Shown: one piece after another, positions 1 through 64,000 of the stretch
Position numbering within the stretch: position 1 is the stretch's first letter
How the letters are laid out: each line of letters begins with the position of its first letter
Origin: an uncultured Gammaproteobacteria bacterium
GTDB taxonomy: Bacteria; Patescibacteriota; Microgenomatia; Daviesbacterales; UBA10151
Direction of reading: 5' to 3'
Assembly (NCBI GenBank): GCA_964360965.1
Contig: CAYHYM010000004.1
Span: forward strand, 660-64,659
DNA length: 64,000 bases
Made by a program: the position numbers and the translations under genes
Notes under the pieces: generated by a model
The model's database searches: none
What the model was told of the DNA's origin: nothing
What the model saw: only the letters and a program-made list of their open reading frames with translations

Positions 1-124
1 GGTTCTACTCATCAGGTCAACCTGACGGAAAATAATCAAGGCAAATATAACGTAAAATAGCAAAATTAGCAAAATACCAAGGCGAACATACGGCAGTAAA
101 AACACCAGGTCCAAAAAAGGGGGG

Positions 125-679
125 TTAAGGGGCATTGGGTCCTCCCAAGTTATGTGATAAATCTAAAATTATGTCTGCCACTCTGGTGGGGTTGGGCACC
201 TTATCAAAATCCATACTTACTTTTGATCCTGCTGTCTGGATAAAAACATCGCCAAAATTAAAAATCACCCCCATTAGACCACCCACAGACCCGGATGCTT
301 CCTGAATAGATTGCAAAGGGGCCAAATCCACATTTTTTAAAAGCAGGGAATGAAAATCTATATCAATCACTCTTTTGTTGGTAACTATATTGACATTAAA
401 ATACCAGCCCAAAAAACCTTCAAAAACAATCACTCCCACCAAAAGATAGTTAAGTATTAAAAAAGCGGCTGTAAAGTTAACAGGCAGGGCAGGCAGAGCT
501 TGGCCTAAAAGGGAGGCTATTTTGGGCAAAAAAAGAGGTAAAAATGCCAAAATAACAGCAGAAAATATCCAGGATAAATTGGTGATAAAGTGAGGCCTAA
601 GCAGCAGGATTATTTTTTCATCAGGATCCTGCCCCTCAAACTGACAGTTTTGAGGTTGTTCCAGATAGGATGGGAACAT
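125..679 (-). CDS. membrane-flanked bacterial PH (bPH_2/YdbS-like) domain protein
   Basis: Two N-terminal hydrophobic helices followed by a region resembling the bPH_2 fold (TNKRVIDIDF...FQTAGS); a paralogous ORF sits at 53368..53961. Confidence 0.5.
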   Translation of the reverse strand: MFPSYLEQPQNCQFEGQDPDEKIILLLRPHFITNLSWIFSAVILAFLPLFLPKIASLLGQALPALPVNFTAAFLILNYLLVGVIVFEGFLGWYFNVNIVTNKRVIDIDFHSLLLKNVDLAPLQSIQEASGSVGGLMGVIFNFGDVFIQTAGSKVSMDFDKVPNPTRVADIILDLSHNLGGPNAP

Positions 680-702
680 ATGGGTTTAGTATAGCACCAG
701 TG

Positions 703-2424
703 TCATTTTCTTTCCACATTAAACAATGGCCCCACAATTTGAATATTAGCCGGAGCCCTTAAATTAAATCTATTTTTAAAATCAGCTCCAGAAAAATTAC
801 TTGTGCCCCCATCACCTGATATATTAACCGAAGTGGTGGCTCCTGCCCCAAAATCCGCAGAGACTGACACAGATGAAATATTATTGTAAGCAGTCACTCC
901 TTTATTCCTTAACTCTTGTTTGACTTTTTCTTCATCCCAATTGTCAGTGCCTGCAGGATTAGCTTTATCTGTCTGATAAAGATGCTCTGTGGTGGAAGAA
1001 TCTGCCTTAACTAAAAGCAGGGTGTTGACAATGTCTGCCACTTCTGAAGCTTTAAGCCAGGCAGTTTTATTATACTGTGCCCTGGAACCCCAGTCACAGT
1101 AAAACCAGGGCGAATCTTTATCATAAGCTCCGGCTTTAAGATCATCAAACCCTGAAGCATTGCCGGAAACAGTATCAACTCCATGTTTGGTCCAGGAAGT
1201 TGAGGACCAACCTATTTCCCCCGATGAGAGAATATAACCTCCGTGGGTGGAAGAATACCAGGCTTTCACAGGGCTACCACCAGTTACCATCACCCAACCC
1301 CGGGTATCATTAACTGCACTTTCCCAAGCCCCGCCTTTTGGATCAGACTTAAAAACCTGACATTGTTCGCTGGTGCAAATAGAACCTGCACCATTATTGG
1401 TATAGGCCAACCCGTAAGAGCGGGCTGCCACAGCTTGAGCTTTTAGTGCCTCCGGATGAAAACTATTGGGCATCTCATAAATTCTTTTGACATAATCCTC
1501 AATGGAGCCGGACCAACCGGTGGTAGTGGAAATTTGGATGTTGGTATCATAATCTTTTTTAAGTTCAAAATTAGCATAATAGGCATTAAGAATTGTTTCG
1601 ACATTTTGGCCGCTTCTGGCTCTACCATCTGCCCCAAACTGATTCATGCCGGTCCTATTAGGCACTCCATAAGTAAAAAGGGCGAGCCTGGGGGAAAAAC
1701 CAGGATCTTTATCCCGATCATCCACACAAGCGCCTAAAGTGGCAGCTGACCTGGATATATTAAGAGAAGCCAGTCTTTGAGATAAGATTTGTTGCTGTCT
1801 GGCTGTTAGTTGGACAATTTTACTGGTCAGCTCTGCTTGATAAGCCTTAGCTTTACCAACCTCACCTCCCAAAAATTTAGCATTTTTATCAACCTGAGCT
1901 TGAAGAGAAGCCAGAGCAGATTTATCAATTTCTAACTTTTCTTTCTGCTTTAGCAGATCCAACACCTCCCCGGTGATGAGGGAGATAATCTGTCTGTCTT
2001 CTCTGGTGGCTTTTTGCCGCAAAGATAACTCTCTAAATAAATGGCTGGGGTTTTGAGATGATAAAATTACCAGCAAGGGTGAGGATAAATAGGTACGGAT
2101 ATAATATGAGCGGACTCTTTGCTCAAGCAGGGCTTGTTGAGTAATAAGTTTTTCTTCTCTTAATTTGAGCTCTATTTGTTTTTTGCGGATGTTGGTTGAG
2201 AGCAAATCCAAACTGGCCTGAATTTGGTTAAGCTGTCTTTTTAAACCCTCCAGCTGTCCTTCCAGGGGTTTGGTAGCAGAAATGGACAGCTCACGGGCTT
2301 TATTTAACTCATTAATTTGCTTTTGTAAATCCTCTATTTCATCAGCCTTGACAGGGGTAAGGGTATAGGGTATAGGGTATAGAAAAACAAATAATAGAAA
2401 TAAAAAAAGAATAATTTTTTTCAT
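703..2424 (-). CDS. secreted coiled-coil protein with C-terminal SpoIID/LytB-like domain (peptidoglycan-remodelling)
   Basis: Signal peptide, long heptad-repeat region, C-terminal motifs AARSYGL...CTSEQCQVF...STHGGY typical of the SpoIID/LytB domain. Confidence 0.65.
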   Translation of the reverse strand: MKKIILFLFLLFVFLYPIPYTLTPVKADEIEDLQKQINELNKARELSISATKPLEGQLEGLKRQLNQIQASLDLLSTNIRKKQIELKLREEKLITQQALLEQRVRSYYIRTYLSSPLLVILSSQNPSHLFRELSLRQKATREDRQIISLITGEVLDLLKQKEKLEIDKSALASLQAQVDKNAKFLGGEVGKAKAYQAELTSKIVQLTARQQQILSQRLASLNISRSAATLGACVDDRDKDPGFSPRLALFTYGVPNRTGMNQFGADGRARSGQNVETILNAYYANFELKKDYDTNIQISTTTGWSGSIEDYVKRIYEMPNSFHPEALKAQAVAARSYGLAYTNNGAGSICTSEQCQVFKSDPKGGAWESAVNDTRGWVMVTGGSPVKAWYSSTHGGYILSSGEIGWSSTSWTKHGVDTVSGNASGFDDLKAGAYDKDSPWFYCDWGSRAQYNKTAWLKASEVADIVNTLLLVKADSSTTEHLYQTDKANPAGTDNWDEEKVKQELRNKGVTAYNNISSVSVSADFGAGATTSVNISGDGGTSNFSGADFKNRFNLRAPANIQIVGPLFNVERK

Positions 2425-2617
2425 AAATTTTAAGGTTTTAAACTACTAATAAGCTTATTCAACATCTTTTGAACCTCTGTAAGTAAATCGCTAATTTCAT
2501 TAAATTCTTTCATAGTTAAAAAACCTAATTCTTTTGTAAGCGGTTAACTGTTGATAAGAAGTTAGCATAGGTTTATTTTACACTAAACCCTAGACCCTAG
2601 CTTATCTTTGTGCTAAG

Positions 2618-2641
2618 CCACAATTAGTTACATAATTGTGG
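2618..2641. promoter_or_regulatory. 9-bp perfect inverted repeat ccacaatta-N6-taattgtgg just upstream of the first T4SS-like gene
   Basis: Direct reading; lies 14 nt upstream of the ATG at 2655. Confidence 0.4.
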
Positions 2642-2654
2642 TAAGCTAGATTTA

Positions 2655-3893
2655 ATGTCCAAATCACTATTAAATATCTCCACATCTTTGTTAATTATCC
2701 TGGGGTTGTTTATTTATTACGCACCAAATATTGAGGCTGCTTCTGGCACGTGTATCAATAAAGATAGAAAGGGGGTAATTATTTCTACGGCCATTTGGCC
2801 AGATGATGTTCTTATTAATTTGTCAGTAAACGTCACTGTTCAATTTACCAATCAAACAGTTGCGGGTAAATACTTTGTTATCCTAAGCGACGGTAAACCA
2901 ATTGGCGCCCAAGACTACTCATCTCAAATAGTTGATCTTACCACAAGCCAGCTACGAAATGGAATAGAAGTGACTTTCCCTATTGGTCCTGTTACTGAGT
3001 ATAGAGATTCTTACTACGTCAAACTACAAAGAGAGGGGTTTGGAGATATTTGTGAGCCTAGTAATTTAGGCACTATTGCAGTAGCTAACATCAGCGATAA
3101 TAAGCTAAAAAAAACTCAATGTTCCATCTCTGTTCCCGGCAATATTCAAATAGGTGATAACTTAACCATTAAATATAGCGTTTCCAATCCTCCCTCTGAA
3201 AATTCCAGATTTATTCCCCTAATTTTTAAAACAAGTAATTTTGCCAAAATGCCTACAGGTGTTTATAGAGCAACCGGGGCTCCCTTGGGAGATTTTGCCA
3301 ATACCTTAATCACCCCAAAATACTTAAAACAAGACCAGGTAACAGATCTAACCTTTCCCACTGATACAGGCACATTTAATCAAATTGAAAATTTTACAGC
3401 AGCGATGGCAGTTCAGGATGACTCCTCGGTACCAGGAGATGAAGCTAGATTATATATTTGTAAATCCGCTAATTTTAGTACCAGTAATAACCCTACGACT
3501 CCTGCCGGAACTCCTGCTACATCTGCACCTGCTGGTTTTCCAAAAGCCGGTACTGGATCAGGGGGAGGAGAAAAATGTACTTCAGGGTTTTTAGATGAAA
3601 AAAATAATCCTGTGCCGGCAATAGATACTGCCATAGGCTGTGTGCCCACAGAACCGGTGGCTTTTATCAAGGCTTTTTTGCGATTTACCCTGGCCACTTT
3701 TGGAGGGATAGCCTTTTTAATCATGGTAATGGGAGTATTTCGGATGATCACCTCTGCCGGTAACCCTGATGCGCTGAAAGCAGGACAGGAAATGTTTACC
3801 AGTGCCATTATTGGCATTTTATTTATTATCTTTTCCGTACTGCTTTTACAAATAATAGGAGTTGGTATACTAAATATACCTGGATTCAGATGA
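2655..3893 (+). CDS. secreted protein with C-terminal T4SS pilin-like (VirB2/TrbC-like) hydrophobic module
   Basis: Signal peptide; the C-terminal 80 aa (FRMITSAGNPDALKAGQEMFTSAIIGILFIIF) are paralogous to the downstream small pilin-like ORFs. Confidence 0.45.
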   Translation: MSKSLLNISTSLLIILGLFIYYAPNIEAASGTCINKDRKGVIISTAIWPDDVLINLSVNVTVQFTNQTVAGKYFVILSDGKPIGAQDYSSQIVDLTTSQLRNGIEVTFPIGPVTEYRDSYYVKLQREGFGDICEPSNLGTIAVANISDNKLKKTQCSISVPGNIQIGDNLTIKYSVSNPPSENSRFIPLIFKTSNFAKMPTGVYRATGAPLGDFANTLITPKYLKQDQVTDLTFPTDTGTFNQIENFTAAMAVQDDSSVPGDEARLYICKSANFSTSNNPTTPAGTPATSAPAGFPKAGTGSGGGEKCTSGFLDEKNNPVPAIDTAIGCVPTEPVAFIKAFLRFTLATFGGIAFLIMVMGVFRMITSAGNPDALKAGQEMFTSAIIGILFIIFSVLLLQIIGVGILNIPGFR

Positions 3894-4561
3894 AACTAAT
3901 CGCCCAACAAATTCCCGGAATTCCATATTTATTAAACTGTAACCCGGTCAATCAAACAGGCTGTCCACCTGGCCAGAGCGTGCCCAGGACTGGTGCTTTA
4001 AATTTTACCAGCCTGGGGGATTTTATCTTCGGACTCTTAAACATTGTCTTTTCCATTGCCGTATTTTTGGCCTTTTTCTGGCTGGTGTGGGGAGCTTTTC
4101 AATATATTACCTCAGGAGGGAATAAGGAAAGATTGGCTGCTGCCAGGGCCAGAATCACCTGGGCCATTGTGGGATTACTGCTGGTGGCAGTTTCCTTTCT
4201 AGTAGCCCAATTTTTGGCTCAGGTTTTACCTCCCCAAAAAGGAACACCAATTTTGTCAGTACCGACCGCTTATGCTGCTGTTGATATTGGCAAGGAGTAT
4301 GGTTTTGGAGATATCCGGTCTTTAGGAGAAGGGGTCACTAAACTGGTTGCTCCCACCTTTTCCATTGCCACCACGGTGGTGATAATATATTTTTTAATGG
4401 GAGCTTTTAAATTTTTAACCTCAGGAGGGAATAAGGAGGCCACTGCTTCTGCCCGTGGTATGATTACCCATGCCATTGTGGGATTTATTATTTTAATGTT
4501 TGCTTTTTTGATTTTACAATTTATTCCACAAGCTTTTGGCTTAAATTTTTCGTTGTTTTAA
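3890..4561 (+). CDS. VirB2/TrbC-like pilin, tandem-duplicated module
   Basis: Two copies of the motif W.GAF.(Y/F)(I/L)TSGGNKE...AR..IT.AIVG, each followed by a hydrophobic helix; start overlaps the upstream stop (ATGA). Confidence 0.55.
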   Translation: MKLIAQQIPGIPYLLNCNPVNQTGCPPGQSVPRTGALNFTSLGDFIFGLLNIVFSIAVFLAFFWLVWGAFQYITSGGNKERLAAARARITWAIVGLLLVAVSFLVAQFLAQVLPPQKGTPILSVPTAYAAVDIGKEYGFGDIRSLGEGVTKLVAPTFSIATTVVIIYFLMGAFKFLTSGGNKEATASARGMITHAIVGFIILMFAFLILQFIPQAFGLNFSLF

Positions 4562-5055
4562 TGATAAAAAAAATAGTTATTGTAATTTTAATAAATGTCT
4601 TTTTGGGATTAGGGACATCTTCTGTCTATGCTCTTCATGTGCCACCCGGCGCTACTTGTAATCCAATAGACCCGGCAGATCATTGTAACATTGGCTATTC
4701 TTGTCTACCGGTAACAGGTACTCCGGGCCACCAATGCTTAAGACCCCAATCCACAGACACCATTGGTAAAATCAGTGCACCATTAGCCATACAAGCTTTG
4801 GGTATAGGTAATATAGGCATCAGCAAATTTTTAAATAATTTAGTCACCCTAATTTATATTTTAGCCACTGTTGTTTTAGTCTTTATGTTTTTATGGGGAT
4901 CTTTGGAGTGGTTAACATCAGGAGGGGATAAGGAAGCTGTAGGAAGAGCCAGAGGCAGGATTATTAATGCCCTGGTGGGAATTATTCTTTTCGGGGTGGC
5001 TTATGCCATACTGCGGCTGTTGGGAACATTTACCGGCTTTACATTTTTCCAATAA
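4561..5055 (+). CDS. VirB2/TrbC-like pilin paralog
   Basis: Signal peptide plus LWGSLEWLTSGGDKEAVGRARGRIINALVGIILFGVAYAIL motif. Confidence 0.55.
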   Translation: MIKKIVIVILINVFLGLGTSSVYALHVPPGATCNPIDPADHCNIGYSCLPVTGTPGHQCLRPQSTDTIGKISAPLAIQALGIGNIGISKFLNNLVTLIYILATVVLVFMFLWGSLEWLTSGGDKEAVGRARGRIINALVGIILFGVAYAILRLLGTFTGFTFFQ

Positions 5056-5056
5056 A

Positions 5057-5806
5057 TTAAGAACCTCCTCCATAACGAGGTCCTTGCCCTCCACCGCCGC
5101 CTCTTCTACCCTTTCCGAAGAATCTGATAACTCTGATAACCAGGTTCATCAAAAATACCGGTATTGCTATAACTGCTACCAAACTGCCTATTACAGCAAG
5201 AATGGCGCCTGCGGATATACCTACAGTCTTTCCTATCTCCACCACCATCTTGGGTACACCACCTGGTGAGTCAGGTGCTATTTTACGGCCTTCTATATCT
5301 TTGATAAATTCAGCCTCATACTCTTTAGCTTCTTGCTCTGTCTCCTGTCTTGCCCGCTCAAATGCCTTTTTATTTTCTTCCTGCTGTTTTGCATCAGCCT
5401 GAGCAGTTTTTTTTGATTGTTCCCAGATTACTCGCTGCTCAGGGGTCATTTTTTCCAGTAGCTCCATTTCATATGGAGTGAGTGTGGGAACCCTTTCAGG
5501 AGTGGTTACCCCTGGCCTTTCTGTTGCTCTGAGTGTGGAAGTTTTTGTTTCCACTATCTGAACACCAGCTGGTTGTTTTGGCGCCTCTCCCACTACTGGT
5601 GCGGGTTGGCTGGTAGTGTCAGCACTAAGATCCAGACAGGCAGCTGAGAAAAATACCAAACCCACCATGGGAGCTAATAAGGCTACTCTTGAAGCCGGGA
5701 GCGCTTTTCTGGTTCTTACCACAATATCATCTGCCGCTACTATGGCGCTGGATGGTTCTATCAACTCATTTAAAACTGCTGGTTCTGTTTCTTTCATATC
5801 ATCCAT
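5057..5806 (-). CDS. membrane-anchored hypothetical protein with Gly-rich C-terminal tail
   Basis: ORF with an N-terminal and a C-terminal TM helix, a charged coiled-coil middle, and a GGGGGQG tail; no recognisable catalytic motif. Confidence 0.35.
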   Translation of the reverse strand: MDDMKETEPAVLNELIEPSSAIVAADDIVVRTRKALPASRVALLAPMVGLVFFSAACLDLSADTTSQPAPVVGEAPKQPAGVQIVETKTSTLRATERPGVTTPERVPTLTPYEMELLEKMTPEQRVIWEQSKKTAQADAKQQEENKKAFERARQETEQEAKEYEAEFIKDIEGRKIAPDSPGGVPKMVVEIGKTVGISAGAILAVIGSLVAVIAIPVFLMNLVIRVIRFFGKGRRGGGGGQGPRYGGGS

Positions 5807-6107
5807 TCTTAGGTCCTTTTAAAGTTTCCAGATAATCTTTTTTAAAATTTTCCAATTCATGCAAAATTTTTGTCTGAAGAGATGGAATCAGACTGCCTAA
5901 CATATTAATTATCACCTTACCGTCTTTCTGCTTAGTAATTTTCCCCAGTTGTTCTGTGGTAAGATCAGCGGAAAGCCTTAATAACACATACTCGCCTATT
6001 TTACTGTTTAAATGCTGCCGCATCTTATCTGTCTCCTCTGTTGATTGAGAGACGGTATTAATATTCAAAAAAATAATTGGATCAAAATCTTTTAGACTAA
6101 TCAACAT
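5799..6107 (-). CDS. hypothetical protein
   Basis: 102-aa ORF whose 5' end overlaps the 3' end of the 5057..5806 gene; no recognisable motif. Confidence 0.3.
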   Translation of the reverse strand: MLISLKDFDPIIFLNINTVSQSTEETDKMRQHLNSKIGEYVLLRLSADLTTEQLGKITKQKDGKVIINMLGSLIPSLQTKILHELENFKKDYLETLKGPKNG

Positions 6108-6186
6108 ATTAATCCTATAGATATATTATACCACAAATTTAGCACTTGACAAATAGATAACTTACTGCATATGATAAAATTAAGAT

Positions 6187-6567
6187 ATGAAAAAAGTTGC
6201 CTCAATTTTCTCTGCCTTTGGTTATCTAATATCTGCAGGAGCAGCTTTTGCTCAAACCATTACCATTGAAAGACCTGAGATCAGCGGCAAAAAGGTGGGC
6301 TTTTTAGATGTCAACCAATTCATCAAAAATGGGGTGACCCTGGCTTTTATTATTGCCCTGGTGATTGTTTTTATTATGCTGGTGTGGGGGTCAATTCAGT
6401 GGATTTTTTCCGGAGGATCAAAGGAGAATCTGGAGGCTGCCAGAAATAGAATCATTCACGCTCTGGTAGGCTTGGCTATTTTGGCGGTGGCTTTTGCCAT
6501 TATTCAGCTTTTTGCCACCTTTGTGGGTGTTAATCTACTTGATCTAAAAGTACCATCTCCAATATAA
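6187..6567 (+). CDS. VirB2/TrbC-like pilin paralog
   Basis: Signal peptide plus MLVWGSIQWIFSGGSKENLEAARNRIIHALVGLAILAVAFAII motif. Confidence 0.55.
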   Translation: MKKVASIFSAFGYLISAGAAFAQTITIERPEISGKKVGFLDVNQFIKNGVTLAFIIALVIVFIMLVWGSIQWIFSGGSKENLEAARNRIIHALVGLAILAVAFAIIQLFATFVGVNLLDLKVPSPI

Positions 6568-6576
6568 TTTTAGAAT

Positions 6577-6861
6577 ATGGGGCCACCTGAAGCTGGTTTA
6601 ACTCAAATTGAAGACACTTTTAAAAATGCCATCTCTGTTTCAGTGGGACTGGCTTTTGTGGCTTTGGTGGTGGTGCTGATCTGGGCAGGCATTAAATTTT
6701 TAACCTCAGGAGGGGAGGCTAAAGCCCTACAGTCTGCCACACAGACCGTCACCTGGGCTCTTCTGGGAATTTTATTTCTGGCCATAGCCTGGCTGGTGTT
6801 GCTGCTGATTAAAATCTTTACCGGAATAGATGTGACAACTTTTAACATTCAGGTTTTATAG
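6577..6861 (+). CDS. VirB2/TrbC-like pilin paralog (divergent)
   Basis: LIWAGIKFLTSGGEAKALQSATQTVTWALLGILFLAIAWLV motif. Confidence 0.5.
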   Translation: MGPPEAGLTQIEDTFKNAISVSVGLAFVALVVVLIWAGIKFLTSGGEAKALQSATQTVTWALLGILFLAIAWLVLLLIKIFTGIDVTTFNIQVL

Positions 6862-6909
6862 TATCAACGTATGTTGCAAAATAACCATTAGTTGTTTTAA
6901 ACTTAAATT

Positions 6910-8505
6910 ATGTCTGTTAAGAAATTAATCTTCAGCTTAGCGGTATCTTTGGCATTTCTTTTGCTACCTGCTACCAACCACCAGCTATTAACTATCTCTG
7001 CTCAAACTACCACTTCCTCTGCCACTGCCTCTACAGCCATCAAACCATTGGGCATAGTCAGCTTTCAATCCCCACAATATATCAACCTGCAAATGATAAA
7101 CCTGATGCACTCTGCCAGTTGCTTGATAAGCGGCATCTCTCCCATAAACCAACCTTGCGTGGAATACATTGGGGGTATCCCCGTACTTTCCTCTGTTAAC
7201 CTATCAGGCGGTATGTTGGGTACTATCAGCACAGGATTGGCACTACTTTATACAAATCCTCCCATCAAAAGCATTGAATACCTGGGTAGTATAGGGGACA
7301 GTTTAAGTTTTTTTGAAGTTAAACAGGCCCAAGCTCAGGTGGGAGGCTCTGGCAGCAAGGTATTATCTCCGGTTTTGGACCTTTGGAAAGTTTCAAGGAA
7401 CATTGCCTATCTAACTATAATGATCATTTTTGTGGTGATTGGGGTGATGGTGATGTTTAGGAACAGAATCAATCCTCAAACAGTCATCACAGTCCAGGCA
7501 GCCCTGCCAGGCCTGGTGATTGGACTCATACTTATTACTTTCAGTTATTTTTTGGCAGCACTATTGGCAGATATTGCTTTTGTGGGCTCAAATATAGTCG
7601 GCCATTATTTTACCATTGCCCAAAGTCAAGCCATCTCTGTCAAAGGACCGGTGAACACTCTAGAAAACGAAAATGTCTTAAGTATCTTTAGCAGATTTTT
7701 TAACACCACCTCCAAAGAACAGTTTATTCCCCTATTTGACACCATCTTTAAAAACCTGCCCACACCAGCCGCTTTAGATATTTTGACTCCTGCCCGTATG
7801 TTTACTTATGTTATTGTGGGAATGACTAACCAAATATTAACCTTAACTGGTATATCCTCTATACCTGTAGCAGGCACTGCTACAGGTATATTTACAGGTA
7901 TTAAAGGACTAACAGATGCACAGGCTACAGGATCATTTTTAGTATGGCTGATCTTAATACTAGTACTGATGTATTCCATGTTTAGAGTACTTTATCGTTT
8001 GATAATCAGTTATTTAACCATCATCTTTTTAACCATCACCGCCCCTTTTCATTTTTTAATTGCCGCTTTCCCGGGAAGACAAGAGGTGGTGACTGTTTGG
8101 GCCAGAAACATGCTGGCCAATATCCTGGTTTTTCCCGGAGTGTTGGCCATATTTTATTTTGCCGGCTATCTGATGGGGCCCACATTATTAACAAGCGCCG
8201 GTGGAGCAGGAGGATTAACTCTTAGTGATCTACTCAATATTAACAATCAATTGGGTGTGGCAGGAGCAAAAACACTGCCGCTTTTGGGAGGATTGGATCA
8301 AACAGTGATCCAGTTAATTCTGGCTTATGGCGCGCTGATTGCCGCACCAGCCATTCCGGAAATTATCATCAATGCCATAGGTAAAGTTGGTCCTGCCGGA
8401 CAGACCATTGGTAGAGAGGTGACTGGAGCTATACAAAGCGGCAGAGGATACCTGCAACAAGGAGCCGGGGCAATTGGTGGAGCCTTGGGAGGCGGTAGAC
8501 GTTAA
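6910..8505 (+). CDS. VirB6/TrbL-like polytopic membrane protein
   Basis: Signal peptide, then at least six hydrophobic helices and a Gly-rich C-terminus; position next to the pilin genes in a T4SS-like locus. Confidence 0.45.
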   Translation: MSVKKLIFSLAVSLAFLLLPATNHQLLTISAQTTTSSATASTAIKPLGIVSFQSPQYINLQMINLMHSASCLISGISPINQPCVEYIGGIPVLSSVNLSGGMLGTISTGLALLYTNPPIKSIEYLGSIGDSLSFFEVKQAQAQVGGSGSKVLSPVLDLWKVSRNIAYLTIMIIFVVIGVMVMFRNRINPQTVITVQAALPGLVIGLILITFSYFLAALLADIAFVGSNIVGHYFTIAQSQAISVKGPVNTLENENVLSIFSRFFNTTSKEQFIPLFDTIFKNLPTPAALDILTPARMFTYVIVGMTNQILTLTGISSIPVAGTATGIFTGIKGLTDAQATGSFLVWLILILVLMYSMFRVLYRLIISYLTIIFLTITAPFHFLIAAFPGRQEVVTVWARNMLANILVFPGVLAIFYFAGYLMGPTLLTSAGGAGGLTLSDLLNINNQLGVAGAKTLPLLGGLDQTVIQLILAYGALIAAPAIPEIIINAIGKVGPAGQTIGREVTGAIQSGRGYLQQGAGAIGGALGGGRR

Positions 8506-10196
8506 AAGCTCTTAATCACTTTTTGCCAAATAAATTTCCCCATTCCCTTAAACAAGAATCCATCAACCAACCATACCCCGTTAACAAAAAAGTTTGTTCC
8601 TGCAGAAGCATTAAAATGTCTCATTAAATCCTCGGCTTGATCCTCACCAGTAGCTCCCTTTGTCTCATTAATTGCCCAGTAAAATTGTGGTCTACCCCAT
8701 CTATTATAAGATTTGGTGAATTCATTGCGAAGTTTTAGTACTCTTTGGCCCTCATCTGTATTAACATAGTTTAAAATCTGTCCCAGAACAAAGGCTCTGA
8801 CTTTTTGTGGTTCTGCAGCACCATAATAGCTCAGAGAATTAAAATTACCAGCAAGCTCATTAAATGATTTTACTATATCAGGCATATTCTTTTCAGGATC
8901 ATCCAAAGCTCTAGCAGGTGATATCAGGGGACTGTTAATAAATCCACCAAGAAGTTTATCTACTAAATCGTTTGTTCCATTAACAATTACAGACCAGCCG
9001 TAAAATGAGGTGTCCGGATTATCTTTAAGTTTATCGCGTAACTCAAGCAGATTTTTACACTTGAGAAAATAGCTTAAAGATCTGGCATGGGTATCAAAGG
9101 CCCCAATCAACTGTCTGGCTTGAACTGCAGAATGTTCTCTACTTGCCAAAAACTCCGGGGTAAATATCAATTTGGTCCAAAGATAGGGGGAATTGCCTGA
9201 TAACTGAGAATATTTACTCCTATCACTACCACTATATTCAAAGTGGTACGCTGGATTTGCCCATTGATTAACCCACTCTCTCCAGTACAGATTATTTGTC
9301 ATATCTATTTTTTGACCCTTAAATACATTATTTAAAATTTGCTGTTCAACTAATTCTCCATCTTTTGTCAGGGGACCAGTAAAACGGGTGATGTCTGCGG
9401 TGGCTATATATAACCTGTAAGTTAACACAGCAGCCAATTCAGCTTGTTTTTTATCTAAACTTTGATTTTTTTGCAGTTGTTCTGATATTTGGTTTATTAT
9501 CATCTCTTTTTCTTTATCACTTTTTTTATAACTTCTAAAAACCTGGCCATTACTTTTTTCCACCCACTCAACTCCCTCTCTGACTCCCTCTATATCCCAT
9601 GTCCAATTAAATGCCTCTCTAAATATAACAGCTGCCACCAATTCTGCAAATTTTGGTCCAGCTCCAAAATTAACAGTCCACTCTGCACCACTCAGACATG
9701 CTCTAACCATGAACATCTTTTGTGCTTTTTCTATTTCCTCTATTTCTTTTTCACCAGCACCTGATCCCATTTTAGCACTCACCAACGTATCAAATAATTC
9801 CTGATATTTATTTATCTCAGCCAGAGGTGACATGTCCTTCGCGCCTACAATATTAGGCATACGGTCTTCTAATCTAATGATTAAAGCATCAGCTATTTTC
9901 TTAATTTGCTCTGGTGTCTGATCTGGTCTAAATGGACCAAGACCTGCAAACATCTCTGCCCCACCTTCCATCCTGGGTATTCTGGCTACTTCTTGACCGG
10001 TTTGTGGATCAAAATAAACATGGTACTTCCCTTCTACTTTAGAAGGATAATCTACCTGGGGATTTAGTTCTGGAGAACGAGTCGCCCCCACAACACTTTT
10101 TCCTGCTTCAGGAACCACCTCTTTTACTATTGGAGTAGGATTAGGTGATTCATTTTCCGGACTATCTGATCCCTCTGCCATAATCTCTCTAGCCAT
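8502..10196 (-). CDS. hypothetical protein (564 aa), embedded in T4SS-like locus
   Basis: Long ORF with no recognisable Walker or other catalytic motifs; overlaps the VirB6-like gene end by 4 nt. Confidence 0.4.
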   Translation of the reverse strand: MAREIMAEGSDSPENESPNPTPIVKEVVPEAGKSVVGATRSPELNPQVDYPSKVEGKYHVYFDPQTGQEVARIPRMEGGAEMFAGLGPFRPDQTPEQIKKIADALIIRLEDRMPNIVGAKDMSPLAEINKYQELFDTLVSAKMGSGAGEKEIEEIEKAQKMFMVRACLSGAEWTVNFGAGPKFAELVAAVIFREAFNWTWDIEGVREGVEWVEKSNGQVFRSYKKSDKEKEMIINQISEQLQKNQSLDKKQAELAAVLTYRLYIATADITRFTGPLTKDGELVEQQILNNVFKGQKIDMTNNLYWREWVNQWANPAYHFEYSGSDRSKYSQLSGNSPYLWTKLIFTPEFLASREHSAVQARQLIGAFDTHARSLSYFLKCKNLLELRDKLKDNPDTSFYGWSVIVNGTNDLVDKLLGGFINSPLISPARALDDPEKNMPDIVKSFNELAGNFNSLSYYGAAEPQKVRAFVLGQILNYVNTDEGQRVLKLRNEFTKSYNRWGRPQFYWAINETKGATGEDQAEDLMRHFNASAGTNFFVNGVWLVDGFLFKGMGKFIWQKVIKSF

Positions 10197-10232
10197 CTTC
10201 CTTTCCTCCGTCTATAGTATATTATACCATAC

Positions 10233-11096
10233 TTATGGCTTCCAACCGCATTGGGGACAATTGGTTAACTGCCCTGCCTGAATTTTTTTCACTTCTTCAT
10301 CATTGGCCACCCAAGAACATATGTTACAACAAATCTCAGGACAGTTCTCTGAGGAGTTGGAGTGGGCCAAAAAGGCCTTAAAAGCAGTTAATCCATCCAT
10401 TCTAATGGGACAGCTGATAACCACACCCTGTCCAAACATATCTCTTACTTGTTCTGCATTAAAAAAGCTATCATAGATCCTCTCAGCTTGTTCCAAAGCT
10501 TTTTCTTGATCTTTTAAATCCTGACCTGTTTTTATCTTTTCCCAAATCTCCGGAGCTACAATTAACTCTTTGAGGGTGTCTATCCAATCCCCGGCGCTGA
10601 AAATTAAAGGAGTAGATCTGACTGAATTTAAGCTCAACAAAAGAGGCCTATTTTGACTTCGCTCAGCCAAAGCTTGAGCCCGCTCCAAACAATCCTCATA
10701 TCTTAAGTTTAATATGATGGCTCTGTTAAGCAACCTTTTTTGACTGTTTGGGTGTAAAATTTCACTAATAATTAGTTTAGATGTGGGATAATATACTGAG
10801 TCCTGAGGACTGATCCAAACCGCTGCACCTGCCTCACTATCCCTAAACCATCTATTAATAAAATCAAAAGCCTGACCTTCTAATTGACCCACCAAATTAT
10901 CTCTTTTAATAATACTGGCAACTTTACATTCCGCGGTTGGGGAATATAAATCACCATCTTTATCTTGCACAAAACAGTAAGCATCGGGAGATCTTCTTGA
11001 TTCCTGGAGGCAGGAGGTTATCTCCGGGATCGCTTGTGTTCTATTATCTTTCCAGGAAGGAGCGAAATCTTTAATTAATGTATCAGCTTCAAGCAT
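10233..11096 (-). CDS. hypothetical protein with C-terminal Cys-rich zinc-ribbon-like motif
   Basis: C-terminal CPEICCNICSW...CPQCGW; otherwise no recognisable domain. Confidence 0.4.
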   Translation of the reverse strand: MLEADTLIKDFAPSWKDNRTQAIPEITSCLQESRRSPDAYCFVQDKDGDLYSPTAECKVASIIKRDNLVGQLEGQAFDFINRWFRDSEAGAAVWISPQDSVYYPTSKLIISEILHPNSQKRLLNRAIILNLRYEDCLERAQALAERSQNRPLLLSLNSVRSTPLIFSAGDWIDTLKELIVAPEIWEKIKTGQDLKDQEKALEQAERIYDSFFNAEQVRDMFGQGVVISCPIRMDGLTAFKAFLAHSNSSENCPEICCNICSWVANDEEVKKIQAGQLTNCPQCGWKP

Positions 11097-11100
11097 GTTA

Positions 11101-11160
11101 GCGTCCTGCGACGCACCAGACAGTGCATCGTCATGAACCTTACATGGTTCGTCACCGCTT
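11101..11160. repeat. GC-rich element in the intergenic region between divergent T4SS-locus genes
   Basis: gcgtcctgcgacgcaccagacagtgcatcgtcatgaacc... shares the tcctgcgac and gtcat motifs of family 1. Confidence 0.5.
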
Positions 11161-11258
11161 AGTCAAGATATCAATCATAAGTTATTAGTTTAAAACTGAT
11201 TGTCATAGATTGCCCTATAATGATACTTTTTTAGGCTCTTGCACAGTACTTTTTCACA

Positions 11259-12266
11259 TTGTATGATCGTGTGAGTATGGAACCGCATCCCATTCCCCAA
11301 AATGTCACCTCGTTTGAGTTTCATCTGGTGGGTGACATGACCTTAAAACAATTTATGTTTTTATCATCAGGTTTGGGGGTATCTTATCTGTTATTTGTTT
11401 TTCTCTCTCCCCAAAACCCGTTTCTGGCCTATCCTTTAATTCTGCTGTTTTCCTTTTTAGGAGTGGCTTTTGCTTTTATGGGCATTGCTGACCGGTCTTT
11501 AGATCATTGGCTTTGGGTTTTCATCAAAGCAGTTTTCTCCCCCACCAAAAGAGTCTGGGGAAAGGCAGGTAAATCGTATGCTCAAAATAACCTGTTTTCC
11601 CAAAGGAGCGCTTTTTTTAACCAGGTAGTCCAAACATCATCCTCCCCTTTTGAGCCAATAACCTCTCCTGTTGCTCAAACAAATGTCCAGCCCCTGCCCA
11701 CAGAAGAGGAGCTGCAAAAAACAGTGACTTTGGCCAGAGAGGCCCAAAGTTTGCAGACTAGAATTATTGAATCAGAAAGACAGCTGGAAAGCATCAAGGT
11801 CACTCCCCAAAATATTTCACCCCAGCAAATTGAGGCAACCTTATCAACCTTACAAAAACTGGTCACTGAAACTTCCGGTATTAAAGAACAACTACTCAGA
11901 GCCACTCACCAAAAAGAGCAGCCAAAGCCTTCTGAAGTCAAAATCACTCCCGCCTCTTTTCAAAGACCAATACAGGCGGTGCTAACTTCCCTGCCCAATG
12001 TGATAAATGGTGTTGTCAAAGATGCTTTGGGCAATTTTTTGGAAGGGGTGGTGGTGGTAATTTATAACAAAGAAGGCCTGCCAGTCAGAGCCTTAAAAAC
12101 CAATAAACTGGGTCAGTTCTCAGGCTCCACCCCCTTGCCAAACAACAGTTACAGAATTGAACTGGAAAAGGATGATCTGTTATTTGATATTTTGCAAATA
12201 GATTTAACAGGCCTGGTTTTACCTGCCATGGAAATTTTATCTAAAAAAAGGGTTTTTCAGACATGA
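11259..12266 (+). CDS. PrgI/VirB3-like T4SS membrane protein with long C-terminal extension
   Basis: N-terminal FEFHLVGDMTLKQFMFLSSGLGVSYLLFVFL followed by a second TM helix, resembling the PrgI/VirB3 family; directly upstream of VirB4. Confidence 0.45.
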   Translation: MYDRVSMEPHPIPQNVTSFEFHLVGDMTLKQFMFLSSGLGVSYLLFVFLSPQNPFLAYPLILLFSFLGVAFAFMGIADRSLDHWLWVFIKAVFSPTKRVWGKAGKSYAQNNLFSQRSAFFNQVVQTSSSPFEPITSPVAQTNVQPLPTEEELQKTVTLAREAQSLQTRIIESERQLESIKVTPQNISPQQIEATLSTLQKLVTETSGIKEQLLRATHQKEQPKPSEVKITPASFQRPIQAVLTSLPNVINGVVKDALGNFLEGVVVVIYNKEGLPVRALKTNKLGQFSGSTPLPNNSYRIELEKDDLLFDILQIDLTGLVLPAMEILSKKRVFQT

Positions 12267-12982
12267 ATACCACCCAGCAACATCTTCAGATGGAGGATAT
12301 AAAAGATGATCTGATGATTTTGAAAAATGGCGGAGCGGCTTTGATTTTACAAAGCTCAGCTTTAAATTTCGGGCTGTTATCAGAGGTTGAACAACACTCA
12401 GTGGTGTTGTCTTTTGCCCAGATGCTCAATTCCCTGTCTTTTCCCATCCAGATTATGATTTATTCCCAAAGGCTCAATATTAACTCATATCTTCATTTGT
12501 TGGAGCGAGCCCGAACAATGCAGAGGAATCCCCTTCTTTCTCAAATGATTGACCGTTATAAAAACTTTGTGACTCAGGTTATTAAAGAAAATGATGTTTT
12601 GGATAAAAAATTTTATGTCATAGCCTATACCTCTTCTTTGGAGATGGGATTTGGTTTTAAAAATAAGGAGGCAAGATTAAAAAGAGCTCAAGCCATACTT
12701 TGGCCAAGAAGGGATCAGCTGATAAGGCAACTGGCCCGAGTGGGGCTAAAAGCAAACCAGCTGACCAGCCTGGAAATGCTGCAGCTTTTATATGATATTT
12801 ATAACGGGGCGCAGCAGGATGTTCTACAAATTCCTCCTGTCAAACTTTCTCCCCCTCCACCTCCCCCAAACCCACCCCGGCCAAATCCAGTTCAAACAGC
12901 AGCTGCGCCACCTTCGCAAACTATTATAAATCAACCTAAAAATCACCCTTTTGTGGTGGAGGAACTGGAGGATAATGTTTAA
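12263..12982 (+). CDS. VirB4-like ATPase, N-terminal domain (separate ORF or frameshifted fragment)
   Basis: Resembles the CagE/TrbE/VirB4 N-terminal domain; Pro-rich C-terminal tail; overlaps the next ORF (ATGTTTAA start/stop overlap). Confidence 0.4.
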   Translation: MNTTQQHLQMEDIKDDLMILKNGGAALILQSSALNFGLLSEVEQHSVVLSFAQMLNSLSFPIQIMIYSQRLNINSYLHLLERARTMQRNPLLSQMIDRYKNFVTQVIKENDVLDKKFYVIAYTSSLEMGFGFKNKEARLKRAQAILWPRRDQLIRQLARVGLKANQLTSLEMLQLLYDIYNGAQQDVLQIPPVKLSPPPPPPNPPRPNPVQTAAAPPSQTIINQPKNHPFVVEELEDNV

Positions 12983-14705
12983 GGGCACACCCCAATTAAC
13001 CCTGGAGGATATCATCGCCCCCCAAGAACTGGAGATTGATTTTAATCATCTTAAAATCAATGACAGATTTTACCGCACCTATTTTATCTCCAGCTACCCG
13101 CGATTTGTGGAGCCTAACTGGCTGGAACCTTTAATTTCTTTTGACCATTCGCTTTTTATCTCCATGTTTGTCTATCCCACCTCATCCAGGGGGGTGCTGG
13201 ATGATCTACGGCGCAAAATTGCCGAGATGGAAGCCACCATAGAAGGTGATGTTGAGCGTGGACGGGAAATTGATCCAACAGTCAGAGTGGCTTTGGAGGA
13301 TGCCCAGTCTTTACAGGAAGAACTGGTTAGGGGGGTGGAGAGATTTTTCCAGTTTGCCCTCTATATCAGCGTGCCTGCCCAAGATAAGGAGGATTTGCAA
13401 AATACCTGCCAGCTTTTTGAATCCACTGCCTCCTCTTTGTCTTTGAGCGCCCAGCCAGCCAGCCTGCAAATGGAAGATGGCTTTAAATCCAGTCTGCCTT
13501 TGGGATCTGACCTGTTGTATCTGACCCATAATATGGACACCCCAGCTCTCTCCACCACTTTTCCTTTTGCTTCGTCGGAGCTGACAGCCAATGAGGGAGT
13601 GATGTATGGCATCAATGCGCATAATGACTCCCTGATTCTTTTTGACAGGTTTTCTTTAGAGAATGCGAATTCAGTGGTGTTTGCCAAATCCGGCGCGGGA
13701 AAATCATATTTTGTTAAACTGGAAATTTTAAGGTCTTTAATGTTTGGCACGGAAATTTTGGTGATTGATCCTGAGAATGAATATTTAAACCTGTGCCAGG
13801 CAGTGGGAGGCGAATATATTAACTTTTCCGCCACCTCTGCTGTTAAGATCAATCCTTTTGATCTGTCTTTAAGCTTATCTCCTGAGGAAAATGAGCTGGG
13901 CAGAAAGATATTATCTTTGACCGCCTTTTTAAAACTGGTGTTGGGCCAGCTAAACCCCCAGGAGGCGGCCATTTTGGATCGGGCTTTAAAACAAACCTAC
14001 AGGTTAAAAGGCATCACTGATGACCCTAAAACCCAAATTCAGCCCCAGATAAGCACCCCTTTAATGGAGGACCTTTATAAAATACTCATCGGTATTGAAG
14101 AAAAACCGGCTCTGGATCTGGCAGCACGCTTAGAAAGATTTATCAAAGGCTCGCTGACCGGTATTTTCTCCTCTCACTCAAACATCAATCTGTCCTCCTC
14201 TTTCACTGTTTTTTCCATCCGGAATCTGGCAGACCAGCTGCGGCCTTTGGCCATATTTATGATCCTGGAATATATCTGGACTAAAATACGCTCACAGCTT
14301 AAAAAAAGAATCCTGGTGGTTGATGAAGCCTGGTATTTGATGAGAAATGAGGATTCGGCCAATTTTCTGGTGGATATTGCCAAAAGAGCCCGTAAGTATT
14401 TTTTGGGACTGACCACCATCACCCAGGATGTGGAGGATTTTTTAGGTACTGACCGGGGCAAAGAAATCATTGCCAATTCCTCCATTCAGGTACTTCTTAA
14501 ACAAGCCCCATCATCCATTGAAAAAGTGGGGGGGACATTTAATCTGTCAGAGGGAGAAAAAAGGCTGCTTTTATCAGAAGGGGTGGGAGAGGGACTCTTT
14601 TTTGCCGGCAATACTCATGTGGCCATGAGAGTGGTGGCCTCACCAGAAGAACACAAATTAATTACCACCAGTCCGCAGGAAATATTGGCAAGACAAAACA
14701 TTTAG
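12951..14705 (+). CDS. VirB4/TrbE/PrgJ-like T4SS ATPase (C-terminal two-thirds)
   Basis: Walker A AKSGAGKSYF, Walker B LVVDEAWYLM, and the surrounding VirB4-type conserved blocks. Confidence 0.75.
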   Translation: MWWRNWRIMFKGTPQLTLEDIIAPQELEIDFNHLKINDRFYRTYFISSYPRFVEPNWLEPLISFDHSLFISMFVYPTSSRGVLDDLRRKIAEMEATIEGDVERGREIDPTVRVALEDAQSLQEELVRGVERFFQFALYISVPAQDKEDLQNTCQLFESTASSLSLSAQPASLQMEDGFKSSLPLGSDLLYLTHNMDTPALSTTFPFASSELTANEGVMYGINAHNDSLILFDRFSLENANSVVFAKSGAGKSYFVKLEILRSLMFGTEILVIDPENEYLNLCQAVGGEYINFSATSAVKINPFDLSLSLSPEENELGRKILSLTAFLKLVLGQLNPQEAAILDRALKQTYRLKGITDDPKTQIQPQISTPLMEDLYKILIGIEEKPALDLAARLERFIKGSLTGIFSSHSNINLSSSFTVFSIRNLADQLRPLAIFMILEYIWTKIRSQLKKRILVVDEAWYLMRNEDSANFLVDIAKRARKYFLGLTTITQDVEDFLGTDRGKEIIANSSIQVLLKQAPSSIEKVGGTFNLSEGEKRLLLSEGVGEGLFFAGNTHVAMRVVASPEEHKLITTSPQEILARQNI

Positions 14706-14720
14706 TGGTAACCTAAGGTT

Positions 14721-16709
14721 ATGGCTGCCAGAGACACCCAACTTTTTAGACTGCTTTTTGAACCCAATGGAGTGATCGTTCAGTTTTACAAAAATCCCCA
14801 AACAGCTTATGTGGTGGCTGGTGGACGCTATTTTAGTAAAAGAGCTACTCTGAGACTGCTGCGTTTTCTACTACCTGGCTATAGAGTCTATCAAGAGGAT
14901 AATCAGCTGGTTGAACAATTATACAGAAATCAGGCTGTTGATTTTAACATCAAAAGTTTAACATTTTACACACCAGAACCCATCCTATCAGAATTTGCTC
15001 ACAATCAGTTAGAAAAAATAGACCAACTACCTATTGAAGTCAGAGAACAAACTCAAAACCTATGGGCAGAAAGGTGGCAACTACCACAAAACCAAAAAGA
15101 AGTTGATCTTCATTATTTACTGAGACTTCCCCACCGAATCCCCATAATAATAAAAAGATTAATTATCCATAACATCCCCCCATTAAAAGCGTTGAGGTAT
15201 TATCAGGTTAAAGCACAAATTTTTGCCAAAAGACTTCTCAGAAGAGTTATTACAACAAGACTGACTACAGGTTTAATTGGGGCGGGGATAGGGGGTGGTC
15301 TGGCAGGACTACCCGGAGCATTAATGGGGGCTGCTTCAGGGTGGTTTGCTCCCTCTTTTATTGCCGGCGGTGGTGGTAGTTTACTTTTCAGGATAGGTGG
15401 ACTTTTGACGGGTGGGGGCAGCAATATTTTATTGGGGCTGGGTAGATTGGCTCTTGTCTCTTTCCCTGTTACAGCTGTGGTGGTGGCTGTAGGACTGACT
15501 GTATTACTTATTATTGTTGTTATTATTTTACCCACCGCCCAACTAACTCCATCTCCTATTGTCGAAGCTGGATTGGTTGGCAATCTTAACAGTTGCCGGT
15601 TTACCAGGGATGCGGTGTTAAGACCGGTTAAAAGCGCCGGGCTTTTGAAAATTTTTCAAGAGGTAGCTGCTCAATCCGGGGTTCCCGCATCAGTGCTTGC
15701 TTCGGTAGCCATGCATGAAAATCCCATTTTTACATCTTCGGCCGAAGATAGTCACGATGTTTTTGGTAATGTTGGTTTTAGTGGCCTGGATTGTTTACCG
15801 CATTTTCCCACCTCAGATACCGGAGCTTTGGGACTGATGCAGGTACAGCCTCCCAAAAATATTCACGATCAAATCAAGTCAAAAGCAGTACCCTCTTTTG
15901 AAAAAGTAGCAGCTTATTCTGAAACCGGGGTAACAATTGGCGCACAGTTTGTGGGTAAAACTGCAGATTCTCTAACATTTCAGGATTTTTGCGATATTAG
16001 AACCAATATCTACCTGGGGGCTGGAGTTTTAATCAGTAAAAATGGCGGTAAACCACCTGCCACTCCAGATGAGGTGGAGGAAGCTGTCTGCCGTTACTTT
16101 GGAGGAAGCTGTTTTTACCCTCATCCTGTAAGTGGACCGTATCACTATGGTACAGAGGCCAGAAAAGATTTTGACAGCTGCCAGCAATTATTGATAGCTT
16201 CCACTGCTTGCCCGTCACAGGGGGGAAAGATCAAAACACCATCTTATCAAATCAATCCCTCTATTGGCCACTGCAGTCCATTTTATGGAGTATGCCCTAC
16301 CAACAGTCGCAGAGCCAAAGCCATTGATGTGGATACCAGAGGACAAGATATCATCTTTCCCACCATTTTAGGGCAAAAAGTAAGTTGGCAGTACCTAACA
16401 CAGTTCTTGCTTAATAAATCAGGTGATTGTGAACTGGGGCTTTCTTCTTGCGGGATTGGGGTGGTCTTCCAAACCAGTGTGGACACTGATACCTGGGTAC
16501 TACATTTACTTCATCTGGACAGTAACAACACCCTGTCCTTTAAGCCAGGATTATTGGCTGATTCTGGAACGGTTGTTGGTAAAACCATCCCCGGGGTTTT
16601 CCTGCATGTTAACATAGGCAAGAATATTAAAAACCCCGACAGTCCTTCCGGGGGTGATAAAGACTTAGATCCTGGCTGGATAGCGGCAGATTTTATGTGT
16701 AACCAATGA
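14721..16709 (+). CDS. VirB1/PrgK-like cell-wall hydrolase: Gly-rich TM region + lytic transglycosylase (SLT) domain + Cys-rich C-terminal putative peptidase domain
   Basis: SLT motifs AMHEN...GLMQV; Gly-rich membrane segment; C-terminal Cys-rich region with an HLLHLD segment. Confidence 0.55.
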   Translation: MAARDTQLFRLLFEPNGVIVQFYKNPQTAYVVAGGRYFSKRATLRLLRFLLPGYRVYQEDNQLVEQLYRNQAVDFNIKSLTFYTPEPILSEFAHNQLEKIDQLPIEVREQTQNLWAERWQLPQNQKEVDLHYLLRLPHRIPIIIKRLIIHNIPPLKALRYYQVKAQIFAKRLLRRVITTRLTTGLIGAGIGGGLAGLPGALMGAASGWFAPSFIAGGGGSLLFRIGGLLTGGGSNILLGLGRLALVSFPVTAVVVAVGLTVLLIIVVIILPTAQLTPSPIVEAGLVGNLNSCRFTRDAVLRPVKSAGLLKIFQEVAAQSGVPASVLASVAMHENPIFTSSAEDSHDVFGNVGFSGLDCLPHFPTSDTGALGLMQVQPPKNIHDQIKSKAVPSFEKVAAYSETGVTIGAQFVGKTADSLTFQDFCDIRTNIYLGAGVLISKNGGKPPATPDEVEEAVCRYFGGSCFYPHPVSGPYHYGTEARKDFDSCQQLLIASTACPSQGGKIKTPSYQINPSIGHCSPFYGVCPTNSRRAKAIDVDTRGQDIIFPTILGQKVSWQYLTQFLLNKSGDCELGLSSCGIGVVFQTSVDTDTWVLHLLHLDSNNTLSFKPGLLADSGTVVGKTIPGVFLHVNIGKNIKNPDSPSGGDKDLDPGWIAADFMCNQ

Positions 16710-16716
16710 AAAGCCA

Positions 16717-17163
16717 ATGAAAAAAGTAGTTATAGTTTTTATAATCATCTTTGCTATTATATCCATAACCAGAATTATATCCATAAACAGATCTGTTTTT
16801 CTAAAACCAGAACAGCTACCCACTGTTGCACCAGAACAATTAAAAATTATCTCCACCAACCCCCACCCCCTGGATGAGGCAACCATTCTACCCACCCAAA
16901 ATATTGAATTTACTTTTAATAAACCCCTGTTTAGAAGCCAGTTTAAACACAAGTTTGATCCGGACATTGAACATGAGGTAGAAGTTATTGACGGCCGGGA
17001 TAAAGAGTTTGGACAAACCTTCAAAATAGTTTTTAAAAAACCACTGGAACTGGGCCTGGGATATGCTTTATTTGTATTTACCAACACTAAAACAGAGGGG
17101 GGTCTATTTTTAGATAAAGAGTATGTTTTCCATTTTCAAACTATTAAATACAAAGGCTTTTAA
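16717..17163 (+). CDS. small membrane-anchored hypothetical protein
   Basis: N-terminal TM helix, no recognisable motifs. Confidence 0.3.
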   Translation: MKKVVIVFIIIFAIISITRIISINRSVFLKPEQLPTVAPEQLKIISTNPHPLDEATILPTQNIEFTFNKPLFRSQFKHKFDPDIEHEVEVIDGRDKEFGQTFKIVFKKPLELGLGYALFVFTNTKTEGGLFLDKEYVFHFQTIKYKGF

Positions 17164-18335
17164 GAAAGCTTTACCGGCATCAGGATATATTCCAAACCCT
17201 CAACTCCCACCGGCCGGATCAGGCAGGCTGACAAGGATCCGGAAAAATTAAGGGTTATTTTTGAAGAAGGCGCGTTTGATATAGCATCAATTAAAAATCT
17301 GGCATTAAAGGCAATGGTTAACCCGTCACCTGAAACATCAGCTTCAATTTCATTTTGCTGGCTGCCCAACTCTTTAGCAGAGGAGCTCAATACCATTTTA
17401 TCTTTTTCCAGTTTAAGCACAATAATATTGGCTTCGTTTTTGGCAAATACCGCCGCCAGTTTGACAGCCACCAGCATCTGCTCTTTGTTAATGATGGCAG
17501 TTGTTTGAATTTGGGTGGGGATAATCTTCTCCCAGGAGGGGAATTGTCCTTCTATCAACCTTGAGGAAATGATGGTTTCTCCGATATGAAAGATGATCTG
17601 ATTTTGGCTGGAGATGTCTTTAATAACCACCTCATCAACTCCCTCCTCTGAAATGATTTTTAAAACCTCTTCCAAAGTTTTTTTGGGTATCAGGCTTCTA
17701 AACCCTTTGACGGAGTTTATCCCGAGCGGCTTGTCCTGAGATTTGTCGAAGGACTTGTCCTGAGATTTGTCGAAGGAAGTCAAGGGACTCAGGGCAAGCT
17801 GTATTTGCCTGTGGGCCAGCCTAAAACCGTCAGTGGCCACAAAATCAAGCTTACCAGCGCTGCTTTGGGTTAACACTCCTGTTAAGGTAGGCCTTCCTTC
17901 ATCGGTGGCCGCAGCATATAAAATCTGGGCGCAGGAGTTGAGCATATTCTTGGGCAAACTTATGCCTTCACCCCCTCCCACAGGAATTACCGGAAATTCA
18001 GATGAGGATCCTGCTGAAATCGTGGCCTGGAATTTTCCCGCACTAACAATTAAGCTGTTTTGATTTGTGGAAATGTCGATTTTTGGCTCTTTTAAAGAGG
18101 TTACTACCTCGAGGATGGTTTTGGCAGGAACCACAATCTCACCAGGCTCTTGAATTTGCGCCGGGACAAATTTAATCACCCCAATTTCTAAATTGGTGGC
18201 AGATAACCTGACCTTAGACCCCTCTGTGGTAAAAAGGATATTTTCCAGTATAGGGAGTGTTGATCTGATACCTGTTGATCTGACAACTGTTTGTAAGGGT
18301 GGAAGTAAGTCTTGTTGTAATATAGTAAACTTCAT
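17160..18335 (-). CDS. dnaN: DNA polymerase III beta sliding clamp, carrying an in-frame repeat insertion
   Basis: N-terminal MKFTILQQDLL...ATNLE and C-terminal IAFNARFLIDAI motifs; length about 16 aa over typical because of a tandem 24-nt repeat. Confidence 0.85.
   Translation of the reverse strand: MKFTILQQDLLPPLQTVVRSTGIRSTLPILENILFTTEGSKVRLSATNLEIGVIKFVPAQIQEPGEIVVPAKTILEVVTSLKEPKIDISTNQNSLIVSAGKFQATISAGSSSEFPVIPVGGGEGISLPKNMLNSCAQILYAAATDEGRPTLTGVLTQSSAGKLDFVATDGFRLAHRQIQLALSPLTSFDKSQDKSFDKSQDKPLGINSVKGFRSLIPKKTLEEVLKIISEEGVDEVVIKDISSQNQIIFHIGETIISSRLIEGQFPSWEKIIPTQIQTTAIINKEQMLVAVKLAAVFAKNEANIIVLKLEKDKMVLSSSAKELGSQQNEIEADVSGDGLTIAFNARFLIDAISNAPSSKITLNFSGSLSACLIRPVGVEGLEYILMPVKLS
17730..17777. 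repeat. 2 x 24-nt perfect tandem repeat (cttgtcctgagatttgtcgaagga) inside dnaN, within a GC-rich patch about 17715..17800
   Basis: Direct reading; encodes SFDKSQDKSFDKSQDK in frame. Reverse complement carries the CCTTCGAC...CTCAGG core seen in other GC-rich elements. Confidence 0.85.
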
Positions 18336-18781
18336 GGTTTTTTAGCAGTTATAAACTTTTGTATTTCCTCTTCGGTAACTTTTATCAATCTAAAATTAAC
18401 CCTTCCCTCTGTTATCAGGTTTTTAATATGTTTTTCTTCTACTGTCAAGTCCCCTAATCCTGATTTAACTTCTATAAAATCTATTTTTTGATTATTTTTA
18501 ATGCCAATAAAATCAATTGGCCAGCCTAAAGGAATAATCCGGTCATAATCATAACGCAGCTCAGCGTATATTAACAGTTCAGCCATTTTTCCTTTTTGAG
18601 GGTTAATAGATCCTTGAATAGATTGCAGTATTTTACCTGGTAAATCCTGTATAATTTTGTAAATTTCTATAAAATCAGTAGTTGTTTGGGGAAGGGATTT
18701 TTGGTGTAATCTTCCTAAAAGATAAGCTACTACAATTGCTGATAAAATAATAATAGCTAAAACCAAGTTAAAGTTATCCAC
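18332..18781 (-). CDS. membrane-anchored PD-(D/E)xK-like putative nuclease between dnaA and dnaN
   Basis: N-terminal TM helix; D...(I)DFIEVKSG motif resembling a PD-(D/E)xK core; 4-nt overlap with the dnaN start. Confidence 0.3.
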   Translation of the reverse strand: MDNFNLVLAIIILSAIVVAYLLGRLHQKSLPQTTTDFIEIYKIIQDLPGKILQSIQGSINPQKGKMAELLIYAELRYDYDRIIPLGWPIDFIGIKNNQKIDFIEVKSGLGDLTVEEKHIKNLITEGRVNFRLIKVTEEEIQKFITAKKP

Positions 18782-18935
18782 TATTATGTTCGATTATACT
18801 ACAATTTAATAATAATAGTAGTAAATAATATAGTTGGTGGATATGTTGAAAAGCCTAAAAATGATGCTGGAGATTCGCATAAAATTTGTGTTGAAAGTAG
18901 GTTGATTTCTTGTTGATAAGTTGTGGAAAAGTGAC
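18782..18935. promoter_or_regulatory. candidate oriC / DNA-unwinding region between dnaA and the downstream gene
   Basis: Very AT-rich spacer followed by DnaA boxes TGTGGAAAA (18922..18930) and the dyad TTATCCGGTGGATAA (18936..18950) at the dnaA 3' end. Confidence 0.45.
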
Positions 18936-20267
18936 TTATCCGGTGGATAAATTATTTTTGACTTCCCCCAGTATCCGCTGGACATCTTTGTCAGTGTCTG
19001 CCAGTTTTTTTATTTTATCCCTCCCATGCATGACAGTGGTATGGTCCCTGTTGCCTAAAATTTGTCCTATTTTTTCAACTGTTAAATTTAGGTGCTCGCT
19101 TAAGATAAACATAGTTATATGTCTTGGTAGAACCAACTCTTTTTGTCTTCTTGATCCGATCAAATCTTTTTGGCTTAAATTAAAGTAATCGCAAATAGTT
19201 GTTAAAACAAGTTTTGGGTCTACTTTTAGATTATTTTTGGGAGTTGTTTGTAAATGCAGGCTGATATTTTCGGTGGTTGGGGGTAAGTTCTGGGTCTTTA
19301 AAATCTGCAAAATCTGAACAAGCCGCCCCTCCAGCTCTCTGATGTTTGTATTATATGATGAGGCCAAAAGCTGTAGCGCTTCCTCTGATAAAACCGCTCC
19401 CTGCTGCAAACATTTGGCGCGCAGTATGGCAACTCTGGTGTCAAAATCAGGCGGCTGGATATCAATCATCAGCCCTCCTGCAAAGCGTGATTTTAGCCTG
19501 TCCTCAAGTTTTGCTATCTCATTGGGAGAGCGATCTGATGTTAAAATAACCTGGGAATTTTTTGAAATTAGCTCATTAAATGTGTGGAAAAACTCTTCCT
19601 GTGTTCCCTCTCGTCCTGAAAAAAACTGGATATCATCTATCAGTAAAACATCCAGGGAGCGGTATTTGGCACGCAGAGCACCCATCTTGTGTGTTTGTAT
19701 TGCTTCAACATAATCGTTCATAAATTTTTCAGATGGAGAGTAGATAATTTTGATGTGTGGTTTTTTGTCAAGGATGGCGTTGCCAATGGCAAGCATCAGG
19801 TGGGTTTTGCCCACCCCTGTGCCGCCATAAATAAAAAGAGGATTGTAAGATAAGCCTGGATTTTGAGCCACAGCCAAAGCTGCCGCATATGCCACATTAT
19901 TGGATAACCCTACCACAAAATTTTCTAAGGTGTATTTGGGATTAAGCGAGTGGGAGGCAACAGGCTCAATAATCTGGAAAAAATCCTCCTCTTTTTGGTC
20001 AGAAAATTTCTCCAACATCCTCACAGTTAAATCAATCTTAACCTTTTGGCCTAAAAGCTTTTCAAAGGTGCGCTCAATTAACTCCAGGTGCCTTTGGCTT
20101 AAAGTTTCTTTGATAAAGGCGTTATGGGCAGACAGAGTGGCAATTCCGTTGTTAAGTGATTGTAGGGCGGTTTTTTGGAAAAAGGTTTTAAAGTTGGCAG
20201 CAGAGACCTGCGGCTTGATGCCCTCTAAAAATTTATGCCAGAGCTTTAAGTTGTCCATGTTGTCCAT
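18936..20267 (-). CDS. dnaA: chromosomal replication initiator DnaA
   Basis: AAA+ Walker A GGTGVGKTHL, DnaA box-binding C-terminal helix-turn-helix region; canonical context next to dnaN and rpmH. Confidence 0.9.
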   Translation of the reverse strand: MDNMDNLKLWHKFLEGIKPQVSAANFKTFFQKTALQSLNNGIATLSAHNAFIKETLSQRHLELIERTFEKLLGQKVKIDLTVRMLEKFSDQKEEDFFQIIEPVASHSLNPKYTLENFVVGLSNNVAYAAALAVAQNPGLSYNPLFIYGGTGVGKTHLMLAIGNAILDKKPHIKIIYSPSEKFMNDYVEAIQTHKMGALRAKYRSLDVLLIDDIQFFSGREGTQEEFFHTFNELISKNSQVILTSDRSPNEIAKLEDRLKSRFAGGLMIDIQPPDFDTRVAILRAKCLQQGAVLSEEALQLLASSYNTNIRELEGRLVQILQILKTQNLPPTTENISLHLQTTPKNNLKVDPKLVLTTICDYFNLSQKDLIGSRRQKELVLPRHITMFILSEHLNLTVEKIGQILGNRDHTTVMHGRDKIKKLADTDKDVQRILGEVKNNLSTG

Positions 20268-20276
20268 CAGGATAAG

Positions 20277-20312
20277 TTATCCACAATTTAATCCACAAGT
20301 GAGTTTTCCACA
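20277..20312. promoter_or_regulatory. cluster of three DnaA boxes upstream of dnaA (TTATCCACA, TAATCCACA, TTTTCCACA)
   Basis: Direct reading at 20277..20285, 20289..20297 and 20304..20312, with a further degenerate box near 20331. Confidence 0.7.
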
Positions 20313-20383
20313 ATATAGAGAAACTATTAAAAAGTGGATCAAAAATTTTGACAAATCCCAACAAATTCTGGTAAAATTAAAGC

Positions 20384-20521
20384 ATGCCAAAAAGAACCTA
20401 CCAGCCTAAAAAATTAAAAAGATTAAGAAAACACGGGTTTAGAAGCAGAATGGCAACCCATGATGGTGCTAGAGTTCTAAAAAGAAGAAGAGCCAGAGGT
20501 AGAAAAAGACTAACGGTATAA
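20384..20521 (+). CDS. rpmH: 50S ribosomal protein L34
   Basis: Translates to [45 protein letters not shown]; canonical position upstream of rnpA. Confidence 0.85.
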
Positions 20522-20528
20522 GGTTTTC

Positions 20529-20618
20529 GTCATTCCTGCGAATGCAGGAATCCATTTAACAAAAAACGTAAACCCATGCCGCTCAAGTTAATTGGATCCC
20601 GACATTCGTCGGGATGAC
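20529..20618. repeat. GC-rich MITE/RPE-like palindromic element (family 1), 90 nt, termini GTCATTCCTGCG...CGTCGGGATGAC
   Basis: Terminal hairpins attcctgcGAATgcaggaat and atcccgacATTCgtcgggat; reverse complement shares both termini plus the internal aattgga with the 108-nt element inside tsaD. Confidence 0.8.
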
Positions 20619-20624
20619 ACCGCT

Positions 20625-21032
20625 ATGTTACCTAAAACCAAAAGACTAAATCTCAAAACAGATTTTAAATGGGTGGCCTCTGGTAAAAAAATAGACACTA
20701 AGTTTGTCAGGCTTTTTGTTAAAATGGGAGATCCTTCGACCCATTCGATTAACACTCAGGGTCGTACTGAGTGGAATCGAAGTACGACTCGCTCCGCTCG
20801 CTCAGGACCTTTGGTTGGGATTGCTGTTTCAAGTAAGTCTTTTAAAAAAGCAACTCAGCGCAATAGAGCCAAAAGACTTACCTCTGTCGCACTTGAATCA
20901 CTTTATCCTCTTCTCCCTTCCCGCTTAAATATTGTGGCCCTTCCCAAAACTGCCATAATTGGTGTAAAATCACAAGATGTGTTGTTGGACTTGATGAAAT
21001 GTTATGAAAAAAATACTGATTGGTTTAATTAA
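20625..21032 (+). CDS. rnpA: RNase P protein component with an internal repeat-derived insertion
   Basis: LPKTKRL...FVRLFVK...RNRAKRLTS blocks typical of RnpA. The start was trimmed from 20592, since the first 11 codons lie in the family-1 repeat. About 27 aa inserted (GDPSTHSINTQGRTEWNRSTTRSARSGP). Confidence 0.7.
   Translation: MLPKTKRLNLKTDFKWVASGKKIDTKFVRLFVKMGDPSTHSINTQGRTEWNRSTTRSARSGPLVGIAVSSKSFKKATQRNRAKRLTSVALESLYPLLPSRLNIVALPKTAIIGVKSQDVLLDLMKCYEKNTDWFN
20742..20817. repeat. GC-rich element (family 2, TCCTTCGAC...CGCTCGCTCAGGA) inserted in-frame in rnpA
   Basis: Same ends as the 28-nt copy at 34106..34133; locally GC-rich compared with the flanks. Confidence 0.7.
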
Positions 21033-21204
21033 TTTTTATCAAAAATTTCTCTCCTTTGACAGAGGTATGCTGGCTATTTTTGCTCCAGGAGGTGCTTGCA
21101 GATTTAGTCCCAGTTGTTCAGAATACACAAAACAGATGATTAGGGGGTTTGGGGTGTTTAGGGGAAGTTGGCTTGGTATGCAAAGAATCTGGAGGTGCAG
21201 ATGA
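21004..21204 (+). CDS. yidD: membrane protein insertion efficiency factor YidD
   Basis: CRFSPSCSEY motif; canonical position between rnpA and yidC. Confidence 0.75.
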   Translation: MKKILIGLINFYQKFLSFDRGMLAIFAPGGACRFSPSCSEYTKQMIRGFGVFRGSWLGMQRIWRCR

Positions 21205-22043
21205 GTGGCATAGGCGATATTTTTAATTTAGTATTCTTTGGACCGGTTATAAATGCTTTGGTGCTGATTTACCAGGGATTTTCAGCTTTGCATATCACAG
21301 GAGCCTTAGGTTTTTCCATAATAATCCTGACTGTCATAATTAGGCTTTTGGTTTGGCCGTTTATGAGTAGTCAGATTAAGGCCACCAAAAAAATGGCAGA
21401 TTTAAAGCCACATCTGGATGAATTAAAGAACAAGCATAAAGATGATAAACAGGCTTTGGCACAAGCCCAAATGGCTTTATATAAAGAACATGGAGTCAAT
21501 CCCGCAGGAGGTTGTCTGCCCGCCTTAATTCAGATTCCGATTTTTATAGCTTTATACCAGGCCATTATCAACATCTTGCCCGGAGCTGGTGGGAATATTG
21601 ATCATATTAACTCTTTACTCTACCTCACTCAACTTAAACTGCCCTCATATCTTGATCCTAATTTTCTTGGCCTTAATCTAGGGCTTAAGCCATCGCAATT
21701 TGTAAGCCACGGAGTATTGTTGCTGCTGGTGCCTGTTCTGACAGCTGGTTTAACTTTTGTTCAATCAAAAATGACTATACCAAAACCGATAAAGCACCAT
21801 AAAGATGAGCTCCCCAAAGAGACAAAAGAAAAAGAGAGTTTGGAAGATAGCATGGGGGCAATACAATCTCAGATGGTTTTTTTAATGCCCATCATGGTTG
21901 GTTATTTTGCCTTTTCTTTTCCCATAGGACTGGCAATATATTGGAATACCTATACAATACTTGGGATTATCCAGCAGTATAAAATTACCGGCTGGGGAGG
22001 GGCTGCTGACTTCATCAGCAAATTTAAGGCAGGTTCTCGCTAA
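21168..22043 (+). CDS. yidC: membrane protein insertase YidC/Oxa1 family
   Basis: Multi-TM protein with GGCLPALIQIPIFIALY block; operon context. Confidence 0.8.
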   Translation: MAWYAKNLEVQMSGIGDIFNLVFFGPVINALVLIYQGFSALHITGALGFSIIILTVIIRLLVWPFMSSQIKATKKMADLKPHLDELKNKHKDDKQALAQAQMALYKEHGVNPAGGCLPALIQIPIFIALYQAIINILPGAGGNIDHINSLLYLTQLKLPSYLDPNFLGLNLGLKPSQFVSHGVLLLLVPVLTAGLTFVQSKMTIPKPIKHHKDELPKETKEKESLEDSMGAIQSQMVFLMPIMVGYFAFSFPIGLAIYWNTYTILGIIQQYKITGWGGAADFISKFKAGSR

Positions 22044-22062
22044 TCGCCCGAACAATAAAATT

Positions 22063-22530
22063 ATGGAAAATCAACTATCAGAAGTGCTTGATAATCTTTT
22101 AGGATTACTTCTTTCGGAAGGCGCTTATGAAATTGGTAAAGACGAGAATGGAATAAATGTGGTTATTACCACAGAAGATGCTGGCAGGTTGATTGGTACA
22201 GGAGGGGAATTTTTAGAAGCCCTGCAGCTGATTGTTTCCCAGATATTTACTAAAAAGATGGGTAAATTTGAAAGAATAATTATAGATGTTTCGGGCTGGA
22301 GGAAACAAAGAGAGGAAGATCTTAAAATAATGGTGCAGGATTGGGCTAAACAGGTGTTGGATTCAGGTCAAGGGTTTGATCTTGAACCAATGAATCCCTG
22401 GCAAAGAAGAGTTGTTCATCTGGCTGTGCAAGAGGTTGAGGGAGTTGAATCAGAAAGTGTGGGTGAGGGAAGAGACAGGCATATTGTCATAAAACCAGCT
22501 GGTAAGAAAACCAAACAGATTAAAAAATAA
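22063..22530 (+). CDS. jag: Jag/KhpB-like RNA-binding protein (KH + R3H)
   Basis: C-terminal R3H motif WQRRVVHLAV; follows yidC; start trimmed to the ATG at 22063 after the yidC stop. Confidence 0.65.
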   Translation: MENQLSEVLDNLLGLLLSEGAYEIGKDENGINVVITTEDAGRLIGTGGEFLEALQLIVSQIFTKKMGKFERIIIDVSGWRKQREEDLKIMVQDWAKQVLDSGQGFDLEPMNPWQRRVVHLAVQEVEGVESESVGEGRDRHIVIKPAGKKTKQIKK

Positions 22531-22563
22531 AATTATGCATTGCGGTTAGACTAGAATGGGATT

Positions 22564-23784
22564 GTGCAAAAGTTATTAAAAATTTCCCAGCAAACTCTAT
22601 GGCAGATTATAGGCAAAGTGGTCTTTTCCCTGGCCACTTTTATCATCCTGGCTTTGATTGCCAGAAATTATGGTGAGGAAGGAACAGGTGTTTTTACTTT
22701 AGCGCTTACCTATTTGGCCATCTTTTATCTTCTGTCGGACTTTGGATTTAATGCCCATGTTCTTAGAAAAGTCAAAAGGCAAAACTCAAAAGTCAAAAAA
22801 GAATGGCAAAAACTTTTAGGAACAAGAATTTTATGGTCTGGAGTTTTAATTGTATTGGCCATAGGACTACTTCCCTTTTGGCCATTTACAACTCCTGAAT
22901 TTGCTCAGGCTGTGGTCATGGGAGCTTTGGCAATTATGGTGACAGGCATATTTGTGACATGTAATTTAATTTTTCAAAGCAGTTTGCGATATGATCTGTC
23001 AGTTTTAGCCTCAAGTTTAGGGACAGTTGTTGGTTTGGCAGTGTTTGGCTATCTAGTCTTATCAAAATATCCGGTACCAATTTTACTACTGGCTCATTTT
23101 TCAGGTTGGTTGGTGATAACAGTTGTAGCAGTTATATTACTCAGGAAGATGGTTCGATCGCTATCCCCTATCTTCGATATTCCATATACCATAGACTTAT
23201 TTAAAAAGTCCTGGCCCATTGCCGCAACACTTACTATAAATGTGGTTTATTTTAGGGCTGACTCTTTTTTAATTGCCTATTTCAAATCTGTTTCGGAGGC
23301 AGGAGTTTATAATGTTGCCTACTCTGTTTTTCAATCAGCCCTGGTCCTACCCACTTTTATTATGAATGTTTACTACCCGATGATGCTTAAATCTTTTAAG
23401 GGCATAAAATTTGTGGCCTTAGGATTGTTGGGTTTGGCCTCATTTGGAACAGTCATCACCCTACTCCTCTCTCCCTTTGTGGTGAATATTTTAACAGGAG
23501 GCGGATTTTTTGGATCCGCCCAATCTTTACAAATATTATCTTTGGGATTCCCTGCCTATTTTTTATCCGCTCTTTTGATGTGGGTTTTAGTGACTAAAAG
23601 TAAATATAAAACTTTGCTGATTATCTACTTGATCGGACTTTTGGTGAACTTGAGCTTAAACTTTATTTTTATCCCACAATACTCATTCATGGCTGCATCC
23701 TGGATTACGGTAATTTCCGAGTACTTAATTTTGGTGATGCAAACAGTGGTATTATTGTTTGAACGAAGTGAGGACACTTCTTAA
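22564..23784 (+). CDS. polysaccharide/oligosaccharide flippase (MOP/Wzx-like) family membrane protein
   Basis: About 12 predicted TM helices, N-terminal block typical of polysaccharide biosynthesis flippases. Confidence 0.5.
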   Translation: MQKLLKISQQTLWQIIGKVVFSLATFIILALIARNYGEEGTGVFTLALTYLAIFYLLSDFGFNAHVLRKVKRQNSKVKKEWQKLLGTRILWSGVLIVLAIGLLPFWPFTTPEFAQAVVMGALAIMVTGIFVTCNLIFQSSLRYDLSVLASSLGTVVGLAVFGYLVLSKYPVPILLLAHFSGWLVITVVAVILLRKMVRSLSPIFDIPYTIDLFKKSWPIAATLTINVVYFRADSFLIAYFKSVSEAGVYNVAYSVFQSALVLPTFIMNVYYPMMLKSFKGIKFVALGLLGLASFGTVITLLLSPFVVNILTGGGFFGSAQSLQILSLGFPAYFLSALLMWVLVTKSKYKTLLIIYLIGLLVNLSLNFIFIPQYSFMAASWITVISEYLILVMQTVVLLFERSEDTS

Positions 23785-23794
23785 AAATATTAAT

Positions 23795-24211
23795 ATGAAA
23801 CTGATTATATATACAGATGGGGCATCAAGAGGTAATCCAGGCCATGCCTCATATGGTTTTACCATCTCTGATGAAAAGGGAGAGTTGATTTATCAGGAAG
23901 GGAAATATATTGGTATAGCCACCAATAATGTGGCTGAATATATGGCTGTTTTAAAAGCGCTAAAGTATGTGGAAAAAGAATTTTCGAGCAAAACCCCTGT
24001 TCAGATAGAACTTTTCGCAGACTCAATGCTGGTTGTAAAACAGCTTTCAGGTCAATTCAAACTTAAAAATGAAAAGCTTAAAGTTTTTTTTGATCAAATC
24101 AAAATACTGGAACTTTCTTATGAAAGGGTTTTTTACAACTACATTCCCCGCCAGAGGAACAAACTGGCGGATAAATTGGCCAATCTGGCATTGGATCTTA
24201 AGCTACATTAA
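23795..24211 (+). CDS. rnhA: ribonuclease HI
   Basis: IYTDGASRGNPG...AEYMAVLKAL...LFADSMLVVKQ catalytic blocks; start taken at the internal MKLIIY Met. Confidence 0.7.
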   Translation: MKLIIYTDGASRGNPGHASYGFTISDEKGELIYQEGKYIGIATNNVAEYMAVLKALKYVEKEFSSKTPVQIELFADSMLVVKQLSGQFKLKNEKLKVFFDQIKILELSYERVFYNYIPRQRNKLADKLANLALDLKLH

Positions 24212-24297
24212 ATTACTATCAAAATCCTTCGACTTGTATACAGTTTGTCACCTTTTATCTCTCTTGAATTATCCAAAGTTAATGATACTATTTACCC

Positions 24298-27126
24298 GTG
24301 AGCGATGATAACAATAATATCAGCCAGAAAAAGGGCATTTTGCTTGCACGAAATACCCCTATTGCTTTAGTCGTGGGCGCTGCTGGTTTTTTAGGATCGC
24401 ATCTTGGAGAGATTTTATTAAAAATGCGTTTGCAGGTGTTGGGGGTGGATGATTTTTCAACAGGAGTCAGAAGTAATTTGGATGAAGTAACCAGGAATAA
24501 AAATTTTCATCTTATATCAGCCGGCATTGAACAACTTTCCTTAAATATTCCCAGGTTGGATTATATTTTTATAGTGGCAGAGGGGGATTTTCAGATAGAA
24601 AAGATTTTAAAAATGGCTACTTATTATAAATCAAAAATTGTCCTTGCCTCATACATAGAGTTATATGATCGGGAAAAAGAAAAAGAAAAAGAATACAACT
24701 GGTTTAAGACTGCTGAAATAAAACTGGCCCGTCTGGCCAAAGAACATAAATTAAATGCCAGGGTACTCAGGATGGCAACTGTCTATGGCCCCAGAATGCG
24801 CTTTAGGGGGTCAGATCCTATGGTCCGTTTAATAAAAGCATATCTTTTAGGACAGTTGCGCAGTGAAACTGAATTTGAGTTTTCCACACGGGCGCTTTTT
24901 ATTGATGATGCGCTAGATCTTATGGTAAAGAGCATATTATCAGGCTCAACAGCTCTAAAAATTTATGACGGGGTGTTACCTGCTCCCATAAAACTCTCAG
25001 AAGTAAAGCAAATACTGCTTGAGCCAATCTGGTATGAAAATAGGGGATTTAAACCCACCCCCCTACCTTCCTGGCCAACTCCAAATTTAGCCAAAACCCA
25101 AACAGAGCTGCGCTGGCAGCCCAAGATAGATCTGGTGGAGGCTTTGAAAAAAACTGTCAATTTTTTTCAGGATTATCCGGAATATGTTCCTGAACAAAAA
25201 GAAGATGAAGATCAATGGGAAGCTCCAATAGAAGCTCCAATGGTTAAAATAGAACAAGATCAACCAAAAAAGGATAGAAAGGGCCTTAAAAAAGATTTTA
25301 AATGGCCGTTTGACAAACAGGCGGTGTTTGTGTCCGTAGGACTTATGATAATCTTCTATGCAATTTTTTTTCCGCTGATATCTTTGGCAGTGGGAGTTTT
25401 TACTTTTAAGTGGCATCTGTCCCAAGCTTACTTTGCTTTAAACAAAGGGAAGTATGAAGCCAGCCTTAATTTTGCCACCCAAAGCAAAAAAGGAGTTGAT
25501 GAAACAAGTATGTTTTTGGATCAACTCAGACTATTGGAAAAAATTGGATTATTTACCGTTCAGTTTAGGGTAGCTGATAAACTGGTTAATATTGCCACCC
25601 TTACATCTGAGGGTGCCATTCATGCTATTTTGGGTACCAAAGCGCTGGATGAAAGCTTAAGGTCTATCAGCGGAGAGAGGAGTGGTTCTCTAGAGGATTC
25701 ACTTGATCTCACAAATTTGGAAATGGCGGAGGCAGAGGAAAAATTTTCTCAAGCTTTGTCTCAAATCTCAACGATAGATCTATCAAAAAATCTGCCGACT
25801 ATTTTGACTAACAGGATAAATACTTTAAAAGACCGGCTGGTGATTTATACTGATATTGCCAGAAAAGGAGCAGTTGCCAGTTTGGTTTTGTCTAAAATGA
25901 TTAGTCTTGATGGTAAAAAAAGCTACCTGGTGCTTTTGCAAAATAATATGGAACTACGGCCGACAGGCGGTTTTATAGGGTCTTTAGCCCAGATTGATTT
26001 TGAAGGAGGTAAACTTAAGAAATTACAAGTTAATGATGTTTACTCAATTGACAACAATTTAAAAATACATGTTGAACCCCCAAAAGAGATTAAGGAGGAT
26101 TTGGGTCAAACAGACTGGTTTTTGCGCGATTCCAATTGGGAGAGCGATTTTCCCACTTCAGCCACCCGGGCAGAGTGGTTTTATGAGAGAGAAACAGGGG
26201 TCAGGGTGGATGGGGTAATAGCTTTTGATATTTCAGGGGTGGCAGCGCTGCTTAGGGTTTTGGGGCCTCTGGAGCTGACTGATTATCATGAGAAGATTAC
26301 TGCCGATAATTTATTGGAAAGGGTAGTAACTCAATCGGAAAAGAAGAATTTTTTGACAGCCCTATCTACTGCTTTGTTTAACAAACTATTTTTTGTGCCA
26401 AAAACCAACTGGCCGGAAGTTTTGGGAGTGTTGGGAAAATCACTGGAAGAGAAACACGCCTTAATCTTTCTTGATGACAGGAAACTTTTTTCCTACATGG
26501 TAGCTCAAAATTTAGCAGGAGTGTTGCCCAGGCCGGCAGCTGCTAAAGATAGTGAGATTGATGATTTTCTGGCAGTTGTTGAGGCAAACTTAGGCGCTAA
26601 TAAGGCCAACTATTATCTTGACAGAAGCTATTTTTTAGAAACAGTGATTGACAAAGAGGGGGAGATTAGTCACAGATTAAGGATCAGTTATACAAACCAC
26701 AGCCCTTCCAATACTTTTCCTGCAGGTAAATATAAAAATCGGTTGAGGATTTATCTGCCTTTTGGCTCAAAAATCAGCCGGGCGCTGTGGGGGGAAGTGG
26801 ATGTGACCAAAGACTTGTCTCCTTTTGCAGATTATGGCAGATCAGTTTATTCAATACTTTTGCTACTTGATGAAAAAACAACTAAAAATTTAGTGCTGGA
26901 TTATCAGCTGCCCCCAAACATCCATTTTAAAGATAATCAGGCTGTTTATAAACTGGATGTTATCAAGCAGGCAGGGACGCTGCATGATCCCTTAAATTGG
27001 AAGCTAACCTACCCGATCAATATGCAAGTTGTGTCTACCCAAACGGAAAAGATAGGCCCGCAGGAGTTAAATATTTCAACAGATCTGTCAAGGGACAGAA
27101 GTTTTGAGGTGGAATTTAAAAAGTGA
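24298..27126 (+). CDS. fusion protein: N-terminal NAD-dependent epimerase/dehydratase-like Rossmann domain + TM segment + C-terminal DUF4012-like domain
   Basis: VVGAAGFLGSHL dinucleotide motif; central TM helices; C-terminal MELRPTGGFIGS block characteristic of DUF4012. Confidence 0.55.
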   Translation: MSDDNNNISQKKGILLARNTPIALVVGAAGFLGSHLGEILLKMRLQVLGVDDFSTGVRSNLDEVTRNKNFHLISAGIEQLSLNIPRLDYIFIVAEGDFQIEKILKMATYYKSKIVLASYIELYDREKEKEKEYNWFKTAEIKLARLAKEHKLNARVLRMATVYGPRMRFRGSDPMVRLIKAYLLGQLRSETEFEFSTRALFIDDALDLMVKSILSGSTALKIYDGVLPAPIKLSEVKQILLEPIWYENRGFKPTPLPSWPTPNLAKTQTELRWQPKIDLVEALKKTVNFFQDYPEYVPEQKEDEDQWEAPIEAPMVKIEQDQPKKDRKGLKKDFKWPFDKQAVFVSVGLMIIFYAIFFPLISLAVGVFTFKWHLSQAYFALNKGKYEASLNFATQSKKGVDETSMFLDQLRLLEKIGLFTVQFRVADKLVNIATLTSEGAIHAILGTKALDESLRSISGERSGSLEDSLDLTNLEMAEAEEKFSQALSQISTIDLSKNLPTILTNRINTLKDRLVIYTDIARKGAVASLVLSKMISLDGKKSYLVLLQNNMELRPTGGFIGSLAQIDFEGGKLKKLQVNDVYSIDNNLKIHVEPPKEIKEDLGQTDWFLRDSNWESDFPTSATRAEWFYERETGVRVDGVIAFDISGVAALLRVLGPLELTDYHEKITADNLLERVVTQSEKKNFLTALSTALFNKLFFVPKTNWPEVLGVLGKSLEEKHALIFLDDRKLFSYMVAQNLAGVLPRPAAAKDSEIDDFLAVVEANLGANKANYYLDRSYFLETVIDKEGEISHRLRISYTNHSPSNTFPAGKYKNRLRIYLPFGSKISRALWGEVDVTKDLSPFADYGRSVYSILLLLDEKTTKNLVLDYQLPPNIHFKDNQAVYKLDVIKQAGTLHDPLNWKLTYPINMQVVSTQTEKIGPQELNISTDLSRDRSFEVEFKK

Positions 27127-27210
27127 GGCTTTGCCTCATCTCCTGCATGTGAGAAAACAAGAAAAGATAACACTGACGTTGCTTGTAAGATTAGTTTGTG
27201 GTAAATTACC

Positions 27211-27990
27211 TTGACCTATATGGACAGATTAAGTTTACATGCCGAGGAGAGAATAATTCTTGGTAAAAAAGTAAAAAGGTTGCGCAAAGATGGCCTTTTG
27301 CCTGGCCATGTCTTTGGCAAAGGACTGGAAGGTGAGACGGTGGCTGTTTCTTCTCGCGATTTTCTAAAGACCTTCCACCTTGCCGGAGAAACCGGATTGA
27401 TAGATTTAAAGATTGGCAAAGAAAAGGTCAGGCCGGTGCTGGTTAGGGAAGTGCAGTATGATCCTGTGTCAGGTCATCCAATCCATATAGATTTCTACCA
27501 GGTTAATTTATCAGAAAAAGTTAAAGTACCTGTTCCTTTGGTTTTGATAGGTGAGCAGCCGGAATCAGTTCATTTGGGTGAGACAATTGTCCTGCAAACT
27601 TTAAATGAGGTGGAAGTAGAAGCCCTGCCCACAGATTTGGTGGAAAAAATAGAAGTGGATATTAGTCCTCTTAAGCTGGTTGACGATGCCATTACTGTGG
27701 GACAGCTCAATTATGATCGAGACAAACTAACCATAGATGCCGGTCCAGAGGAGATTGTGGTTAAACTGGCCCCGGCTGTGACTGCCGAGATGGAAAAACT
27801 TTTGGAAGAGCAGGCTGCTGAAACAGCTGCGGCTGCTGTTGAAACTGAAGAAGAAGGTGCTCCGGCAGAAGGTGAAGCAGTGGAAGGTGCAGAAGCTGCG
27901 GAAGGTGCACCAGGAGCTGAAGTTCCAGCTGGAGAAGAAGTCAAAGCAGAAGCTGGAGAGCCAGCCCAGCCTGAAGAAAACCCCCAATAA
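27211..27990 (+). CDS. rplY: 50S ribosomal protein L25 / general stress protein Ctc with acidic Ala/Glu-rich C-terminal tail
   Basis: Ctc-type L25 fold blocks (LRKDGLLPGHVFGKG...IDLKIGKEKVRPVLVREVQYDPV); low-complexity GCA/GAA-rich tail. Confidence 0.7.
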   Translation: MTYMDRLSLHAEERIILGKKVKRLRKDGLLPGHVFGKGLEGETVAVSSRDFLKTFHLAGETGLIDLKIGKEKVRPVLVREVQYDPVSGHPIHIDFYQVNLSEKVKVPVPLVLIGEQPESVHLGETIVLQTLNEVEVEALPTDLVEKIEVDISPLKLVDDAITVGQLNYDRDKLTIDAGPEEIVVKLAPAVTAEMEKLLEEQAAETAAAAVETEEEGAPAEGEAVEGAEAAEGAPGAEVPAGEEVKAEAGEPAQPEENPQ

Positions 27991-28073
27991 GAACCCTCGC
28001 TTTGCTCGGAACCTTGCCCATTTGACTTCGTCAAAGGGTAAAGCGGGTAATTTGCGTTAATTTTGCGTTTAAT

Positions 28074-30284
28074 TTAGGCACGAGGCCAATCAGAGATCAT
28101 TATGGATTCCCCTTTATGAGGTAGTTTTTGCCATAATTCTTCTGTAATAAAGGGCATGAATGGATGAAGCAGTTCTAGGCTGGTTTTGAAAACATACTCT
28201 AAAACAGGTTGAGCTTCAGCTCTTCTTTCTTTGGTAGATTCAATATATTTATCTGCAAACTCATGCCAGATAAAATCATATAAGATATTGGCAGCATCAT
28301 GGAATCTGAAAGCTTCCAAGGCTTTAGTAACCTTTTCAGTAGTTTCTGCTAATTTTTTAATAATTTCTTTATCATCAGCATTGTCATTGCGAGGAGTCTG
28401 CGACGAAGCAATCTGGATTGGAGATTGCCACGGTCGCCCAGGCGACCTCGCAATGACGTCTTTATTTGGATTAAACTCAATGATGAAGCGGCCAATATTC
28501 CAAAGCTTATTGGTAAAATTTCTCATAGCCTGGAGTTTAGGATGAGACAGGGATTGATCATGGCCCAAAGCTGTGCCGTAAATTAGAGCCATCCTGGCTG
28601 CATCTGCCCCGTATTGATCTGTAACTTCTAAGGGATTGACTACGTTATTTTTAGATTTACTCATTTTTTTGCCTAAAGGATCTAAAACCATGCCATGTAA
28701 AACAATATCTTGAAAAGGGATTTTGTTGGTAGCGTATAAACCCAGCATGATCATTCTGGCCACCCAGAAAAATAAAATTTCTCTACCTGTTTCTATAATT
28801 TGAGTTGGATAGAATTTTTCAAAATCTCCGCCAGCTGGCGGATTGGTGGTCTGCAAAGTAGCGAAGGTCCACTGACCTGAAGAAAACCAGGTATCAAAAG
28901 TGTCTTGATCCTGTTCCAGGGTGGAGTCATTACAAGAGCTGCATGTATCCGGCTTTTCACCTTCAGTAACAGTCCATTTTTTGCAAGAATCACAATACCA
29001 GGCAGGAATCTGTATTCCCCAGATAATTTGCCTGGAGATATTCCAATCCCTGATATTTTTAAGCCAGTTAAAGTAAATTTTGGCAAAATTTTTGGGATAA
29101 ATTTTTATTTTCCCAGATTTTACTGCCTCAATTGCTTTTTTTGCCAAAGGTTCAACTTTTATAAACCACTGCTCCAAAGGCAGGGGTTCAATTACATTTT
29201 TACACTTATAACAAAGGCCAATTCTGTGTTTGTATTCATAATCAACTTTTTCTAAAAGTTCTTTTTGCTCTAATTCTTCTACAACTGCCTGTTTTGCCGC
29301 TTTCACACTCATTCCGGAAAACTTTCCCGCACTAGCATTTAACCTTCCATCAAAGCCAATCACCTGAACAATAGGTAGGTTATGGATTTGAGCTCTTGCA
29401 AAATCATCCATGTCATGGGCTGGGGTAAGTTTGATAATTCCTGTTCCAAAAGTAGGATCAACAGTGTCATCCGCTATAATTTTCATCTCTTTGTCTGTTA
29501 AAGGATTTTTTACTTTTCTACCTGTATACCGGGAATTTTTCTTATCTTTTGGGTTAATAGCCAGATAGTCATCAATCATGATTGGCTCTGGTCTGGTGGT
29601 AGCAATAACTAAATATTCTGGCTCGCCAGCTTTGCTGTTAATTAGTGGGTAGCGGACATAATATAGCGGATCTTTTCTTTCTTCATAAACTACTTCTAAA
29701 TCAGAAAAGGAGGTGCCATTTGTAGTGCAGTAATTAACCAATCTTTGGGTTCTGTAAACCAATCCATCATCAAACAGTTTTTTAAAGGTTTTGTAGACAA
29801 CTTTGACAATATCAGGATCAAGAGTAAATTTTTGTCTGGACCAATCAAGAGAAAACCCCAGTCTTTTGAGTTGCTGTTCCATATTTCCTCTATTCTCTGC
29901 CACAAAATCCCAAATCATCTGATAAAGGGTGGTTCTGTCGTAATCAAATCTGGATTTTCCTTGATTCTCAAGATGTTTTTCAAAAACAAATTGTGTTTCA
30001 AAACCGGCATGGTCTGCTCCGGGCAGCCACAAAGTAGCTTCACCTTTCATCCTATGATATCGGATGAGAATATCTTCAATGGTATACATGGCATGGCCAA
30101 AATGTAGGGGGGCATTGGCATTGGGTGGAGGTAAGATGATGGTAAAAGGTTTGCCATCAGGATTTATTTCAGGCTTAAAATAGCCTGCCTTTTCCCAAAA
30201 TTTGTACCATTTTTGTTCAACCTTAGTTTGATTATAAACTTTGTCCATCAGCATAAGTATAGGGTGCTTGTAGTAGTTGGTCAA
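28074..30284 (-). CDS. valS: valyl-tRNA synthetase (reduced form) with in-frame repeat insertion in the C-terminal domain
   Basis: HIGH region PPPNANAPLHFGHA, KMSKS motif, ValRS-like blocks; the 75-nt GC-rich element is read through in frame. Confidence 0.8.
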   Translation of the reverse strand: MTNYYKHPILMLMDKVYNQTKVEQKWYKFWEKAGYFKPEINPDGKPFTIILPPPNANAPLHFGHAMYTIEDILIRYHRMKGEATLWLPGADHAGFETQFVFEKHLENQGKSRFDYDRTTLYQMIWDFVAENRGNMEQQLKRLGFSLDWSRQKFTLDPDIVKVVYKTFKKLFDDGLVYRTQRLVNYCTTNGTSFSDLEVVYEERKDPLYYVRYPLINSKAGEPEYLVIATTRPEPIMIDDYLAINPKDKKNSRYTGRKVKNPLTDKEMKIIADDTVDPTFGTGIIKLTPAHDMDDFARAQIHNLPIVQVIGFDGRLNASAGKFSGMSVKAAKQAVVEELEQKELLEKVDYEYKHRIGLCYKCKNVIEPLPLEQWFIKVEPLAKKAIEAVKSGKIKIYPKNFAKIYFNWLKNIRDWNISRQIIWGIQIPAWYCDSCKKWTVTEGEKPDTCSSCNDSTLEQDQDTFDTWFSSGQWTFATLQTTNPPAGGDFEKFYPTQIIETGREILFFWVARMIMLGLYATNKIPFQDIVLHGMVLDPLGKKMSKSKNNVVNPLEVTDQYGADAARMALIYGTALGHDQSLSHPKLQAMRNFTNKLWNIGRFIIEFNPNKDVIARSPGRPWQSPIQIASSQTPRNDNADDKEIIKKLAETTEKVTKALEAFRFHDAANILYDFIWHEFADKYIESTKERRAEAQPVLEYVFKTSLELLHPFMPFITEELWQKLPHKGESIMISDWPRA
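28383..28457. repeat. 75-nt GC-rich element with perfect 12-bp terminal inverted repeats GTCATTGCGAGG/CCTCGCAATGAC inside valS
   Basis: Direct reading; internal hairpin gtcgccCAGgcgac; length is a multiple of 3 and it is translated in frame. Confidence 0.8.
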
Positions 30285-30670
30285 CGATGACTATGCCGGG
30301 GTACTGGTTTAAAAAAGATTTTATTTCTTTCTTTTTGAGAAAAGGGAGTTCTCCAGGTGGCAAACTGTAACTGTTCATCAACATCTTCAAAGGCAACAGT
30401 CATAGTGTTATGAGTACGGTTTAGAAAGACTGTTCTAAGTCGGTAAACAGCGCCTGGTTGATAGGGAGTAGCTGGTTTTTTATTGGCATAAATATACTCA
30501 TCTCTTCCAGGTATTTTAATAGTGACACTATTCAAGCCCACTATAATACTATTACCTTTATCTTCATAAATAGTATGCACTACCCTCACATTAGGCTCTT
30601 CTGATTCTGGTTTATCCCAAAGTTCAGGATTTATTTGTCTTGCTACTTCACTAATACCTTCAATATTCAT
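30281..30670 (-). CDS. hypothetical protein
   Basis: 129-aa ORF overlapping the valS start by 4 nt; no recognisable motif. Confidence 0.35.
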   Translation of the reverse strand: MNIEGISEVARQINPELWDKPESEEPNVRVVHTIYEDKGNSIIVGLNSVTIKIPGRDEYIYANKKPATPYQPGAVYRLRTVFLNRTHNTMTVAFEDVDEQLQFATWRTPFSQKERNKIFFKPVPRHSHR

Positions 30671-30736
30671 TTTTTATAAAAAATAACCCCAGAAGGGTTA
30701 ATTTAAGTATGATTATATGATTTAGGTTCATTATTG

Positions 30737-31879
30737 TCAAGCGAGGGATAAATTGGGATCTGCCTGAAGTTTTAAAGGATTTGGGATGGGTTTTTGGAAA
30801 AATCCAGCTGCTGCAATCATGGCTCCGTTATCTGTACACAAGTCTGGTGGAGGAATATATAATTTAATATTTGAATTCAAACTGTCCACTGTAACCTGTA
30901 ACCTGTCAACTAACTTTTTATTTGCAGCCACACCGCCGGCAATCATGATATTTTTCACAGGATGAACTTTTAATGCCTGGATTACTTTTTCTACTAAAGA
31001 TTCAACTATGGTATTTTCAATAGCAGCAGCCAGATCTTGCTTCACCTCCGAGGAGTCAAAGCCCACCTCGGAGGTGTGTACCAGGTTTGCTACTGCAGTT
31101 TTTAAGCCTGAATAAGAGAAATCAAAATCTTTTGATCCCTTCATAGGAATGGGAAGTTTAAATCTATTTGGATTACCTTTTTGAGCCAGTTTGGAAATTT
31201 CCGGTCCTCCTGGATAGGAAAGTCCTAATAATCTGGCACATTTATCAAAGCACTCACCTGCCGCATCATCCCTGGTGCCACCTAAATAATCATACTTGCC
31301 ATGACTGGTAAAAAGCACTAAATCCGTATGCCCACCTGAAACCAGTAAGCCTAAACAAGGAAATACTGGTACTTCACCTCCGGGATGTTCTGTTTGAATC
31401 CAGTTGGCATAAAAGTGGCCAAGTAAATGGTTAACTGGTATTAATGGTTTATTCCAAACTAAGGCTAGAGTTTTGGCTGTTTCTACTCCCACCAAAAGGG
31501 ATCCAATCAGTCCTGGACCGTATGTGACAGCTATGGCATCAATTTTCTTTATTCTGTCATCCCGACGAATGTCGGGATCCAATTCCGAACGTGACTTTGT
31601 TAATTGGATTCTCCTCGAGTCTGAGCGACCTCGGAGTCGAAGACCTGCATTCGCAGGAATGACATCGGGAAAGATTTGACTTAGTGCTTCCTCAATTACC
31701 GGAATAATGCTTTTGATCTGTTCCCTGGCAGCTTGTTCCGGAATAATTCCTCCATATTTGGCTTGTAAATTAGCTGATGATGCTACGACATTGGATAATA
31801 TTTTTACTCCATCTTTATCCTTTATCAATATAGCAACTGCTGTCTCATCGCAACTAGTTTCAATACCGAGTATTATCAT
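30737..31879 (-). CDS. tsaD: tRNA N6-adenosine threonylcarbamoyltransferase TsaD (Kae1/Gcp) with a 36-aa in-frame repeat insertion
   Basis: MIILGIETSCDET...HLLGH...GGVAANK blocks; length about 380 aa against a typical 340. Confidence 0.85.
   Translation of the reverse strand: MIILGIETSCDETAVAILIKDKDGVKILSNVVASSANLQAKYGGIIPEQAAREQIKSIIPVIEEALSQIFPDVIPANAGLRLRGRSDSRRIQLTKSRSELDPDIRRDDRIKKIDAIAVTYGPGLIGSLLVGVETAKTLALVWNKPLIPVNHLLGHFYANWIQTEHPGGEVPVFPCLGLLVSGGHTDLVLFTSHGKYDYLGGTRDDAAGECFDKCARLLGLSYPGGPEISKLAQKGNPNRFKLPIPMKGSKDFDFSYSGLKTAVANLVHTSEVGFDSSEVKQDLAAAIENTIVESLVEKVIQALKVHPVKNIMIAGGVAANKKLVDRLQVTVDSLNSNIKLYIPPPDLCTDNGAMIAAAGFFQKPIPNPLKLQADPNLSLA
31556..31663. repeat. 108-nt family-1 GC-rich MITE/RPE-like element inside tsaD (termini GTCATCCCGACG...CGCAGGAATGAC)
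   Basis: First 29 nt and last 23 nt are identical to the reverse complement of the rpmH-rnpA copy; multiple of 3; encodes ...LDPDIRRDD... in frame. Confidence 0.85.
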
Positions 31880-31947
31880 GCCGGTATTGTACTTTTTTAT
31901 CCCAGATTTGACAAATATCTTATAACCATGCTAGGATTTGGCACAAT

Positions 31948-32640
31948 ATGACAAATATAGAGCTTCCTAAATATTATCCAGAAATTTCTTTAGCAGATGA
32001 GCTGGACAGACAAAGGCAAGAATCCACTGAAAGAGTAGCTGTCCCTTTAGGGATAGATAGAGCTACATTCCAAGTTAAACTTCCCTCAAAATGGCCTGAG
32101 AGGGGTAAAAATTATGATGAATATGCTCTAAAAGTTCCTTTAATCTCTTTGGATTTAACCCCTTTCGGTTTTAGCTGGTTACAGGTTACAGAAGCTGCTT
32201 TGTATTATGATCCGGAAAATCCTAATGAGGTAATTAAACCCTTTATTTGGGATGAGTTAAGGAAAACTGATAATGGCAAAGATCGGTTAAGGGTTTGGAG
32301 AGATCCCAGAAAGGGAATTGAGCCTTTTCCTCAAGTTCCTCATGCTGTCTGGATTCAAGATGGGACCAGATATGCGCGGGGGCAATCACCCAGGGATGTC
32401 AGAAGAAATCTAAATGTTGTGGAAAGGGCAGGGGACCATTTTAAGGGTACTAGTTTGAACTTACTTCGCCCTGATATGTTTAAAAACATGTGGTGGTATT
32501 TTGTTGGTGGACAGCTTGGGTCCGGTGGCGTGCCCTATGGTTACTGGGATTCCGGGCCGGGGTTCGGTGCTAGCTGGGATGCCGATCCTTATGATGGCTT
32601 CCGCCCTCTTGTCTCTGGGAGTGAATATTCTGTAGCTTGA
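31948..32640 (+). CDS. hypothetical protein with GC-rich Gly/Trp/Asp-rich C-terminus
   Basis: ORF only; the C-terminal 45 aa are encoded by a locally GC-rich stretch. Confidence 0.35.
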   Translation: MTNIELPKYYPEISLADELDRQRQESTERVAVPLGIDRATFQVKLPSKWPERGKNYDEYALKVPLISLDLTPFGFSWLQVTEAALYYDPENPNEVIKPFIWDELRKTDNGKDRLRVWRDPRKGIEPFPQVPHAVWIQDGTRYARGQSPRDVRRNLNVVERAGDHFKGTSLNLLRPDMFKNMWWYFVGGQLGSGGVPYGYWDSGPGFGASWDADPYDGFRPLVSGSEYSVA

Positions 32641-32664
32641 TTCTTTTCGACGCAATTTTGTCGC

Positions 32665-33062
32665 TTAATCTATTTTAACAGAGTGCTCTTTTAGCCATTT
32701 GGAGATTTGTTCAACTGTTAAATTGCCATTGTCTACTCTAACTGCAAACTCTACTTCTTCTTTATGTTGATTTATTAATTTATACTCATTTTTTTAAGGA
32801 ATAAACCAGCTGAAGTTAAAGCGGCGCGTTTGTTGCCATCTACAAAGGGATGATTTTTTAAAAGTGACTGTAGTAGGGCTGCAGCTTTGTCAAAAATGGA
32901 AATATATAAATATTCGCCTCCAAATGTAGCTTGTGGTCTAGCTACCGCTGATTCTACCAAACCCATGTCCCTGGTTCCTAAAGAACCGCCAAATCTTTTT
33001 ACCATTTGATCGTGAATAAATAGAACCTGTTCTATTGTGAGAAAAATAATTTTTGTTTTCAC
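32665..33062 (-). pseudogene. doc: Doc (Fic-family) toxin, frameshifted at an A7 homopolymer
   Basis: Fic motif HPFVDGNKR in the 95-aa ORF 32775..33062; the -1 frame after the A-run (32789..32795) continues KNEYKLINQHKEEVEFAVRVDNGNLTVEQISKWLKEHSVKID, a typical Doc C-terminus. Confidence 0.6.
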
Positions 33063-33295
33063 CTATGGGAGAGTTCTTGTAAGACGTCTTTGTGATCTTC
33101 AATAAACTGATCCACCATTTTGGCGAATCTTACATCTACACCAGGTATCTTGATTTTCTTTTGTGGAATTAAGGTAAGACCCTGATTTGTTTCTTTCCAC
33201 TCAACCTTTGACCCATCCCGTATAGAAAGCTGGTGGGCATAGGCTTTAGGTACAGTAACTGCTAAAGAGTTACCATTTTTAAATACTTTTCTCAT
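33059..33295 (-). CDS. AbrB/MazE-fold antitoxin (Phd-like partner of Doc)
   Basis: N-terminal KVFKNGNSLAVTVPK swapped-hairpin motif; 4-nt overlap with doc. Confidence 0.6.
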   Translation of the reverse strand: MRKVFKNGNSLAVTVPKAYAHQLSIRDGSKVEWKETNQGLTLIPQKKIKIPGVDVRFAKMVDQFIEDHKDVLQELSHR

Positions 33296-33362
33296 GCCTT
33301 AATGATACCATAAATGTACTGACAAGGTACTGACAAATTAATGTGGGGTATAATATTTCCCA

Positions 33363-34238
33363 GTGATTACTAAATCAAAACAGGAATATATTAAAAATGC
33401 TATTTATCTTTCCTATACTTCTTTAAATGATTTTTTGAAGTGTCCCGGGAGCTATTATTTAAAAAACATCTACAGAGATCCCAAAACCGGCTTTAGGATG
33501 CAGATTGCCTCACCTTATCTTTCTTTAGGTTCAACAGTCCATGATGCTATAAAGTGGCATATAGAAATGGCAGGCCCGCTTCGACTCGCGTCGAGCGAGG
33601 CGAGACAGGTAACATATGAACAATTGGAGGGAAAATTTAGAAATCTATGGCTAAAATATACCGGTAAAAGAGGGGGTTTCTCCACCAAAGAAGATGAAGC
33701 AAGTTTTGGTAAGCGCGGCCTGTTAATGTTGGAGAATTTTTTTAGAAATGCCAAAAACTTGGAAGATAAACATCACAGTATAGAATTTCCTAAATACCCA
33801 TTATTGGATAATGTAATTTTAATGGGGAATTTTGACTTTATTGGGGAAAAAGAGGATCAGACCTTACATGTTGTGGATTTTAAAACCGGAGCAAATGATG
33901 AAAAAGATCCAATTCAGCTTTATATTTATGCCATTTTGGCAGAGGCTAATTTGGAAAAATCAGTTTCTTCAGCTTCATTTTGGTATTTGGACAGGGAAGA
34001 TAAACCGCGTGATATAGTTTTAGATCCGCTGGAACCAAAACTGGAATGGTTAAAAGAAAAAGCCACAGAGTTAAAAAAGGCAATTGGGGAGGGAATGTGG
34101 GTTTGTCCTTCGACTCGCTCCGCTCGCTCAGGATTATGTAGAGATTGTAGAGACTATCATGCCATTTTGGATGGAAAAGGTGAATTTCAATTTACTGATT
34201 ATAGATACAAGAAAGATGTTTATTACCTTCCCAAATAG
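33363..34238 (+). CDS. Cas4/RecB-like PD-(D/E)xK nuclease with 4-Cys cluster (orphan, no CRISPR nearby)
   Basis: N-terminal Cys (CPGSYY), DF...VDFKTG...QLYIY nuclease motifs, C-terminal C...C..C; two short GC-rich in-frame insertions. Confidence 0.55.
   Translation: MITKSKQEYIKNAIYLSYTSLNDFLKCPGSYYLKNIYRDPKTGFRMQIASPYLSLGSTVHDAIKWHIEMAGPLRLASSEARQVTYEQLEGKFRNLWLKYTGKRGGFSTKEDEASFGKRGLLMLENFFRNAKNLEDKHHSIEFPKYPLLDNVILMGNFDFIGEKEDQTLHVVDFKTGANDEKDPIQLYIYAILAEANLEKSVSSASFWYLDREDKPRDIVLDPLEPKLEWLKEKATELKKAIGEGMWVCPSTRSARSGLCRDCRDYHAILDGKGEFQFTDYRYKKDVYYLPK
33570..33612. repeat. short GC-rich element inside the Cas4-like gene
   Basis: ggcaggcccgcttcgactcgcgtcgagcgaggcgagacagg, about 70% GC in an AT-rich gene. 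Confidence 0.55.
34106..34133. repeat. 28-nt family-2 GC-rich element (TCCTTCGACTCGCTCCGCTCGCTCAGGA) inside the Cas4-like gene
   Basis: Identical ends to the rnpA insertion. Confidence 0.7.
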
Positions 34239-34259
34239 TGGCTAGACTTCATGAGTAGT

Positions 34260-34691
34260 TTAACCTGTTTTTTTAGAATCTGGGATTATGACTGAAATAA
34301 CAGGTTTTTGATCTAACAATTCTACCACAAAAAGCCCATGCAAAAGAGTGGCTGTTTTAAGCACTTGCTCAAGAGGGACTCCTGTTTCTTTGGCAATTTG
34401 TTCAGCAGGTGCGCTCCAATGATGATCTTTTAAAGAGCGGGTAAAAGCTCCCAAGGGCTGGTTTTTGTAAGCTGCCATTCTGGTAAGAAAAGCCAGAGGT
34501 TCTGCCAGTTCACTAAATGGCTTGGGGGCACAAGGTGTATCAGGTATGGGTACTTTAGTTAGATCAACAGGAACTGTTAATTGCTCAACAAGCATCATTT
34601 CTACTGTAGATCTATTTTCCAAGCTTGTCAAAAAAGCTGTTTGGTTAAGGTGAACTAGCCTCAAAAAACGTGAATTAATACCGCAAAACAC
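34260..34691 (-). CDS. hypothetical protein
   Basis: ORF only. Confidence 0.3.
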   Translation of the reverse strand: MFCGINSRFLRLVHLNQTAFLTSLENRSTVEMMLVEQLTVPVDLTKVPIPDTPCAPKPFSELAEPLAFLTRMAAYKNQPLGAFTRSLKDHHWSAPAEQIAKETGVPLEQVLKTATLLHGLFVVELLDQKPVISVIIPDSKKTG

Positions 34692-34728
34692 CTTAAATTC
34701 ACGCTAAATTGACAAAAGTAAGTGAATT

Positions 34729-35562
34729 TCAGCTAAGTTGATGGACCATGTCTTCTACCATTTCTCTAACTCTTGCTTGCTGAGGATAAGTTGAATCTTT
34801 ATCTGAGACTGCTTTATCGCTTGTTAAAGCTACAAAGCTGTGTTCAATATATCTACGGTCTATAGATTGCAGATAACCTGCTTGATGGCAATAACTAAAT
34901 CCATCTTGGGTAATATTACCATCTTTATGCCTAACAGTAACCTCTTGACCACTTGCTGTAGCAGTTTTTCTAGTAGGGATCCATCTTAAAAACTTTTGGC
35001 CCAGATAATTATCTCTAACTAAAAAGCCTTTCCTAAACTCATATAAAAATTGGCCTACATTTTGAGCTGTTGTTTCATTTAGTGTGCCTGATTCAAGATT
35101 TAAGATAGTAGTATCATGAAGATGCCAATTGGATAAAACATCCTGTATTCTATTTCTACCTGCTACATCCGCTACCTTGGCAATTGCTACGTTATCAGAA
35201 AATTGAATAGAGTATCTTAGGAGATCTTCTAAAGTCTTTGTTGGCAGCATGTCCCTTCTAACAGCTTTGGACATAGCCCAGAGAGGAAGAAATTCTACTT
35301 TAAGTCTTCCAGTACCATGCATATTTTCCTGATACTCGTAAGGGGTAATATGATATCTTTGTTGTAAATCAAGCACCTCATCTTCTACTATTTTTAGAGC
35401 TACAGCCACTATAAAAAGTTTACCCAAAGAAGCAGCAGGTTGTTTCTCATGAGAATTGTATTCAGTAACTACTTGGTCAGTTTTTAAATTCTGTTGGAAG
35501 AAAGCAGTATGTAACTGACCATAAGTTTGTATACCACTTGCTTCTTTAATTGAGCCTGTCAT
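34729..35562 (-). CDS. class A beta-lactamase-like serine hydrolase
   Basis: SxxK (ASLGK) and SDN (FSDNVA) motifs in the correct order and spacing. Confidence 0.45.
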   Translation of the reverse strand: MTGSIKEASGIQTYGQLHTAFFQQNLKTDQVVTEYNSHEKQPAASLGKLFIVAVALKIVEDEVLDLQQRYHITPYEYQENMHGTGRLKVEFLPLWAMSKAVRRDMLPTKTLEDLLRYSIQFSDNVAIAKVADVAGRNRIQDVLSNWHLHDTTILNLESGTLNETTAQNVGQFLYEFRKGFLVRDNYLGQKFLRWIPTRKTATASGQEVTVRHKDGNITQDGFSYCHQAGYLQSIDRRYIEHSFVALTSDKAVSDKDSTYPQQARVREMVEDMVHQLS

Positions 35563-35627
35563 GGTTGGATTGTATCATAAAAGTTTAACTTCTGCTAAAT
35601 TGTTATATTTGTGGAAGCCTACCTGTA

Positions 35628-36068
35628 TTATTCTCCGGCTAATTTAAAGCCCGGCTTAGGGTACCAATCATCAAAAGAAAATATCAAATTTGTTTCAAAC
35701 TTATTGGCAGTTGCAGCCACAATTGCGTCAAAAATAGTATTTTGCTTAGATTGAGACCTTGTTTCAAAAATAATCGCTGCCTTAGTTTGAATTTCTAAGT
35801 TTACGTACTCCACAGTAAAAGCTCCTGCCAGATATTGTTTATTTATTAATTTTGCTTTATCAGGTAGGTTTTTAGCACGAGATAAGGCTGTAATTGTTTC
35901 CAGAATAGCAGTATTAGGATAAATTACTTGAAATCTTTTTAAGTTGAGCCACTGACTGATTCTCTTTGCTTTTTGGTGATTAGCATCTTGCTTATCTGCT
36001 AAAGCTATTAAGGAATCCGCATCTCCTATAATAATATTGTTCACTTTTGTCTTTTCTCTCCACCCCAA
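35628..36068 (-). CDS. PIN-domain (VapC-like) toxin
   Basis: IIGDADSLIAL and DAIVAATA acidic PIN motifs. Confidence 0.55.
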   Translation of the reverse strand: MGWREKTKVNNIIIGDADSLIALADKQDANHQKAKRISQWLNLKRFQVIYPNTAILETITALSRAKNLPDKAKLINKQYLAGAFTVEYVNLEIQTKAAIIFETRSQSKQNTIFDAIVAATANKFETNLIFSFDDWYPKPGFKLAGE

Positions 36069-36325
36069 GCGTAGTAGTCGTGATTTATAGATACATCCGT
36101 AGGAGAACCTTGTTGGCTGGGCATTTGTTCTGCCATCTTAGCCAGATCAAGTAAAGCCTGGGCATTGGATTTAGGGTGATTAATCTCCAAGCCCTTACTC
36201 AGGGCCTCTCTTATAATTTCAGCTTCAGCCTTATTCTTATCTTGAGCTATTAAGCTAATTCTTCTTCTGGTATCATCCGGGATGTGAACACTGATTCTTT
36301 GCATATGTATTACATCATACATCAT
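36041..36325 (-). CDS. ribbon-helix-helix (CopG/VapB-like) antitoxin
   Basis: ISVHIPDDTRRRISLIAQDKNKAEAEIIREAL RHH pattern; overlaps the PIN gene. Confidence 0.5.
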   Translation of the reverse strand: MMYDVIHMQRISVHIPDDTRRRISLIAQDKNKAEAEIIREALSKGLEINHPKSNAQALLDLAKMAEQMPSQQGSPTDVSINHDYYAWGGEKRQK

Positions 36326-36344
36326 ACAAACAGGTTTGTCAAGT

Positions 36345-36540
36345 GCCCAACTTAACTTCAGCTAAAGTGTTGTGTTTATGAAATCCATTAGAGGGGATCG
36401 ACTCAAATAGCTTAATCGACGATATCCGTATTGGATTAAAAGGCATGGCCATAAGTTTTTCCATTTCCACTTCTAATTTTTGATCTACTTTTAAATGGTT
36501 GTTGAGCTTGGAAATATTGAAATCTTCACTTTTGATAAAG
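36345..36540. repeat. partial duplicate of the thpR 3' end (about 196 nt, same orientation as thpR)
   Basis: Near-identical to 41945..42125, including a 75-nt perfect stretch aaaaggcatggccataagtttttccatttccacttctaatttttgatctacttttaaatggttgttgagcttgg. Confidence 0.85.
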
Positions 36541-36570
36541 ACTTAAAAAAGTTAAGGTAAAAATTACCAG

Positions 36571-36648
36571 GCTATTTTAGAGGGGAAAGGTGAGTTTCAG
36601 TTTACAGACCACCGCTACAAAAAAGATATTTATTTCTTGAAACGTTAA
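36571..36648. repeat. remnant copy of the 3' end of the Cas4-like nuclease gene
   Basis: Translates to AILEGKGEFQFTDHRYKKDIYFLKR*, against AILDGKGEFQFTDYRYKKDVYYLPK* at 34171..34238. Confidence 0.7.
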
Positions 36649-38186
36649 TAAATAGGCTCGAGGTCTTTTTCTACAACTTTTTCTATTAAAGTTTGTCCAG
36701 GGAAGATATAAATAAGTCTGATTTTGCCTGAACCGACCTTGTTCAGTTCGTCAATAATAGTTGTAACTTTACTTGACTTAATATCAGTAAAAGGTTTGGC
36801 GACGGAATGGTATCTGCTGATAAAACCTTCTAGTTCGGAAGCTGCCAGAATCACCACTACATTTTTATCCAGAAGTGTGGTCATTTCGCCTTTAAGCTTA
36901 CCTTGTTCTCGTAATAGGTTTTCAATTACTTGATAAAATTGGTTAAAATCTTGGGTGTTTGATTTACAGTTAATAATAAACTGTTGGACCTTTTCTTGTG
37001 TCTCAGAATTTACTGCGATAGACCCCTCTAGGATGTGACCTTCAAAGGCTGAAGTACTACTGTTGTAGACAGAAGGTAACCCAAGGAGAATAGTATGTGC
37101 TACCTCAATTTGGTGTTCCGCAAGCTCTGCTAACACGCTTCTTACTGCTTGTTTTGGGTCAATATAGTCAATTCCAGGTTCTTGTTCTAGTAATTTGCCA
37201 ACGCCTCCGTGCATAGCGGTGGAGCTAAAAGTGATTATTGGGGGTATTCTTCTCTCCCTAGGTAGTGCTTTCGCGCGAGCCATTAATTCAGGCATATGAG
37301 CTTTTAAACTTTGGCCATATAAATTAGTGTCAATTGAGCCTGATAGTTTTGGATCAGAGATCGGATAAATCTCAGGAAACGAGCGATCGCCAAAATAGTT
37401 CTTCCCCAAGGCTGTAATTAGAGAGTTCATCAGGGCTTCGGTGAAATGGGCAGTATCACGACCGCTATCTCCACCAACAACAATAATTGGTCTTCTAGCA
37501 ATCACTCTTGTTTCTTCTGGTTTACTAATATCCGGAGTAATGGTTTGTATTGGTAGTCTTTGAATACCCTTCAGGTAGCGTCTAATATCAAATCCAACGT
37601 AAAATCTAGGGTCTCCTGAAGAAGAAAATACTGTATCCTCATAAGGATAATCTGCTCCAGTAATTAGGTCACGATCAAAAAAATGCCTTATGGGAATATC
37701 AGTTTGGGTAAATGGGTTAACGGTGCCATACTCAAGACCTAGCTTGGTCACATCAGCACGCTTTAGATCAGACTCACTAACATCTAAGTGCTGGGCCAAT
37801 TTGGTAAAGTCTAGCTCTCGATCAGCTCTGGTATGAGTTATAACTAGGGGATAACCAGGAGCTGTTAGGGCATTAGATCTCATAATTCGCCATAGTTCTA
37901 CTCCTTGCTCTCCCTCGAAAATCGCAGCCGCAGCATTTTCTCTTACAGATCTGGGACGGCCTTGATTTTTACCAAAAAAATAATGAACTCCGTATTCAAA
38001 ACGCAAAAGTGGCGGGACTGGAGTTTCTGTATATATCTCATCTCTAATCTCTGCCGGGACATCAAAAATGGTCAGGCAAAGTGAATCAAAATGGCTGGCG
38101 ATTTGAGCCAGTCTTTCCACCACAGGATCGCTTTCTTCAAGGCCAAGTTGCTTTGGGTTAAATCCAACCTGTAATAATTGTTCCAT
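36645..38186 (-). CDS. hypothetical protein with C-terminal Asp/Glu/hydantoin-racemase-superfamily-like domain
   Basis: Blocks IIVVGGDSGRD, FSSTAMHGG and VVILAASELEG resemble the two half-sites of Asp/Glu racemase-type folds (Ser/Thr in place of Cys); weak. Confidence 0.3.
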   Translation of the reverse strand: MEQLLQVGFNPKQLGLEESDPVVERLAQIASHFDSLCLTIFDVPAEIRDEIYTETPVPPLLRFEYGVHYFFGKNQGRPRSVRENAAAAIFEGEQGVELWRIMRSNALTAPGYPLVITHTRADRELDFTKLAQHLDVSESDLKRADVTKLGLEYGTVNPFTQTDIPIRHFFDRDLITGADYPYEDTVFSSSGDPRFYVGFDIRRYLKGIQRLPIQTITPDISKPEETRVIARRPIIVVGGDSGRDTAHFTEALMNSLITALGKNYFGDRSFPEIYPISDPKLSGSIDTNLYGQSLKAHMPELMARAKALPRERRIPPIITFSSTAMHGGVGKLLEQEPGIDYIDPKQAVRSVLAELAEHQIEVAHTILLGLPSVYNSSTSAFEGHILEGSIAVNSETQEKVQQFIINCKSNTQDFNQFYQVIENLLREQGKLKGEMTTLLDKNVVVILAASELEGFISRYHSVAKPFTDIKSSKVTTIIDELNKVGSGKIRLIYIFPGQTLIEKVVEKDLEPIY

Positions 38187-38321
38187 ATATCTATTATCTA
38201 TGTGATAGAGCAGGTATTATACACTATAAGGCTTATTATGTCAAAATGATTAAACTAAGGATTTTTGTGTTTTTAAAACACTTGTTGACATATTGTCATA
38301 CAGATGTGTTATACTTAAGTT

Positions 38322-40052
38322 ATGGCATTAAAAAGAACTACCCTAAGGATAGATGAAGACTTAAAAAAAGATACTCAACAGCGAGCCTTAGAGGAGAATA
38401 CCACTCAACAAGAAATTCTCAATAGAGCTTTAAAGAAATATTTAAGAACTGAGGTTCAGAAAGAGCTTGCTAGGGAAACAGTGGCCGAGCCACAGGAAGT
38501 AACTACAAAAAAGGCTAGTTCGAGTAAACCAGCAGATGTAATTGATTTGATATTTAGCTCACTGGATATCGAAGCCAGGGGTTTTATTAAAAAGGGAGAT
38601 TTGATAGATGCCCTTAATTTTAGAGGAATTCTAGAGGATGACATTAGGATTAAAAATGTCATGGAGGCTTTGAGTAAAACTAATAAAGACGATGATATCC
38701 CCCCCCAAACCTTCCGCAGGATTGTTGGGCCGTACATTACATTAATTGAAAAAGCCCTGACTGGTAGTCTGGTTATCCCCGATTTTAAGAATTTCTGTAG
38801 TTTTATTACTAATCTTTATAATCGCACAATTCAAAACAAAGATGGCGAGGTTTCAGATTACATACCTGAGCTAAAAGGAGTTGACCCAAATAACTATGCT
38901 ATTTCCATTTGTACTATAGACGGACAGAGATTTAATTTGGGAGATTACAATACTCCCTATCTAGCCCAATCTACTGCCAAACCCATAAATTATTGTCTGG
39001 CCTTAGAAGAGCACGGCGAAGAAGTAGTTCATAAAAAGATTGGCAGAGAACCTTTAGGCAAAGGTTTAAATCAGTTGACTCTAAACAGTCAAGGATTGCC
39101 GCATAATCCTTTAAATGGTACAGGAGCAATTATGTCGGCCTCCTTGATTGGCCAAGAACTTTCCCTGGAAGACCGTTTTGAACAGGCTTTAAAGAAATGG
39201 AAGTCGCTTTCCGGAGGAATTAATCCTGGATTTTCAAAATCAGCTTACGATTCAGCTAAACATGTTGCGGATAAAGATCTGGCGCTAGCTTATTTTATGA
39301 GATTGAATCAGTTGTTTTCCAAAGGATCAAATTTAGAAGAATATTTGGACTTTCTGTTTAAATGCTTATCTATTGAAACTACCACTGAAGCTCAAGCAAT
39401 TATTGCTGCCACTTTGGCAAACGCCGGAGTTTGTCCGACCAATGGGGAAGCCGTGTTAAAAATGGAGACTACAAAGAATTGTTTATCTTTGATGTATTCC
39501 TGCGGTATGGAAGATTACTCGTCTGAGTTTGCTTTTGCAATAGGACTTCCTGCTAAAAGCGGTATTTCAGGATCGATTATGATAGTTGTGCCTAATGTGA
39601 TGGGAATTGCGATTTATTCTCCTAGGGTTGATAGTAATGGCAATAGTGTTAAAGGATTAGATTTATGTAATAAATTAATCCAGAGATTTAATTTTCATAA
39701 TTACGATAGCTTAACTAAAAAACTGGATAAAATTGATCCCAGGCTTTTGAAAAATGAAAATAAAATGAGGGGCGTGATGGCTGTTTGTACTGCTGCTTCT
39801 CAGGGAGATCTATATGAGATCCAAAGGTTAGAGGCCTCGGGGGTTGCTTTGGATGAAGGTGATTATGATGCCAGAACCGGCATACATCTGGCAGCCTCGG
39901 AAGGTCACGAAGAGGTAGTTCGCTATTTTATTGAAAGAAGAGTGGATATTAACCCTAAAGACCGTTGGGGTGGGACACCTTTAGCTGATGCCATGAGAGG
40001 TAACCACACTGCGGTAATTGAACTGTTGGAGAAAAATGGAGCCAGGCTATGA
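38322..40052 (+). CDS. glsA: glutaminase with N-terminal RHH-like segment and C-terminal ankyrin repeats
   Basis: YIPELKGVDP...GDYNTPYLAQSTAKPINYCLALE...GREPLG serine-dependent glutaminase blocks; C-terminal ANK repeats (GIHLAASEGHEEVVRYFI...GGTPLADAMRGNH). Confidence 0.75.
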   Translation: MALKRTTLRIDEDLKKDTQQRALEENTTQQEILNRALKKYLRTEVQKELARETVAEPQEVTTKKASSSKPADVIDLIFSSLDIEARGFIKKGDLIDALNFRGILEDDIRIKNVMEALSKTNKDDDIPPQTFRRIVGPYITLIEKALTGSLVIPDFKNFCSFITNLYNRTIQNKDGEVSDYIPELKGVDPNNYAISICTIDGQRFNLGDYNTPYLAQSTAKPINYCLALEEHGEEVVHKKIGREPLGKGLNQLTLNSQGLPHNPLNGTGAIMSASLIGQELSLEDRFEQALKKWKSLSGGINPGFSKSAYDSAKHVADKDLALAYFMRLNQLFSKGSNLEEYLDFLFKCLSIETTTEAQAIIAATLANAGVCPTNGEAVLKMETTKNCLSLMYSCGMEDYSSEFAFAIGLPAKSGISGSIMIVVPNVMGIAIYSPRVDSNGNSVKGLDLCNKLIQRFNFHNYDSLTKKLDKIDPRLLKNENKMRGVMAVCTAASQGDLYEIQRLEASGVALDEGDYDARTGIHLAASEGHEEVVRYFIERRVDINPKDRWGGTPLADAMRGNHTAVIELLEKNGARL

Positions 40053-40354
40053 AAAGTGATATTAAGACAACCGGAGTAATGGCGCTTGACTGGGCAGCGG
40101 CTCAGGGAGATTTGCACGAGATTCAAAGGTTAGTCGCATCCGGCGCAGATTTGAACGAAGGTGATTATGATGGGAGAACCGCAATACATCTGGCAGCCTC
40201 GGAAGGACAGGAAGAAATTGTCAGGTATTTAATTGCGAAAGGTGTAAATATTAATCCTAGGGATCGTTGGGGTGGGACACCTTTAGCTGATGCCATGAGA
40301 GGTAACCACACCAAAGTTATAGAGCTTTTGAAAAAACATAATGCACAGAAATAA
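40049..40354 (+). CDS. stand-alone ankyrin-repeat protein, tandem duplicate of the glutaminase ANK module
   Basis: About 70% identical to the last 95 aa of the upstream ORF; ATGA start/stop overlap. Confidence 0.65.
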   Translation: MKSDIKTTGVMALDWAAAQGDLHEIQRLVASGADLNEGDYDGRTAIHLAASEGQEEIVRYLIAKGVNINPRDRWGGTPLADAMRGNHTKVIELLKKHNAQK

Positions 40355-40365
40355 TCTAATTTCCT

Positions 40366-41466
40366 ATGAATGATAAACAAATTTCTCCTCCCAATAAAAT
40401 AAAAGTTTATGTATTAAACACAGGTGGAACTCTGGGAATGGTGGGTAAACCGCTTCGTCCCGCTAAATCAGCTGCAGAGCTTTTAGAGGGAATTAATACT
40501 CCGCCTGAAGTGGAACTTATCATAGATGATTTTAAGTTTAGGCAGGATTCTACTAATATTTTGCATGCTGAAAGGCTAATGATGGCTAGGCAAATAGCCG
40601 AAAATTATAAAACCCATGATGCTTTTGTCATTATGCACGGGACTGATTCTATGGCAGAAACAGCTGCAGCTTTTTGTATGTTCTTTAAATTATCTTTACA
40701 AAAGCCTTTAATTTTAGTTGGTGCTCAGATGTCTAAAGATGAGCCTGGTTCAGATGTACAACTGCAGTTATCAAATACTTTTAGAGTTGCCAGCGCCTTT
40801 CATAGATATAATATTGTGGGTGTTTATAATGTTTGTATCGGTGATATTTGGGATGGGTCAAGGCTTAGGAAAAGAGCAGAGTCAAATTTCATGGCTTTTT
40901 ACACTCCAGGTCGTCATCCGGTGGCCAGAATTTGGCCTCATATTCACTTTGATGAAGGGTTAAGATATAAAGATCCTGTTTTGGCAGTTCAGGATTTAAA
41001 GATTGATGGTGTGCTAGAGCGTAAAGTAGCTACTTTTAAAGTATCAGCAGATACACCTCCATGGGTAGTAATGGATCAAGTTTTAAAAAATCGCCTCAAA
41101 GGGGTCATTTTAGAGTGTAAAGGTGCAGGAAATATTCCAAATCGTGAATGGGAAGATTATGAAAACGGGACAACTTATTCATGGATTGATGTAATTGCGG
41201 CAGCAACTAAAGCTGGAATCCATGTGGGGATTATTTCACCTTTTGAAGATGGCAGAGTTATCCTAGGTCGTTATGAGCTGGGAGCAGAAGCACTTGAGGC
41301 AGGGGCAATTAGCTTAGAAAGTCTGACTCCAGATATGGCAGATATTAAGTTTAGACAGGCTATTGCTATGTTTCCTACAGATAGAGAAAAAATTCAAGAA
41401 TTTATTTCAACTAATATTATTGGAGAATTACTTACCGGAGCAGAAGATTCTGAGGAATTCATTTAG
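40366..41466 (+). CDS. L-asparaginase
   Basis: N-terminal VLNTGGTLGM and HGTDSMAETAAAF motifs typical of the asparaginase/glutaminase family. Confidence 0.8.
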   Translation: MNDKQISPPNKIKVYVLNTGGTLGMVGKPLRPAKSAAELLEGINTPPEVELIIDDFKFRQDSTNILHAERLMMARQIAENYKTHDAFVIMHGTDSMAETAAAFCMFFKLSLQKPLILVGAQMSKDEPGSDVQLQLSNTFRVASAFHRYNIVGVYNVCIGDIWDGSRLRKRAESNFMAFYTPGRHPVARIWPHIHFDEGLRYKDPVLAVQDLKIDGVLERKVATFKVSADTPPWVVMDQVLKNRLKGVILECKGAGNIPNREWEDYENGTTYSWIDVIAAATKAGIHVGIISPFEDGRVILGRYELGAEALEAGAISLESLTPDMADIKFRQAIAMFPTDREKIQEFISTNIIGELLTGAEDSEEFI

Positions 41467-41479
41467 AGTAAGTTTTTTA

Positions 41480-41530
41480 CCCAAGTTTAACTTCAGCCAG
41501 AATGTTATGTTTATGGAAGCCATTTTTGTA
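41480..41530. repeat. second short copy of the thpR 3'-terminal sequence
   Basis: tttaacttcagccagaatgttatgtttatggaagcc against the thpR end tttacttcagctaaagtattatgtttgtggaaacc. Confidence 0.55.
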
Positions 41531-41534
41531 GAAA

Positions 41535-41654
41535 TCAAAGTAATTCTTTAAGTTCATCTATGGAAATTTCCACTGACTTTAAAATACTCATTAGAGTTTT
41601 TCTTTTGAGAGCTTTAATGACCTCCTTTGGCTTAACAACTGGAATTTTGGGCAT
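41535..41654 (-). pseudogene. hicA: HicA toxin remnant with internal deletion
   Basis: Translates to MPKIPVVKPKEVIKALKRKTLMSILKSVEISIDELKELL: the N- and C-terminal segments of the intact 74-aa HicA at 63179..63403 are fused and the central GSH region is missing. Confidence 0.55.
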
Positions 41655-41918
41655 TTAAGAAAGAGTTTGCTGGATGGGTATATCAATTGTTGTCATAAAG
41701 CTGGGACCTTTTTCTTCAGGAACTATTTCATTATGTTTTTTTAAACTGGCAATATATACGCTGATAGCATCTTTAACCATCTCCACAGCTTCTTCCAAAC
41801 TGTTACCTTCTGTGACACATCCTGGCAGAGCAGGTACAATCACCACATACCCACCTTCTTCAGCTGGTTCAAAAATAGCAGTATATTTTAAGATTTTTTG
41901 AGAGATTTTCTTAGCCAT
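41655..41918 (-). CDS. hicB: HicB-family antitoxin (orphaned)
   Basis: About 85% identical to the HicB at 63404..63664; UPF0150-like YxxxFEP...GGY..VP..PGC motif. Confidence 0.6.
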   Translation of the reverse strand: MAKKISQKILKYTAIFEPAEEGGYVVIVPALPGCVTEGNSLEEAVEMVKDAISVYIASLKKHNEIVPEEKGPSFMTTIDIPIQQTLS

Positions 41919-41936
41919 GGAGTTATTATAGCATTT

Positions 41937-42503
41937 TCAAACTAACTTTACTTCAGCTAAAGTATTATGTTTGTGGAAACCTTCTTGGGGAACTGATTCA
42001 AACAGTTTAATGGAGGAAATTTTAATGGGATTAAAAGGCATGGCCATAAGTTTTTCCATTTCCACTTCTAATTTTTGATCTACTTTTAAATGGTTGTTGA
42101 GCTTGGCAATGGTGATATGAGGAATGAAACGACGTTCATCTGCTGTGAGCCTTAAAGTGGCCAAGCTATCTTTGATGCGCTCACGAATAAGTAAAATTTT
42201 ATCTATATCCCCTTTGACTCCAATCCAAAGAACTTGAGGATGGTGGAGGTTTGGAAATCCATCAATATAGGCAGGGGTAACTTCAAATGCAGGAATATTC
42301 GCTACAGCATTTCTGATAATTTCAACTAATTTATCCTTTAATCCATCCGGTTGTTCTCCTAAAAAAGCTAAAGTCAGGTGAATTTTGTCTAAATCAGTAA
42401 TTCTTACTTGAGTAATTAATGTATGCAATTTAGCTTGTATAGCTTGAAACTGCAATCTATTCTCTTTCGGAATTTCAAGTGCTATGAAAAACCTTATACC
42501 CAT
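41937..42503 (-). CDS. thpR: RNA 2',3'-cyclic phosphodiesterase / 2'-5' RNA ligase family (ThpR/LigT)
   Basis: Two H-x-T/S-x motifs (HLTLAF and HITIAK) at the characteristic spacing of the 2H phosphoesterase fold. Confidence 0.7.
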   Translation of the reverse strand: MGIRFFIALEIPKENRLQFQAIQAKLHTLITQVRITDLDKIHLTLAFLGEQPDGLKDKLVEIIRNAVANIPAFEVTPAYIDGFPNLHHPQVLWIGVKGDIDKILLIRERIKDSLATLRLTADERRFIPHITIAKLNNHLKVDQKLEVEMEKLMAMPFNPIKISSIKLFESVPQEGFHKHNTLAEVKLV

Positions 42504-42870
42504 AAATCATACTATATTTGACAACGCTTTTAAAAAGTGCCTACACTTAAATAGTATGGCAATGGCGGTTGAAGCTCCCCCTCAGCCAAGAGCAAAAGCT
42601 GAAATAAGAGTTATTAAATCTGATCCTGAAGTTTTGGATGAGCAAGTACTCTATCAACAAGGAGCTTATAAAAGAGTCAGGCAATATCTACGAGGCTGGT
42701 ATCCTAAATTGGGAGTTTTACATATGGGCTGGCAAGGTCAAGAAACCATTGTAGAAAGAGATGTTATTACAGCCAGTGTAAGATTTAGAGTAAGCCAGGG
42801 TATTGATAGGTATACCTTCACTGACTTGACAAATAGACCGGGATTTCTTATTGTTAAAGCAACAACTTAA
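42484..42870 (+). CDS. hypothetical protein (start uncertain)
   Basis: ORF only; overlaps the thpR start on the opposite strand. Confidence 0.25.
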   Translation: MKNLIPINHTIFDNAFKKCLHLNSMAMAVEAPPQPRAKAEIRVIKSDPEVLDEQVLYQQGAYKRVRQYLRGWYPKLGVLHMGWQGQETIVERDVITASVRFRVSQGIDRYTFTDLTNRPGFLIVKATT

Positions 42871-42889
42871 TATTTAATCAAGAGTGATG

Positions 42890-43020
42890 GGGAGGGAATT
42901 GGCCCGTTGATCCATCCAGCAACTGATTCGAGTTTTCGAGAATCCTTAAGCGACTAGCGAAGGACCTCTAGAAACCGACCGCGGTGCTACACCCAAGCCC
43001 GCAAGGGAGGATTAGGTCTT
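42890..43020. repeat. GC-rich structured element (possible ncRNA or leader) upstream of a terminator
   Basis: About 60% GC block in AT-rich DNA; contains a tccttcgctagtcgcttaagga family-2-like palindrome on the reverse strand. Confidence 0.4.
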
Positions 43021-43036
43021 TTAAAGGCAAAAATTG

Positions 43037-43062
43037 AACCTCTCTTGATGAGAGGTTTTTTA
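43037..43062 (+). terminator. rho-independent terminator-like hairpin (aacctctcTTGATGagaggtt + T6)
   Basis: 8-bp stem, 6-nt loop, U-tract; lies only 19 nt upstream of the RBS/ATG of the next ORF. Confidence 0.5.
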
Positions 43063-43080
43063 ATGAGAAGGAGGTGAAAT

Positions 43081-43440
43081 ATGGAAAGAAAAGAATTAAT
43101 GCAGCAGTTAGTAGCTGAAGGAAGAACAAAACCTAGGGGTTTACTGACTATTATATTTGACGAAGAGAGTGAGTATGTCAGATTTGTGCGTGAGGCATAT
43201 AATAGGTTTGGTGGTGAAGGATTAGAATTTACTAACGTTCCGATTATCCTTAGTGCCCGTGTTAGACCCGGCCTATTGGAGCAAACCTGGGAAGAATTTA
43301 ACTATAGACCAGTTACTAAAGAGGATTTAGATAAAGTTAGGGAGGAATTAAAAAAATGGAAGCCATGGGATCCGGCAATACTAAAAGATGGACATGTTCC
43401 AGGTTTTGCAGAACCAAAGGAAATATATATTGATTGGTAA
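43081..43440 (+). CDS. hypothetical protein
   Basis: Strong RBS aggaggtg 5-12 nt upstream; no recognisable motifs. Confidence 0.4.
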   Translation: MERKELMQQLVAEGRTKPRGLLTIIFDEESEYVRFVREAYNRFGGEGLEFTNVPIILSARVRPGLLEQTWEEFNYRPVTKEDLDKVREELKKWKPWDPAILKDGHVPGFAEPKEIYIDW

Positions 43441-43601
43441 ATGCTTTTTAAGTTCCTTCATGCCAAGCAAGACTGAAAAGCCAATATAGGCTGCCTTAAG
43501 ACGCATTTTTGGCATATCTTATAGTATACCAGGTAGCTGTTTATAAATCAAATAATGTTTATTTAACAGAAGTTTTTGTGATACTATTATTTTAAGCATT
43601 T

Positions 43602-44747
43602 ATGGAAGGAAAAGAGTCTGCCCCTATCAAAGTTAGGGCTGCTAATACTGTTGCCAGTTTCCTACTTTTTGCTATGTCTGCAACAGGTTGTAACCTAAAC
43701 TTTCCAGGAAGCTCATCAGAAGATTCTCAGGAGTTACTAAATAGATCTACCCCTGTTGATCCGGAATTAGGCAAAAGATATAGGCAAATAATTGAGGAAT
43801 CTGTAGGACAAGACTGTGAATTACCAGAAGTAGGATTTAGGTCAATCAGAAGACCGACAGTATTTCTACCACGCTTTAGAACAGAAGGATATATGATTCC
43901 ACCTCTTTCTGATGGAGAAACAGCCAATATAATAATCCCCACCTTAAGTAAACGTGACCCGATAGTGGCTCAAAGTGCCAAAGAAGCAGGAGTCACCAGA
44001 GAAGAATATAAAAAAGCAATGGAAAATGTCACAATAATTCATGAAGGTATCCACCTTTGTTCACCTTTTGAAACATCAGATCAAAAACATCCAAATCCGG
44101 TAATAGTTGATTATACAAAGCCTGATGTGCAACGGGATCGTAGAGGAGTATATAAATTAAATTATCAAGTCCGCAGATTAGAAATTGCACCCTTTTCAGG
44201 TTTGGGTTTAATGATTGAGGAAAGTAAAATATACTCTGATGGGACAGTTGAAATTCATAAGCTATATCAGGAAGAGGGAGATACAGAGGAGCTTATTACC
44301 CACTCTATCACTCCTCAAAGAGTATTAAAAAAATATGGAGCTGATTCTTTAGAATATAAAGCCTCTCAAGAGTCAGGGTATCCAACAGGAAGGACGGTTC
44401 TGACAAATATTTTTGCAACAAAAGAGGTAGGATTTGATGATATTATCGGGGCAAAACAGAAAAATGATGCTAAAGCTATCTTTGAGATGGTAAAACAGGG
44501 GGTTGAGGAGATAGGCAAAAGAGCCGGGATTGAAAGAAAAGTTACTGATGAGAACCACTCTAATTTTGTGCTATATAACTTTTTCAGTCAGCTTTCTACT
44601 GAAAGAGCAGCTAAAAATGAAATTAACCCGAACCTGCTTATTGATTATTTAAGTAACTATTTCTTTGGTAAAAACTTTAATAAAACAACTGCTAAAGAGA
44701 GAGAACAGATGATATCTGTTTACAATCAAGTTTTCATCAAACGATAA
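43602..44747 (+). CDS. putative lipoprotein, function unknown
   Basis: Signal peptide with lipobox-like MSATGC. Confidence 0.4.
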   Translation: MEGKESAPIKVRAANTVASFLLFAMSATGCNLNFPGSSSEDSQELLNRSTPVDPELGKRYRQIIEESVGQDCELPEVGFRSIRRPTVFLPRFRTEGYMIPPLSDGETANIIIPTLSKRDPIVAQSAKEAGVTREEYKKAMENVTIIHEGIHLCSPFETSDQKHPNPVIVDYTKPDVQRDRRGVYKLNYQVRRLEIAPFSGLGLMIEESKIYSDGTVEIHKLYQEEGDTEELITHSITPQRVLKKYGADSLEYKASQESGYPTGRTVLTNIFATKEVGFDDIIGAKQKNDAKAIFEMVKQGVEEIGKRAGIERKVTDENHSNFVLYNFFSQLSTERAAKNEINPNLLIDYLSNYFFGKNFNKTTAKEREQMISVYNQVFIKR

Positions 44748-44761
44748 GTTAACAGAAGTGA

Positions 44762-46459
44762 TTACTGTGTTCCCACCAGATACACAGCTTGCCAGGGTTT
44801 GTAGTTAGATTTCCAGGTTTCTTTGATCATCACCTCCCCTCCTTTGGTGACAGTTCTGGTAAATGACACATCAGCCCCCCAGGCTGCAAAATCTATCTGT
44901 TTGACCTCACCTTTGGGCAGCTCGGGGTCATCCTGTCGCAACTCCGGTGGAGGCGGAGTCTGGTTGGTAATAATTGGTTTTGTTAAAGTGGCCACCCTGT
45001 TATCAGAGGTGCCATATAAATCAACATATAAACTGTTACCCACTGTATATGCTTGGATTAAAATATGGGATGGGGTGTCATTTTTAAACTTAAAATCAAC
45101 AGAGGGAGAAAAAACTGTGGCATCCAGTCCGGCAGGGAAACCCTGCTCATAATAACCCACTCTGTAGGCATGAGCTACTCTTTGGACCACTGGTAGTCCC
45201 GCATTTAAGACTGCTCTAAATAAAGTAGTTGAATCCTGACAAACTCCTCCTCCATCATCTAAAACAGTCCTGCCGGATTTAATCACATAGGCCTGTTTAT
45301 AACCTGACTGCGCCGAAATATCCCCAACTTTGTCGTTAAAAGAGAATGTTTCTCCTGGGGGGACTAAAATACCGTTGATGCGTGAGGCAGCCAGTCCAAT
45401 ATTATAGATTCTGTTGGGGATTGAACCTGTAAAATGAGAAATACCGCGACCAATTAGCTCTTTGATCCCCAAATCATTGACCTGTTGGGTTTGGATTTTA
45501 GGCTGGGTAATGGTAACTGGCAAGGTGATGGTTTTTGGTCTTTGGTTGTCCAAAGCCAGTATGATAAGTTGAGTTGTTTTTTCCATATCAACTCTTTTAC
45601 CTGCCTGGGCAGGTTTGAAAGCTGTTACCCGTGCTATTAATGGATCAAAATTAAACAGCGCCTCAATCACCGGTTGGTCAATTTTGGAAGCTACTGCAGT
45701 TGTTAAATATTTGGATAGCTTATTTTTATCTATTAACTGATTATTTTGTGTAAAATTCAAAAGAGGGATTAAAATTTTAGCATCAATCAACCAGCTATTG
45801 CCATCAAAGGTAAGTTTGATTGGTTCTTTGATAGCATCCTCCAGATATTTTTTGGCCAGTTCTGCCTCTTTATTGGTAATGTCTGGTTCAATTTGCCTGG
45901 TGGGAAGTGTGGCAGGCGAGTTCCCAAATAAAAGGTAATCCTCAAGGTAAATTAACAGTTGGTCTTTATCCAAAGCAAGACCTGTTCTGCCTGCTGTTAT
46001 TTTAATTAGGGCAGATGGGGTTGACTGCTCTATTGTAAGAGTGGCATCTTGGGGAGGTTGATATATGGTTTGAGCTAAGGCGTTAACTTGTTCGTTAAGA
46101 TCAATATCAATTTTGGGTTTAATGGTTCTTGGGGAAACTGTCAGTTTTATTTGATCGAATATTTTTTCTGCCCAGGTACCTGTATGGCCGATTAAAAAAG
46201 CCTCGTCTATGGCCTGAGAACTATTAATTTTGGCAGAGGCGGTTGACAGGTCAATGGTAAGGATCCTTTGCCGCAGTCTTTGGTGGAATTTTGCCTCAAT
46301 CAGTCTTTGAGATTGAGTTTTGGTCAGGAAAAAAAGATGACTATCCCCGACAAAAATTCCGGGAAAAAATTTATCGTAAAAAATAAACTGACAGCTGGTG
46401 AGAATAAGTATGATCAGGATAAAAAATAACACCAGCGGTCTTTTTGCCATTGAGCGCAT
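44762..46459 (-). CDS. VanW-family protein
   Basis: N-terminal TM helix; C-terminal DDGGGVCQDSTTLFRAVLNAGLPVVQR...HAYRV block characteristic of VanW. Confidence 0.7.
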   Translation of the reverse strand: MRSMAKRPLVLFFILIILILTSCQFIFYDKFFPGIFVGDSHLFFLTKTQSQRLIEAKFHQRLRQRILTIDLSTASAKINSSQAIDEAFLIGHTGTWAEKIFDQIKLTVSPRTIKPKIDIDLNEQVNALAQTIYQPPQDATLTIEQSTPSALIKITAGRTGLALDKDQLLIYLEDYLLFGNSPATLPTRQIEPDITNKEAELAKKYLEDAIKEPIKLTFDGNSWLIDAKILIPLLNFTQNNQLIDKNKLSKYLTTAVASKIDQPVIEALFNFDPLIARVTAFKPAQAGKRVDMEKTTQLIILALDNQRPKTITLPVTITQPKIQTQQVNDLGIKELIGRGISHFTGSIPNRIYNIGLAASRINGILVPPGETFSFNDKVGDISAQSGYKQAYVIKSGRTVLDDGGGVCQDSTTLFRAVLNAGLPVVQRVAHAYRVGYYEQGFPAGLDATVFSPSVDFKFKNDTPSHILIQAYTVGNSLYVDLYGTSDNRVATLTKPIITNQTPPPPELRQDDPELPKGEVKQIDFAAWGADVSFTRTVTKGGEVMIKETWKSNYKPWQAVYLVGTQ

Positions 46460-46520
46460 TTTACGTTAGTTCCAAGCTTTGGGCAAGTTATGAGATATAA
46501 TTGAAAGGTAGACCTGTGAA

Positions 46521-46615
46521 GAGCCCTTCGACAAGGCTTCGACGGTGAGTCTTTCGACCCTGAGCTCAAGACCGAAGGGCTCAGCCGAACCGCTCAGGGT
46601 AAACTCTGTCGAACC
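46521..46615. repeat. 95-nt GC-rich palindromic element (family 2 core) immediately upstream of the transporter gene start
   Basis: 10-bp terminal-ish inverted repeat gagcccttcg...cgaagggctc enclosing ccttcgac/ctcagg cores; ends at the ATG of the next gene. Confidence 0.75.
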
Positions 46616-47914
46616 ATGAAAAAAATTATTATTTTGGTTTTAGTTTTGGCCATTATTTTGGGAGTTTTAATATGGCGTTTTGGGCTGAGTAACAATTTAA
46701 AAAAAGTAGAGCCTGTTAATTTGACTTATTGGGGACTGTGGGAAGAAGAAAATTTGTTAAAACCTTTGATTTTAGAGTATCAAAAACAAAATCCCAATGT
46801 GACAATAAGTTATGTTCGGCAATCATCAATCAATTATAGAACCAGGGTTCAGGCTCAAATCAAAGAGGGGGTGGGGCCTGATATTTTTAGAATTCACAAC
46901 TCCTGGCTGGGCATGTTTTTAAAAGAGGACAGTTTGGCTCCTGCTTCTGATGTGTTTACTCTAGCTGATTATAAAAATACCTTTTATCCTGTGGCAGCTG
47001 ATTCTTTTATAACAGCTGATGCCATTTATGCAGCGCCCATGGAAGTTGATGGACTGGCCCTATTTTATAATGAAGACATGTTAAACGGGATCAACGGAAA
47101 ACCACCTGAGAATTGGCAAGAATTTATAGAGATAGCCTTCAAAATGACTGTCCGGGATGCATCAGGAATAAAGACAGCAGGCGCCAGTTTAGGAACAGCC
47201 TCAAATGTTGATCACTTCTCGGATATAATAGGGTTGCTACTTTTACAACAACCTGGTGTGGATTTAACAAATGTGGCAACCCTTCAAGTTGCGGAGGTTT
47301 TAAGATTTTATACAGGCTTTGTGACAGATCCAGGGAAAAAAACTTGGGATGTCAATTTGCCTTCCTCAACTCAGATGTTTATAGAAGGACGCTTAGGTTT
47401 TTATTTTGCACCTTCTTGGAGAGCACATGAGATAAGAGTGGCCAACCCCAATTTGAAATTTAAGGTGGCACCAGTTCCACAGCTGGCAGGCAGGACAGTT
47501 GCTTGGGCTTCTCTTTGGGGTGAGGCTGTATCCAAAACCAGTAAGAATAGGGAGGAAGCCTGGAAATTTGTCAAATATTTAACATCTGCTGAAGCTCAAA
47601 AACTTTTCTATACCGAGGTCTCAAAAGTAAGGTTTTTTGGGGAGCCTTATTCAAGGGTGGATTTGGCAGGGGAGATCTCGGAGGATCCTGTTGCAGGGGC
47701 TTTTGTGTCCCAGGGCCCGTATTATAAATTCTGGTATTTATCATCCAACACCTATGACAACGGAATAAATGATGAGATGATTAAATACTGGGAGGATGGC
47801 ATAAATGCCACCCTGGCTGGAACAGATCCACAGGTGGCCTTACAAACTGTGGAGAAAGGTGTAAAACAGGTGCTGGATAAATATACCAAAGCTGCTACTC
47901 CAAACACAAAATAA
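46616..47914 (+). CDS. ABC transporter extracellular solute-binding protein (family 1, sugar-type)
   Basis: N-terminal TM/signal anchor, size and overall pattern of SBP_bac_1 proteins. Confidence 0.6.
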   Translation: MKKIIILVLVLAIILGVLIWRFGLSNNLKKVEPVNLTYWGLWEEENLLKPLILEYQKQNPNVTISYVRQSSINYRTRVQAQIKEGVGPDIFRIHNSWLGMFLKEDSLAPASDVFTLADYKNTFYPVAADSFITADAIYAAPMEVDGLALFYNEDMLNGINGKPPENWQEFIEIAFKMTVRDASGIKTAGASLGTASNVDHFSDIIGLLLLQQPGVDLTNVATLQVAEVLRFYTGFVTDPGKKTWDVNLPSSTQMFIEGRLGFYFAPSWRAHEIRVANPNLKFKVAPVPQLAGRTVAWASLWGEAVSKTSKNREEAWKFVKYLTSAEAQKLFYTEVSKVRFFGEPYSRVDLAGEISEDPVAGAFVSQGPYYKFWYLSSNTYDNGINDEMIKYWEDGINATLAGTDPQVALQTVEKGVKQVLDKYTKAATPNTK

Positions 47915-47938
47915 TTTTTGTGTTAAAATACGCTTACT

Positions 47939-48247
47939 ATGCAAAAGAAGATTTTAAATTATAAGCAAAGCTTGAAATTCTCGCAGAGCTTAAATTATAG
48001 AATCATCATTGAACCGGAAAAAATGGGCAAAAAAATTGTCTATAATGCAGCTTGTCCTACACTGGGGGTATATGATTATGGTAACTCCATTGATGAGGTT
48101 TTAGAAAGCATTAAAGATGGTATTGAACTGGCAATTGAAGTGTTAAGAGATGAGGGTCAAGAGGTACCAGTTGATGATACAGAAAAGGGTGTAGTGGTGG
48201 CTACTCAAGTAGAGGCTCCTGATAATGCTAAGATAATGACTGCATGA
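47939..48247 (+). CDS. hicB: HicB-family antitoxin
   Basis: YNAACPTLGVYDYGNSIDEVLESIKDGIELAIE resembles the HicB/UPF0150 fold; directly upstream of hicA. Confidence 0.55.
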   Translation: MQKKILNYKQSLKFSQSLNYRIIIEPEKMGKKIVYNAACPTLGVYDYGNSIDEVLESIKDGIELAIEVLRDEGQEVPVDDTEKGVVVATQVEAPDNAKIMTA

Positions 48248-48468
48248 GCAAATTACCTCGCAATGTTAAACCACAGATATTAATTAAATTTCTAGTTAAG
48301 CTTGATTTCAAAGAAGGTAAGGGTAGGGGTAGTCATATCAGATTGACTCACCCCGATGATAGGTGGACTCAAGTGGCAGTGCATCCAGGTCCAGTACCAC
48401 CGGGAACTTTAAGAAAAATAATCAAACAAGCAGAAATTACAGAGGATCAATTGAAAGATTTAAAATGA
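48244..48468 (+). CDS. hicA: HicA-family mRNA interferase toxin
   Basis: [13 protein letters not shown]...VAVHPG...[13 protein letters not shown] matches the HicA/YcfA pattern. Confidence 0.6.
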
Positions 48469-48845
48469 AAAATAATAAATTAACAGTGTTAATAAATAAA
48501 CCTGTTAGCGAAGTTTTCTCTTTTACCACAAATCCAAAAAATACTCCTAAATGGATAGATTCCATTGTCAGCGAAGAAACAAATGAATGGCCAGTTAAAG
48601 TAGGAAGTATTTATAAAAACCAAAATATAAATGATGATTGGTCAGAATATGTAGTCACAGAGTTTAAAGAAAATGAGATGTTCGTTTTTTCTAAAAAAGA
48701 TGGAAACTATCATGTTAGATATATTTTTAAACCAATTGCAGATGGGACAGAACTAGAATATTATGAATGGGTGGATAAGGGAGATTTGGAAGAACCATTT
48801 ACTCAAAATATTTTGCAAAAACTAAAAGAGGTAATAGAAAAATGA
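48465..48845 (+). CDS. SRPBCC (polyketide-cyclase/START-like) superfamily protein
   Basis: Start trimmed to the ATG overlapping the hicA stop (ATGA); beta-grip-like pattern. Confidence 0.4.
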
Positions 48846-49357
48846 AAGTAATTTTGTATATGGGGATTAGCCCAAATGGATATATTGCTAAAGAAGATGG
48901 GGATTCTGAGTGGACTTCAGAGGAAGATTTGCAAGGTTTTTATAAGCACAGTAAACAAGCAGGCAATATTATCATGGGTAGGCATACCTATGAAGCCGCT
49001 TCAAAGTATGGGTATTTTCCATTTCCGGATGCTGTCAATGTAGTGGTTACCCATCAACCCCTAGAAAATAAATGGGGGAATCAAGTAATGGTTACTGATA
49101 AATCTCCAAGAGAAGTTTTACAGATGTTGGAGGAGAAAGGTTTTAATGAAGCTTTTTTAGCTGGAGGAGGGAAATTAAATAGCTCTTTTATGAAGGAAGG
49201 CTTAATTGATGAAATATATTTTGATGTAGAACCAATTCTTTTTGGAAAAGGAATTCCAGTTTTTGCGCCAACAGATTTTGAATGTGATCTAGAGTTATTA
49301 GAGATAAATAAATTAAATAAAAATACAGTTCAGTTACATTACAAGGTTATAAAATGA
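48842..49357 (+). CDS. dihydrofolate reductase-like (RibD C-terminal domain family) protein
   Basis: [16 protein letters not shown]...[24 protein letters not shown] resembles the RibD_C/DHFR fold. Confidence 0.55.
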
Positions 49358-49926
49358 AAAGAGTGCTCATCATTCATGGATGGGGTGGCAGGCCTGATGG
49401 AAATGATTGGTTACCATGGGCTAAAAAAGAATTAGAAGCTAAGGGATATGAAGTAATTTTGCCATCAATGCCAGATCCTGTTTATCCGAAAATTGAAACT
49501 TGGATCCCATTTCTGGCAAATTTAGTAGGTGATGTGCAGGACACAGATATTTTTATTGGTCATAGTATAGGTTGCCAGACAATTTTAAGATACTTAGAAA
49601 CTTTAAATAATGAACAAAAAGTAGATAAAGTTATTATGATAGCTCCCTGGGGAGTAAGTTTATCTGAGAAAGCTTATGAGGATGAAGAGGATAAAGAAAC
49701 TGCTAAACCTTGGCTTCAAACTTCCATCAACTGGGACAAAATAAAAACAAAAGCTAGAGGGTTTATAGCAATCTTCTCTGATGATGATCCTCTTGTGCCA
49801 CTAGAAGAAAACAGCAAGCTTTTTAGAGAAAAACTAGAGGCAAAAATTATTGTGGAACACAATCAAGGTCATTTTAGCGGAGATGATGGGATACAGAGTT
49901 TGCCAGTTCTACTTAAGCTTTTCTAA
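49354..49926 (+). CDS. RBBP9/YdeN-family alpha/beta serine hydrolase
   Basis: VLIIHGWGG...GHSIGC nucleophile elbow and overall size of the YdeN family. Confidence 0.55.
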   Translation: MKRVLIIHGWGGRPDGNDWLPWAKKELEAKGYEVILPSMPDPVYPKIETWIPFLANLVGDVQDTDIFIGHSIGCQTILRYLETLNNEQKVDKVIMIAPWGVSLSEKAYEDEEDKETAKPWLQTSINWDKIKTKARGFIAIFSDDDPLVPLEENSKLFREKLEAKIIVEHNQGHFSGDDGIQSLPVLLKLF

Positions 49927-49960
49927 TAAAACTTGACTTTTTGTTGTATAATTCTTTCTT

Positions 49961-50524
49961 ATGTCTGAAAGGCCAGAGGTAGTTTTATCAACAAAAATTG
50001 AAGGTTTAAAATTTGCCTGCTGGAGGCAGTTACCGCTTGATGCTCAGACCAGATTTTATCCTGGGATCAAACTTTTTCCCAATCCCTCGGATGCTTTATA
50101 TAAAGTAGCCGGCGCTTTTGCAATTTTAAAAACACTTACTCCACCCCTGAGCGGAACAGTTGTGGCGCATGTTGGGTTTGATATTACAGAGGAATCATTT
50201 GTTATTACCAATTCTCCCCAGGGATGCTCAAGAAATTATTTAGAAGGTTATCCTGATGATTTAAAAACAGCAGTTTTAACAGAGTTAAGAAATGGTTTTA
50301 GAGAGGAATTGTTGGGAGCTGTTTTAAAAATAGCCTCTGTTTTTAAAAATACGGGTATCAGACAAGTTAAGGGTATATCTGCTCACAATGATGAAAGAGT
50401 TGATATAAATGGCGGAGTAATGCCTTATCATCAAGCCCTCAGGTCAATGGATGAGCTTTATCGAAAGTGTGGATTTGATCAAGATATTTATGGTGATTTT
50501 GTCTTGTCCTTAATCAGTCCTTGA
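49961..50524 (+). CDS. hypothetical protein
   Basis: ORF only. Confidence 0.3.
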   Translation: MSERPEVVLSTKIEGLKFACWRQLPLDAQTRFYPGIKLFPNPSDALYKVAGAFAILKTLTPPLSGTVVAHVGFDITEESFVITNSPQGCSRNYLEGYPDDLKTAVLTELRNGFREELLGAVLKIASVFKNTGIRQVKGISAHNDERVDINGGVMPYHQALRSMDELYRKCGFDQDIYGDFVLSLISP

Positions 50525-50576
50525 CAAGTAGTGCTAGTTTCTGGTATATATATGAACCAGTTTCCTGCCTTCTTGA

Positions 50577-50927
50577 TTGCATATGCCAAAAGTAAAAAAA
50601 GCAAAAACTGCAAAATTAAAAATTAACCCTTCGACTTCGCTCAGGGTGAAGCCCTTAATGGGTTATGTGTTAGTGCAACCTGGTGAGGCTGAAACTACTA
50701 CTTCCTCAGGTATTATCCTTCCAGAATCAGCTCAAGAAAAACCGGCTCAAGGAATGGTTGTAGCTTGTGGTGAGGATATGGTTTTGGAGGGTGGCAAAGT
50801 TATAAAGTGTCCGGTAAAAGTAGGAGATAAAGTAGTTTATAAAAAATGGGGCGGGGATGAGATAAAAATAGATGGGGTAGAATATAAATTAGTCAAATTC
50901 GATGATCTAATGGCAATATTGGAGTAA
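50577..50927 (+). CDS. groES: co-chaperonin GroES with N-terminal extension containing a repeat element
   Basis: RVKPLMGYVLVQP...TSSGIILPESAQEKPAQGMVVACGE GroES blocks; the 5' end contains cccttcgacttcgctcagggtgaagccc (50627..50654). Confidence 0.75.
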   Translation: MHMPKVKKAKTAKLKINPSTSLRVKPLMGYVLVQPGEAETTTSSGIILPESAQEKPAQGMVVACGEDMVLEGGKVIKCPVKVGDKVVYKKWGGDEIKIDGVEYKLVKFDDLMAILE

Positions 50928-50931
50928 AAAT

Positions 50932-51306
50932 ATGAGGGAAAAACTGATAGGAGATATAAATAGATTAGCTAATTTGGGATCAGTTATAACCAGAGGCTTA
51001 GATAGAGGAGTTAGTAGGCTCATAAAAGGTCTACCAATCAAGAGAGAAAATTCGACTGTAGAATCATTTGATAGTATTAGTGATTATAGTTTGAGTTTTT
51101 TAAGATGGGGAGGGCAAATGGCAAGAGATGACGTTTTCCTAAGAGCATTGGGTGGTGTTACGCTAATTGGAATTGGTATGGTAACTGATAGGATGATTAC
51201 AGGCGTTGGAATTTACATAACATTAAAAAATGCTAAAGCATTTCACGATTTAAGTAGAGACATAAAAAGAATAGGAAATGCAGAATCAGCAAGAGGAATC
51301 GTCTAA
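50932..51306 (+). CDS. hypothetical protein inserted between groES and groEL
   Basis: 124-aa ORF tightly packed (4-nt and 13-nt spacers) inside the otherwise conserved groES-groEL pair. Confidence 0.35.
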   Translation: MREKLIGDINRLANLGSVITRGLDRGVSRLIKGLPIKRENSTVESFDSISDYSLSFLRWGGQMARDDVFLRALGGVTLIGIGMVTDRMITGVGIYITLKNAKAFHDLSRDIKRIGNAESARGIV

Positions 51307-51319
51307 AAGGAATTAATAT

Positions 51320-52963
51320 ATGGCAAAGATGTTGAAATTTAACCAAGAAGCTCGTGAGAAATTATTAAAGGGTATTAATATCCTGACAGAGGCTGTGGCT
51401 ACCACTTTGGGGCCTAAGGGCAGAAATGTGGCTTTGGATAAGAAGTGGGGAGCACCAGCTGTTGTTCATGATGGAGTAACTGTGGCCAAAGAGATAGATT
51501 TGGAAGACCCGTTTGAAAACATGGGGGCACAACTTATTAAAGAAGCAGCCTCAAAGACCAATGATGTGGCAGGAGACGGAACAACAACAGCCACCATTTT
51601 GGCCCAAGCAATGGTTTCAGAGGGCTTAAAAAATATTCAGGCCGGAGCCAATCCCATGATTTTAAAACATGGCATGGAAAAGGCTGTGACAGCTTTGGTT
51701 GAAGAGCTCAAAAAGATGAGCAAAAAAGTAACTACTCAGGAAGAAATTGCTCAAGTGGCCACCATTGCCGCGGCAGATGTACAGATTGGCAATCTAATTG
51801 CCGAAGCCTTGCAAAAAGTGGGAAAAGACGGGGTGGTTACAGTTGAGGAAGGTAAAACTATGGAGATGGCTGTTGATTATAAAAAAGGGATGGAGTTTGA
51901 TAAAGGTTTTGTTTCACCTTATTTTATAACTGATACGGATAAAATGGAGGCAAGTAATGATGGGGAACCATATATTCTAATTACTGATAAGAAAATTTCT
52001 TCTGCCGCTGATCTTGTTCCATTTTTAGAAAAATTCGTACAGTACTCTAAAGATTTAGTAATAATTGCAGACGAAGTTGAAGGAGAAGCGCTGGCTTTAT
52101 TAGTAGTAAATAAACTTCGCGGTACCTTCAATATTTTTGCAGTTAAGGCTCCAGGCTTTGGTGATCGCAGGAAAGAGATGTTGGAAGATATAGCAATTTT
52201 GACAGGTGGTACTGTTATTTCTGAAGACACAGGGAAAAAATTTGAATCAGTTGAAAAAGAGGATTTAGGAAGAGCTGGAAGGGTAACATCAGATAAAGAC
52301 AACACTTTAATTGTTGATGGTAAGGGCGTCAAAGCCAGGATTGAAGGAAGAATTGCTCAAATAAGAAGGGAGCTGGAAACTTCAGATTCAGAATTTGACA
52401 AGGAAAAGCTACAAGAAAGATTGGCCAAATTAACAGGTGGAGTGGCTGTAGTTAATGTTGGAGCTGCCACAGAAATAGAACTGAAAGAGAAAAAAGAAAG
52501 GGTAATTGATGCAGTGGCAGCCACCAAAGCAGCAATTGAGGAAGGAATTGTTCCTGGTGGAGAGGTAGCTTTAATTAGAGCAGCTAAAGTTTTGGACAGT
52601 GTGATTGCTGATGGGGACTCTTCGACAGGTTCAGGGCAAGAGGAAAAAGTTGGTGTAGAGATTGTCAAAAAAGCCCTGGAACAACCATTTAGGCAGTTGG
52701 TTAAAAATGCGGGAATGGATGAGGGTGTTGCCTTAGCAAAAGTTTTGGATTCGCAAGGCAATATGGGTATTGATGCTTTAGATGGTAACCTGAAAGATTT
52801 AGTTAAGGCAGGAATTATTGACCCGGTCAAAGTGACCAGATCAGCTCTTCAGAATGCAGTATCCGTAGCTATTATGGTAATGACGACCCACGTTCTAATT
52901 TCTGACAAGCCTGAACCCCCAGCACCTCCCCCAATGCCCCCGGGCGGAAGGCCTGAGTACTAA
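51320..52963 (+). CDS. groL: chaperonin GroEL
   Basis: [12 protein letters not shown]..., [10 protein letters not shown], and a C-terminal GGM-like tail; unmistakable. Confidence 0.93.
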
Positions 52964-53013
52964 AGCGCCTTTACTTCTGAATTACGATATAAAATTAAGT
53001 TAAAATAAATCAT

Positions 53014-53313
53014 ATGAGTGTTTACTTTGATTTTCCTACTGGTTGGTGGGTAATTATTCTTTTTATTTACGGATTATATCTTTACCTTTTCTTGCAAAGA
53101 AAAAGTTATCAGAGAAAAGGAGAGATTAGAAATCAGCTAATATTTGCTACAATAATACTGATTATTTCTTTTACCATAGAGGTTATAGCTGTAAATCTTA
53201 ATGTCTGGACATACTTTCCAGGAAATTGGCCAATTATTTTATGGGTGGGATATTTTGGTTCAGGACTTTTGGGTTATCAGCTAGTTAAAAAGATTGAGGA
53301 ACTGTTATCATAA
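53014..53313 (+). CDS. small membrane protein
   Basis: Three hydrophobic helices. Confidence 0.3.
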   Translation: MSVYFDFPTGWWVIILFIYGLYLYLFLQRKSYQRKGEIRNQLIFATIILIISFTIEVIAVNLNVWTYFPGNWPIILWVGYFGSGLLGYQLVKKIEELLS

Positions 53314-53367
53314 AAATACGACGACCGTCGCAAAAATGTTTGAGTCAATATTTATGTTAAACTTTAT

Positions 53368-53961
53368 TTGATGGTTAAGTTTCACTACAGGGAATCACCT
53401 TCTCCCGGGCAAAGACAAGCTTTTGCCCCATATTTATCTGAGGATGAGGAGCTAATTTTGGCAACCGGTTTTTCCAGAGCATACATCCGTTCCAAGTTTA
53501 TCATATACCTGATGTTTCCGGGACTGTTATTTCTAGGGATGGGATTAGGAGTGGGTTGGCTTCTGGGACTGACTAAGGTCTGGGCTGCTATTTTGGCAGT
53601 AGGACTGATGATTTTATCAGCCATCTTAAAAACAATGCACATTTTTCATGCCAATAGGTATTTATTAACAACAAAACGGGCCATGATCAAACACGGACTT
53701 TTCTCAGTTAAACTGACAGCCGCCGTTTATGATAAGATTACCCACCTGGAAGTTGATCAGTCTTTTATAGACAGATTATTTTTCCATCATGGGCATATTA
53801 TTGTCAATACAGCAGGCTTAAATAAAGGCGACATTAAGCTGGAGTATGTGGACTATCCAATGGAGCTTAAAAACTTACTGGAAAGGCTGATTAACAGGGA
53901 AAGAGAACAATATGGGTTACGAGGTGGGGTAACTACCACTATAGAGGGAGAGATAATCTAG
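53368..53961 (+). CDS. membrane-flanked bacterial PH (bPH_2/YdbS-like) domain protein
   Basis: Two TM helices followed by TTKRAMIKHGLF...QSFIDRLFFHHGHIIVNTAG. Confidence 0.5.
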   Translation: MMVKFHYRESPSPGQRQAFAPYLSEDEELILATGFSRAYIRSKFIIYLMFPGLLFLGMGLGVGWLLGLTKVWAAILAVGLMILSAILKTMHIFHANRYLLTTKRAMIKHGLFSVKLTAAVYDKITHLEVDQSFIDRLFFHHGHIIVNTAGLNKGDIKLEYVDYPMELKNLLERLINREREQYGLRGGVTTTIEGEII

Positions 53962-54680
53962 TCAAAATCGGGGATTAAAGTCTTTTTTAAATCAGTCTTC
54001 TTGGGTTTGCTTCCACCCACTGGTTTAAAGTCCTCTTCTCTGGGGAAATTAGGAATTTGGGGTAAGATGGTCTGAGGATCAATATATTCTCCATTGAAAG
54101 TAACCTCCAGATGGGTATGAGGACCGGAAGTGGCGCCTGTTAATCCCACCTCGCCTATGATATTTGACGGACTAACCTGCTGTCCTCCTTTGACAAATAC
54201 TCTTCCCATATGGCCATAAGTTGATTTAAAACCAGATGAGTGGGAGATCACTACATGATTTCCCAATCCCCAAAAAGAAAAATTAACTTCCTCAACTACA
54301 CCTGAGGTGATGGGATAAATTGGCATGCCCAATCCTGCCGCAATGTCCACTGCCTTATGAAAGCTGGAAAATCGAGTAGATAGATATCCCGGGTGAGGAA
54401 GATTGATTGGTTGAGGCAGATTCTCAGCTGTAATTTGTTGCTGTTGTTCATCTGCTGAAACTATCACCTTCTTGACAGGAGGAAAGGTAAAAGCTGGCTG
54501 ATATCCCATCAGAGTTAGGATCAATGTTACTACCAGTGTTATTTTTTTAAGCCGCTGAAAATCCTTCTCCCGCAGTTGGCGTAAAAGGATAAGCCTTGGC
54601 TTGATGTTGGCAAAAACAAAGTTTAGGGCGTCCCGTTCTTGGCTTTTGTTAGGCAGCAGGCTTTTGTCTTTTCTTTTCAA
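53958..54680 (-). CDS. M23-family peptidoglycan endopeptidase
   Basis: HKAVDIA (HxxxD) and GPHTHLEV (HxH) zinc-binding motifs. Confidence 0.7.
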   Translation of the reverse strand: MKRKDKSLLPNKSQERDALNFVFANIKPRLILLRQLREKDFQRLKKITLVVTLILTLMGYQPAFTFPPVKKVIVSADEQQQQITAENLPQPINLPHPGYLSTRFSSFHKAVDIAAGLGMPIYPITSGVVEEVNFSFWGLGNHVVISHSSGFKSTYGHMGRVFVKGGQQVSPSNIIGEVGLTGATSGPHTHLEVTFNGEYIDPQTILPQIPNFPREEDFKPVGGSKPKKTDLKKTLIPDFD

Positions 54681-54783
54681 AGAAATCTAAGCCTATATGC
54701 TTAGAATAGCTTATTATTCTAGCACAAGGTATAATAAAAGTCAACCCTAAATGCATAAATAATCTTATGAAAAAATTGAAAAA

Positions 54784-55587
54784 ATGAAAAAAGCAATATT
54801 CATAAGCTTTATTTTTATAAGTCTGGCAATTATTTTTGTTCAGGTTGCCACAGTTACTCTTGGCTCAATTTTGGATTTTAAGCAAAAAGCAGGACTTAAA
54901 ATCTTATCACAGCCAAATTCCGCGCAAGTTTTTATTGATAATGTTGAGGAGGGAAAAACGCCTTTTGAGAACGGGAATCTTTCTCCCAAAGAATACCTGG
55001 TGAAAATTAAAGGAGAGGACTCTTTTTGGCAGGGCAGGGTTAAATTAACCGCAGGAACGCTAACTTATGTCAACCGCGAGCTATCAAAAGATAACATCCT
55101 ATCCTCCGGTGAGATATTAACTTTAACAAAGGGTGAGGGTGTGGTGGTAATTTCTACTCCTTCAGGGGCGGATGTTGAGATAGATGGGAAATTGACAGGC
55201 CAAACCCCGCTCTCTATTGATGTTTTAGATGGAGAACACATGTTTAATATCTCTCACCCGGGTTATTTAAGCAGGAGTTTTAAGGCATATCTTCCGCAAA
55301 ATTACAGCCTGACACTTAATGTAGATTTGGCTCTTTCAGAGACAGATTTAACCAGTATTGTTATTCCGTCAGTTAAAGAGACTGAAGAGGTGGTGGTTAA
55401 AAAAACCCCCACCGGTTTCCTGCGAGTGAGGGATCAACCTTCAATTTCGGGAAAAGAAATAGCCAGAGTCCTGCCGGGGGATACGCTGATACTTTTGGGA
55501 GAAGATAGTCAGTGGGATAGAATAAGGCTTAAAAGTGGAGAGGAAGGATATGTTTCCAAAATTTATGTGGAGAAAAAAGCTCAGTAA
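54784..55587 (+). CDS. PEGA-domain protein with C-terminal bacterial SH3 domain
   Basis: Two PEGA-like repeats (ILSQPNSAQVFIDNVEEGKTPF, VISTPSGADVEIDGKLTGQTPL) and a C-terminal SH3_3-like segment. Confidence 0.55.
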   Translation: MKKAIFISFIFISLAIIFVQVATVTLGSILDFKQKAGLKILSQPNSAQVFIDNVEEGKTPFENGNLSPKEYLVKIKGEDSFWQGRVKLTAGTLTYVNRELSKDNILSSGEILTLTKGEGVVVISTPSGADVEIDGKLTGQTPLSIDVLDGEHMFNISHPGYLSRSFKAYLPQNYSLTLNVDLALSETDLTSIVIPSVKETEEVVVKKTPTGFLRVRDQPSISGKEIARVLPGDTLILLGEDSQWDRIRLKSGEEGYVSKIYVEKKAQ

Positions 55588-55601
55588 TGTCATTCTGTTT
55601 G

Positions 55602-56534
55602 TTATACCCCCAAGTAATAGATAATTCCCACCACCATTGAAATCCATAAAATTACGGTAATAAGCAGAGGTTTGTCAGTGATCAAAACCCGCTCAGGAGA
55701 TTCCCCTTCTTTTTTCTCATAGATGATATATAGATATCTCATTACTCCATAAATCACCACCGGTACTGTAGCCATTAAATATTTGGCTTCGGTAATAGGA
55801 ATATTAAGTTCGTCAAAAAGACTGGTGATTGGTCCTTTTACCAAAATCGGCGGTTGCAGAAAAGCAAAAAATGCGTATGTTAGCCAGGTTGAATTGGCAA
55901 ACATAGAGGTTAATATGTCAAGCAGATTTTCCGGATAATAAAGAAGCGTTTCACGGTGTTTGGGGGCATGTTGTTGCATCAGGGTTCTTTCTGATCTTCT
56001 TTTCCCTATGGCCAAAAAAAGAGCGAAAGAAATAATTGACAGTAAAAACCAGACGTTAAGATGGGCATCAGTTACCCAAATTCCGGCAAATACCCTTAAA
56101 ACAAATCCTGCGGCAATTACCATCACATCAAGCAGGATAATCTGTTTAAGATACGCGGAATAAAAAAGCTGCAGGATCAGATAAAGTAGTGAGGCTATGA
56201 AAAAAAGGGGGGATAAATTATAAGATAAGGGTAAAAGGATAACTATTAATATCAGGGATATAAAAACCGCAACTTGAGGAGGGATTATGCCTTGTGCAAT
56301 TGGTCTTCTTTTTTTAAATGGATGGTTCCTATCTCTTTCAATATCAAAGACATCATTTAAAAGATAGCTGGCTGATGAAAGTCCGCAAAATATTAAAAAA
56401 GCAAAAATGGCCTTATTTTGATAAATAGGGTCAAATAAAGATCCTGAAAATATTAAACCTGCAAAAATAGCAAAGTTTTTTACCCATTGTCTGGGTCTTG
56501 TCGCTCGGATAAGTCCCCAAAAAAATTCAACCAC
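55602..56534 (-). CDS. UbiA-family prenyl/phosphoribosyl transferase (decaprenyl-phosphate phosphoribosyltransferase-like)
   Basis: NDVFDIERD (NDxxDxxxD) motif, polytopic. Confidence 0.6.
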   Translation of the reverse strand: MVEFFWGLIRATRPRQWVKNFAIFAGLIFSGSLFDPIYQNKAIFAFLIFCGLSSASYLLNDVFDIERDRNHPFKKRRPIAQGIIPPQVAVFISLILIVILLPLSYNLSPLFFIASLLYLILQLFYSAYLKQIILLDVMVIAAGFVLRVFAGIWVTDAHLNVWFLLSIISFALFLAIGKRRSERTLMQQHAPKHRETLLYYPENLLDILTSMFANSTWLTYAFFAFLQPPILVKGPITSLFDELNIPITEAKYLMATVPVVIYGVMRYLYIIYEKKEGESPERVLITDKPLLITVILWISMVVGIIYYLGV

Positions 56535-57523
56535 AAAATCCCTCCCAATATAATTGTTGCCACCAAAACAGCGGCAAATAATTTACCTTTGCTGTCTAAA
56601 GTTAAAGCAATTGCTCCCAGAATAGCACTTCCCAATATATAAAACAAGGTAATCTGCCTATGGGATAGCCCTAAATCAAGTAAACGATGATGCAAATGGT
56701 TTCGATCTCCCCAAACAGGAGATTTACCGGATAAAATTCTCCGGAAAAAAGTATAGACAAAATCAGTAGCAGGGACAAGCAGGGTTAGTAAGGCTGTTGC
56801 CAACTTTGCCCCGGATAAAATAGACAGAGTGGCAATTAAAAATCCAAAAATAGTGGAACCGGAAAAACCGGGGAAAATTTTGGCAGGGTACCAATTCATT
56901 ATTAAAAACCCCAAAGCGCTGCCTGCTGTTGCAAACGCCAATTTGGTGACTGTCAGTTGGTTGGGGTCACCATCAAGATATAGTTTGAAAGATAAAAGTC
57001 CTAAGACCAGCGCGGTAATTACTACAATCCCGGGCATTTGGCCATCTACCCCTTTTGACCAGTTAATCATATTCATCACCCACACAATCCAAAGAAGAGT
57101 TAGAAGATTTCCAACTGTCTGGTCAAGGGGAATGATGCCGCCTAAGGGATTGGTTATAAAGTTAATAGTGGTGCCGGTGCCAACAATGATGATGGCTGCT
57201 ATAAACTGGGTAAGCAGTCTGATATAGGGAGAAAAATTTTGATATTTATCATCCAAAAGTCCAGTTATGAGCAGTATCAAAATTCCCAGCACAAGCCCAA
57301 TAATTTGTTTTTCCAGAGGAATAAATAAAATAATGGTAATGACAATGCCAATAAAACAGGCCAGCCCCCCGGCGCGAGGCACTATTCTTTTCAAAACTCT
57401 TCCCGGATGAGGTCGTTTGCGGGGATCATCCAAAAGTGTAAACCGGCGGGCAATTTTAATGGTGGGGAAAATGGAAATTAAGGTAATGACAAAAGCAATT
57501 GTAAGAATTATTAAAAGGATCAT
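56480..57523 (-). CDS. MraY/WecA-family (GT4) polyprenyl-phosphate N-acetylhexosamine-1-phosphate transferase
   Basis: GLLDDK and NMINWSKGVDGQ (NxxNxxDGxDG) motifs. Confidence 0.6.
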   Translation of the reverse strand: MILLIILTIAFVITLISIFPTIKIARRFTLLDDPRKRPHPGRVLKRIVPRAGGLACFIGIVITIILFIPLEKQIIGLVLGILILLITGLLDDKYQNFSPYIRLLTQFIAAIIIVGTGTTINFITNPLGGIIPLDQTVGNLLTLLWIVWVMNMINWSKGVDGQMPGIVVITALVLGLLSFKLYLDGDPNQLTVTKLAFATAGSALGFLIMNWYPAKIFPGFSGSTIFGFLIATLSILSGAKLATALLTLLVPATDFVYTFFRRILSGKSPVWGDRNHLHHRLLDLGLSHRQITLFYILGSAILGAIALTLDSKGKLFAAVLVATIILGGILWLNFFGDLSERQDPDNG

Positions 57524-57524
57524 T

Positions 57525-57866
57525 TTAGATAAAGATGGTAATAATTTTTAAGCCGGTTATAAAAAGGACTATATCAACCACTGCTGTGGAGATGATAAGG
57601 ATGCGTTTGATAAGAAACTGAGACGGGTGAAGCTGAAGGTATAGCAGGATATTACATAAGCTAATAAGGGCAATATTGGCTGGTAAGATTAAAAATTGCA
57701 GTTTTTGAGTAAGTTGAGCCTCTCCCCATGAAAGAGAGTAAAAAAGAGGCAGTTTTGCCGGTAAAAACGCATAAAAAATCAGCAAGATTAAACAAAGAAG
57801 TAGCGAGCAAGCGATAGAAAATAGAATAGGCAATGTTAGGTATTTATCTTTACGAGCTAAATTCAT
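57525..57866 (-). CDS. small polytopic membrane protein
   Basis: Three to four hydrophobic helices. Confidence 0.3.
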   Translation of the reverse strand: MNLARKDKYLTLPILFSIACSLLLCLILLIFYAFLPAKLPLFYSLSWGEAQLTQKLQFLILPANIALISLCNILLYLQLHPSQFLIKRILIISTAVVDIVLFITGLKIITIFI

Positions 57867-59647
57867 TAGGTAGCCCTTACTCTTACTTTGGTGGTGACGC
57901 GAAATTTTAAATACTTCCCAAACATCATTGATGTTTGGGCATCAAGGGCTGGGAGGGTGGAGATGGTGACAATGATAATAGGTATCAAAACCCACTGAAT
58001 ATAGGACCATAGTTTTTGTAAGATAGACCAAGACTCCGGCCTTTTGGGAACCGTTTTTTCGTGGACATAGATGGTGGCAAATATTCCCAAAAAGGCGATA
58101 GTTAATATCCAGGAGGAGATAAACGGCAGGTTATAAGAAACTACAGATTGAGCATAGTCAGGATTAATCAATGGAATAAGCAGTCCGGCAAAAGTGACAA
58201 ATAAAGCCAAGATTCCCCAGCGCAAATAACCCCAAACGACAAAAAGCAGTTTATCTGTTTTATCCCAAAAATCCAAATCTTTATTTTTAAAATACTGTTT
58301 AACAATAAAAGGAATGTGTTCTACCCCATAAGCCCAGCGTTTTTGTTGTAAATATTGATTTTGTAGAGTCTTAAATAAAGTGACATCCAAAACCGCATCG
58401 GCGGAGATGGGTAAAAAGTGGGGGATCACTTTGTAGTCTCCTTTAAAATGAAAGTAAGCCTTCCAATAAAATCCGGAATCATCATTAACTTTATCGGGAA
58501 TCCACAGGCCCACATTCAGCAGAGATTTTAGATTAATAGACAAAGAGGCAAAATTCATATATTTATCAGAGCCCACCATCTCTGATAACTGCCAAAATGA
58601 AGTACCTGCTGCCATCAGTCTCATGGGGGTAGGTACCTGCCAATAGTTGTTATGATATAAAAACATTCCGGTGTAGCTTCTTTTATCACGAATGTTGGCC
58701 GGGGTGGACAGATACTTGTGCAGCGCTCCGGCTAAAAATTGAGGATGAATCACAAAATCAGCATCTAAAGTGGTAACAATTACCTGTTCCTCTTTGATGC
58801 CTAATTTTTTAAACTGCTCCACGGCATTATTAATCATGTAATTTCTATTAGTTCCCGGGCCTGGTATTTCTCCAGGTAAACCAAAGGGGTGGATGGTGGT
58901 AAAGACTCCACCGATCTTTTGGCTTAAGTTATTCAAGTAAGTTTGAGTTTTTTTAATTTTTTCCGGATCATTTTGATACTCTCTTTCCTCAAAACCTACT
59001 GCTAAAAATATTTTATCTTTGGGATAATTAGCAGAAACAACGGCATCAAAGACTGGCAGCACCACCTCTAAAGGTTCTTTATAAGTGGGTACGGCAATTA
59101 AATGATAGTAATTTTGCCAATTGTCAGAAAAATCTTTATCTAATTTTTGTAGCCAGTTTTGTTTTTTGGCTTCTTCCATCTTTCTATAACCGATGATGAT
59201 CAAAACTGCTATTTTTAAAGAGCTAATCAGCCAATAAATATCGGCCAAAAGTATCAGATATGCCACTGCAAAAGGTAGAGTAAATGATAACCAGATGGGA
59301 GAGGTGAGGGCAATCCAGGTTAGAGCTCCCGGGAATATCTCTAAAAACCTCTCTACTGTTGTTTCATGTTTTCTGACAAAGTCTTTTTCTAACTTTTCTG
59401 AAAAAACAAAACTTTCTCGCAGCAAATGATGAACGATCATCCCTATACCGGAACCGGTCATGAAGATAGATAACAGAGTGCGGCTGGGGTCACTGATGAT
59501 GATTTCTCCCAAAAAGAGGATTGTCAGTCCGGTTAGTACTAATATTAAACCTAGGACACTGCGGTGTAAGTGCCGTCCTCTTAAGATTACCTCTGATAGG
59601 TAAAAGGAAAGTACGCCACCAAGAATAAAAAAGAGAACGATTCTCAT
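57866..59647 (-). CDS. processive family-2 glycosyltransferase (cellulose/chitin-synthase-like)
   Basis: TM helices flanking a GT2 domain with DAD and QQKRW (QxxRW) motifs. Confidence 0.65.
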   Translation of the reverse strand: MRIVLFFILGGVLSFYLSEVILRGRHLHRSVLGLILVLTGLTILFLGEIIISDPSRTLLSIFMTGSGIGMIVHHLLRESFVFSEKLEKDFVRKHETTVERFLEIFPGALTWIALTSPIWLSFTLPFAVAYLILLADIYWLISSLKIAVLIIIGYRKMEEAKKQNWLQKLDKDFSDNWQNYYHLIAVPTYKEPLEVVLPVFDAVVSANYPKDKIFLAVGFEEREYQNDPEKIKKTQTYLNNLSQKIGGVFTTIHPFGLPGEIPGPGTNRNYMINNAVEQFKKLGIKEEQVIVTTLDADFVIHPQFLAGALHKYLSTPANIRDKRSYTGMFLYHNNYWQVPTPMRLMAAGTSFWQLSEMVGSDKYMNFASLSINLKSLLNVGLWIPDKVNDDSGFYWKAYFHFKGDYKVIPHFLPISADAVLDVTLFKTLQNQYLQQKRWAYGVEHIPFIVKQYFKNKDLDFWDKTDKLLFVVWGYLRWGILALFVTFAGLLIPLINPDYAQSVVSYNLPFISSWILTIAFLGIFATIYVHEKTVPKRPESWSILQKLWSYIQWVLIPIIIVTISTLPALDAQTSMMFGKYLKFRVTTKVRVRAT

Positions 59648-60549
59648 GCCTTAATTATGCCAATTTTGCTGACGTTTTGCCACATCTGATCCACAATTTG
59701 ATCAATTGGTTGATTTTTTATCCGGGCAATTTCTTTAACCACTTCTAAAACATAGGCAGGTTCGTTTCTCTGTCCCCGTTTTGATTGTGGCGGTAAAAAA
59801 GGAGAATCAGTTTCGATGGTAATTTTTTCCAAAGGTAGGATCCTGGCGGCTTCTTGTAGATATTCATTTTGGGGATAGGTGATATTGCCGGCAAAGGAAA
59901 CCAGGAAATTAGTTTGCAGTATGCGGTTGGTAGTTGGTAGTAAGCCACTATAACAGTGGTAAATACCAAAGTAGTCTTTTGTCATCTTCAAGACTTCATC
60001 CCAGGCCGAAGGAGACGAAGTCTCCGCAGGTGGTGAGCCACTCGGCACTGAGCTCACGGCCGAAGTGCCTGTCGAACCGCTACTTTTTGATCTGTCATCC
60101 CGGCAGTGAACAATTAAAGGAAGGTTAAGTTTTTTTGCTAAATCAATTTGAGCTTGGAAAAGCTGCCTTTGTAGGTTTTTAACAATAAACACCTCCGAGG
60201 TGGGCTTTGACTCCCCGGAGGTGGAGAAAGCATAATCCAGGCCGCACTCTCCAACAGCTACTACTTTATCTACATTATCTAAATATATTTTTTCTAAACT
60301 TTTTATATCTTTTTGGATAGATATGTCTAGGTTATCTTTATACTTAACTGCCTCATGAGGATGAATGCCAATCGAAGAATAAAATTTTAATTTGTTAGAA
60401 TTTAACTCTGCTGCGATTTTGGAAGTTTCAACATCTACACCAATATTAATGATAATGCCTACATCAGCATCTAAGGAATGTCTAATCACTTCGTCAAAGT
60501 CTTGTTTAAAACTATCCCAATATAAATGTGCATGAGTATCAATTAACAT
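59644..60549 (-). CDS. tatD: TatD-family metal-dependent DNase with an about 33-aa in-frame low-complexity insertion
   Basis: MLIDTHAHL, VGECGLDY and IVHCRD blocks; the insertion DRSKSSGSTGTSAVSSVPSGSPPAETSSPSAWD is encoded by a GC-rich element. Confidence 0.8.
   Translation of the reverse strand: MLIDTHAHLYWDSFKQDFDEVIRHSLDADVGIIINIGVDVETSKIAAELNSNKLKFYSSIGIHPHEAVKYKDNLDISIQKDIKSLEKIYLDNVDKVVAVGECGLDYAFSTSGESKPTSEVFIVKNLQRQLFQAQIDLAKKLNLPLIVHCRDDRSKSSGSTGTSAVSSVPSGSPPAETSSPSAWDEVLKMTKDYFGIYHCYSGLLPTTNRILQTNFLVSFAGNITYPQNEYLQEAARILPLEKITIETDSPFLPPQSKRGQRNEPAYVLEVVKEIARIKNQPIDQIVDQMWQNVSKIGIIKA
59995..60112. repeat. GC-rich hairpin-rich element inside tatD (family-1-like gtcatccc ends plus a gtcgaaccgct core)
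   Basis: Hairpins ggagacGAAgtctcc and ggtgagc...gctcac; about 62% GC. Confidence 0.7.
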
Positions 60550-61235
60550 TATTTTTTAAATACTACCCACCAATAGTAACGGTCATATATTTTATCTCCA
60601 AAACGAGTTGGTCTATGAACTAAATCAGAGTACTGAACTTTAAAAAAAGGAAACTCTGTAGTTATCTCTTCTAAATTAAAAGTTCTCTCTTGGTGACCCA
60701 TCTCAGGTATCACATAGGTATTTGGTTCGGGTCCAGGATGTTCTTGCAATAATTTTTGAGCCTCTTTATCATTGGTTCTGTCTAAAGTATAAATTACAAA
60801 TAACCCGTCTTTTTTTAAAACTCTAGCAAGTTGTTCTTTGTAAGATTCTAATTGTTCTCTTGTTAAGAGGTGTGAGGTGACGAAATCTAATACATAATCC
60901 ATTGACTCATCTGCAAAAGGCCATCGGTCGGCAATATCTAGAACTTGATAACGAGCAACTAAACCCAGACCTTCAGCTCTACTTTGGGCTTGTTGGATTG
61001 CCACTTTAGAAAAATCCACTCCTATTGCATCAAAACCTTTTTGGGATAACCAATTGCTGTTACGTCCCATACCGCATCCTACTTCCAGTAAATTGCCTCT
61101 TAAAGGGATCTGCCTTTCCTCTAAGTATCTAACAAAAGTGATTGCTGAAATTGATGGTTCTTCAGAAGATAAGGCTCTAAAATGTGGGCTGCCTTGTGTA
61201 TATTCAGTGTTCCAATACTCAGCGCTATTTTTCAT
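60549..61235 (-). CDS. class I SAM-dependent methyltransferase
   Basis: LLEVGCGMGRN glycine-rich SAM motif I and a downstream acidic motif II. Confidence 0.6.
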   Translation of the reverse strand: MKNSAEYWNTEYTQGSPHFRALSSEEPSISAITFVRYLEERQIPLRGNLLEVGCGMGRNSNWLSQKGFDAIGVDFSKVAIQQAQSRAEGLGLVARYQVLDIADRWPFADESMDYVLDFVTSHLLTREQLESYKEQLARVLKKDGLFVIYTLDRTNDKEAQKLLQEHPGPEPNTYVIPEMGHQERTFNLEEITTEFPFFKVQYSDLVHRPTRFGDKIYDRYYWWVVFKK

Positions 61236-62680
61236 ATCCTGGGAAAAAGTGGTGGAGCAGATTTAATACTACCTGAAAATTGCTTCAAAATCTTCTCACT
61301 AGTTTCTGGTAAAAATGGTTGGAGGTTGTAAGCAATATCTCTAACTCTCATCCATAAGTCATCTTCTAAATACTCTGTGCCATCATCTGTAAGCTGATTT
61401 GCAAATTCTTCTTTCCCTAGTTCCCATGGTTTTTTCTCATTGAGTAATTTATCAGTCTCTCTAATTTGATCCCACACTACAGCTAGTGCTTCATTAAATT
61501 TATACTCCCTTAGCTTATCTTCAATTCTGGAATCAAGAATGGAAGGATCGTCTTCACCCATGATTGTAAACTCTAAATTATTATTTTCAAATAATTTAGC
61601 TATCCTAGCCACCAAATTCCCTAAACCATTAGCTAAATCTGCATTATAGACTTCTTTAAATCTTTCAATGGTAAAGTCTCCATCTGCATCTATGGGGATT
61701 TGAGAAAGCATGTAGTATCTTAAAGGTTCCAGTCCATATTCTTTAACAACATCTTGAGGAGAAATAACATTACCGACTGATTTAGAAATTTTTTCTCCCT
61801 TTAGATTAACAAATCCATGAATCAAGATTTGTTTTGGAAGAGGCAACTTGGCAGATAAAAGCATAGCCGGCCAATAAACAGTGTGGAACCTATTTATATC
61901 TTTCCCAATAATATGTAAATCCGCTGGCCACCACTTTCTCCACATATCCTCATCCCACCCAAAACCTACACCAGTCATATAAATATTCAAGGCATCGTAC
62001 CAGACATAAATTTTTTGATCGGGATCATCTGGAACCGGTACACCGATACCTTTTGCTCGTTCATTTGACCTAGAGATACTGAAGTCCTCGAGTCCGGATT
62101 TGATAAACGACAGAGCCTCCTGTCTTTTATTTTCAGGGATAATTTTGAATTCATTTGTTTCAATGATTTGAATCAATTTATCTTGATATTTTGATAACCT
62201 AAAGAAATAATTTTCCTCTTTTATAAGATCTGGCTTTTGTTGATGAATAGAGCAAAAACCATCAGTTAGCTCTCCTTCAGTTTTGAAAGCCTCGCAACCC
62301 ACACAATAAAGACCCTTATATTCTTTTTTATAAATATCTCCATTTTCCAAACACAAGTTCCAAAATTTTTGTACCCCAGGCCAATGTTTTTTTTGGTCGG
62401 AGCCTCGCTGGAAAATATCTAAATGCACACCTAAAAATTCATAGGTGTCATGCCAAATTTTGGAATTTCGATCTAAAAATTGTTGAACCGGTAAACCTTC
62501 TGCTTCTGCTGCCTGAACATTTTTTAAAGCATTTTCATCTGCTCCTGAAAGAAGTAAAGTTTCGTAACCCTTGAGCTGATAATATCTGCGGATGGTATCT
62601 GCCTGAAAATATTCCAGTGAGTGGCCCACATGGGGTAGCCCATTAACATATGGTATTGCTGTAGTTATAAAATACTTCAC
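61232..62680 (-). CDS. metG: methionyl-tRNA synthetase (minimal form)
   Basis: HIGH region PYVNGLPHVGHS, zinc knuckle CVGCE...C, KMSKS-like KISKS. Confidence 0.75.
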   Translation of the reverse strand: MKYFITTAIPYVNGLPHVGHSLEYFQADTIRRYYQLKGYETLLLSGADENALKNVQAAEAEGLPVQQFLDRNSKIWHDTYEFLGVHLDIFQRGSDQKKHWPGVQKFWNLCLENGDIYKKEYKGLYCVGCEAFKTEGELTDGFCSIHQQKPDLIKEENYFFRLSKYQDKLIQIIETNEFKIIPENKRQEALSFIKSGLEDFSISRSNERAKGIGVPVPDDPDQKIYVWYDALNIYMTGVGFGWDEDMWRKWWPADLHIIGKDINRFHTVYWPAMLLSAKLPLPKQILIHGFVNLKGEKISKSVGNVISPQDVVKEYGLEPLRYYMLSQIPIDADGDFTIERFKEVYNADLANGLGNLVARIAKLFENNNLEFTIMGEDDPSILDSRIEDKLREYKFNEALAVVWDQIRETDKLLNEKKPWELGKEEFANQLTDDGTEYLEDDLWMRVRDIAYNLQPFLPETSEKILKQFSGSIKSAPPLFPRI

Positions 62681-62731
62681 GTTTTTTGAATCCTTTCAAA
62701 AAAGGCAAGGTTCTGCGAGCGAAGCAGGTCC

Positions 62732-63115
62732 TTATCTCTTTCTCTTGATGAGATGCTTTAGTTTAGGCACGTTTGAAGAAGAAGTCAAGCGAGATTTAGG
62801 TTTTTTAAAGTAGCTAATAAAAAGATAAACAGAGATAGCTGTTAATGTTACTGTGACAAAATTTAAAACATCTAGGGCTTTTAATAAAAGAATAATGATT
62901 ATCCCAAAAGAGATAAAGGCAGAAATTAATAAAAAATCAGCAGCTATATTAATAGTAAGGGTTAAAGCAAAAAAAAGTGGAGTCAAAAAAGCTAATAGTT
63001 GTAAGGGTGTAGCTTGAGTTAAAGTTTGAGGATAAGGAACTCCTTGAAAGATGACAAATAAAAAAATTCCCCAGCAGATTAAAGCCAGTAAAGCTTTGGA
63101 CAGCAGCTTGAGCAT
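62732..63115 (-). CDS. small polytopic membrane protein
   Basis: Four hydrophobic helices, basic C-terminus. Confidence 0.3.
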   Translation of the reverse strand: MLKLLSKALLALICWGIFLFVIFQGVPYPQTLTQATPLQLLAFLTPLFFALTLTINIAADFLLISAFISFGIIIILLLKALDVLNFVTVTLTAISVYLFISYFKKPKSRLTSSSNVPKLKHLIKRKR

Positions 63116-63178
63116 AGTTTAATTGTAGCTTAAACTCCTATTACTTCAAAGGTTGAGCCCACTGAATTTTTAGAAACC

Positions 63179-63403
63179 TCAAAGTAATTTTTTAAGTTCA
63201 TCAATAGAAATTTCAGCAGATTTTAAAATACTCATTAAAGTTTTTCTTTTGATAACTTTATTATGATAAGCAATAGTGGCTCTGAGAGTTTTATCAGAAT
63301 TGTACATGACATAATGGCTTCCACTAATATGATCTATTATAAAGTCCTTTCTTTGTAGAGCTTTGATAACCTCTTTTGGTTTAACAATCGGAATTTTTGG
63401 CAT
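63179..63403 (-). CDS. hicA: HicA-family toxin
   Basis: MPKIPIVKPKEVIKALQRKDF...GSH... matches the HicA pattern. Confidence 0.65.
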   Translation of the reverse strand: MPKIPIVKPKEVIKALQRKDFIIDHISGSHYVMYNSDKTLRATIAYHNKVIKRKTLMSILKSAEISIDELKKLL

Positions 63404-63664
63404 TTAAGAAGGGGAGGAGATGGGTATATCTATGGTGGTCATAAAGCTGGGCCCTTTTTCTTCAGGGACAGGTTCATGATGTTTTTTCAAACTAGCAATA
63501 TACCCAGTTATAGCATCTTTAACCATCTCTACAGCTTCTTCTAAACTGTCCCCCTCTGTGATACAACCTGGTAGGGCAGGAACATAGACTACATAGCCAC
63601 CTTCTTCAGCTGGTTCAAAAATAGCAGTATATTTTAGAATTTTTTGAGAGATCTTCTTAGTCAT
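63404..63664 (-). CDS. hicB: HicB-family antitoxin
   Basis: Paralog of 41655..41918; immediately upstream of hicA. Confidence 0.6.
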   Translation of the reverse strand: MTKKISQKILKYTAIFEPAEEGGYVVYVPALPGCITEGDSLEEAVEMVKDAITGYIASLKKHHEPVPEEKGPSFMTTIDIPISSPS

Positions 63665-63700
63665 AGTTTAATTTTACTACTTTTTACTTTCAAAAACTAG

Positions 63701-63973
63701 ATGCTTGACATCCAGAGAGAAAGAGAGTTAAATAAAGGTAATATGGAAGAAAAAAATGACGGTGAGCCTGGAAAAGTATGGGAGGGTTTTGATAGTTTAA
63801 GTGCTAGAGAAAAAGAAGGAGTAATTCAGGATCTAAAAAGCAGTTTTGAAGAAAAATTGGGTAATACAGATCCTAAAGTTAAAGAGATTCTTGTCGATAA
63901 CTGGGAAAGCATGGTAAGAGTAGCAGCTGGTGTAGCCAAACCTCAGAAGAGTTTAGGTAATCAAGAGGAATAA
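63701..63973 (+). CDS. hypothetical acidic protein
   Basis: ORF only. Confidence 0.3.
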   Translation: MLDIQRERELNKGNMEEKNDGEPGKVWEGFDSLSAREKEGVIQDLKSSFEEKLGNTDPKVKEILVDNWESMVRVAAGVAKPQKSLGNQEE

Positions 63974-64000
63974 TATTTTAAGTTCCTATTACTTCAAAGG

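Follow-up and report, generated by a model that had tools for sequence, protein, structure and literature searches.

A conserved array of six PF18895 pilin-like modules beside type IV secretion genes in a Daviesbacteria-like CPR bacterium

The array and its chromosomal surroundings

The 64,000-nucleotide stretch of DNA analysed here (the window) comes from a Candidatus Daviesbacteria-like CPR bacterium from Hainich groundwater. Positions 2655-6861 carry six helix-loop-helix modules of ~75 residues in five open reading frames, here genes A to E, and such modules are absent elsewhere in the window. The array and its neighbours are laid out as follows.

703..2424, minus strand: SpoIID/LytB-domain protein with an N-terminal coiled coil (TIGR02669 3.3e-30, PF08486)
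2655-3893, plus strand: gene A, 412 aa ORF; predicted signal peptide (residues ~1-28), ectodomain (29-331) and C-terminal pilin-like hairpin
3890-4561, plus strand: gene B, 223 aa ORF
4004..4228, plus strand: module B1, gene B residues 39-113; ortholog mean identity 54.5%
4268..4276, plus strand: A127-Y128-A129 between B1 and B2, predicted to be a signal-peptidase-I-type site
4313..4558, plus strand: module B2, gene B residues 142-223; ortholog mean identity 61.3%
4561-5055, plus strand: gene C, 164 aa ORF
5057..6107, minus strand: two genes (249 aa, 102 aa) interrupting the array (ORF calls)
6152-6125, minus strand: divergent promoter-like site (consensus match only)
6146..6175, plus strand: promoter-like site 5' of gene D, TTGACA-18-TATGAT, 11/12 (consensus match only)
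6187-6567, plus strand: gene D, 126 aa ORF
6577-6861, plus strand: gene E, 94 aa ORF
6910..8505, plus strand: polytopic membrane protein, 531 aa, with a signal peptide and ~6 TM segments (TM scan)
11259..12266, plus strand: PrgI-family (VirB3-like) protein (PF12666 9.2e-10)
12263..14705, plus strand: VirB4-like ATPase, split between two ORFs, one for the N-domain (12263-12982) and one for the P-loop part (12951-14705)
17160-18335, minus strand: dnaN
18936-20267, minus strand: dnaA

Each module consists of two hydrophobic helices with a polar loop between them, as judged by AF2 models for A and B and by a hydrophobicity scan. The loops of B1, B2, C and D contain 4, 2, 4 and 3 Lys plus Arg residues, respectively. 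An SGG-centred block lies at residues 75 and 178 of gene B, 120 of gene C, 75 of gene D and 44 of gene E, and is replaced in gene A by the variant TSAGNPD at residue 367. The sequence-only reading had placed five blocks in four ORFs, two of them in 3890..4561, and all of these ORFs and blocks were confirmed. The full block pattern that it gave is literal in B1, C and D; in B2, W is replaced by M and RI by MI, and E departs from the pattern (SGGEAK, AT, TV, LG). In a multiple alignment the six modules line up without gaps over ~75 residues, at pairwise identities of 14-44%. An HMM built from the six found no seventh module in all six frames of the window (next best match E=0.59).

Genes A and B overlap by 4 nt (ATGA) and B and C by 1 nt (TAATG), and D and E are separated by 9 nt; A-B-C reads as one transcription unit and D-E-polytopic protein as a second. 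Hydrophobic N-terminal leaders ending AxA are found in A, C and D and not in B1 or E (sequence and hydrophobicity scan). The Cys-rich segment of gene C, ~60 aa long, lies between a predicted signal peptide ending VYA and the hairpin module (nt 4810-5052); hydrophobic segments span residues 1-19, 94-112 and 137-155. Gene D has a predicted signal peptide ending AFA followed by its hairpin module (nt 6301-6564), and gene E consists of a hairpin module (nt 6598-6858) without a signal peptide, with an ortholog mean identity of 61%. The interrupting minus-strand pair has no significant Pfam or PHROGs match, and tblastn found neither product in any of 52 related loci.

The N-domain of the VirB4-like ATPase matches PF26593 (TraC-like) and its P-loop part matches PF19044 (1.7e-28) and AAA_10; the split recurs in relatives. 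The polytopic protein, for which there is no Pfam match, sits beside the pilin genes in 41 of the 52 related loci and is a candidate VirB6 analogue. The SpoIID/LytB-domain gene adjoins the array in 31 of them. The genes dnaN, dnaA, rnpA and yidC lie within 15 kb, and the proximity of dnaN and dnaA places the cluster in the chromosomal origin region. No relaxase or coupling-protein (T4CP) domain was found among the 50 larger ORFs scanned in the window, nor were VirB5, VirB1 or outer-membrane core genes among the ORFs scanned.

Family assignment

The modules belong to Pfam PF18895 (T4SS_pilin) and are not holins or type IV pilus (T4P) pilins. Measured against a gathering threshold of 26.6 bits, gene B matches in two stretches (E 1.2e-13, 51.4 bits), followed by gene C (E 9.5e-11, 42.1 bits) and gene D (E 3.3e-8, 33.9 bits); gene E falls 0.4 bits under the threshold (E 8.4e-6, 26.2 bits). 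Gene A on its own scores 14.3 bits (E=0.044), and most of its orthologs carry precomputed PF18895 matches. Since PF18895 recovers it independently, the similarity between modules exceeds chance. NCBIfam NF045849 (pilin-like conjugal transfer; cutoff 40 bits) is also matched by gene B, which scores 40.8, and more weakly by D and E. The earlier assignment to a pilin family therefore stands in one specific sense, that of PF18895 beside PrgI/VirB3 and VirB4.

A match to a holin-like or other non-pilin family, which would have spoken against that assignment, did not emerge: all 34 di-domain homologs match PF18895, no holin family appears in the Pfam output for the array proteins or their homologs, and there is no PHROGs match. 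The neighbours of the array are housekeeping and T4SS genes, with no phage lysis context. The class III prepilin leader (G/F(M)xxxE) is absent from all five proteins, no T4P pilin family is among their Pfam matches, and VirB4 and PrgI, rather than PilB, PilC or phage genes, lie alongside.

The link to classical VirB2 is less direct. PF04956 (VirB2/TrbC) gave only sub-threshold matches (E 0.016-0.064, 14-16 bits against a cutoff of 27.9) and was matched by 1 of 34 homologs; hhalign against eight annotated VirB2/TrbC proteins returned a probability of 0.6%. A PDB sequence search found no match, and Foldseek on the four-helix gene B model was uninformative. To our knowledge, a pilus has never been seen for any PF18895 protein, and the name 'pilin' comes from Pfam curation, from the genomic context and from structure-based annotation in the literature. 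That annotation calls PF18895-type proteins VirB2-like (PMC10633639, PMC12857230), and reviews treat polymerisation into an extracellular conjugative pilus as no more than a possibility (PMC12857230).

Orthology of the modules, the gene B fusion and the gene A ectodomain

Of 52 related loci, 27 have the modules in the fixed order A-B1-B2-C-D-E, with which additional loci cut by contig ends are compatible. The six paralogs form six orthologous groups across at least 27 related genomes, with mean identities of 49-62% between orthologs versus 14-44% between paralogs within the genome. Ortholog dN/dS values of 0.11-0.25 indicate purifying selection, and two assemblies of the same population are one synonymous SNP apart in the region. 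The array is thus a stable set of six different versions that is of long standing, and not a still-duplicating family. This result does not support the proposal, made from the sequence alone, of ongoing duplication and diversification of a major structural subunit, and no evidence singles out any of the six as major. The sixth copy, in gene A, had been called degenerate; its orthologs are in fact the best conserved of the six (mean 62% identity, 27 genomes).

B1 and B2 share ~54% nucleotide identity overall, which leaves no substrate for cassette recombination, and long repeats, silent cassettes and invertible elements were not found. Identity between B1 and B2 rises to 85-90% in a single block of 39 nt, which in relatives stands at 51-62%; short-tract gene conversion may thus have happened now and then. 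Single genes of other lineages can contain near-identical repeats of a module (P0247, P0360). The marks of recombination-based antigenic variation, recent paralogs or cassettes with DNA-level homology and a gene set that varies between strains, were not found: B1 and B2 are similar at the nucleotide level only in the 39-nt block, gene set and order are retained in 27 genomes, and the two assemblies of one population are nearly identical in the region.

Gene B joins two neighbouring paralogs, B1 and B2, that diverged long ago and that most relatives encode separately; the description of an internally duplicated gene is accordingly mistaken. AF2 predicts helices at residues 42-74, 79-112, 145-177 and 182-215, packed as one four-helix bundle (pTM 0.66). 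The linker between the halves holds A129, which is invariant among 34 fused homologs, and an (A/V/S)-x-A motif is retained at this position in 39 of 39 non-redundant fused proteins. Among 95 unfused B2 proteins, 68 have a canonical signal peptide ending (A/V)-x-A directly before VDIG..YGFG, 10 begin exactly there, and 11 keep AxA behind a leader too short for a signal peptide. Because the fused proteins keep the motif where the signal peptides of unfused B2 end, the fusion is probably cleaved into two pilins. Signal peptidase I would cut the gene B product after A129, leaving AVDIGKEYGFG as the mature N-terminus of B2, and one translation product would then yield two pilins in a 1:1 ratio.

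Several observations temper this prediction, to which we give roughly even chances. The 11 unfused proteins with short leaders indicate that the AxA motif could have another role. The predicted cut lies 16-33 residues (median 18) past the end of the second helix of B1, a spacer longer than a normal signal-peptide c-region, so that the cut may be made inefficiently or by a different protease. Public data also contain proteins of 3-8 modules in which AxA linkers are not evident; multi-hairpin chains can therefore probably function uncleaved, a hint of a membrane-embedded rather than an extruded assembly.

In gene A, an AF2 model (pLDDT 77) places the hairpin helices at residues 334-365 and 371-404 (about nt 3654-3866). 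The preceding ectodomain (residues 29-331) is beta-rich and Ig-like, with Foldseek matches to tandem Ig/Fn3-like beta-sandwiches; it has six conserved Cys, and invariant Cys and the TAIGCxPT motif recur across homologs. For most homologs the alignment is confined to the final 22-33% of the protein, and the C-terminal module is 55-75% conserved. By these alignments the ectodomain is hypervariable between genomes, with the hairpin conserved, and gene A is likely to be the host-contact (tip or adhesin) subunit. The idea of antigenic or host-range variation survives only in this shifted form: rapid variation is seen in the gene A ectodomain and not in the hairpin modules. The same speculation has already been voiced for such arrays (PMC12102498).

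A proposed assembly and its relation to known systems

We propose that the fixed set of six PF18895 hairpins belongs to a chromosomal, relaxase-less T4SS-like machine of Daviesbacteria-type CPR. Each module would insert into the cytoplasmic membrane so that the basic loop (SGG-K-E...R-R) faces the cytoplasm and the variable N-terminal segment lies outside, and A, C and D would use cleavable signal peptides. Together with PrgI, the VirB4 ATPase and the polytopic VirB6-like protein, the six subunits, non-redundant and made together, would build a heteromeric pilus or conduit; they would not be alternative antigenic variants. An array of six pilins in S. epibionticum is essential (PMC10633639, PMC12857230). 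We hold the family identity and the conservation of the array with high confidence. Conservation and the fusion point to heteromeric co-assembly, which could about equally well prove right or wrong. The complete proposal, which joins identity and conservation to internal cleavage, co-assembly and host contact by gene A, we consider somewhat favoured.

It is quite improbable that the paralogs are instead alternative versions of a major pilin, arising from continuing duplication and used singly or swapped by recombination. Several divergent paralogs do stand in tandem, an analogy with the VirB2 paralogs of Bartonella and Anaplasma has been published (PMC12102498), the 39-nt block hints at gene conversion, and other lineages repeat near-identical modules within one gene. 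Yet six orthologous groups in fixed order in at least 27 genomes, orthologs more alike than paralogs under purifying selection, the distance between B1 and B2, and the missing repeats, cassettes and invertible elements all argue the opposite. The overlapping start and stop codons and the fused pair imply joint expression, and all S. epibionticum array pilin genes are reported essential (PMC10633639). That the proteins are T4P pilins or phage holin-like is effectively refuted by the profile searches, and we assign it a negligible probability; their small size and hydrophobicity and the presence of T4P in Patescibacteria are outweighed by the absent prepilin leader, the PF18895 matches and the VirB4-PrgI context.

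There is a minor but appreciable chance that the hairpins assemble into a hetero-oligomer that stays embedded in the membrane and is never extruded, for example a T4SS channel, platform or lipid-handling ring, so that 'pilin' is a misnomer. Sequence homology to VirB2/TrbC was not detected, monoderm FATA-type T4SSs are normally without pili (PMC12102498), AF2 packs B1 and B2 as one bundle, and single chains with as many as 8 hairpins (16 helices) do not fit easily with a model in which subunits are extracted to form a filament. Against this, the published structure-based annotation is VirB2-like (PMC10633639, PMC12857230), a signal peptide followed by a hairpin is the classical propilin layout, the 300-residue Ig-like ectodomain of gene A would be more useful away from the cell, and the retention of the AxA site in fused proteins suggests a need for free subunits.

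Cleavage of polyproteins by host signal peptidase at internal signal-like segments is a general mechanism. Gene B resembles such proteins in that the second helix of B1 and the linker end in (A/V)-x-A before the mature N-terminus of B2, and differs in that its cleavage is only predicted and its helix-to-site spacer of 16-33 residues is unusually long.

The array is of a kind already known, in which pilin-like genes accompany the T4SS machinery of ultrasmall CPR bacteria from groundwater. A 2025 study described 441 such arrays, with 2-11 pilin genes each, in Patescibacteria (Quinonero-Coronel et al., PMC12102498), where they are widespread and near dnaA. Both those VirB2-like arrays and ours consist of tandem PF18895 genes near virB4, sometimes with a non-pilin gene between; here five genes with six modules at 2655-6861 are interrupted by two minus-strand genes, and VirB4 follows from 12263. 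Paralog identity is low in both (published mean 25%, maximum 54%; here 14-44%), and both are chromosomal, near dnaA and without relaxase or coupling protein (here, among 50 larger ORFs). The published arrays show enrichment in Microgenomatia, the class to which this genome belongs, and the six modules here compare with six pilins in Southlakia epibionticum (Wang et al. 2023, PMC10633639). The main texts consulted on patescibacterial arrays make no mention of six-paralog orthology or collinearity across Daviesbacteria, of a B1-B2-type fusion with a retained signal-peptidase motif, of a paralog class with a hypervariable Ig-like ectodomain or of 3-8-module chains.

Other known systems share parts of this design. 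TrbC/VirB2 (PF04956; the Agrobacterium T-pilus subunit) is likewise small, with two hydrophobic helices and a short loop, and is encoded beside VirB3 and VirB4 homologues; its signal peptide ending AxA has predicted counterparts here in A, C and D. There is, however, no significant sequence or profile similarity; the loop motif here is SGGxKE...ARxRI, and some members lack a signal peptide, are fused or carry a large ectodomain. The Mycoplasma ICE Mbov_0395 family (NF045849), which gene B matches just above the cutoff, also belongs to monoderm FATA-type T4SSs, but lies on mobile conjugative DNA-transfer elements, whereas the present cluster is in a chromosomal housekeeping region with no relaxase found. 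Bartonella and Anaplasma also have several divergent T4SS pilin paralogs per genome; theirs are thought to vary for immune evasion or host adaptation, whereas the set described here is ancient, fixed and under purifying selection.

Hairpin modules of the T4SS_pilin family

Five plus-strand ORFs between 2655 and 6861 (genes A to E) encode six hairpin modules of about 75 residues, which we call A, B1, B2, C, D and E. A sequence-only reading of this DNA had proposed a pilin family marked by a repeated SGG-centred block, and all five ORFs are indeed present, with the block occurring twice in ORF 3890–4561 and once each in 4561–5055, 6187–6567 and 6577–6861, and a variant, TSAGNPD, lying near the C-terminal end of ORF 2655–3893. 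The full motif pattern is literal in B1, C and D, but B2 and E deviate from it at several positions. Multiple alignment of the six modules is gap-free over about 75 residues, at pairwise identities of 14–44%, and every module consists of two hydrophobic helices with a connecting polar loop. An HMM built from the six modules found no seventh copy in six frames of the 64-kb window.

The modules match Pfam PF18895 (T4SS_pilin), with E-values of 1.2e-13 for B (over two stretches), 9.5e-11 for C, 3.3e-8 for D, 8.4e-6 for E (whose score is 0.4 bits below threshold) and 0.044 for A. Gene B also falls barely above the cutoff of NCBIfam NF045849, the Mbov_0395 family of pilin-like conjugal-transfer proteins from Mycoplasma ICEs. 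A profile search for a match to a non-pilin family, such as holins, came out negative, since PF18895 is matched by each of the 34 di-domain homologs, holin families turned up neither for the modules nor for these homologs, and PHROGs returned zero matches for all cluster proteins searched. Sequence inspection found a type IV prepilin leader in none of the five proteins, and that the modules are T4P pilins or holins is scarcely credible.

Comparable arrays have been described. In a search of 3,035 Patescibacteria genomes with PF18895 and PF04956 (TrbC/VirB2), Quinonero-Coronel et al. (2025) described arrays whose paralogs share a mean identity of 25% (maximum 54%) and which lie near virB4 and often near dnaA, with a relaxase usually absent (PMC12102498). 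A series of pilins is essential in Southlakia epibionticum (Wang et al., 2023; PMC10633639); according to a 2025 review, this species has six divergent pilins, and a pilus-like conduit is a possibility (PMC12857230). The array in the window is a further example of this phenomenon and no new kind of system. Its surroundings form a T4SS-like cluster:

703–2424, minus strand: protein with a SpoIID/LytB domain and, at its N-terminus, a long coiled coil
2655–3893, plus strand: gene A (module A)
3890–4561, plus strand: gene B (modules B1 and B2)
4561–5055, plus strand: gene C (module C)
5057–6107, minus strand: two genes inserted between C and D, of 249 aa (TM segments, Gly-rich tail) and 102 aa
6187–6567, plus strand: gene D (module D)
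6577–6861, plus strand: gene E (module E)
6910–8505, plus strand: polytopic membrane protein of 531 aa, signal peptide and about six TM segments by TM scan
8502–11096, minus strand, and 14721–16709, plus strand: three sizeable ORFs of 564, 287 and 662 aa
11259–12266, plus strand: PrgI/VirB3, by Pfam
12263–12982, plus strand: VirB4 ATPase, N-terminal TraC-like ORF
12951–14705, plus strand: VirB4 ATPase, C-terminal P-loop ORF, overlapping the preceding one
beyond VirB4: dnaN, dnaA, then rnpA, yidC and jag

VirB4 is likewise split into two ORFs in related loci, and no relaxase or coupling-protein domain was found among 50 ORFs scanned. The polytopic protein, which has no Pfam, NCBIfam or PHROGs match, adjoins the pilins in 41 of 52 related loci, Saccharimonadales and Levybacteria contigs included, and is likely a divergent VirB6 analogue; according to the literature, VirB6 is hard to detect in Microgenomatia. 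The SpoIID/LytB-domain gene adjoins the array in the window and in 31 of the 52 loci. Because SpoIID-type enzymes cut peptidoglycan, its product may substitute for VirB1. A 2025 survey found VirB1 to be missing in most Patescibacteria genomes with VirB2 homologues (PMC12102498). By tblastn, the 249-aa and 102-aa products matched none of the 52 related loci. The 564-, 287- and 662-aa ORFs, patchily conserved in relatives, lack Pfam and PHROGs matches (and the 564-aa ORF an NCBIfam match as well).

Metagenome assemblies from the 0.1-um fraction of Hainich groundwater contain an identical copy of gene B, and the nearest genomes are Candidatus Daviesbacteria (Microgenomates, CPR). Elsewhere in the window, a 576-aa protein (38322–40052, plus strand) carries EF-hand_14, then Glutaminase, then ankyrin repeats, which is how the domains of eukaryotic kidney-type glutaminase are laid out and is unexpected for a CPR bacterium; an asparaginase gene (40366–41466) lies downstream of it. 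A 150-aa RNase H/RVT_3-like protein is encoded amid housekeeping genes (23759–24211, plus strand).

Conservation of the six paralogs and diversification of protein A

The array had been read as a case of ongoing duplication, reminiscent of antigenic or host-range variation, a speculation also made by Quinonero-Coronel et al. (2025; PMC12102498). We assigned paralogs by module HMM and best hit in the 52 related loci, which come from a scan that took one genome for each species. The exact order A-B1-B2-C-D-E was recovered in 27 of 52 (C and D are close, and D was at times scored as C), and several further loci, interrupted by contig ends, are compatible with it. Flank order is also kept in relatives, with the SpoIID-domain gene upstream and the polytopic protein, PrgI and VirB4 downstream. 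Orthologs are on average identical to the window at 62% of positions for A, 54.5% for B1, 61% for B2, 55% for C, 49% for D and 61% for E, well above the in-genome paralog range of 14–44%. The dN/dS between paralogs, a check proposed with the duplication claim, is not meaningful because paralog comparisons approach saturation, B1 and B2 having a pS of 0.59 and a nucleotide identity of 54–55%; we therefore computed it between orthologs and obtained values of 0.11–0.25, dS being close to saturation in every pair but B versus its counterpart in related locus L056. The pair that behaved best, B and an ortholog at 80% identity, gave a dS of 0.72 and a dN/dS of 0.165. Long repeats, cassettes and invertible segments are absent from the searched region, and two independent assemblies of the population show one synonymous SNP across 11.8 kb.

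The fixed order in 27 loci, the higher identity of orthologs than of paralogs and the low ortholog dN/dS contradict ongoing duplication: the six form an old, fixed set that is under purifying selection. It is improbable that the paralogs are antigenic variants used alternately, as six fixed, collinear paralogs under purifying selection argue for a heteromeric machine and against antigenic variation.

Between B1 and B2, a 39-nt block (4090–4128 versus 4399–4437) is 85–90% identical, with 18 of 18 nt shared in ACCTCAGGAGGGAATAAG; the same block is 51–62% identical in the fused orthologs of three related loci (L056, L004 and L006). Comparison of these blocks suggests that short-tract gene conversion gave TSGGNKE in both the B1 and B2 loops in this lineage. 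An apparent split of gene C in a second assembly (L001) into 82-aa and 56-aa ORFs (L001 3096–3165, about 4793–4809 in the window) is due to a run of N and is an assembly artefact.

Module A, which had been called a degenerate sixth copy, is the best conserved of the six. Its homologs share the last 22–33% of the protein at 55–75% identity; the N-terminal 300 residues are unalignable in most homologs and hold Fn3 or Big domains in some, and in full-length relatives six cysteines are conserved, as is a TAIGCxPT motif ahead of the first helix. In the AF2 model of A (pLDDT 77), a signal peptide precedes a beta-rich ectodomain, which is followed by the hairpin; Foldseek matched the model to tandem Ig-like sandwiches (for example Fabs, complement MG domains and RbmA). 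Since this ectodomain is where between-genome diversification resides, A is the strongest candidate to be the subunit that contacts the host, and its conserved hairpin and hypervariable Ig-like ectodomain would make it the likeliest to set host specificity.

Fusion of B1 and B2 and a predicted cleavage site

Gene B had been described as internally duplicated. Two modules do lie in its one ORF, as they do in 39 non-redundant homologs, but B1 and B2 are separate genes in most relatives, often with a 4-nt overlap. A canonical signal peptide ending P-(A/V)-(Y/F/H)-A, directly before (A)VDIG..(Y/F)GFG, is present in 68 of 95 unfused B2 proteins, while 10 begin with Met exactly at the signal-peptide end point and 11 retain AxA after a leader too short for a signal. 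All 39 fused proteins keep (A/V/S)-x-A at that place, with A (26), V (12) or S (1) at −3 and A in all at −1, and A129, in the B1-B2 linker, is invariant in a 34-sequence alignment. As three architectures (68 with a leader, 10 with a Met start and 39 fused) converge on one mature N-terminus, we infer a cut after A129, a site 16–33 residues past the second helix of B1. Signal peptidase I would be the simplest candidate for this cut, with that helix as internal signal, and the products B1 and B2 would arise at 1:1, the mature B2 starting with the N-terminal peptide AVDIGKEYGFGDIR from A130/V131. The length of that spacing and the 11 unfused proteins with AxA after a short leader temper this reading. 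The fusion with its retained AxA makes a simple processing prediction. An NJ tree of B2 modules, which is unreliable given the short sequences, implies at least 13 transitions between fused and unfused states, so we claim only that both states are widespread.

Fusion extends further in the wider family. An exhaustive profile search recovered 58,106 protein representatives (E-value limit 1e-3), and chains with three to eight PF18895 modules also came to light. Single chains with five to eight hairpin modules, some of them near-identical repeats, are found in the public proteins P0247, P0248, P0253, P0322 and P0360 and in related locus L065 (1777–3435); the six modules of P0247 are two near-identical triplets. 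These chains and triplets indicate that the PF18895 family is prone to tandem duplication and fusion, recently so in other lineages. P0247 shares its array with four more pilin genes, which rules out a six-module polyprotein replacing the whole array and weakens a strict stoichiometry argument. In the papers searched, we found no account of PF18895 proteins that are fused or carry several modules ('polypilins').

A proposed heteromeric conduit and its relation to classical VirB2 systems

Family, architecture, context, conservation and fusion are read directly from the data; for how these parts work together, we lean slightly towards joint production, signal-peptidase maturation and assembly into a heteromeric structure. 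The six subunits would be co-produced from two units of closely spaced genes, A-B-C and D-E-polytopic protein (a promoter-like site lies at 6146–6175), and inserted into the membrane with the basic loop cytoplasmic. Signal peptidase would mature them, also making the internal cut in B, and they would co-assemble with PrgI, VirB4 and the VirB6-like protein as a heteromeric pilus or conduit in which A acts as the adhesin. That the hairpins form a membrane-embedded assembly and not a filament appears unlikely. A bolder form of the heteromeric proposal, conceivable yet doubtful, is that the hairpins are not interchangeable pilins but obligate partners in a fixed heteromer of six distinct subunits in Daviesbacteria, that fusion of neighbours into polyproteins (two modules here, up to eight elsewhere) repeatedly hard-wires stoichiometry, and that some fusions are re-separated after translocation by signal peptidase, the last helix of the upstream pilin serving as internal signal. 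If true, a heteropolymeric T4SS conduit would be built from polyproteins, and A would be its dedicated Ig-like subunit for adhesion, evolving fast; we know of no counterpart to such a conduit in classical T4SSs.

The only Patescibacterium amenable to genetics requires the T4SS and its pilin array for its epibiotic lifestyle (PMC10633639, PMC12857230). Overall, the observation behind the sequence-only reading holds and its interpretation does so only in part, and the new details are modest: a fusion with a kept cleavage motif, and an order of six paralogs that is conserved and includes a variable, adhesin-like subunit.

For comparison with classical VirB2, a reference set of eight annotated VirB2/TrbC plasmid genes was assembled by tblastn with a VirB2 query (99% identical to annotated virB2); against their alignment, hhalign gave a probability of 0.6%, and matches to Pfam PF04956 were sub-threshold only. 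A profile search of PDB sequences with the di-domain alignment yielded nothing at E up to 10, and when 72,556 plasmids were queried with B by tblastn, no hit had an E-value of 1 or below. When the PDB was searched with Foldseek for folds like the di-domain AF2 model, only generic helical bundles came back (E above 0.8), an uninformative result because the query is a four-helix bundle. In layout the modules resemble VirB2, with an apparent leader ending AxA (in A, C and D), two hydrophobic helices and VirB3 and VirB4 as neighbours, but these sequence, profile and structure searches did not show homology, and we therefore place the modules with PF18895 and the patescibacterial arrays and not with TrbC/VirB2.

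Follow-up and report, generated by a model that had tools for sequence, protein, structure and literature searches.

A perfect tandem 24-nt repeat in a dnaN sliding-clamp gene is probably part of an in-frame repeat-element insertion in a permissive domain II loop

Introduction

Rickettsia palindromic elements (RPEs; Ogata et al. 2000, summarized by PMC10969869) are dispersed repeats that occur both between genes and, in frame, inside unrelated housekeeping genes. Among described systems, they are the closest analogue of the family of DnaN inserts analyzed here. In-frame fusions to ORFs have also been described for MITEs, in the form of intragenic ERIC, BOX and similar elements (PMC10969869), and PARCELs (PMC2996958) are palindromic amphipathic repeat coding elements. 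Our full-text literature search returned no paper on in-frame palindromic elements in Patescibacteria or on the characteristic peptides of these inserts. Two further kinds of repeat serve as points of comparison. REPs are extragenic by definition and species-specific. Contingency loci, such as those of Neisseria and Haemophilus, consist of many units of 1-9 nt, shift the reading frame, reside in surface or restriction genes, and are polymorphic in copy number.

Here, we describe a tandem repeat inside dnaN, the gene for the beta sliding clamp, in a 64,000-nt stretch of DNA that was analyzed as a whole (hereafter, the window). An earlier note on this DNA had offered two readings of the repeat, namely a slipped-strand or contingency-like locus and the footprint of an element insertion. 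Our analysis makes it likely that a selfish or neutral repeat element was inserted and tolerated in a loop of the clamp that is predicted to be disordered, with local duplication of one 24-nt arm of the element.

Results

The repeat lies in frame in an intact dnaN gene

The repeat-bearing gene (17160..18335, minus strand) encodes an intact beta sliding clamp of 391 residues, as indicated by its ORF, Pfam, solved clamps, and AlphaFold2/Foldseek. All three beta-clamp domains (PF00712, PF02767, and PF02768) pass their Pfam thresholds, with E of 1e-25 to 2e-26, solved clamps are matched by sequence with a best E of 7e-45, and the AlphaFold2 model (pTM 0.75) reaches Foldseek TM scores of 0.80-0.83 to solved clamps (E 2e-36). 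The cleft strand TDGFRLA (TDGxRLA) and the C-terminal MPV motif are invariant in the alignment of DnaN homologues. Upstream of dnaN lies dnaA (18936-20267), with only a small Endonuc_Holl gene in between. This Endonuc_Holl gene (PF10107; 18332-18781, minus strand), wedged between dnaA and dnaN, overlaps the start of dnaN by 4 nt, and the same dnaA/Endonuc_Holl/dnaN arrangement is found in a relative (L095).

Tandem Repeats Finder reports positions 17730-17777 as a perfect 2 x 24-nt tandem (period 24, 2.0 copies, 100% matches), with a score of 96 that tops all 42 rows for the window. The earlier note is thereby confirmed on the tandem itself and, by the intact 391-residue ORF, the Pfam and solved-clamp matches and the fold, on its in-frame position inside dnaN. 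The 24-nt unit is CTTGTCCTGAGATTTGTCGAAGGA; with up to 3 mismatches allowed, it has no site in the 64-kb window beyond the two adjacent copies, and 100 shuffles gave 0. A 15-nt exact match at 10329-10343 on the plus strand (19 nt with 2 mismatches), in a Cys-rich stretch, is probably due to chance; it sits inside an ORF (10233-11096, minus strand) with no Pfam match. The gene-strand sequence of the unit, TCC TTC GAC AAA TCT CAG GAC AAG, translates as SFDKSQDK, and the tandem encodes SFDKSQDKSFDKSQDK (residues 187-202). Unit 1 (17754..17777, minus strand; TCCTTCGACAAATCTCAGGACAAG) provides residues 187-194, and the identical unit 2 (17730..17753, minus strand) provides residues 195-202 and, together with the 3' tail that follows it, corresponds to one copy of an element of the type found in another genome (L045, described below).

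The two units are part of a larger loop insertion (17703..17795, minus strand), delimited by the alignment, a census of loop lengths, and pLDDT as A181-G211, ALSPLT-[SFDKSQDK]x2-PLGINSVKG. These residues occupy the place of ~6 residues in most homologues, a net gain of ~25 residues (~75 nt). Read along the gene strand, the insert comprises four parts, CTTGCCCTGAG-TCCCTTGACT, unit 1, unit 2, and CCGCTCGGGATAAACTCCGTCAAAGGG. Its 5' part (17778..17798, minus strand; CTT GCC CTG AGT CCC TTG ACT, L180-T186) holds the CCTGAG arm start that is common to the inserts of relatives, and CTTGCCCTGAG-TCCCTTGACT shares its 5' end with them. The 5' part is also an inverted near-copy of the unit's CTCAGGACAAG, and folding pairs GCTTGCCCTGAG with CTCAGGACAAGC. 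The 3' tail (17703..17729, minus strand; CCG CTC GGG ATA AAC TCC GTC AAA GGG, P203-G211) is, when aligned to the L045 element, the decayed right half of a hairpin element with the consensus ..CTCAGGGTAAACT..GTCGAAGGG; CCGCTCGGGATAAACTCCGTCAAAGGG represents the decayed right arm and has the same ..AAGGG end as in relatives. The surrounding DNA had been described as a GC-rich patch, and it is indeed richer than its surroundings, if only modestly so (50% GC in the loop DNA, compared with 44% gene-wide and 39% across the window).

The units belong to a dispersed repeat family

The pattern CCTTCG-N(3-20)-CTCAGG is present in 6 copies in the window, where 0.03 would be expected, in agreement with the remark of the earlier note that the repeat holds a family core ("family-2 core"). 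Two of these copies are the dnaN units (17735-17752 and 17759-17776, minus strand), and two others lie in frame on the plus strand, one in rnpA (20733..20760) and one in a PD-(D/E)XK nuclease ORF (34107..34132). A fifth copy (46559..46578, minus strand), which no ORF of at least 70 aa spans, is located upstream of a solute-binding-protein gene at 46616, and a module similar to the dnaN 3' tail is found next to it at 46585-46610. The sixth, CCTTCGACTTCGCTCAGG (50628..50645, plus strand), falls in an apparent N-terminal extension of groES, a gene assigned by sequence reading only. The same pattern occurs in 10 of 80 Daviesbacteria-type dnaN loci (~4 kb each), usually in the context GAT-CCTTCG-[variable]-CTCAGG-ATGAC and often just past the dnaN stop codon.

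In one of these other Daviesbacteria genomes (L045), a 46-nt hairpin, GCCCTGAGCCCTTCGATAAACTCAGGGTAAACTGAGTCGAAGGGTT, is located just after the dnaN stop codon. Its local alignment with unit 2 and the 3' tail scores 37, compared with 14.5 +/- 2.8 for shuffles (maximum 26), and the dnaN site is among its three best matches in the window, along with the rnpA and 46.5-kb elements. Hairpin z-scores are -4.9 for this intergenic L045 copy and -3.0 to -6.2 for other window elements, as against +1.45 for a typical 30-nt loop insert of a relative and +0.55 for unit 2 together with the tail. As the dnaN copy does not fold into a hairpin any more, its origin from an element rests on sequence similarity and not on structure. 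A structured RNA or DNA signal at the dnaN insert was rejected upon folding of the whole region (z -1.4, not significantly above shuffles), and Rfam matched no element, neither with E relaxed to 1 nor at gathering thresholds, at which the entire window was free of matches. Among 21 window ORFs scanned with Pfam, we observed no transposase or other mobilizing gene, and no RAYT or Y1 transposase domain. The family core, the alignment to the L045 element, and the related inserts in the same loop of relatives (see below) together support the second reading of the earlier note, the footprint of an element insertion.

Nearly all other GC-rich islands with hairpin potential in the window also lie in frame within long ORFs. 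They include an element in leuS (28380-28462, minus strand; a 78-nt hairpin, z -6.2), three in tsaD (31036-31080, 31555-31584, and 31605-31665, minus strand), two in the PD-(D/E)XK nuclease ORF (33570-33610 and 34105-34134), two in tatD (59997-60084 and 60186-60231, minus strand), each of which falls at a gap in the comparison with PDB entry 1j6o, and elements in rnpA (20733-20825). Compared with solved TsaD, the tsaD product has ~40 extra residues between positions 69 and 111, which coincide with the elements. Three folded intragenic elements have z-scores between -3.0 and -6.2, and in-frame, stop-free elements are found in dnaN, rnpA, leuS, tsaD, tatD, the nuclease ORF, and, by sequence reading, groES, which are unrelated housekeeping genes. 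With RnpA as the phmmer query, the solved structures yielded spurious repeat-protein matches only. Two complementary pairs represent families other than that of the dnaN unit: a 30-nt sequence (100% complementary) at 20590-20619, just upstream of rnpA, and at 31555-31584 in tsaD, and a 45-nt sequence (91% complementary) at 31036-31080 in tsaD and at 60186-60230 in tatD.

The window holds several further features. On the plus strand, 11259-14705 encodes type IV secretion/conjugation-like genes, among them those for a PrgI-family protein and a TraG/VirB4-like P-loop ATPase, and, after these, a 662-aa ORF without a Pfam match. A glutaminase ORF with EF-hand and ankyrin repeats (38322-40354) precedes a tandem copy, at 76% identity, of its 3'-terminal 290 nt, and dispersed segments are duplicated at 83-84% identity (41522-41937 and 63166-63683; 36349-36523 and 41944-42118). 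A full-model match to the SAM riboswitch (RF00162; 40.3 bits vs a gathering threshold of 44.4, E 1e-5) is located at 42872-43017 on the plus strand, upstream of an ORF at 43081-43440.

The exact unit recurs in unrelated contigs

The exact 24-mer is found once in each of two unrelated, GC-rich contigs, one with phage-like genes from Hainich well H43 (L004, 1250-1273) and one from another metagenome (L005, 378-420; Ga0315281). Given that, by our own estimate, a 24-mer is expected well under 0.01 times in such a collection, these matches are not due to chance. The exact 24-mer is absent from GTDB species-representative genomes, and a synthetic (SFDKSQDK)x5 protein query yielded one marginal low-complexity match only (P0121). 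Two viral contigs from an 18-mer scan (L087 and L088), with surroundings that show no similarity, were treated as chance matches.

These contigs bear on whether the tandem pair arrived ready-made, that is, whether the family spreads as arrays of 24-nt period and two units were inserted in one event, the copies being identical because the event was recent or because they were homogenized. L005 has a diverged 24-nt unit directly after the exact one (SFDKSQDK-PFDMAQDR), and a viral contig (L090) carries two related adjacent units with the same 24-nt period (PFVGAQDR-PFDFAQDR); judging from these arrays, tandem repetition may be a trait of a sub-family. Moreover, the dnaN units have remained identical to the 24-mer of L004 and L005 while the flanking tail has decayed. 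However, adjacent units differ from each other in L005 and L090 and are identical in dnaN, few arrays were seen, and the family copies of Daviesbacteria are single arms or hairpins rather than arrays. The joint arrival of both units is, in our view, unlikely compared with the local duplication of one arm.

The insertion occupies a predicted disordered loop of domain II

Solved clamps align to DnaN residues 1-178 and ~208-391, and the intervening stretch has no counterpart in them. In the AlphaFold2 model, pLDDT is below 50 for residues 183-208, which lie between the well-predicted strands 172-179 and 213-217; the former continues the TDGFRLA segment, which aligns to the E. coli cleft strand. 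Placed on this clamp model, the insertion falls in a 40-residue loop between these two domain II strands that is predicted to be disordered. The topology of clamp domains is beta-alpha-beta-beta-beta, repeated twice. By this topology, we take the insert loop to connect one half of domain II with the other, at a large distance from the dimer interface of domains I and III. The back-face loops of PCNA (PMC7225939) suggest, by analogy, that the loop is probably located on the face opposite the partner-binding cleft.

The nearest homologues of this DnaN are Daviesbacteria or Microgenomates clamps with only 55-63% identity, and our searches found no relative closer than ~60% protein identity by which to date or order the insertion and the duplication. 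To compare loops, we used the segment between DGFRLA and LIPKKT in 183 distinct homologues, which is 13-16 residues long in 155 of them, 17 residues in one, 19-27 residues in 26, and 40 residues in the clamp of this window (1/183). The domain II loop is thus the main indel site of DnaN in this clade, and the description of the clamp as usually indel-intolerant, given in the earlier note, fails for a loop that ranges from 13 to 40 residues. Twenty-five extended loops, that of the window included, were counted as repeat-type inserts; L068 and L078, whose loops lack the motif, were excluded. All extended loops that were read as DNA carry the coding-strand GC-rich motif GCC CTG AGC ... G(T/C)C GAA GGG TTT, and inserts of the form GCC CTG AGC ... 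G(T/C)C GAA GGG give peptides such as LALSERERVEGF.

Insert carriers are scattered over a neighbor-joining tree computed with the loop masked, and Fitch parsimony on this tree, which has no support values, requires 22 changes for the 25 carriers. Close pairs of filled and empty loops are independent of the tree. Outside the loop, four carriers are 96% (P0007/P0028), 94% (P0038/L008), 93% (P0019/P0080), and 90% (P0113/L028) identical in protein sequence to their nearest insert-free relatives, and the nearest insert-bearing relatives of the same carriers are only 75-80% identical. Compared with L008 (92.7% nucleotide identity), L091 has a single clean insertion of 36 nt in the dnaN loop, a hairpin that belongs to another GC-rich family, and no target-site duplication flanks the insertion in this one clean pair. 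Other close pairs show a net gain of 12-24 nt, with the loop partly replaced rather than simply inserted into. Empty loop sites (CTGCCCAAAGGG) look like element ends joined together. Insertions also recur, on a smaller scale, at a second hot spot in domain I, the beta-turn that follows residue 38-40, where 8 homologues have 5-7 additional residues; all six that were read as DNA are GC-rich, and several have short internal palindromes. Inserts of 21 nt at this site, likewise GC-rich, were noted in L014, L036, L039, L046, and L056.

The census also bears on whether the extended loop is adaptive, a longer and charged domain II loop being favored, for example, for partner docking or regulation. 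The ~22 gain or loss events needed to explain occupancy of this one loop, and the open reading frame that the inserts keep, are consistent with such selection. However, ~85% of the homologues are insert-free, including sisters of 90-96% identity, and conservation resides at the DNA ends of the units, which are also found in intergenic DNA, and not in the center of the peptide. In addition, the same loop of L091 holds a different repeat family, the loop is predicted by AlphaFold2 to be disordered, and small GC-rich inserts accumulate in the domain I turn as well. Taken together, these observations fit a filter of tolerance, and we consider an adaptive origin of the loop length improbable.

Independent assemblies carry the same two copies

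The exact 391-residue DnaN is encoded on three further contigs, two from ENA assemblies (replicate filters, Hainich groundwater well H51) and one from a Logan assembly (ERR3858113). Leaving scaffold Ns and contig ends aside, 0, 1, and 6 substitutions separate the full-length contigs from the window; in the 301 nt that surround the repeat, the four assemblies agree at every position, and each has two units. The four sequences are independent assemblies, and they represent the consensus of essentially one population, so that they carry little weight on rare alleles.

A contingency-like or slipped-strand locus, as the earlier note had proposed, would vary in copy number within the population and thereby alter the properties of the clamp. 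A perfect tandem can slip in principle, and the length of the loop is highly variable between species. However, the locus has two copies of a long, 24-nt unit, all changes preserve the reading frame and hence provide no on/off switch, and the gene is a housekeeping gene rather than one for a surface protein or antigen. The variation between species consists of different inserted sequences, not of the copy number of one unit, and two copies are present in all four assemblies, read as consensus sequences of one population. The proposal is therefore unsupported, and we regard it as very improbable. That the repeat is an expansion or collapse introduced during assembly is hardly credible: these are metagenome assemblies of low coverage (~3-4x for L001 and L002, from the contig names), but the two ENA assemblies, the single-run Logan assembly, and the window, all from the same aquifer, give identical DNA across the repeat, which excludes an artefact, and a 48-nt repeat should (by our own reasoning rather than by computation) be shorter than a typical Illumina read, so that single reads would span it.

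Discussion

We propose that the 48-nt tandem is part of a net in-frame insertion of ~75 nt of repeat-element DNA into a permissive domain II loop of DnaN. The family to which this DNA belongs consists of short GC-rich units with the arms CCTTCG..CTCAGG and CCTGAG..CGAAGG, which pair into a hairpin in intergenic copies. In dnaN, one element, composed of unit 2 and the tail CCGCTCGGGATAAACTCCGTCAAAGGG, lies between the CCTGAG.. and ..AAGGG ends that are typical of the loop inserts of relatives, and the 24-nt left arm of this element would have been duplicated in tandem within the older insert. Since the two copies match perfectly, the duplication probably occurred recently. In all likelihood, the insert is selfish or neutral DNA. 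Its survival is plausibly explained by its being in frame and stop-free, by the hydrophilic peptide that it encodes, and by its position, which is off the dimer interface and probably on the face of the ring that lies opposite to the partner-binding cleft; selection would eliminate comparable insertions at other places in essential genes. On the other hand, the repeated use of this one loop could be due to site targeting or to a function, and not to selection acting as a passive filter.

More tentatively, these inserts might belong to an undescribed class of very small GC-rich units (15-90 nt) in Daviesbacteria, and perhaps in Patescibacteria, that is written repeatedly in frame into the loops of essential proteins; we consider this possible but doubtful. 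The units of such a class would be found as single arms, hairpins, or 24-nt arrays, some of them identical across unrelated phyla. Its existence would point to a possibly targeted or templated mechanism of insertion that acts on coding DNA, beyond a passive filter on transposition.

If the proposed insertion of selfish or neutral DNA is correct, selfish DNA in essential genes, known from Rickettsia, also occurs in bacteria of the candidate phyla radiation, and with much smaller units. The inserts would provide a natural map of insertion tolerance in an essential replication protein, with the domain II loop and the domain I turn as its permissive sites. In the annotation of metagenome-assembled genomes, such GC-rich patches inflate protein lengths and yield odd low-complexity peptides, and they may be misread as contingency loci or as errors of assembly. 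The recurrence of inserts in the same loop, together with the sharing of exact units among unrelated organisms, raises a testable question about how they spread.

Compared with known systems, the locus resembles contingency loci in being a tandem repeat within coding sequence, but dnaN has two 24-nt copies, always in frame, in a housekeeping gene. It shares with PARCELs a palindromic repeat-coding DNA that is distributed horizontally among unrelated microbes; PARCELs, however, are described as building surface-type repeat proteins and not as loop insertions in essential enzymes. The inserts resemble MITEs as small, non-autonomous repeats that are able to create translational fusions, whereas MITEs are bounded by terminal inverted repeats, show target-site duplications, and usually exceed 100 bp, and no target-site duplication was seen here. 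In their short, GC-rich, imperfect palindromes, arranged singly, inverted, or in tandem, and in the lack of a target-site duplication in the one clean pair (L091 vs L008), they are similar to REP/REPIN elements, which RAYT transposases mobilize, and to hairpin-dependent insertion of the IS200/IS605 type. Unlike REP/REPIN elements, many copies of the dnaN family are intragenic.

The likeness to RPEs goes further. Like RPEs, the dnaN inserts belong to a dispersed multi-copy family, both intergenic and in frame in unrelated housekeeping genes, whose peptides are tolerated by the fold, and the genome is reduced and AT-rich. Intact RPEs are palindromic; here, a hairpin is formed by the intergenic L045 copy and by other window elements, but not by the dnaN copy. 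In contrast to RPEs, which are ~100-150 bp long and form Rickettsia-specific families, the units found here, compared with RPEs by description, measure 15-90 nt and are often a single arm. The dnaN-type units are, moreover, GC-rich in an AT-rich genome, exact units are common to unrelated GC-rich organisms, and one loop of one gene carries inserts in ~25 scattered lineages, features in which they depart from RPEs. The locus thus works like an RPE and is not a member of the RPE, MITE, or REP families as these are defined.

Follow-up and report, generated by a model that had tools for sequence, protein, structure and literature searches.

A probable CGTC-1-type REP doublet between rpmH and rnpA on a groundwater contig of putative Candidate Phyla Radiation origin

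Between rpmH and rnpA of the contig considered here lies a stretch of 90 nt with a hairpin at either end, and the longest open reading frame of rnpA begins inside that stretch. The locus therefore raises two questions: to which kind of element the stretch belongs, and where the translation of rnpA actually starts. The contig was obtained from a groundwater metagenome (Hainich well H51, 0.1 µm filter); by the window we mean the whole 64-kb stretch of its DNA that was analysed. As judged from the source names of some of the RnpA and TsaD homologues, the host would be a Microgenomates/Daviesbacteria-like bacterium of the Candidate Phyla Radiation (CPR). A first-pass annotation of the same DNA had regarded the stretch as a MITE-like element with conserved ends and a variable middle, of which a further copy was noted in tsaD.

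Structure of the element

The left end, GTCATTCCTGCGAATGCAGGAAT (20529-20551), and the right end, ATCCCGACATTCGTCGGGATGAC (20596-20618), lie exactly where hairpin termini had been placed by that annotation, and the element comprises 90 nt, which become 92 nt (20528-20619) once C20528 and A20619, the unpaired bases of the tags, are counted in. Its parts are the following:

20528..20554, + strand: left CGTC-1 REP unit, consisting of tag CGTC (20528-20531), stem ATTCCTGC (20532-20539), loop GAAT (20540-20543), stem GCAGGAAT (20544-20551) and tail CCA (20552-20554)
20555..20592, + strand: spacer of 38 nt between the REP units, with complementary ends ATTTAAC...GTTAAT that prolong the pairing of the REP tails
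20593..20619, - strand: right CGTC-1 REP unit, consisting of tag TGTC (20619-20616), stem ATCCCGAC, loop GAAT, stem GTCGGGAT and tail CCA (20595-20593)

A CGTC-1 REP is defined by an unpaired CGTC tag (TGTC and CCTC being allowed), an 8-bp stem with complementary A and T at positions 1-2, a 4-nt loop and a 3-nt CCA tail (Di Nocera, De Gregorio & Rocco 2013, BMC Genomics 14:522, PMC3733652). The same survey found these units to occur chiefly as inverted dimers with spacers of 20-100 bp whose ends are often complementary, and equated CGTC-1 with Neisseria dRS3 and Rickettsia conorii RPE-6 (Di Nocera et al. 2013, PMC3733652). The present element resembles that class in each of these traits: the tag is CGTC at left and TGTC at right (minus strand), the stems ATTCCTGC/GCAGGAAT and ATCCCGAC/GTCGGGAT are both of 8 bp, start with AT and contain zero mismatches, the 4-nt loop reads GAAT in both units when followed from the tag, the tail is CCA in both, and the two units are inverted, with their tags outward, around a 38-nt spacer with complementary ends. 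Judged from these traits of its sequence, the 90-nt element is a doublet of two inverted CGTC-1-type REP hairpins, which arrangement makes it a REPIN-like, non-autonomous palindromic repeat. Its two partners are, however, non-identical, unlike in CGTC-1, where homodimers predominate.

In its minimum-free-energy fold as RNA the element makes up one long hairpin (-35.1 kcal/mol; z = -6.5 versus shuffles), and its fold as single-stranded DNA, closed by GTCAT/ATGAC, likewise departs from shuffles (z = -4.7). Within an mRNA the doublet could fold either into a single extended hairpin or into three local ones. Four independent assemblies from the same groundwater population (L001-L003, L165) agree fully in the copy upstream of rnpA, which is not an assembly artefact.

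The rpmH/rnpA junction: transcription, start codon and insertion

The gene order at the locus is dnaA (minus strand, 18936-20267), rpmH (20384-20521), rnpA, yidD, yidC and a KH/R3H gene, and the features on which the argument turns are these:

20348..20377, + strand: rpmH promoter, sigma-70-like (TTGACA, 18 nt, TAAAAT, with TG upstream; 11/12 consensus matches)
20384..20521, + strand: rpmH, ribosomal protein L34, 45 aa (ORF; TAA stop 20519-20521)
20625..21032, + strand: rnpA, apparent real coding sequence, 135 aa, MLPKTKRLNLK... (from the homologue alignment)

The orthologue of rpmH in the relative L125 has a Pfam Ribosomal_L34 match. The REP tag begins 6 nt past the rpmH stop, REPs being usually located <20 bp past an upstream stop codon (Di Nocera et al. 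2013, PMC3733652), so that the element resembles CGTC-1 REPs in its position as well. On the same strand, the rpmH promoter (20348-20377) is the sole promoter-like site 5' of the element, and inside 20528-20619 neither a promoter-like nor a terminator-like site was found. Since no such site intervenes between that promoter and rnpA, we infer that the doublet is a part of the rpmH-rnpA transcript, within which mRNA it would be co-transcribed. The roles of intrinsic terminator and of internal promoter were considered for the element and rejected, no such site having been found and a T-run being absent.

As an observation apart, 6 nt separate the rpmH ATG from the end of the promoter's -10 hexamer (window 20372-20386), with no Shine-Dalgarno motif visible, which spacing and which absence suggest that the rpmH mRNA may be leaderless. 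At the gathering thresholds Rfam yielded no match in the whole window, and no tRNA or tmRNA genes were found there. Beside the dnaA region, at 3890-14705, a pair of T4SS pilin-like genes, one PrgI-like gene and a gene for a TraG/VirB4-like ATPase constitute a type IV secretion-like or conjugation-like module, which cluster the relative L127 has as well. Finally, direct repeats of 95-265 nt with 83-86% identity link the window's 36349-36523, 41483-42118 and 63166-63683, and 39748-40339 holds a tandem pair of 290 nt; duplication of small genes and repeats internal to proteins probably account for them.

With respect to rnpA, the longest ORF does begin within the right hairpin, as the first-pass annotation had pointed out, at a TTG (20592-20594) that overlaps the right REP unit; it reads MDPDIRRDDTAM..., with the initial peptide MDPDIRRDD in the same frame as in tsaD and with ATG 20625 in frame. 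If that REP-encoded peptide were a real N-terminal extension of RnpA, as in the REP/RPE-decorated proteins of Rickettsia, one could adduce that the frame is open from TTG 20592, which start is also the gene caller's choice, that TsaD accommodates the same sequence in translated form, and that the literature notes expressed N-terminal RPE-1 extensions. The homologues nevertheless argue otherwise: 19/19 aligned RnpA sequences share Met-Leu at the position of 20625, with MLPK in 16 of them, and residues precede that Met-Leu in only three aligned rows, the window's included, the other two extensions being unrelated. In addition, TTG 20592 falls in the base-paired tail and stem of the right REP and no purine-rich motif lies upstream, and most REPs at apparent ORF N-termini are annotation artefacts from mis-called starts (Di Nocera et al. 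2013, PMC3733652). We consequently find a real extension hardly credible. As had been proposed from the sequence, the alignment places the translation start of rnpA at ATG 20625, with the doublet outside RnpA and the TTG start spurious, the annotation being 11 codons too long.

The RnpA length is usually 111-112 aa (120 homologues) versus 146 aa for the window ORF, and the excess that is left over arises from a separate in-frame insert within rnpA. This palindromic insert, GATCCTTCGAC...GCTCGCTCAGGACC, unrelated to the doublet, lies in an RnpA loop (window 20733-20810, +) and encodes the peptide DPSTHSINTQGRTEWNRSTTRSARSGP. At the same site the homologues form a graded series, with no insert (GDNQMPRIGIA), with DPSTNSGP or with DPSTGSTSSLQASSGP, which gradation suggests that the insert was built by stepwise nesting.

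A comparison of the rnpA 5' ends indicates how the doublet came to its present place. In the relatives L124, L125 and L128, whose RnpA is 60-64% identical to that of the window, there is no doublet, and the rpmH stop overlaps the rnpA start (...GTT TAATG CTT...). The gap in the window amounts to 103 nt, namely 7 nt, the 90-nt doublet and 6 nt, so that, relative to the TAATG state, 13 extra bases (GGTTTTC and ACCGCT) lie beside the doublet. The overlap in three relatives marks the rnpA-upstream doublet as a lineage-specific insertion, and we infer that its arrival in this lineage broke a conserved TAATG coupling, the nearest empty-site relatives having only about 60-64% RnpA identity. No target-site duplication was found at the four copies inspected, whose flanks are:

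rnpA copy: GGTTTTC...ACCGCT
tsaD copy: CCCGAT...AGAATA
L079 copy: ACTTCT...AAAACT
L154 copy: TGTTTT...AGTAGA

The junction is a recurrent landing place, as is seen from L172, of another Microgenomates lineage, where an unrelated CGTC-type palindrome (2973-3030; reverse complement GTCATTGCGAGGAGCGAAGG...) occupies the same place between rpmH and rnpA and ends in ...GCAATGAC directly 5' of the rnpA ATG. The annotated RnpA of L172 (P0083) is extended into that palindrome, with the false N-terminus VWAPFAPRND.

The events at the locus can be pictured in three steps. The doublet would have inserted just past the rpmH stop, thereby splitting the ancestral TAATG overlap; rpmH and rnpA would from then on have been separated by 103 nt, with the translational coupling of rnpA to rpmH broken; and a stable stem-loop would now stand 3' of rpmH, which is the usual position of REPs and the one that goes with their proposed role at the mRNA level. 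The effect of the insertion was likely neutral or mildly regulatory, though as to the expression of rpmH and rnpA this is conjecture.

The strong predicted structure of the doublet, along with its intercistronic position in a presumably common transcript, could also be taken to mean that it serves the rpmH-rnpA operon as a dedicated cis-regulatory RNA, for example by attenuation, as a leader that binds L34 or as a processing site, for which proposal the unrelated CGTC-type palindrome at the same junction in L172 would speak as well. A device of that kind should not, however, be missing from the three relatives with the TAATG overlap, nor should the same sequence recur in the coding regions of tsaD and a FemAB-like gene; there is, furthermore, neither an Rfam match nor a T-run terminator. 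We accordingly judge a dedicated regulatory function decidedly improbable.

The tsaD copy and other inserts in coding genes

For each of the 23-mer end patterns the window contains exactly one further match, none being expected by chance (100 shuffles). Both matches are on the minus strand and within tsaD; the one at 31641-31663 has 2 mismatches, the one at 31556-31578 has 0. The insert in tsaD is thus indeed the same element, as had been noted, and its features are:

31555..31664, - strand: second REP doublet, in frame in tsaD, 36 codons (108 nt, 31556-31663), peptide VIPANAGLRLRGRSDSRRIQLTKSRSELDPDIRRDD
31611..31643, - strand: palindrome TCTTCGACTCCGAGGTCGCTCAGACTCGAGGAG, 33 nt, nested in the left REP of the tsaD copy within the 3' arm of the stem, missing from the otherwise collinear 75-nt copy of L131

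This copy encodes ...VIPANAG...ELDPDIRRDD..., and the segment ...ELDPDIRRDDR... is shared in frame with the rnpA ORF. Over 30 nt the right REP of the rnpA copy is a perfect match to 31555-31584, and it is unlike the version in L131. Since the two copies have unrelated flanks, a segmental duplication, the alternative that the first-pass annotation had considered, was rejected. Less well founded was its statement that the two copies possess a different internal core: minus the 33-nt insert, 68/75 aligned positions are equal (91%), the main difference being a 15-nt indel in the middle of the spacer, and an identity of that degree signifies that the middle is a homologous spacer with indels and not a different core. 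The nested palindrome keeps the frame (11 codons) and has the motifs CTTCGAC and TCGCTCAG in common with the internal insert of rnpA; the presence of a second palindrome nested in the stem is a trait of this one copy that is unlike CGTC-1 REPs.

The window, L131 and L133, the TsaD proteins of which are 64-67% identical, have an orthologous doublet at one and the same codon of tsaD (nucleotide 216). In the right-hand stem three positions differ between the window and L131; two of these have changed on both sides and the third to a G-T/G-U pair. The element as a whole is 88% identical between the window and L131 versus 73% for the flanking coding DNA (p = 0.004), which disparity implies either that the structure is constrained or that homogenisation takes place among the copies of a genome. 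That the tsaD copy has persisted for long argues, for its part, for low mobility. In two metagenome copies, L145 and L151, the spacer is reverse-complemented with respect to that of tsaD (window 31579-31610), and yet the CCCGAC REP is on the same side; from this comparison, exchange or replacement of REP units seems not to depend on the spacer.

Several other coding genes hold palindromic repeats in frame. The window's own REP pair recurs at 2891-2965 of L079 within a FemAB-like ORF of another MAG, encoding the peptide VIPANAGIQKTDSSSESDPDIRRDD, and a different CGTC doublet lies in frame in murB in L131 (94-158). In the Microgenomates TsaD (120 homologues, P0121-P0240), three loops repeatedly take in-frame palindromic inserts, after the core positions 69-74, 127 and 231-236; at position 127 an insert is present in 44/120 homologues, the TsaD length ranges from 323 to 417 aa, and many of the inserts encode REP-type peptides (VIPAKAGI..., ...PRNDN, ...RGDD, ...SGMT). 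A 45-nt palindrome, CCTCCGAGG...CCTCGGAGG, is in frame both in tsaD (31036-31080) and in a TatD-family gene (60186-60230), with 91% complementarity between the copies, and is a third small repeat family in coding sequence.

Occasional in-frame copies within genes, as well as a mis-called N-terminal start such as that of rnpA, are known from CGTC-1 REPs, and the former recall the RPE of Ogata et al., which are short palindromic repeats lying in frame in conserved genes of a small genome and adding surface-loop peptides that leave the protein intact, as the tsaD copy does. RPE-4 and RPE-6 have, moreover, been equated with CGTC REPs. In-frame insertion was found for the tsaD copy (36 codons), for L079 and for L131, but not for the copy upstream of rnpA, which, unlike an RPE, is intergenic; the classic RPE-1 is also longer (about 100-150 bp) and of other sequence, and the RPE host is an intracellular alphaproteobacterium versus a free or episymbiotic groundwater CPR bacterium in the present case.

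Distribution and propagation of the family

CGTC-1 families comprise tens to thousands of units per genome. The window contains only 4 REP units (two doublets), and more copies, which may or may not belong to this genome, are present in the contigs L146 and L154 of the same metagenome. For a scan across genomes we used a degenerate 23-mer pattern that covers both ends, with three stem pairs free to vary independently. This pattern was encountered at >119 genome loci in at least 15 phyla, with about 1.1 matches expected by chance; the hosts include Gammaproteobacteria, Alphaproteobacteria, Bacteroidota, Ignavibacteria, Actinobacteria, Nitrospinota, Chloroflexota, KSB1, Omnitrophota, Spirochaetes, Daviesbacteria and Gracilibacteria. 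The first-pass annotation was right that a dispersed family with conserved hairpin ends exists. There are copies elsewhere, flanks are not shared, and the family is not specific to this genome. In 134/136 of the matches listed, all three free stem pairs are Watson-Crick, where 1/8 would be expected. Among the loci of the matches listed, the tag is CGTC or TGTC in 243/251 units and the commonest tail is CCA (130/251), tag-outward doublets outnumber tag-inward ones (59 versus 8), and the outermost bases of the doublets are often TG...CA. The exact right-hand REP was found at 38 metagenome loci of G+C 0.35 to 0.72, mostly in distinct contexts by inspection of the flanks, either solitary or with many different partner hairpins. 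Hairpins that are solitary, variously paired and spread over phyla in this manner imply that the supposed termini are independent modules of a pan-bacterial class and not the ends of a genome-specific transposon.

CGTC repeats have been listed in 5 phyla, mainly in Alphaproteobacteria, the CPR being outside that survey (Di Nocera et al. 2013, PMC3733652). A literature search with the sequence words GTCATTCC/GGAATGAC returned irrelevant primer matches only, and in the literature searched no paper was found that links the CPR or Patescibacteria with REP, REPIN or RAYT. The CGTC-tagged REP class is hence extended to the Candidate Phyla Radiation, that is, a known kind of element in a host group for which we found no earlier description. 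Unlike the surveyed CGTC-1 REPs, those of the window have a CPR/Microgenomates host and a low density, with two doublets in 64 kb.

The classification as MITE-like fared less well. A classical MITE would be a deletion derivative of an IS with terminal inverted repeats, mobilised in trans by a DDE transposase, and the element does resemble bacterial MITEs such as the Correia element of Neisseria in being small (90 nt), non-coding and dispersed, with a variable middle and with inverted-repeat ends (17/23 positions of the left end agree with the reverse-complemented right end), as also in the frequent outermost TG...CA; elements of that sort can, in addition, be co-transcribed and alter the expression of a neighbour. 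Against this, MITEs possess target-site duplications and an identifiable parent IS, and there is no flanking direct repeat at the four copies inspected, despite their inverted ends; the supposed terminal inverted repeats are self-contained, autonomous hairpins that occur single, in tandem or with many partners; and the conservation of the 23-mer over phyla with compensatory stem changes would be unexpected for the ends of one IS family. Nor did we find a parent IS with these ends in the window or in the loci fetched, or any transposase in the 64-kb window (Pfam on 40 ORFs; tblastn). In L040, L097 and L099, where REP pairs with outward tags stand 2.6-2.7 kb apart, the genes enclosed are ordinary ones (sulfotransferase, hydroxylase, polyprenyl synthase, acyl-CoA dehydrogenase) and include no transposase. 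For these reasons we deem a classical MITE unlikely indeed.

It could be contended, alternatively, that the hairpins are attachment or target sites for IS110/IS1111-type recombinases or for phage integration, and are kept for that purpose instead of being copied by a RAYT. The Neisseria dRS3 serves as an integration target, and dRS3 is equated with CGTC-1; neither an IS nor a prophage, however, lies in or next to any unit of the window, and such a role would leave the spread of the doublets to new sites unexplained. The chance that this is the correct account is, in our view, very remote.

The comparison with the REPINs of Bertels & Rainey is closer, in that the element comprises two inverted REPs <130 bp apart that can fold as one hairpin, no target-site duplication is present at the four copies, and vertical persistence is long. 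Indeed, a hairpin of the window, ATTCCTGCGAATGCAGGAAT, is nearly the same as the Neisseria REPIN hairpin ATTCCCGCGCAGGCGGGAATC, whose 241 copies have been treated as a REPIN population tied to a Group 2 RAYT; in gonococci that RAYT is frameshifted, and the REPINs decay (bioRxiv 10.1101/2021.07.10.451892). The dissimilarities are that copies lie inside essential genes, which location is unusual for REPINs, and that no RAYT was found in the 64-kb window, a cognate RAYT gene of a REPIN system having a REP or REPIN within about 200 bp. CGTC REPs have, for that matter, been described as lacking a dedicated transposase, the survey having come upon no transposase gene with CGTC repeats at its flanks (Di Nocera et al. 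2013, PMC3733652).

We searched for RAYT genes by tblastn in the fetched loci (~170) and the window, with an approximate E. coli RayT sequence as the query. The one real match was in L008, where a confirmed Y1_Tnp gene (IS200-like/RAYT-like; 4219-4728), the sole such gene near CGTC-like units among the ~170 loci, lies in a composite repeat block (3700-5100) with GTAG-tagged and CGTC-tagged hairpins. Since repeats of both types flank it, the gene cannot be assigned to the CGTC units; the block could, all the same, bear on which enzyme handles CGTC repeats. A weak tblastn match in L135 was rejected as a Y1 transposase because its translation is unlike Y1.

By analogy with REPINs, a HUH/Y1 RAYT would recognise the single-strand hairpin with its unpaired tag, a mechanism that would leave no target-site duplication, and the absence of such duplications fits a single-strand HUH mechanism. 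Spread by a single-strand DNA mechanism with a RAYT-type HUH enzyme is on this analogy the most likely mode of propagation. Taking the parts together, we consider it quite probable that the element is a CGTC-1 REP doublet which, as a lineage-specific insertion past rpmH, is transcribed, lies outside RnpA, and has spread most likely by a RAYT-like single-stranded DNA route.

No new kind of element is revealed by these results; their import lies with the genomes that carry it. REP-derived codons in the Microgenomates tsaD, rnpA, TatD-family, murB and FemAB-like genes distort gene calls, protein lengths and alignments in CPR genomes, and the mis-annotation of rnpA, 11 codons too long in the window, recurs in the sister lineage L172. 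At rpmH-rnpA, an insertion that breaks a conserved TAATG translational coupling provides one clear case, while the tsaD copy indicates that CGTC hairpins can persist for long in surface loops of essential proteins in very small genomes. A further possibility, to which we give tentative and rather doubtful credence, is that CGTC-type REP doublets are maintained in CPR genomes and not merely tolerated. This reading draws on the orthologous tsaD copy kept across three lineages (~65% TsaD identity), on its compensatory stem changes and its 88% versus 73% identity, and on new copies, such as that at rpmH/rnpA, having still arisen in the lineage. If it were true, there would be either selection on the DNA or RNA structure or a still-active system of copying and homogenisation in genomes of ~1 Mb; and these genomes, with their ~1000 genes, would then be perhaps the simplest place in which to identify the enzyme that propagates CGTC REPs, a question that the 2013 survey left open.
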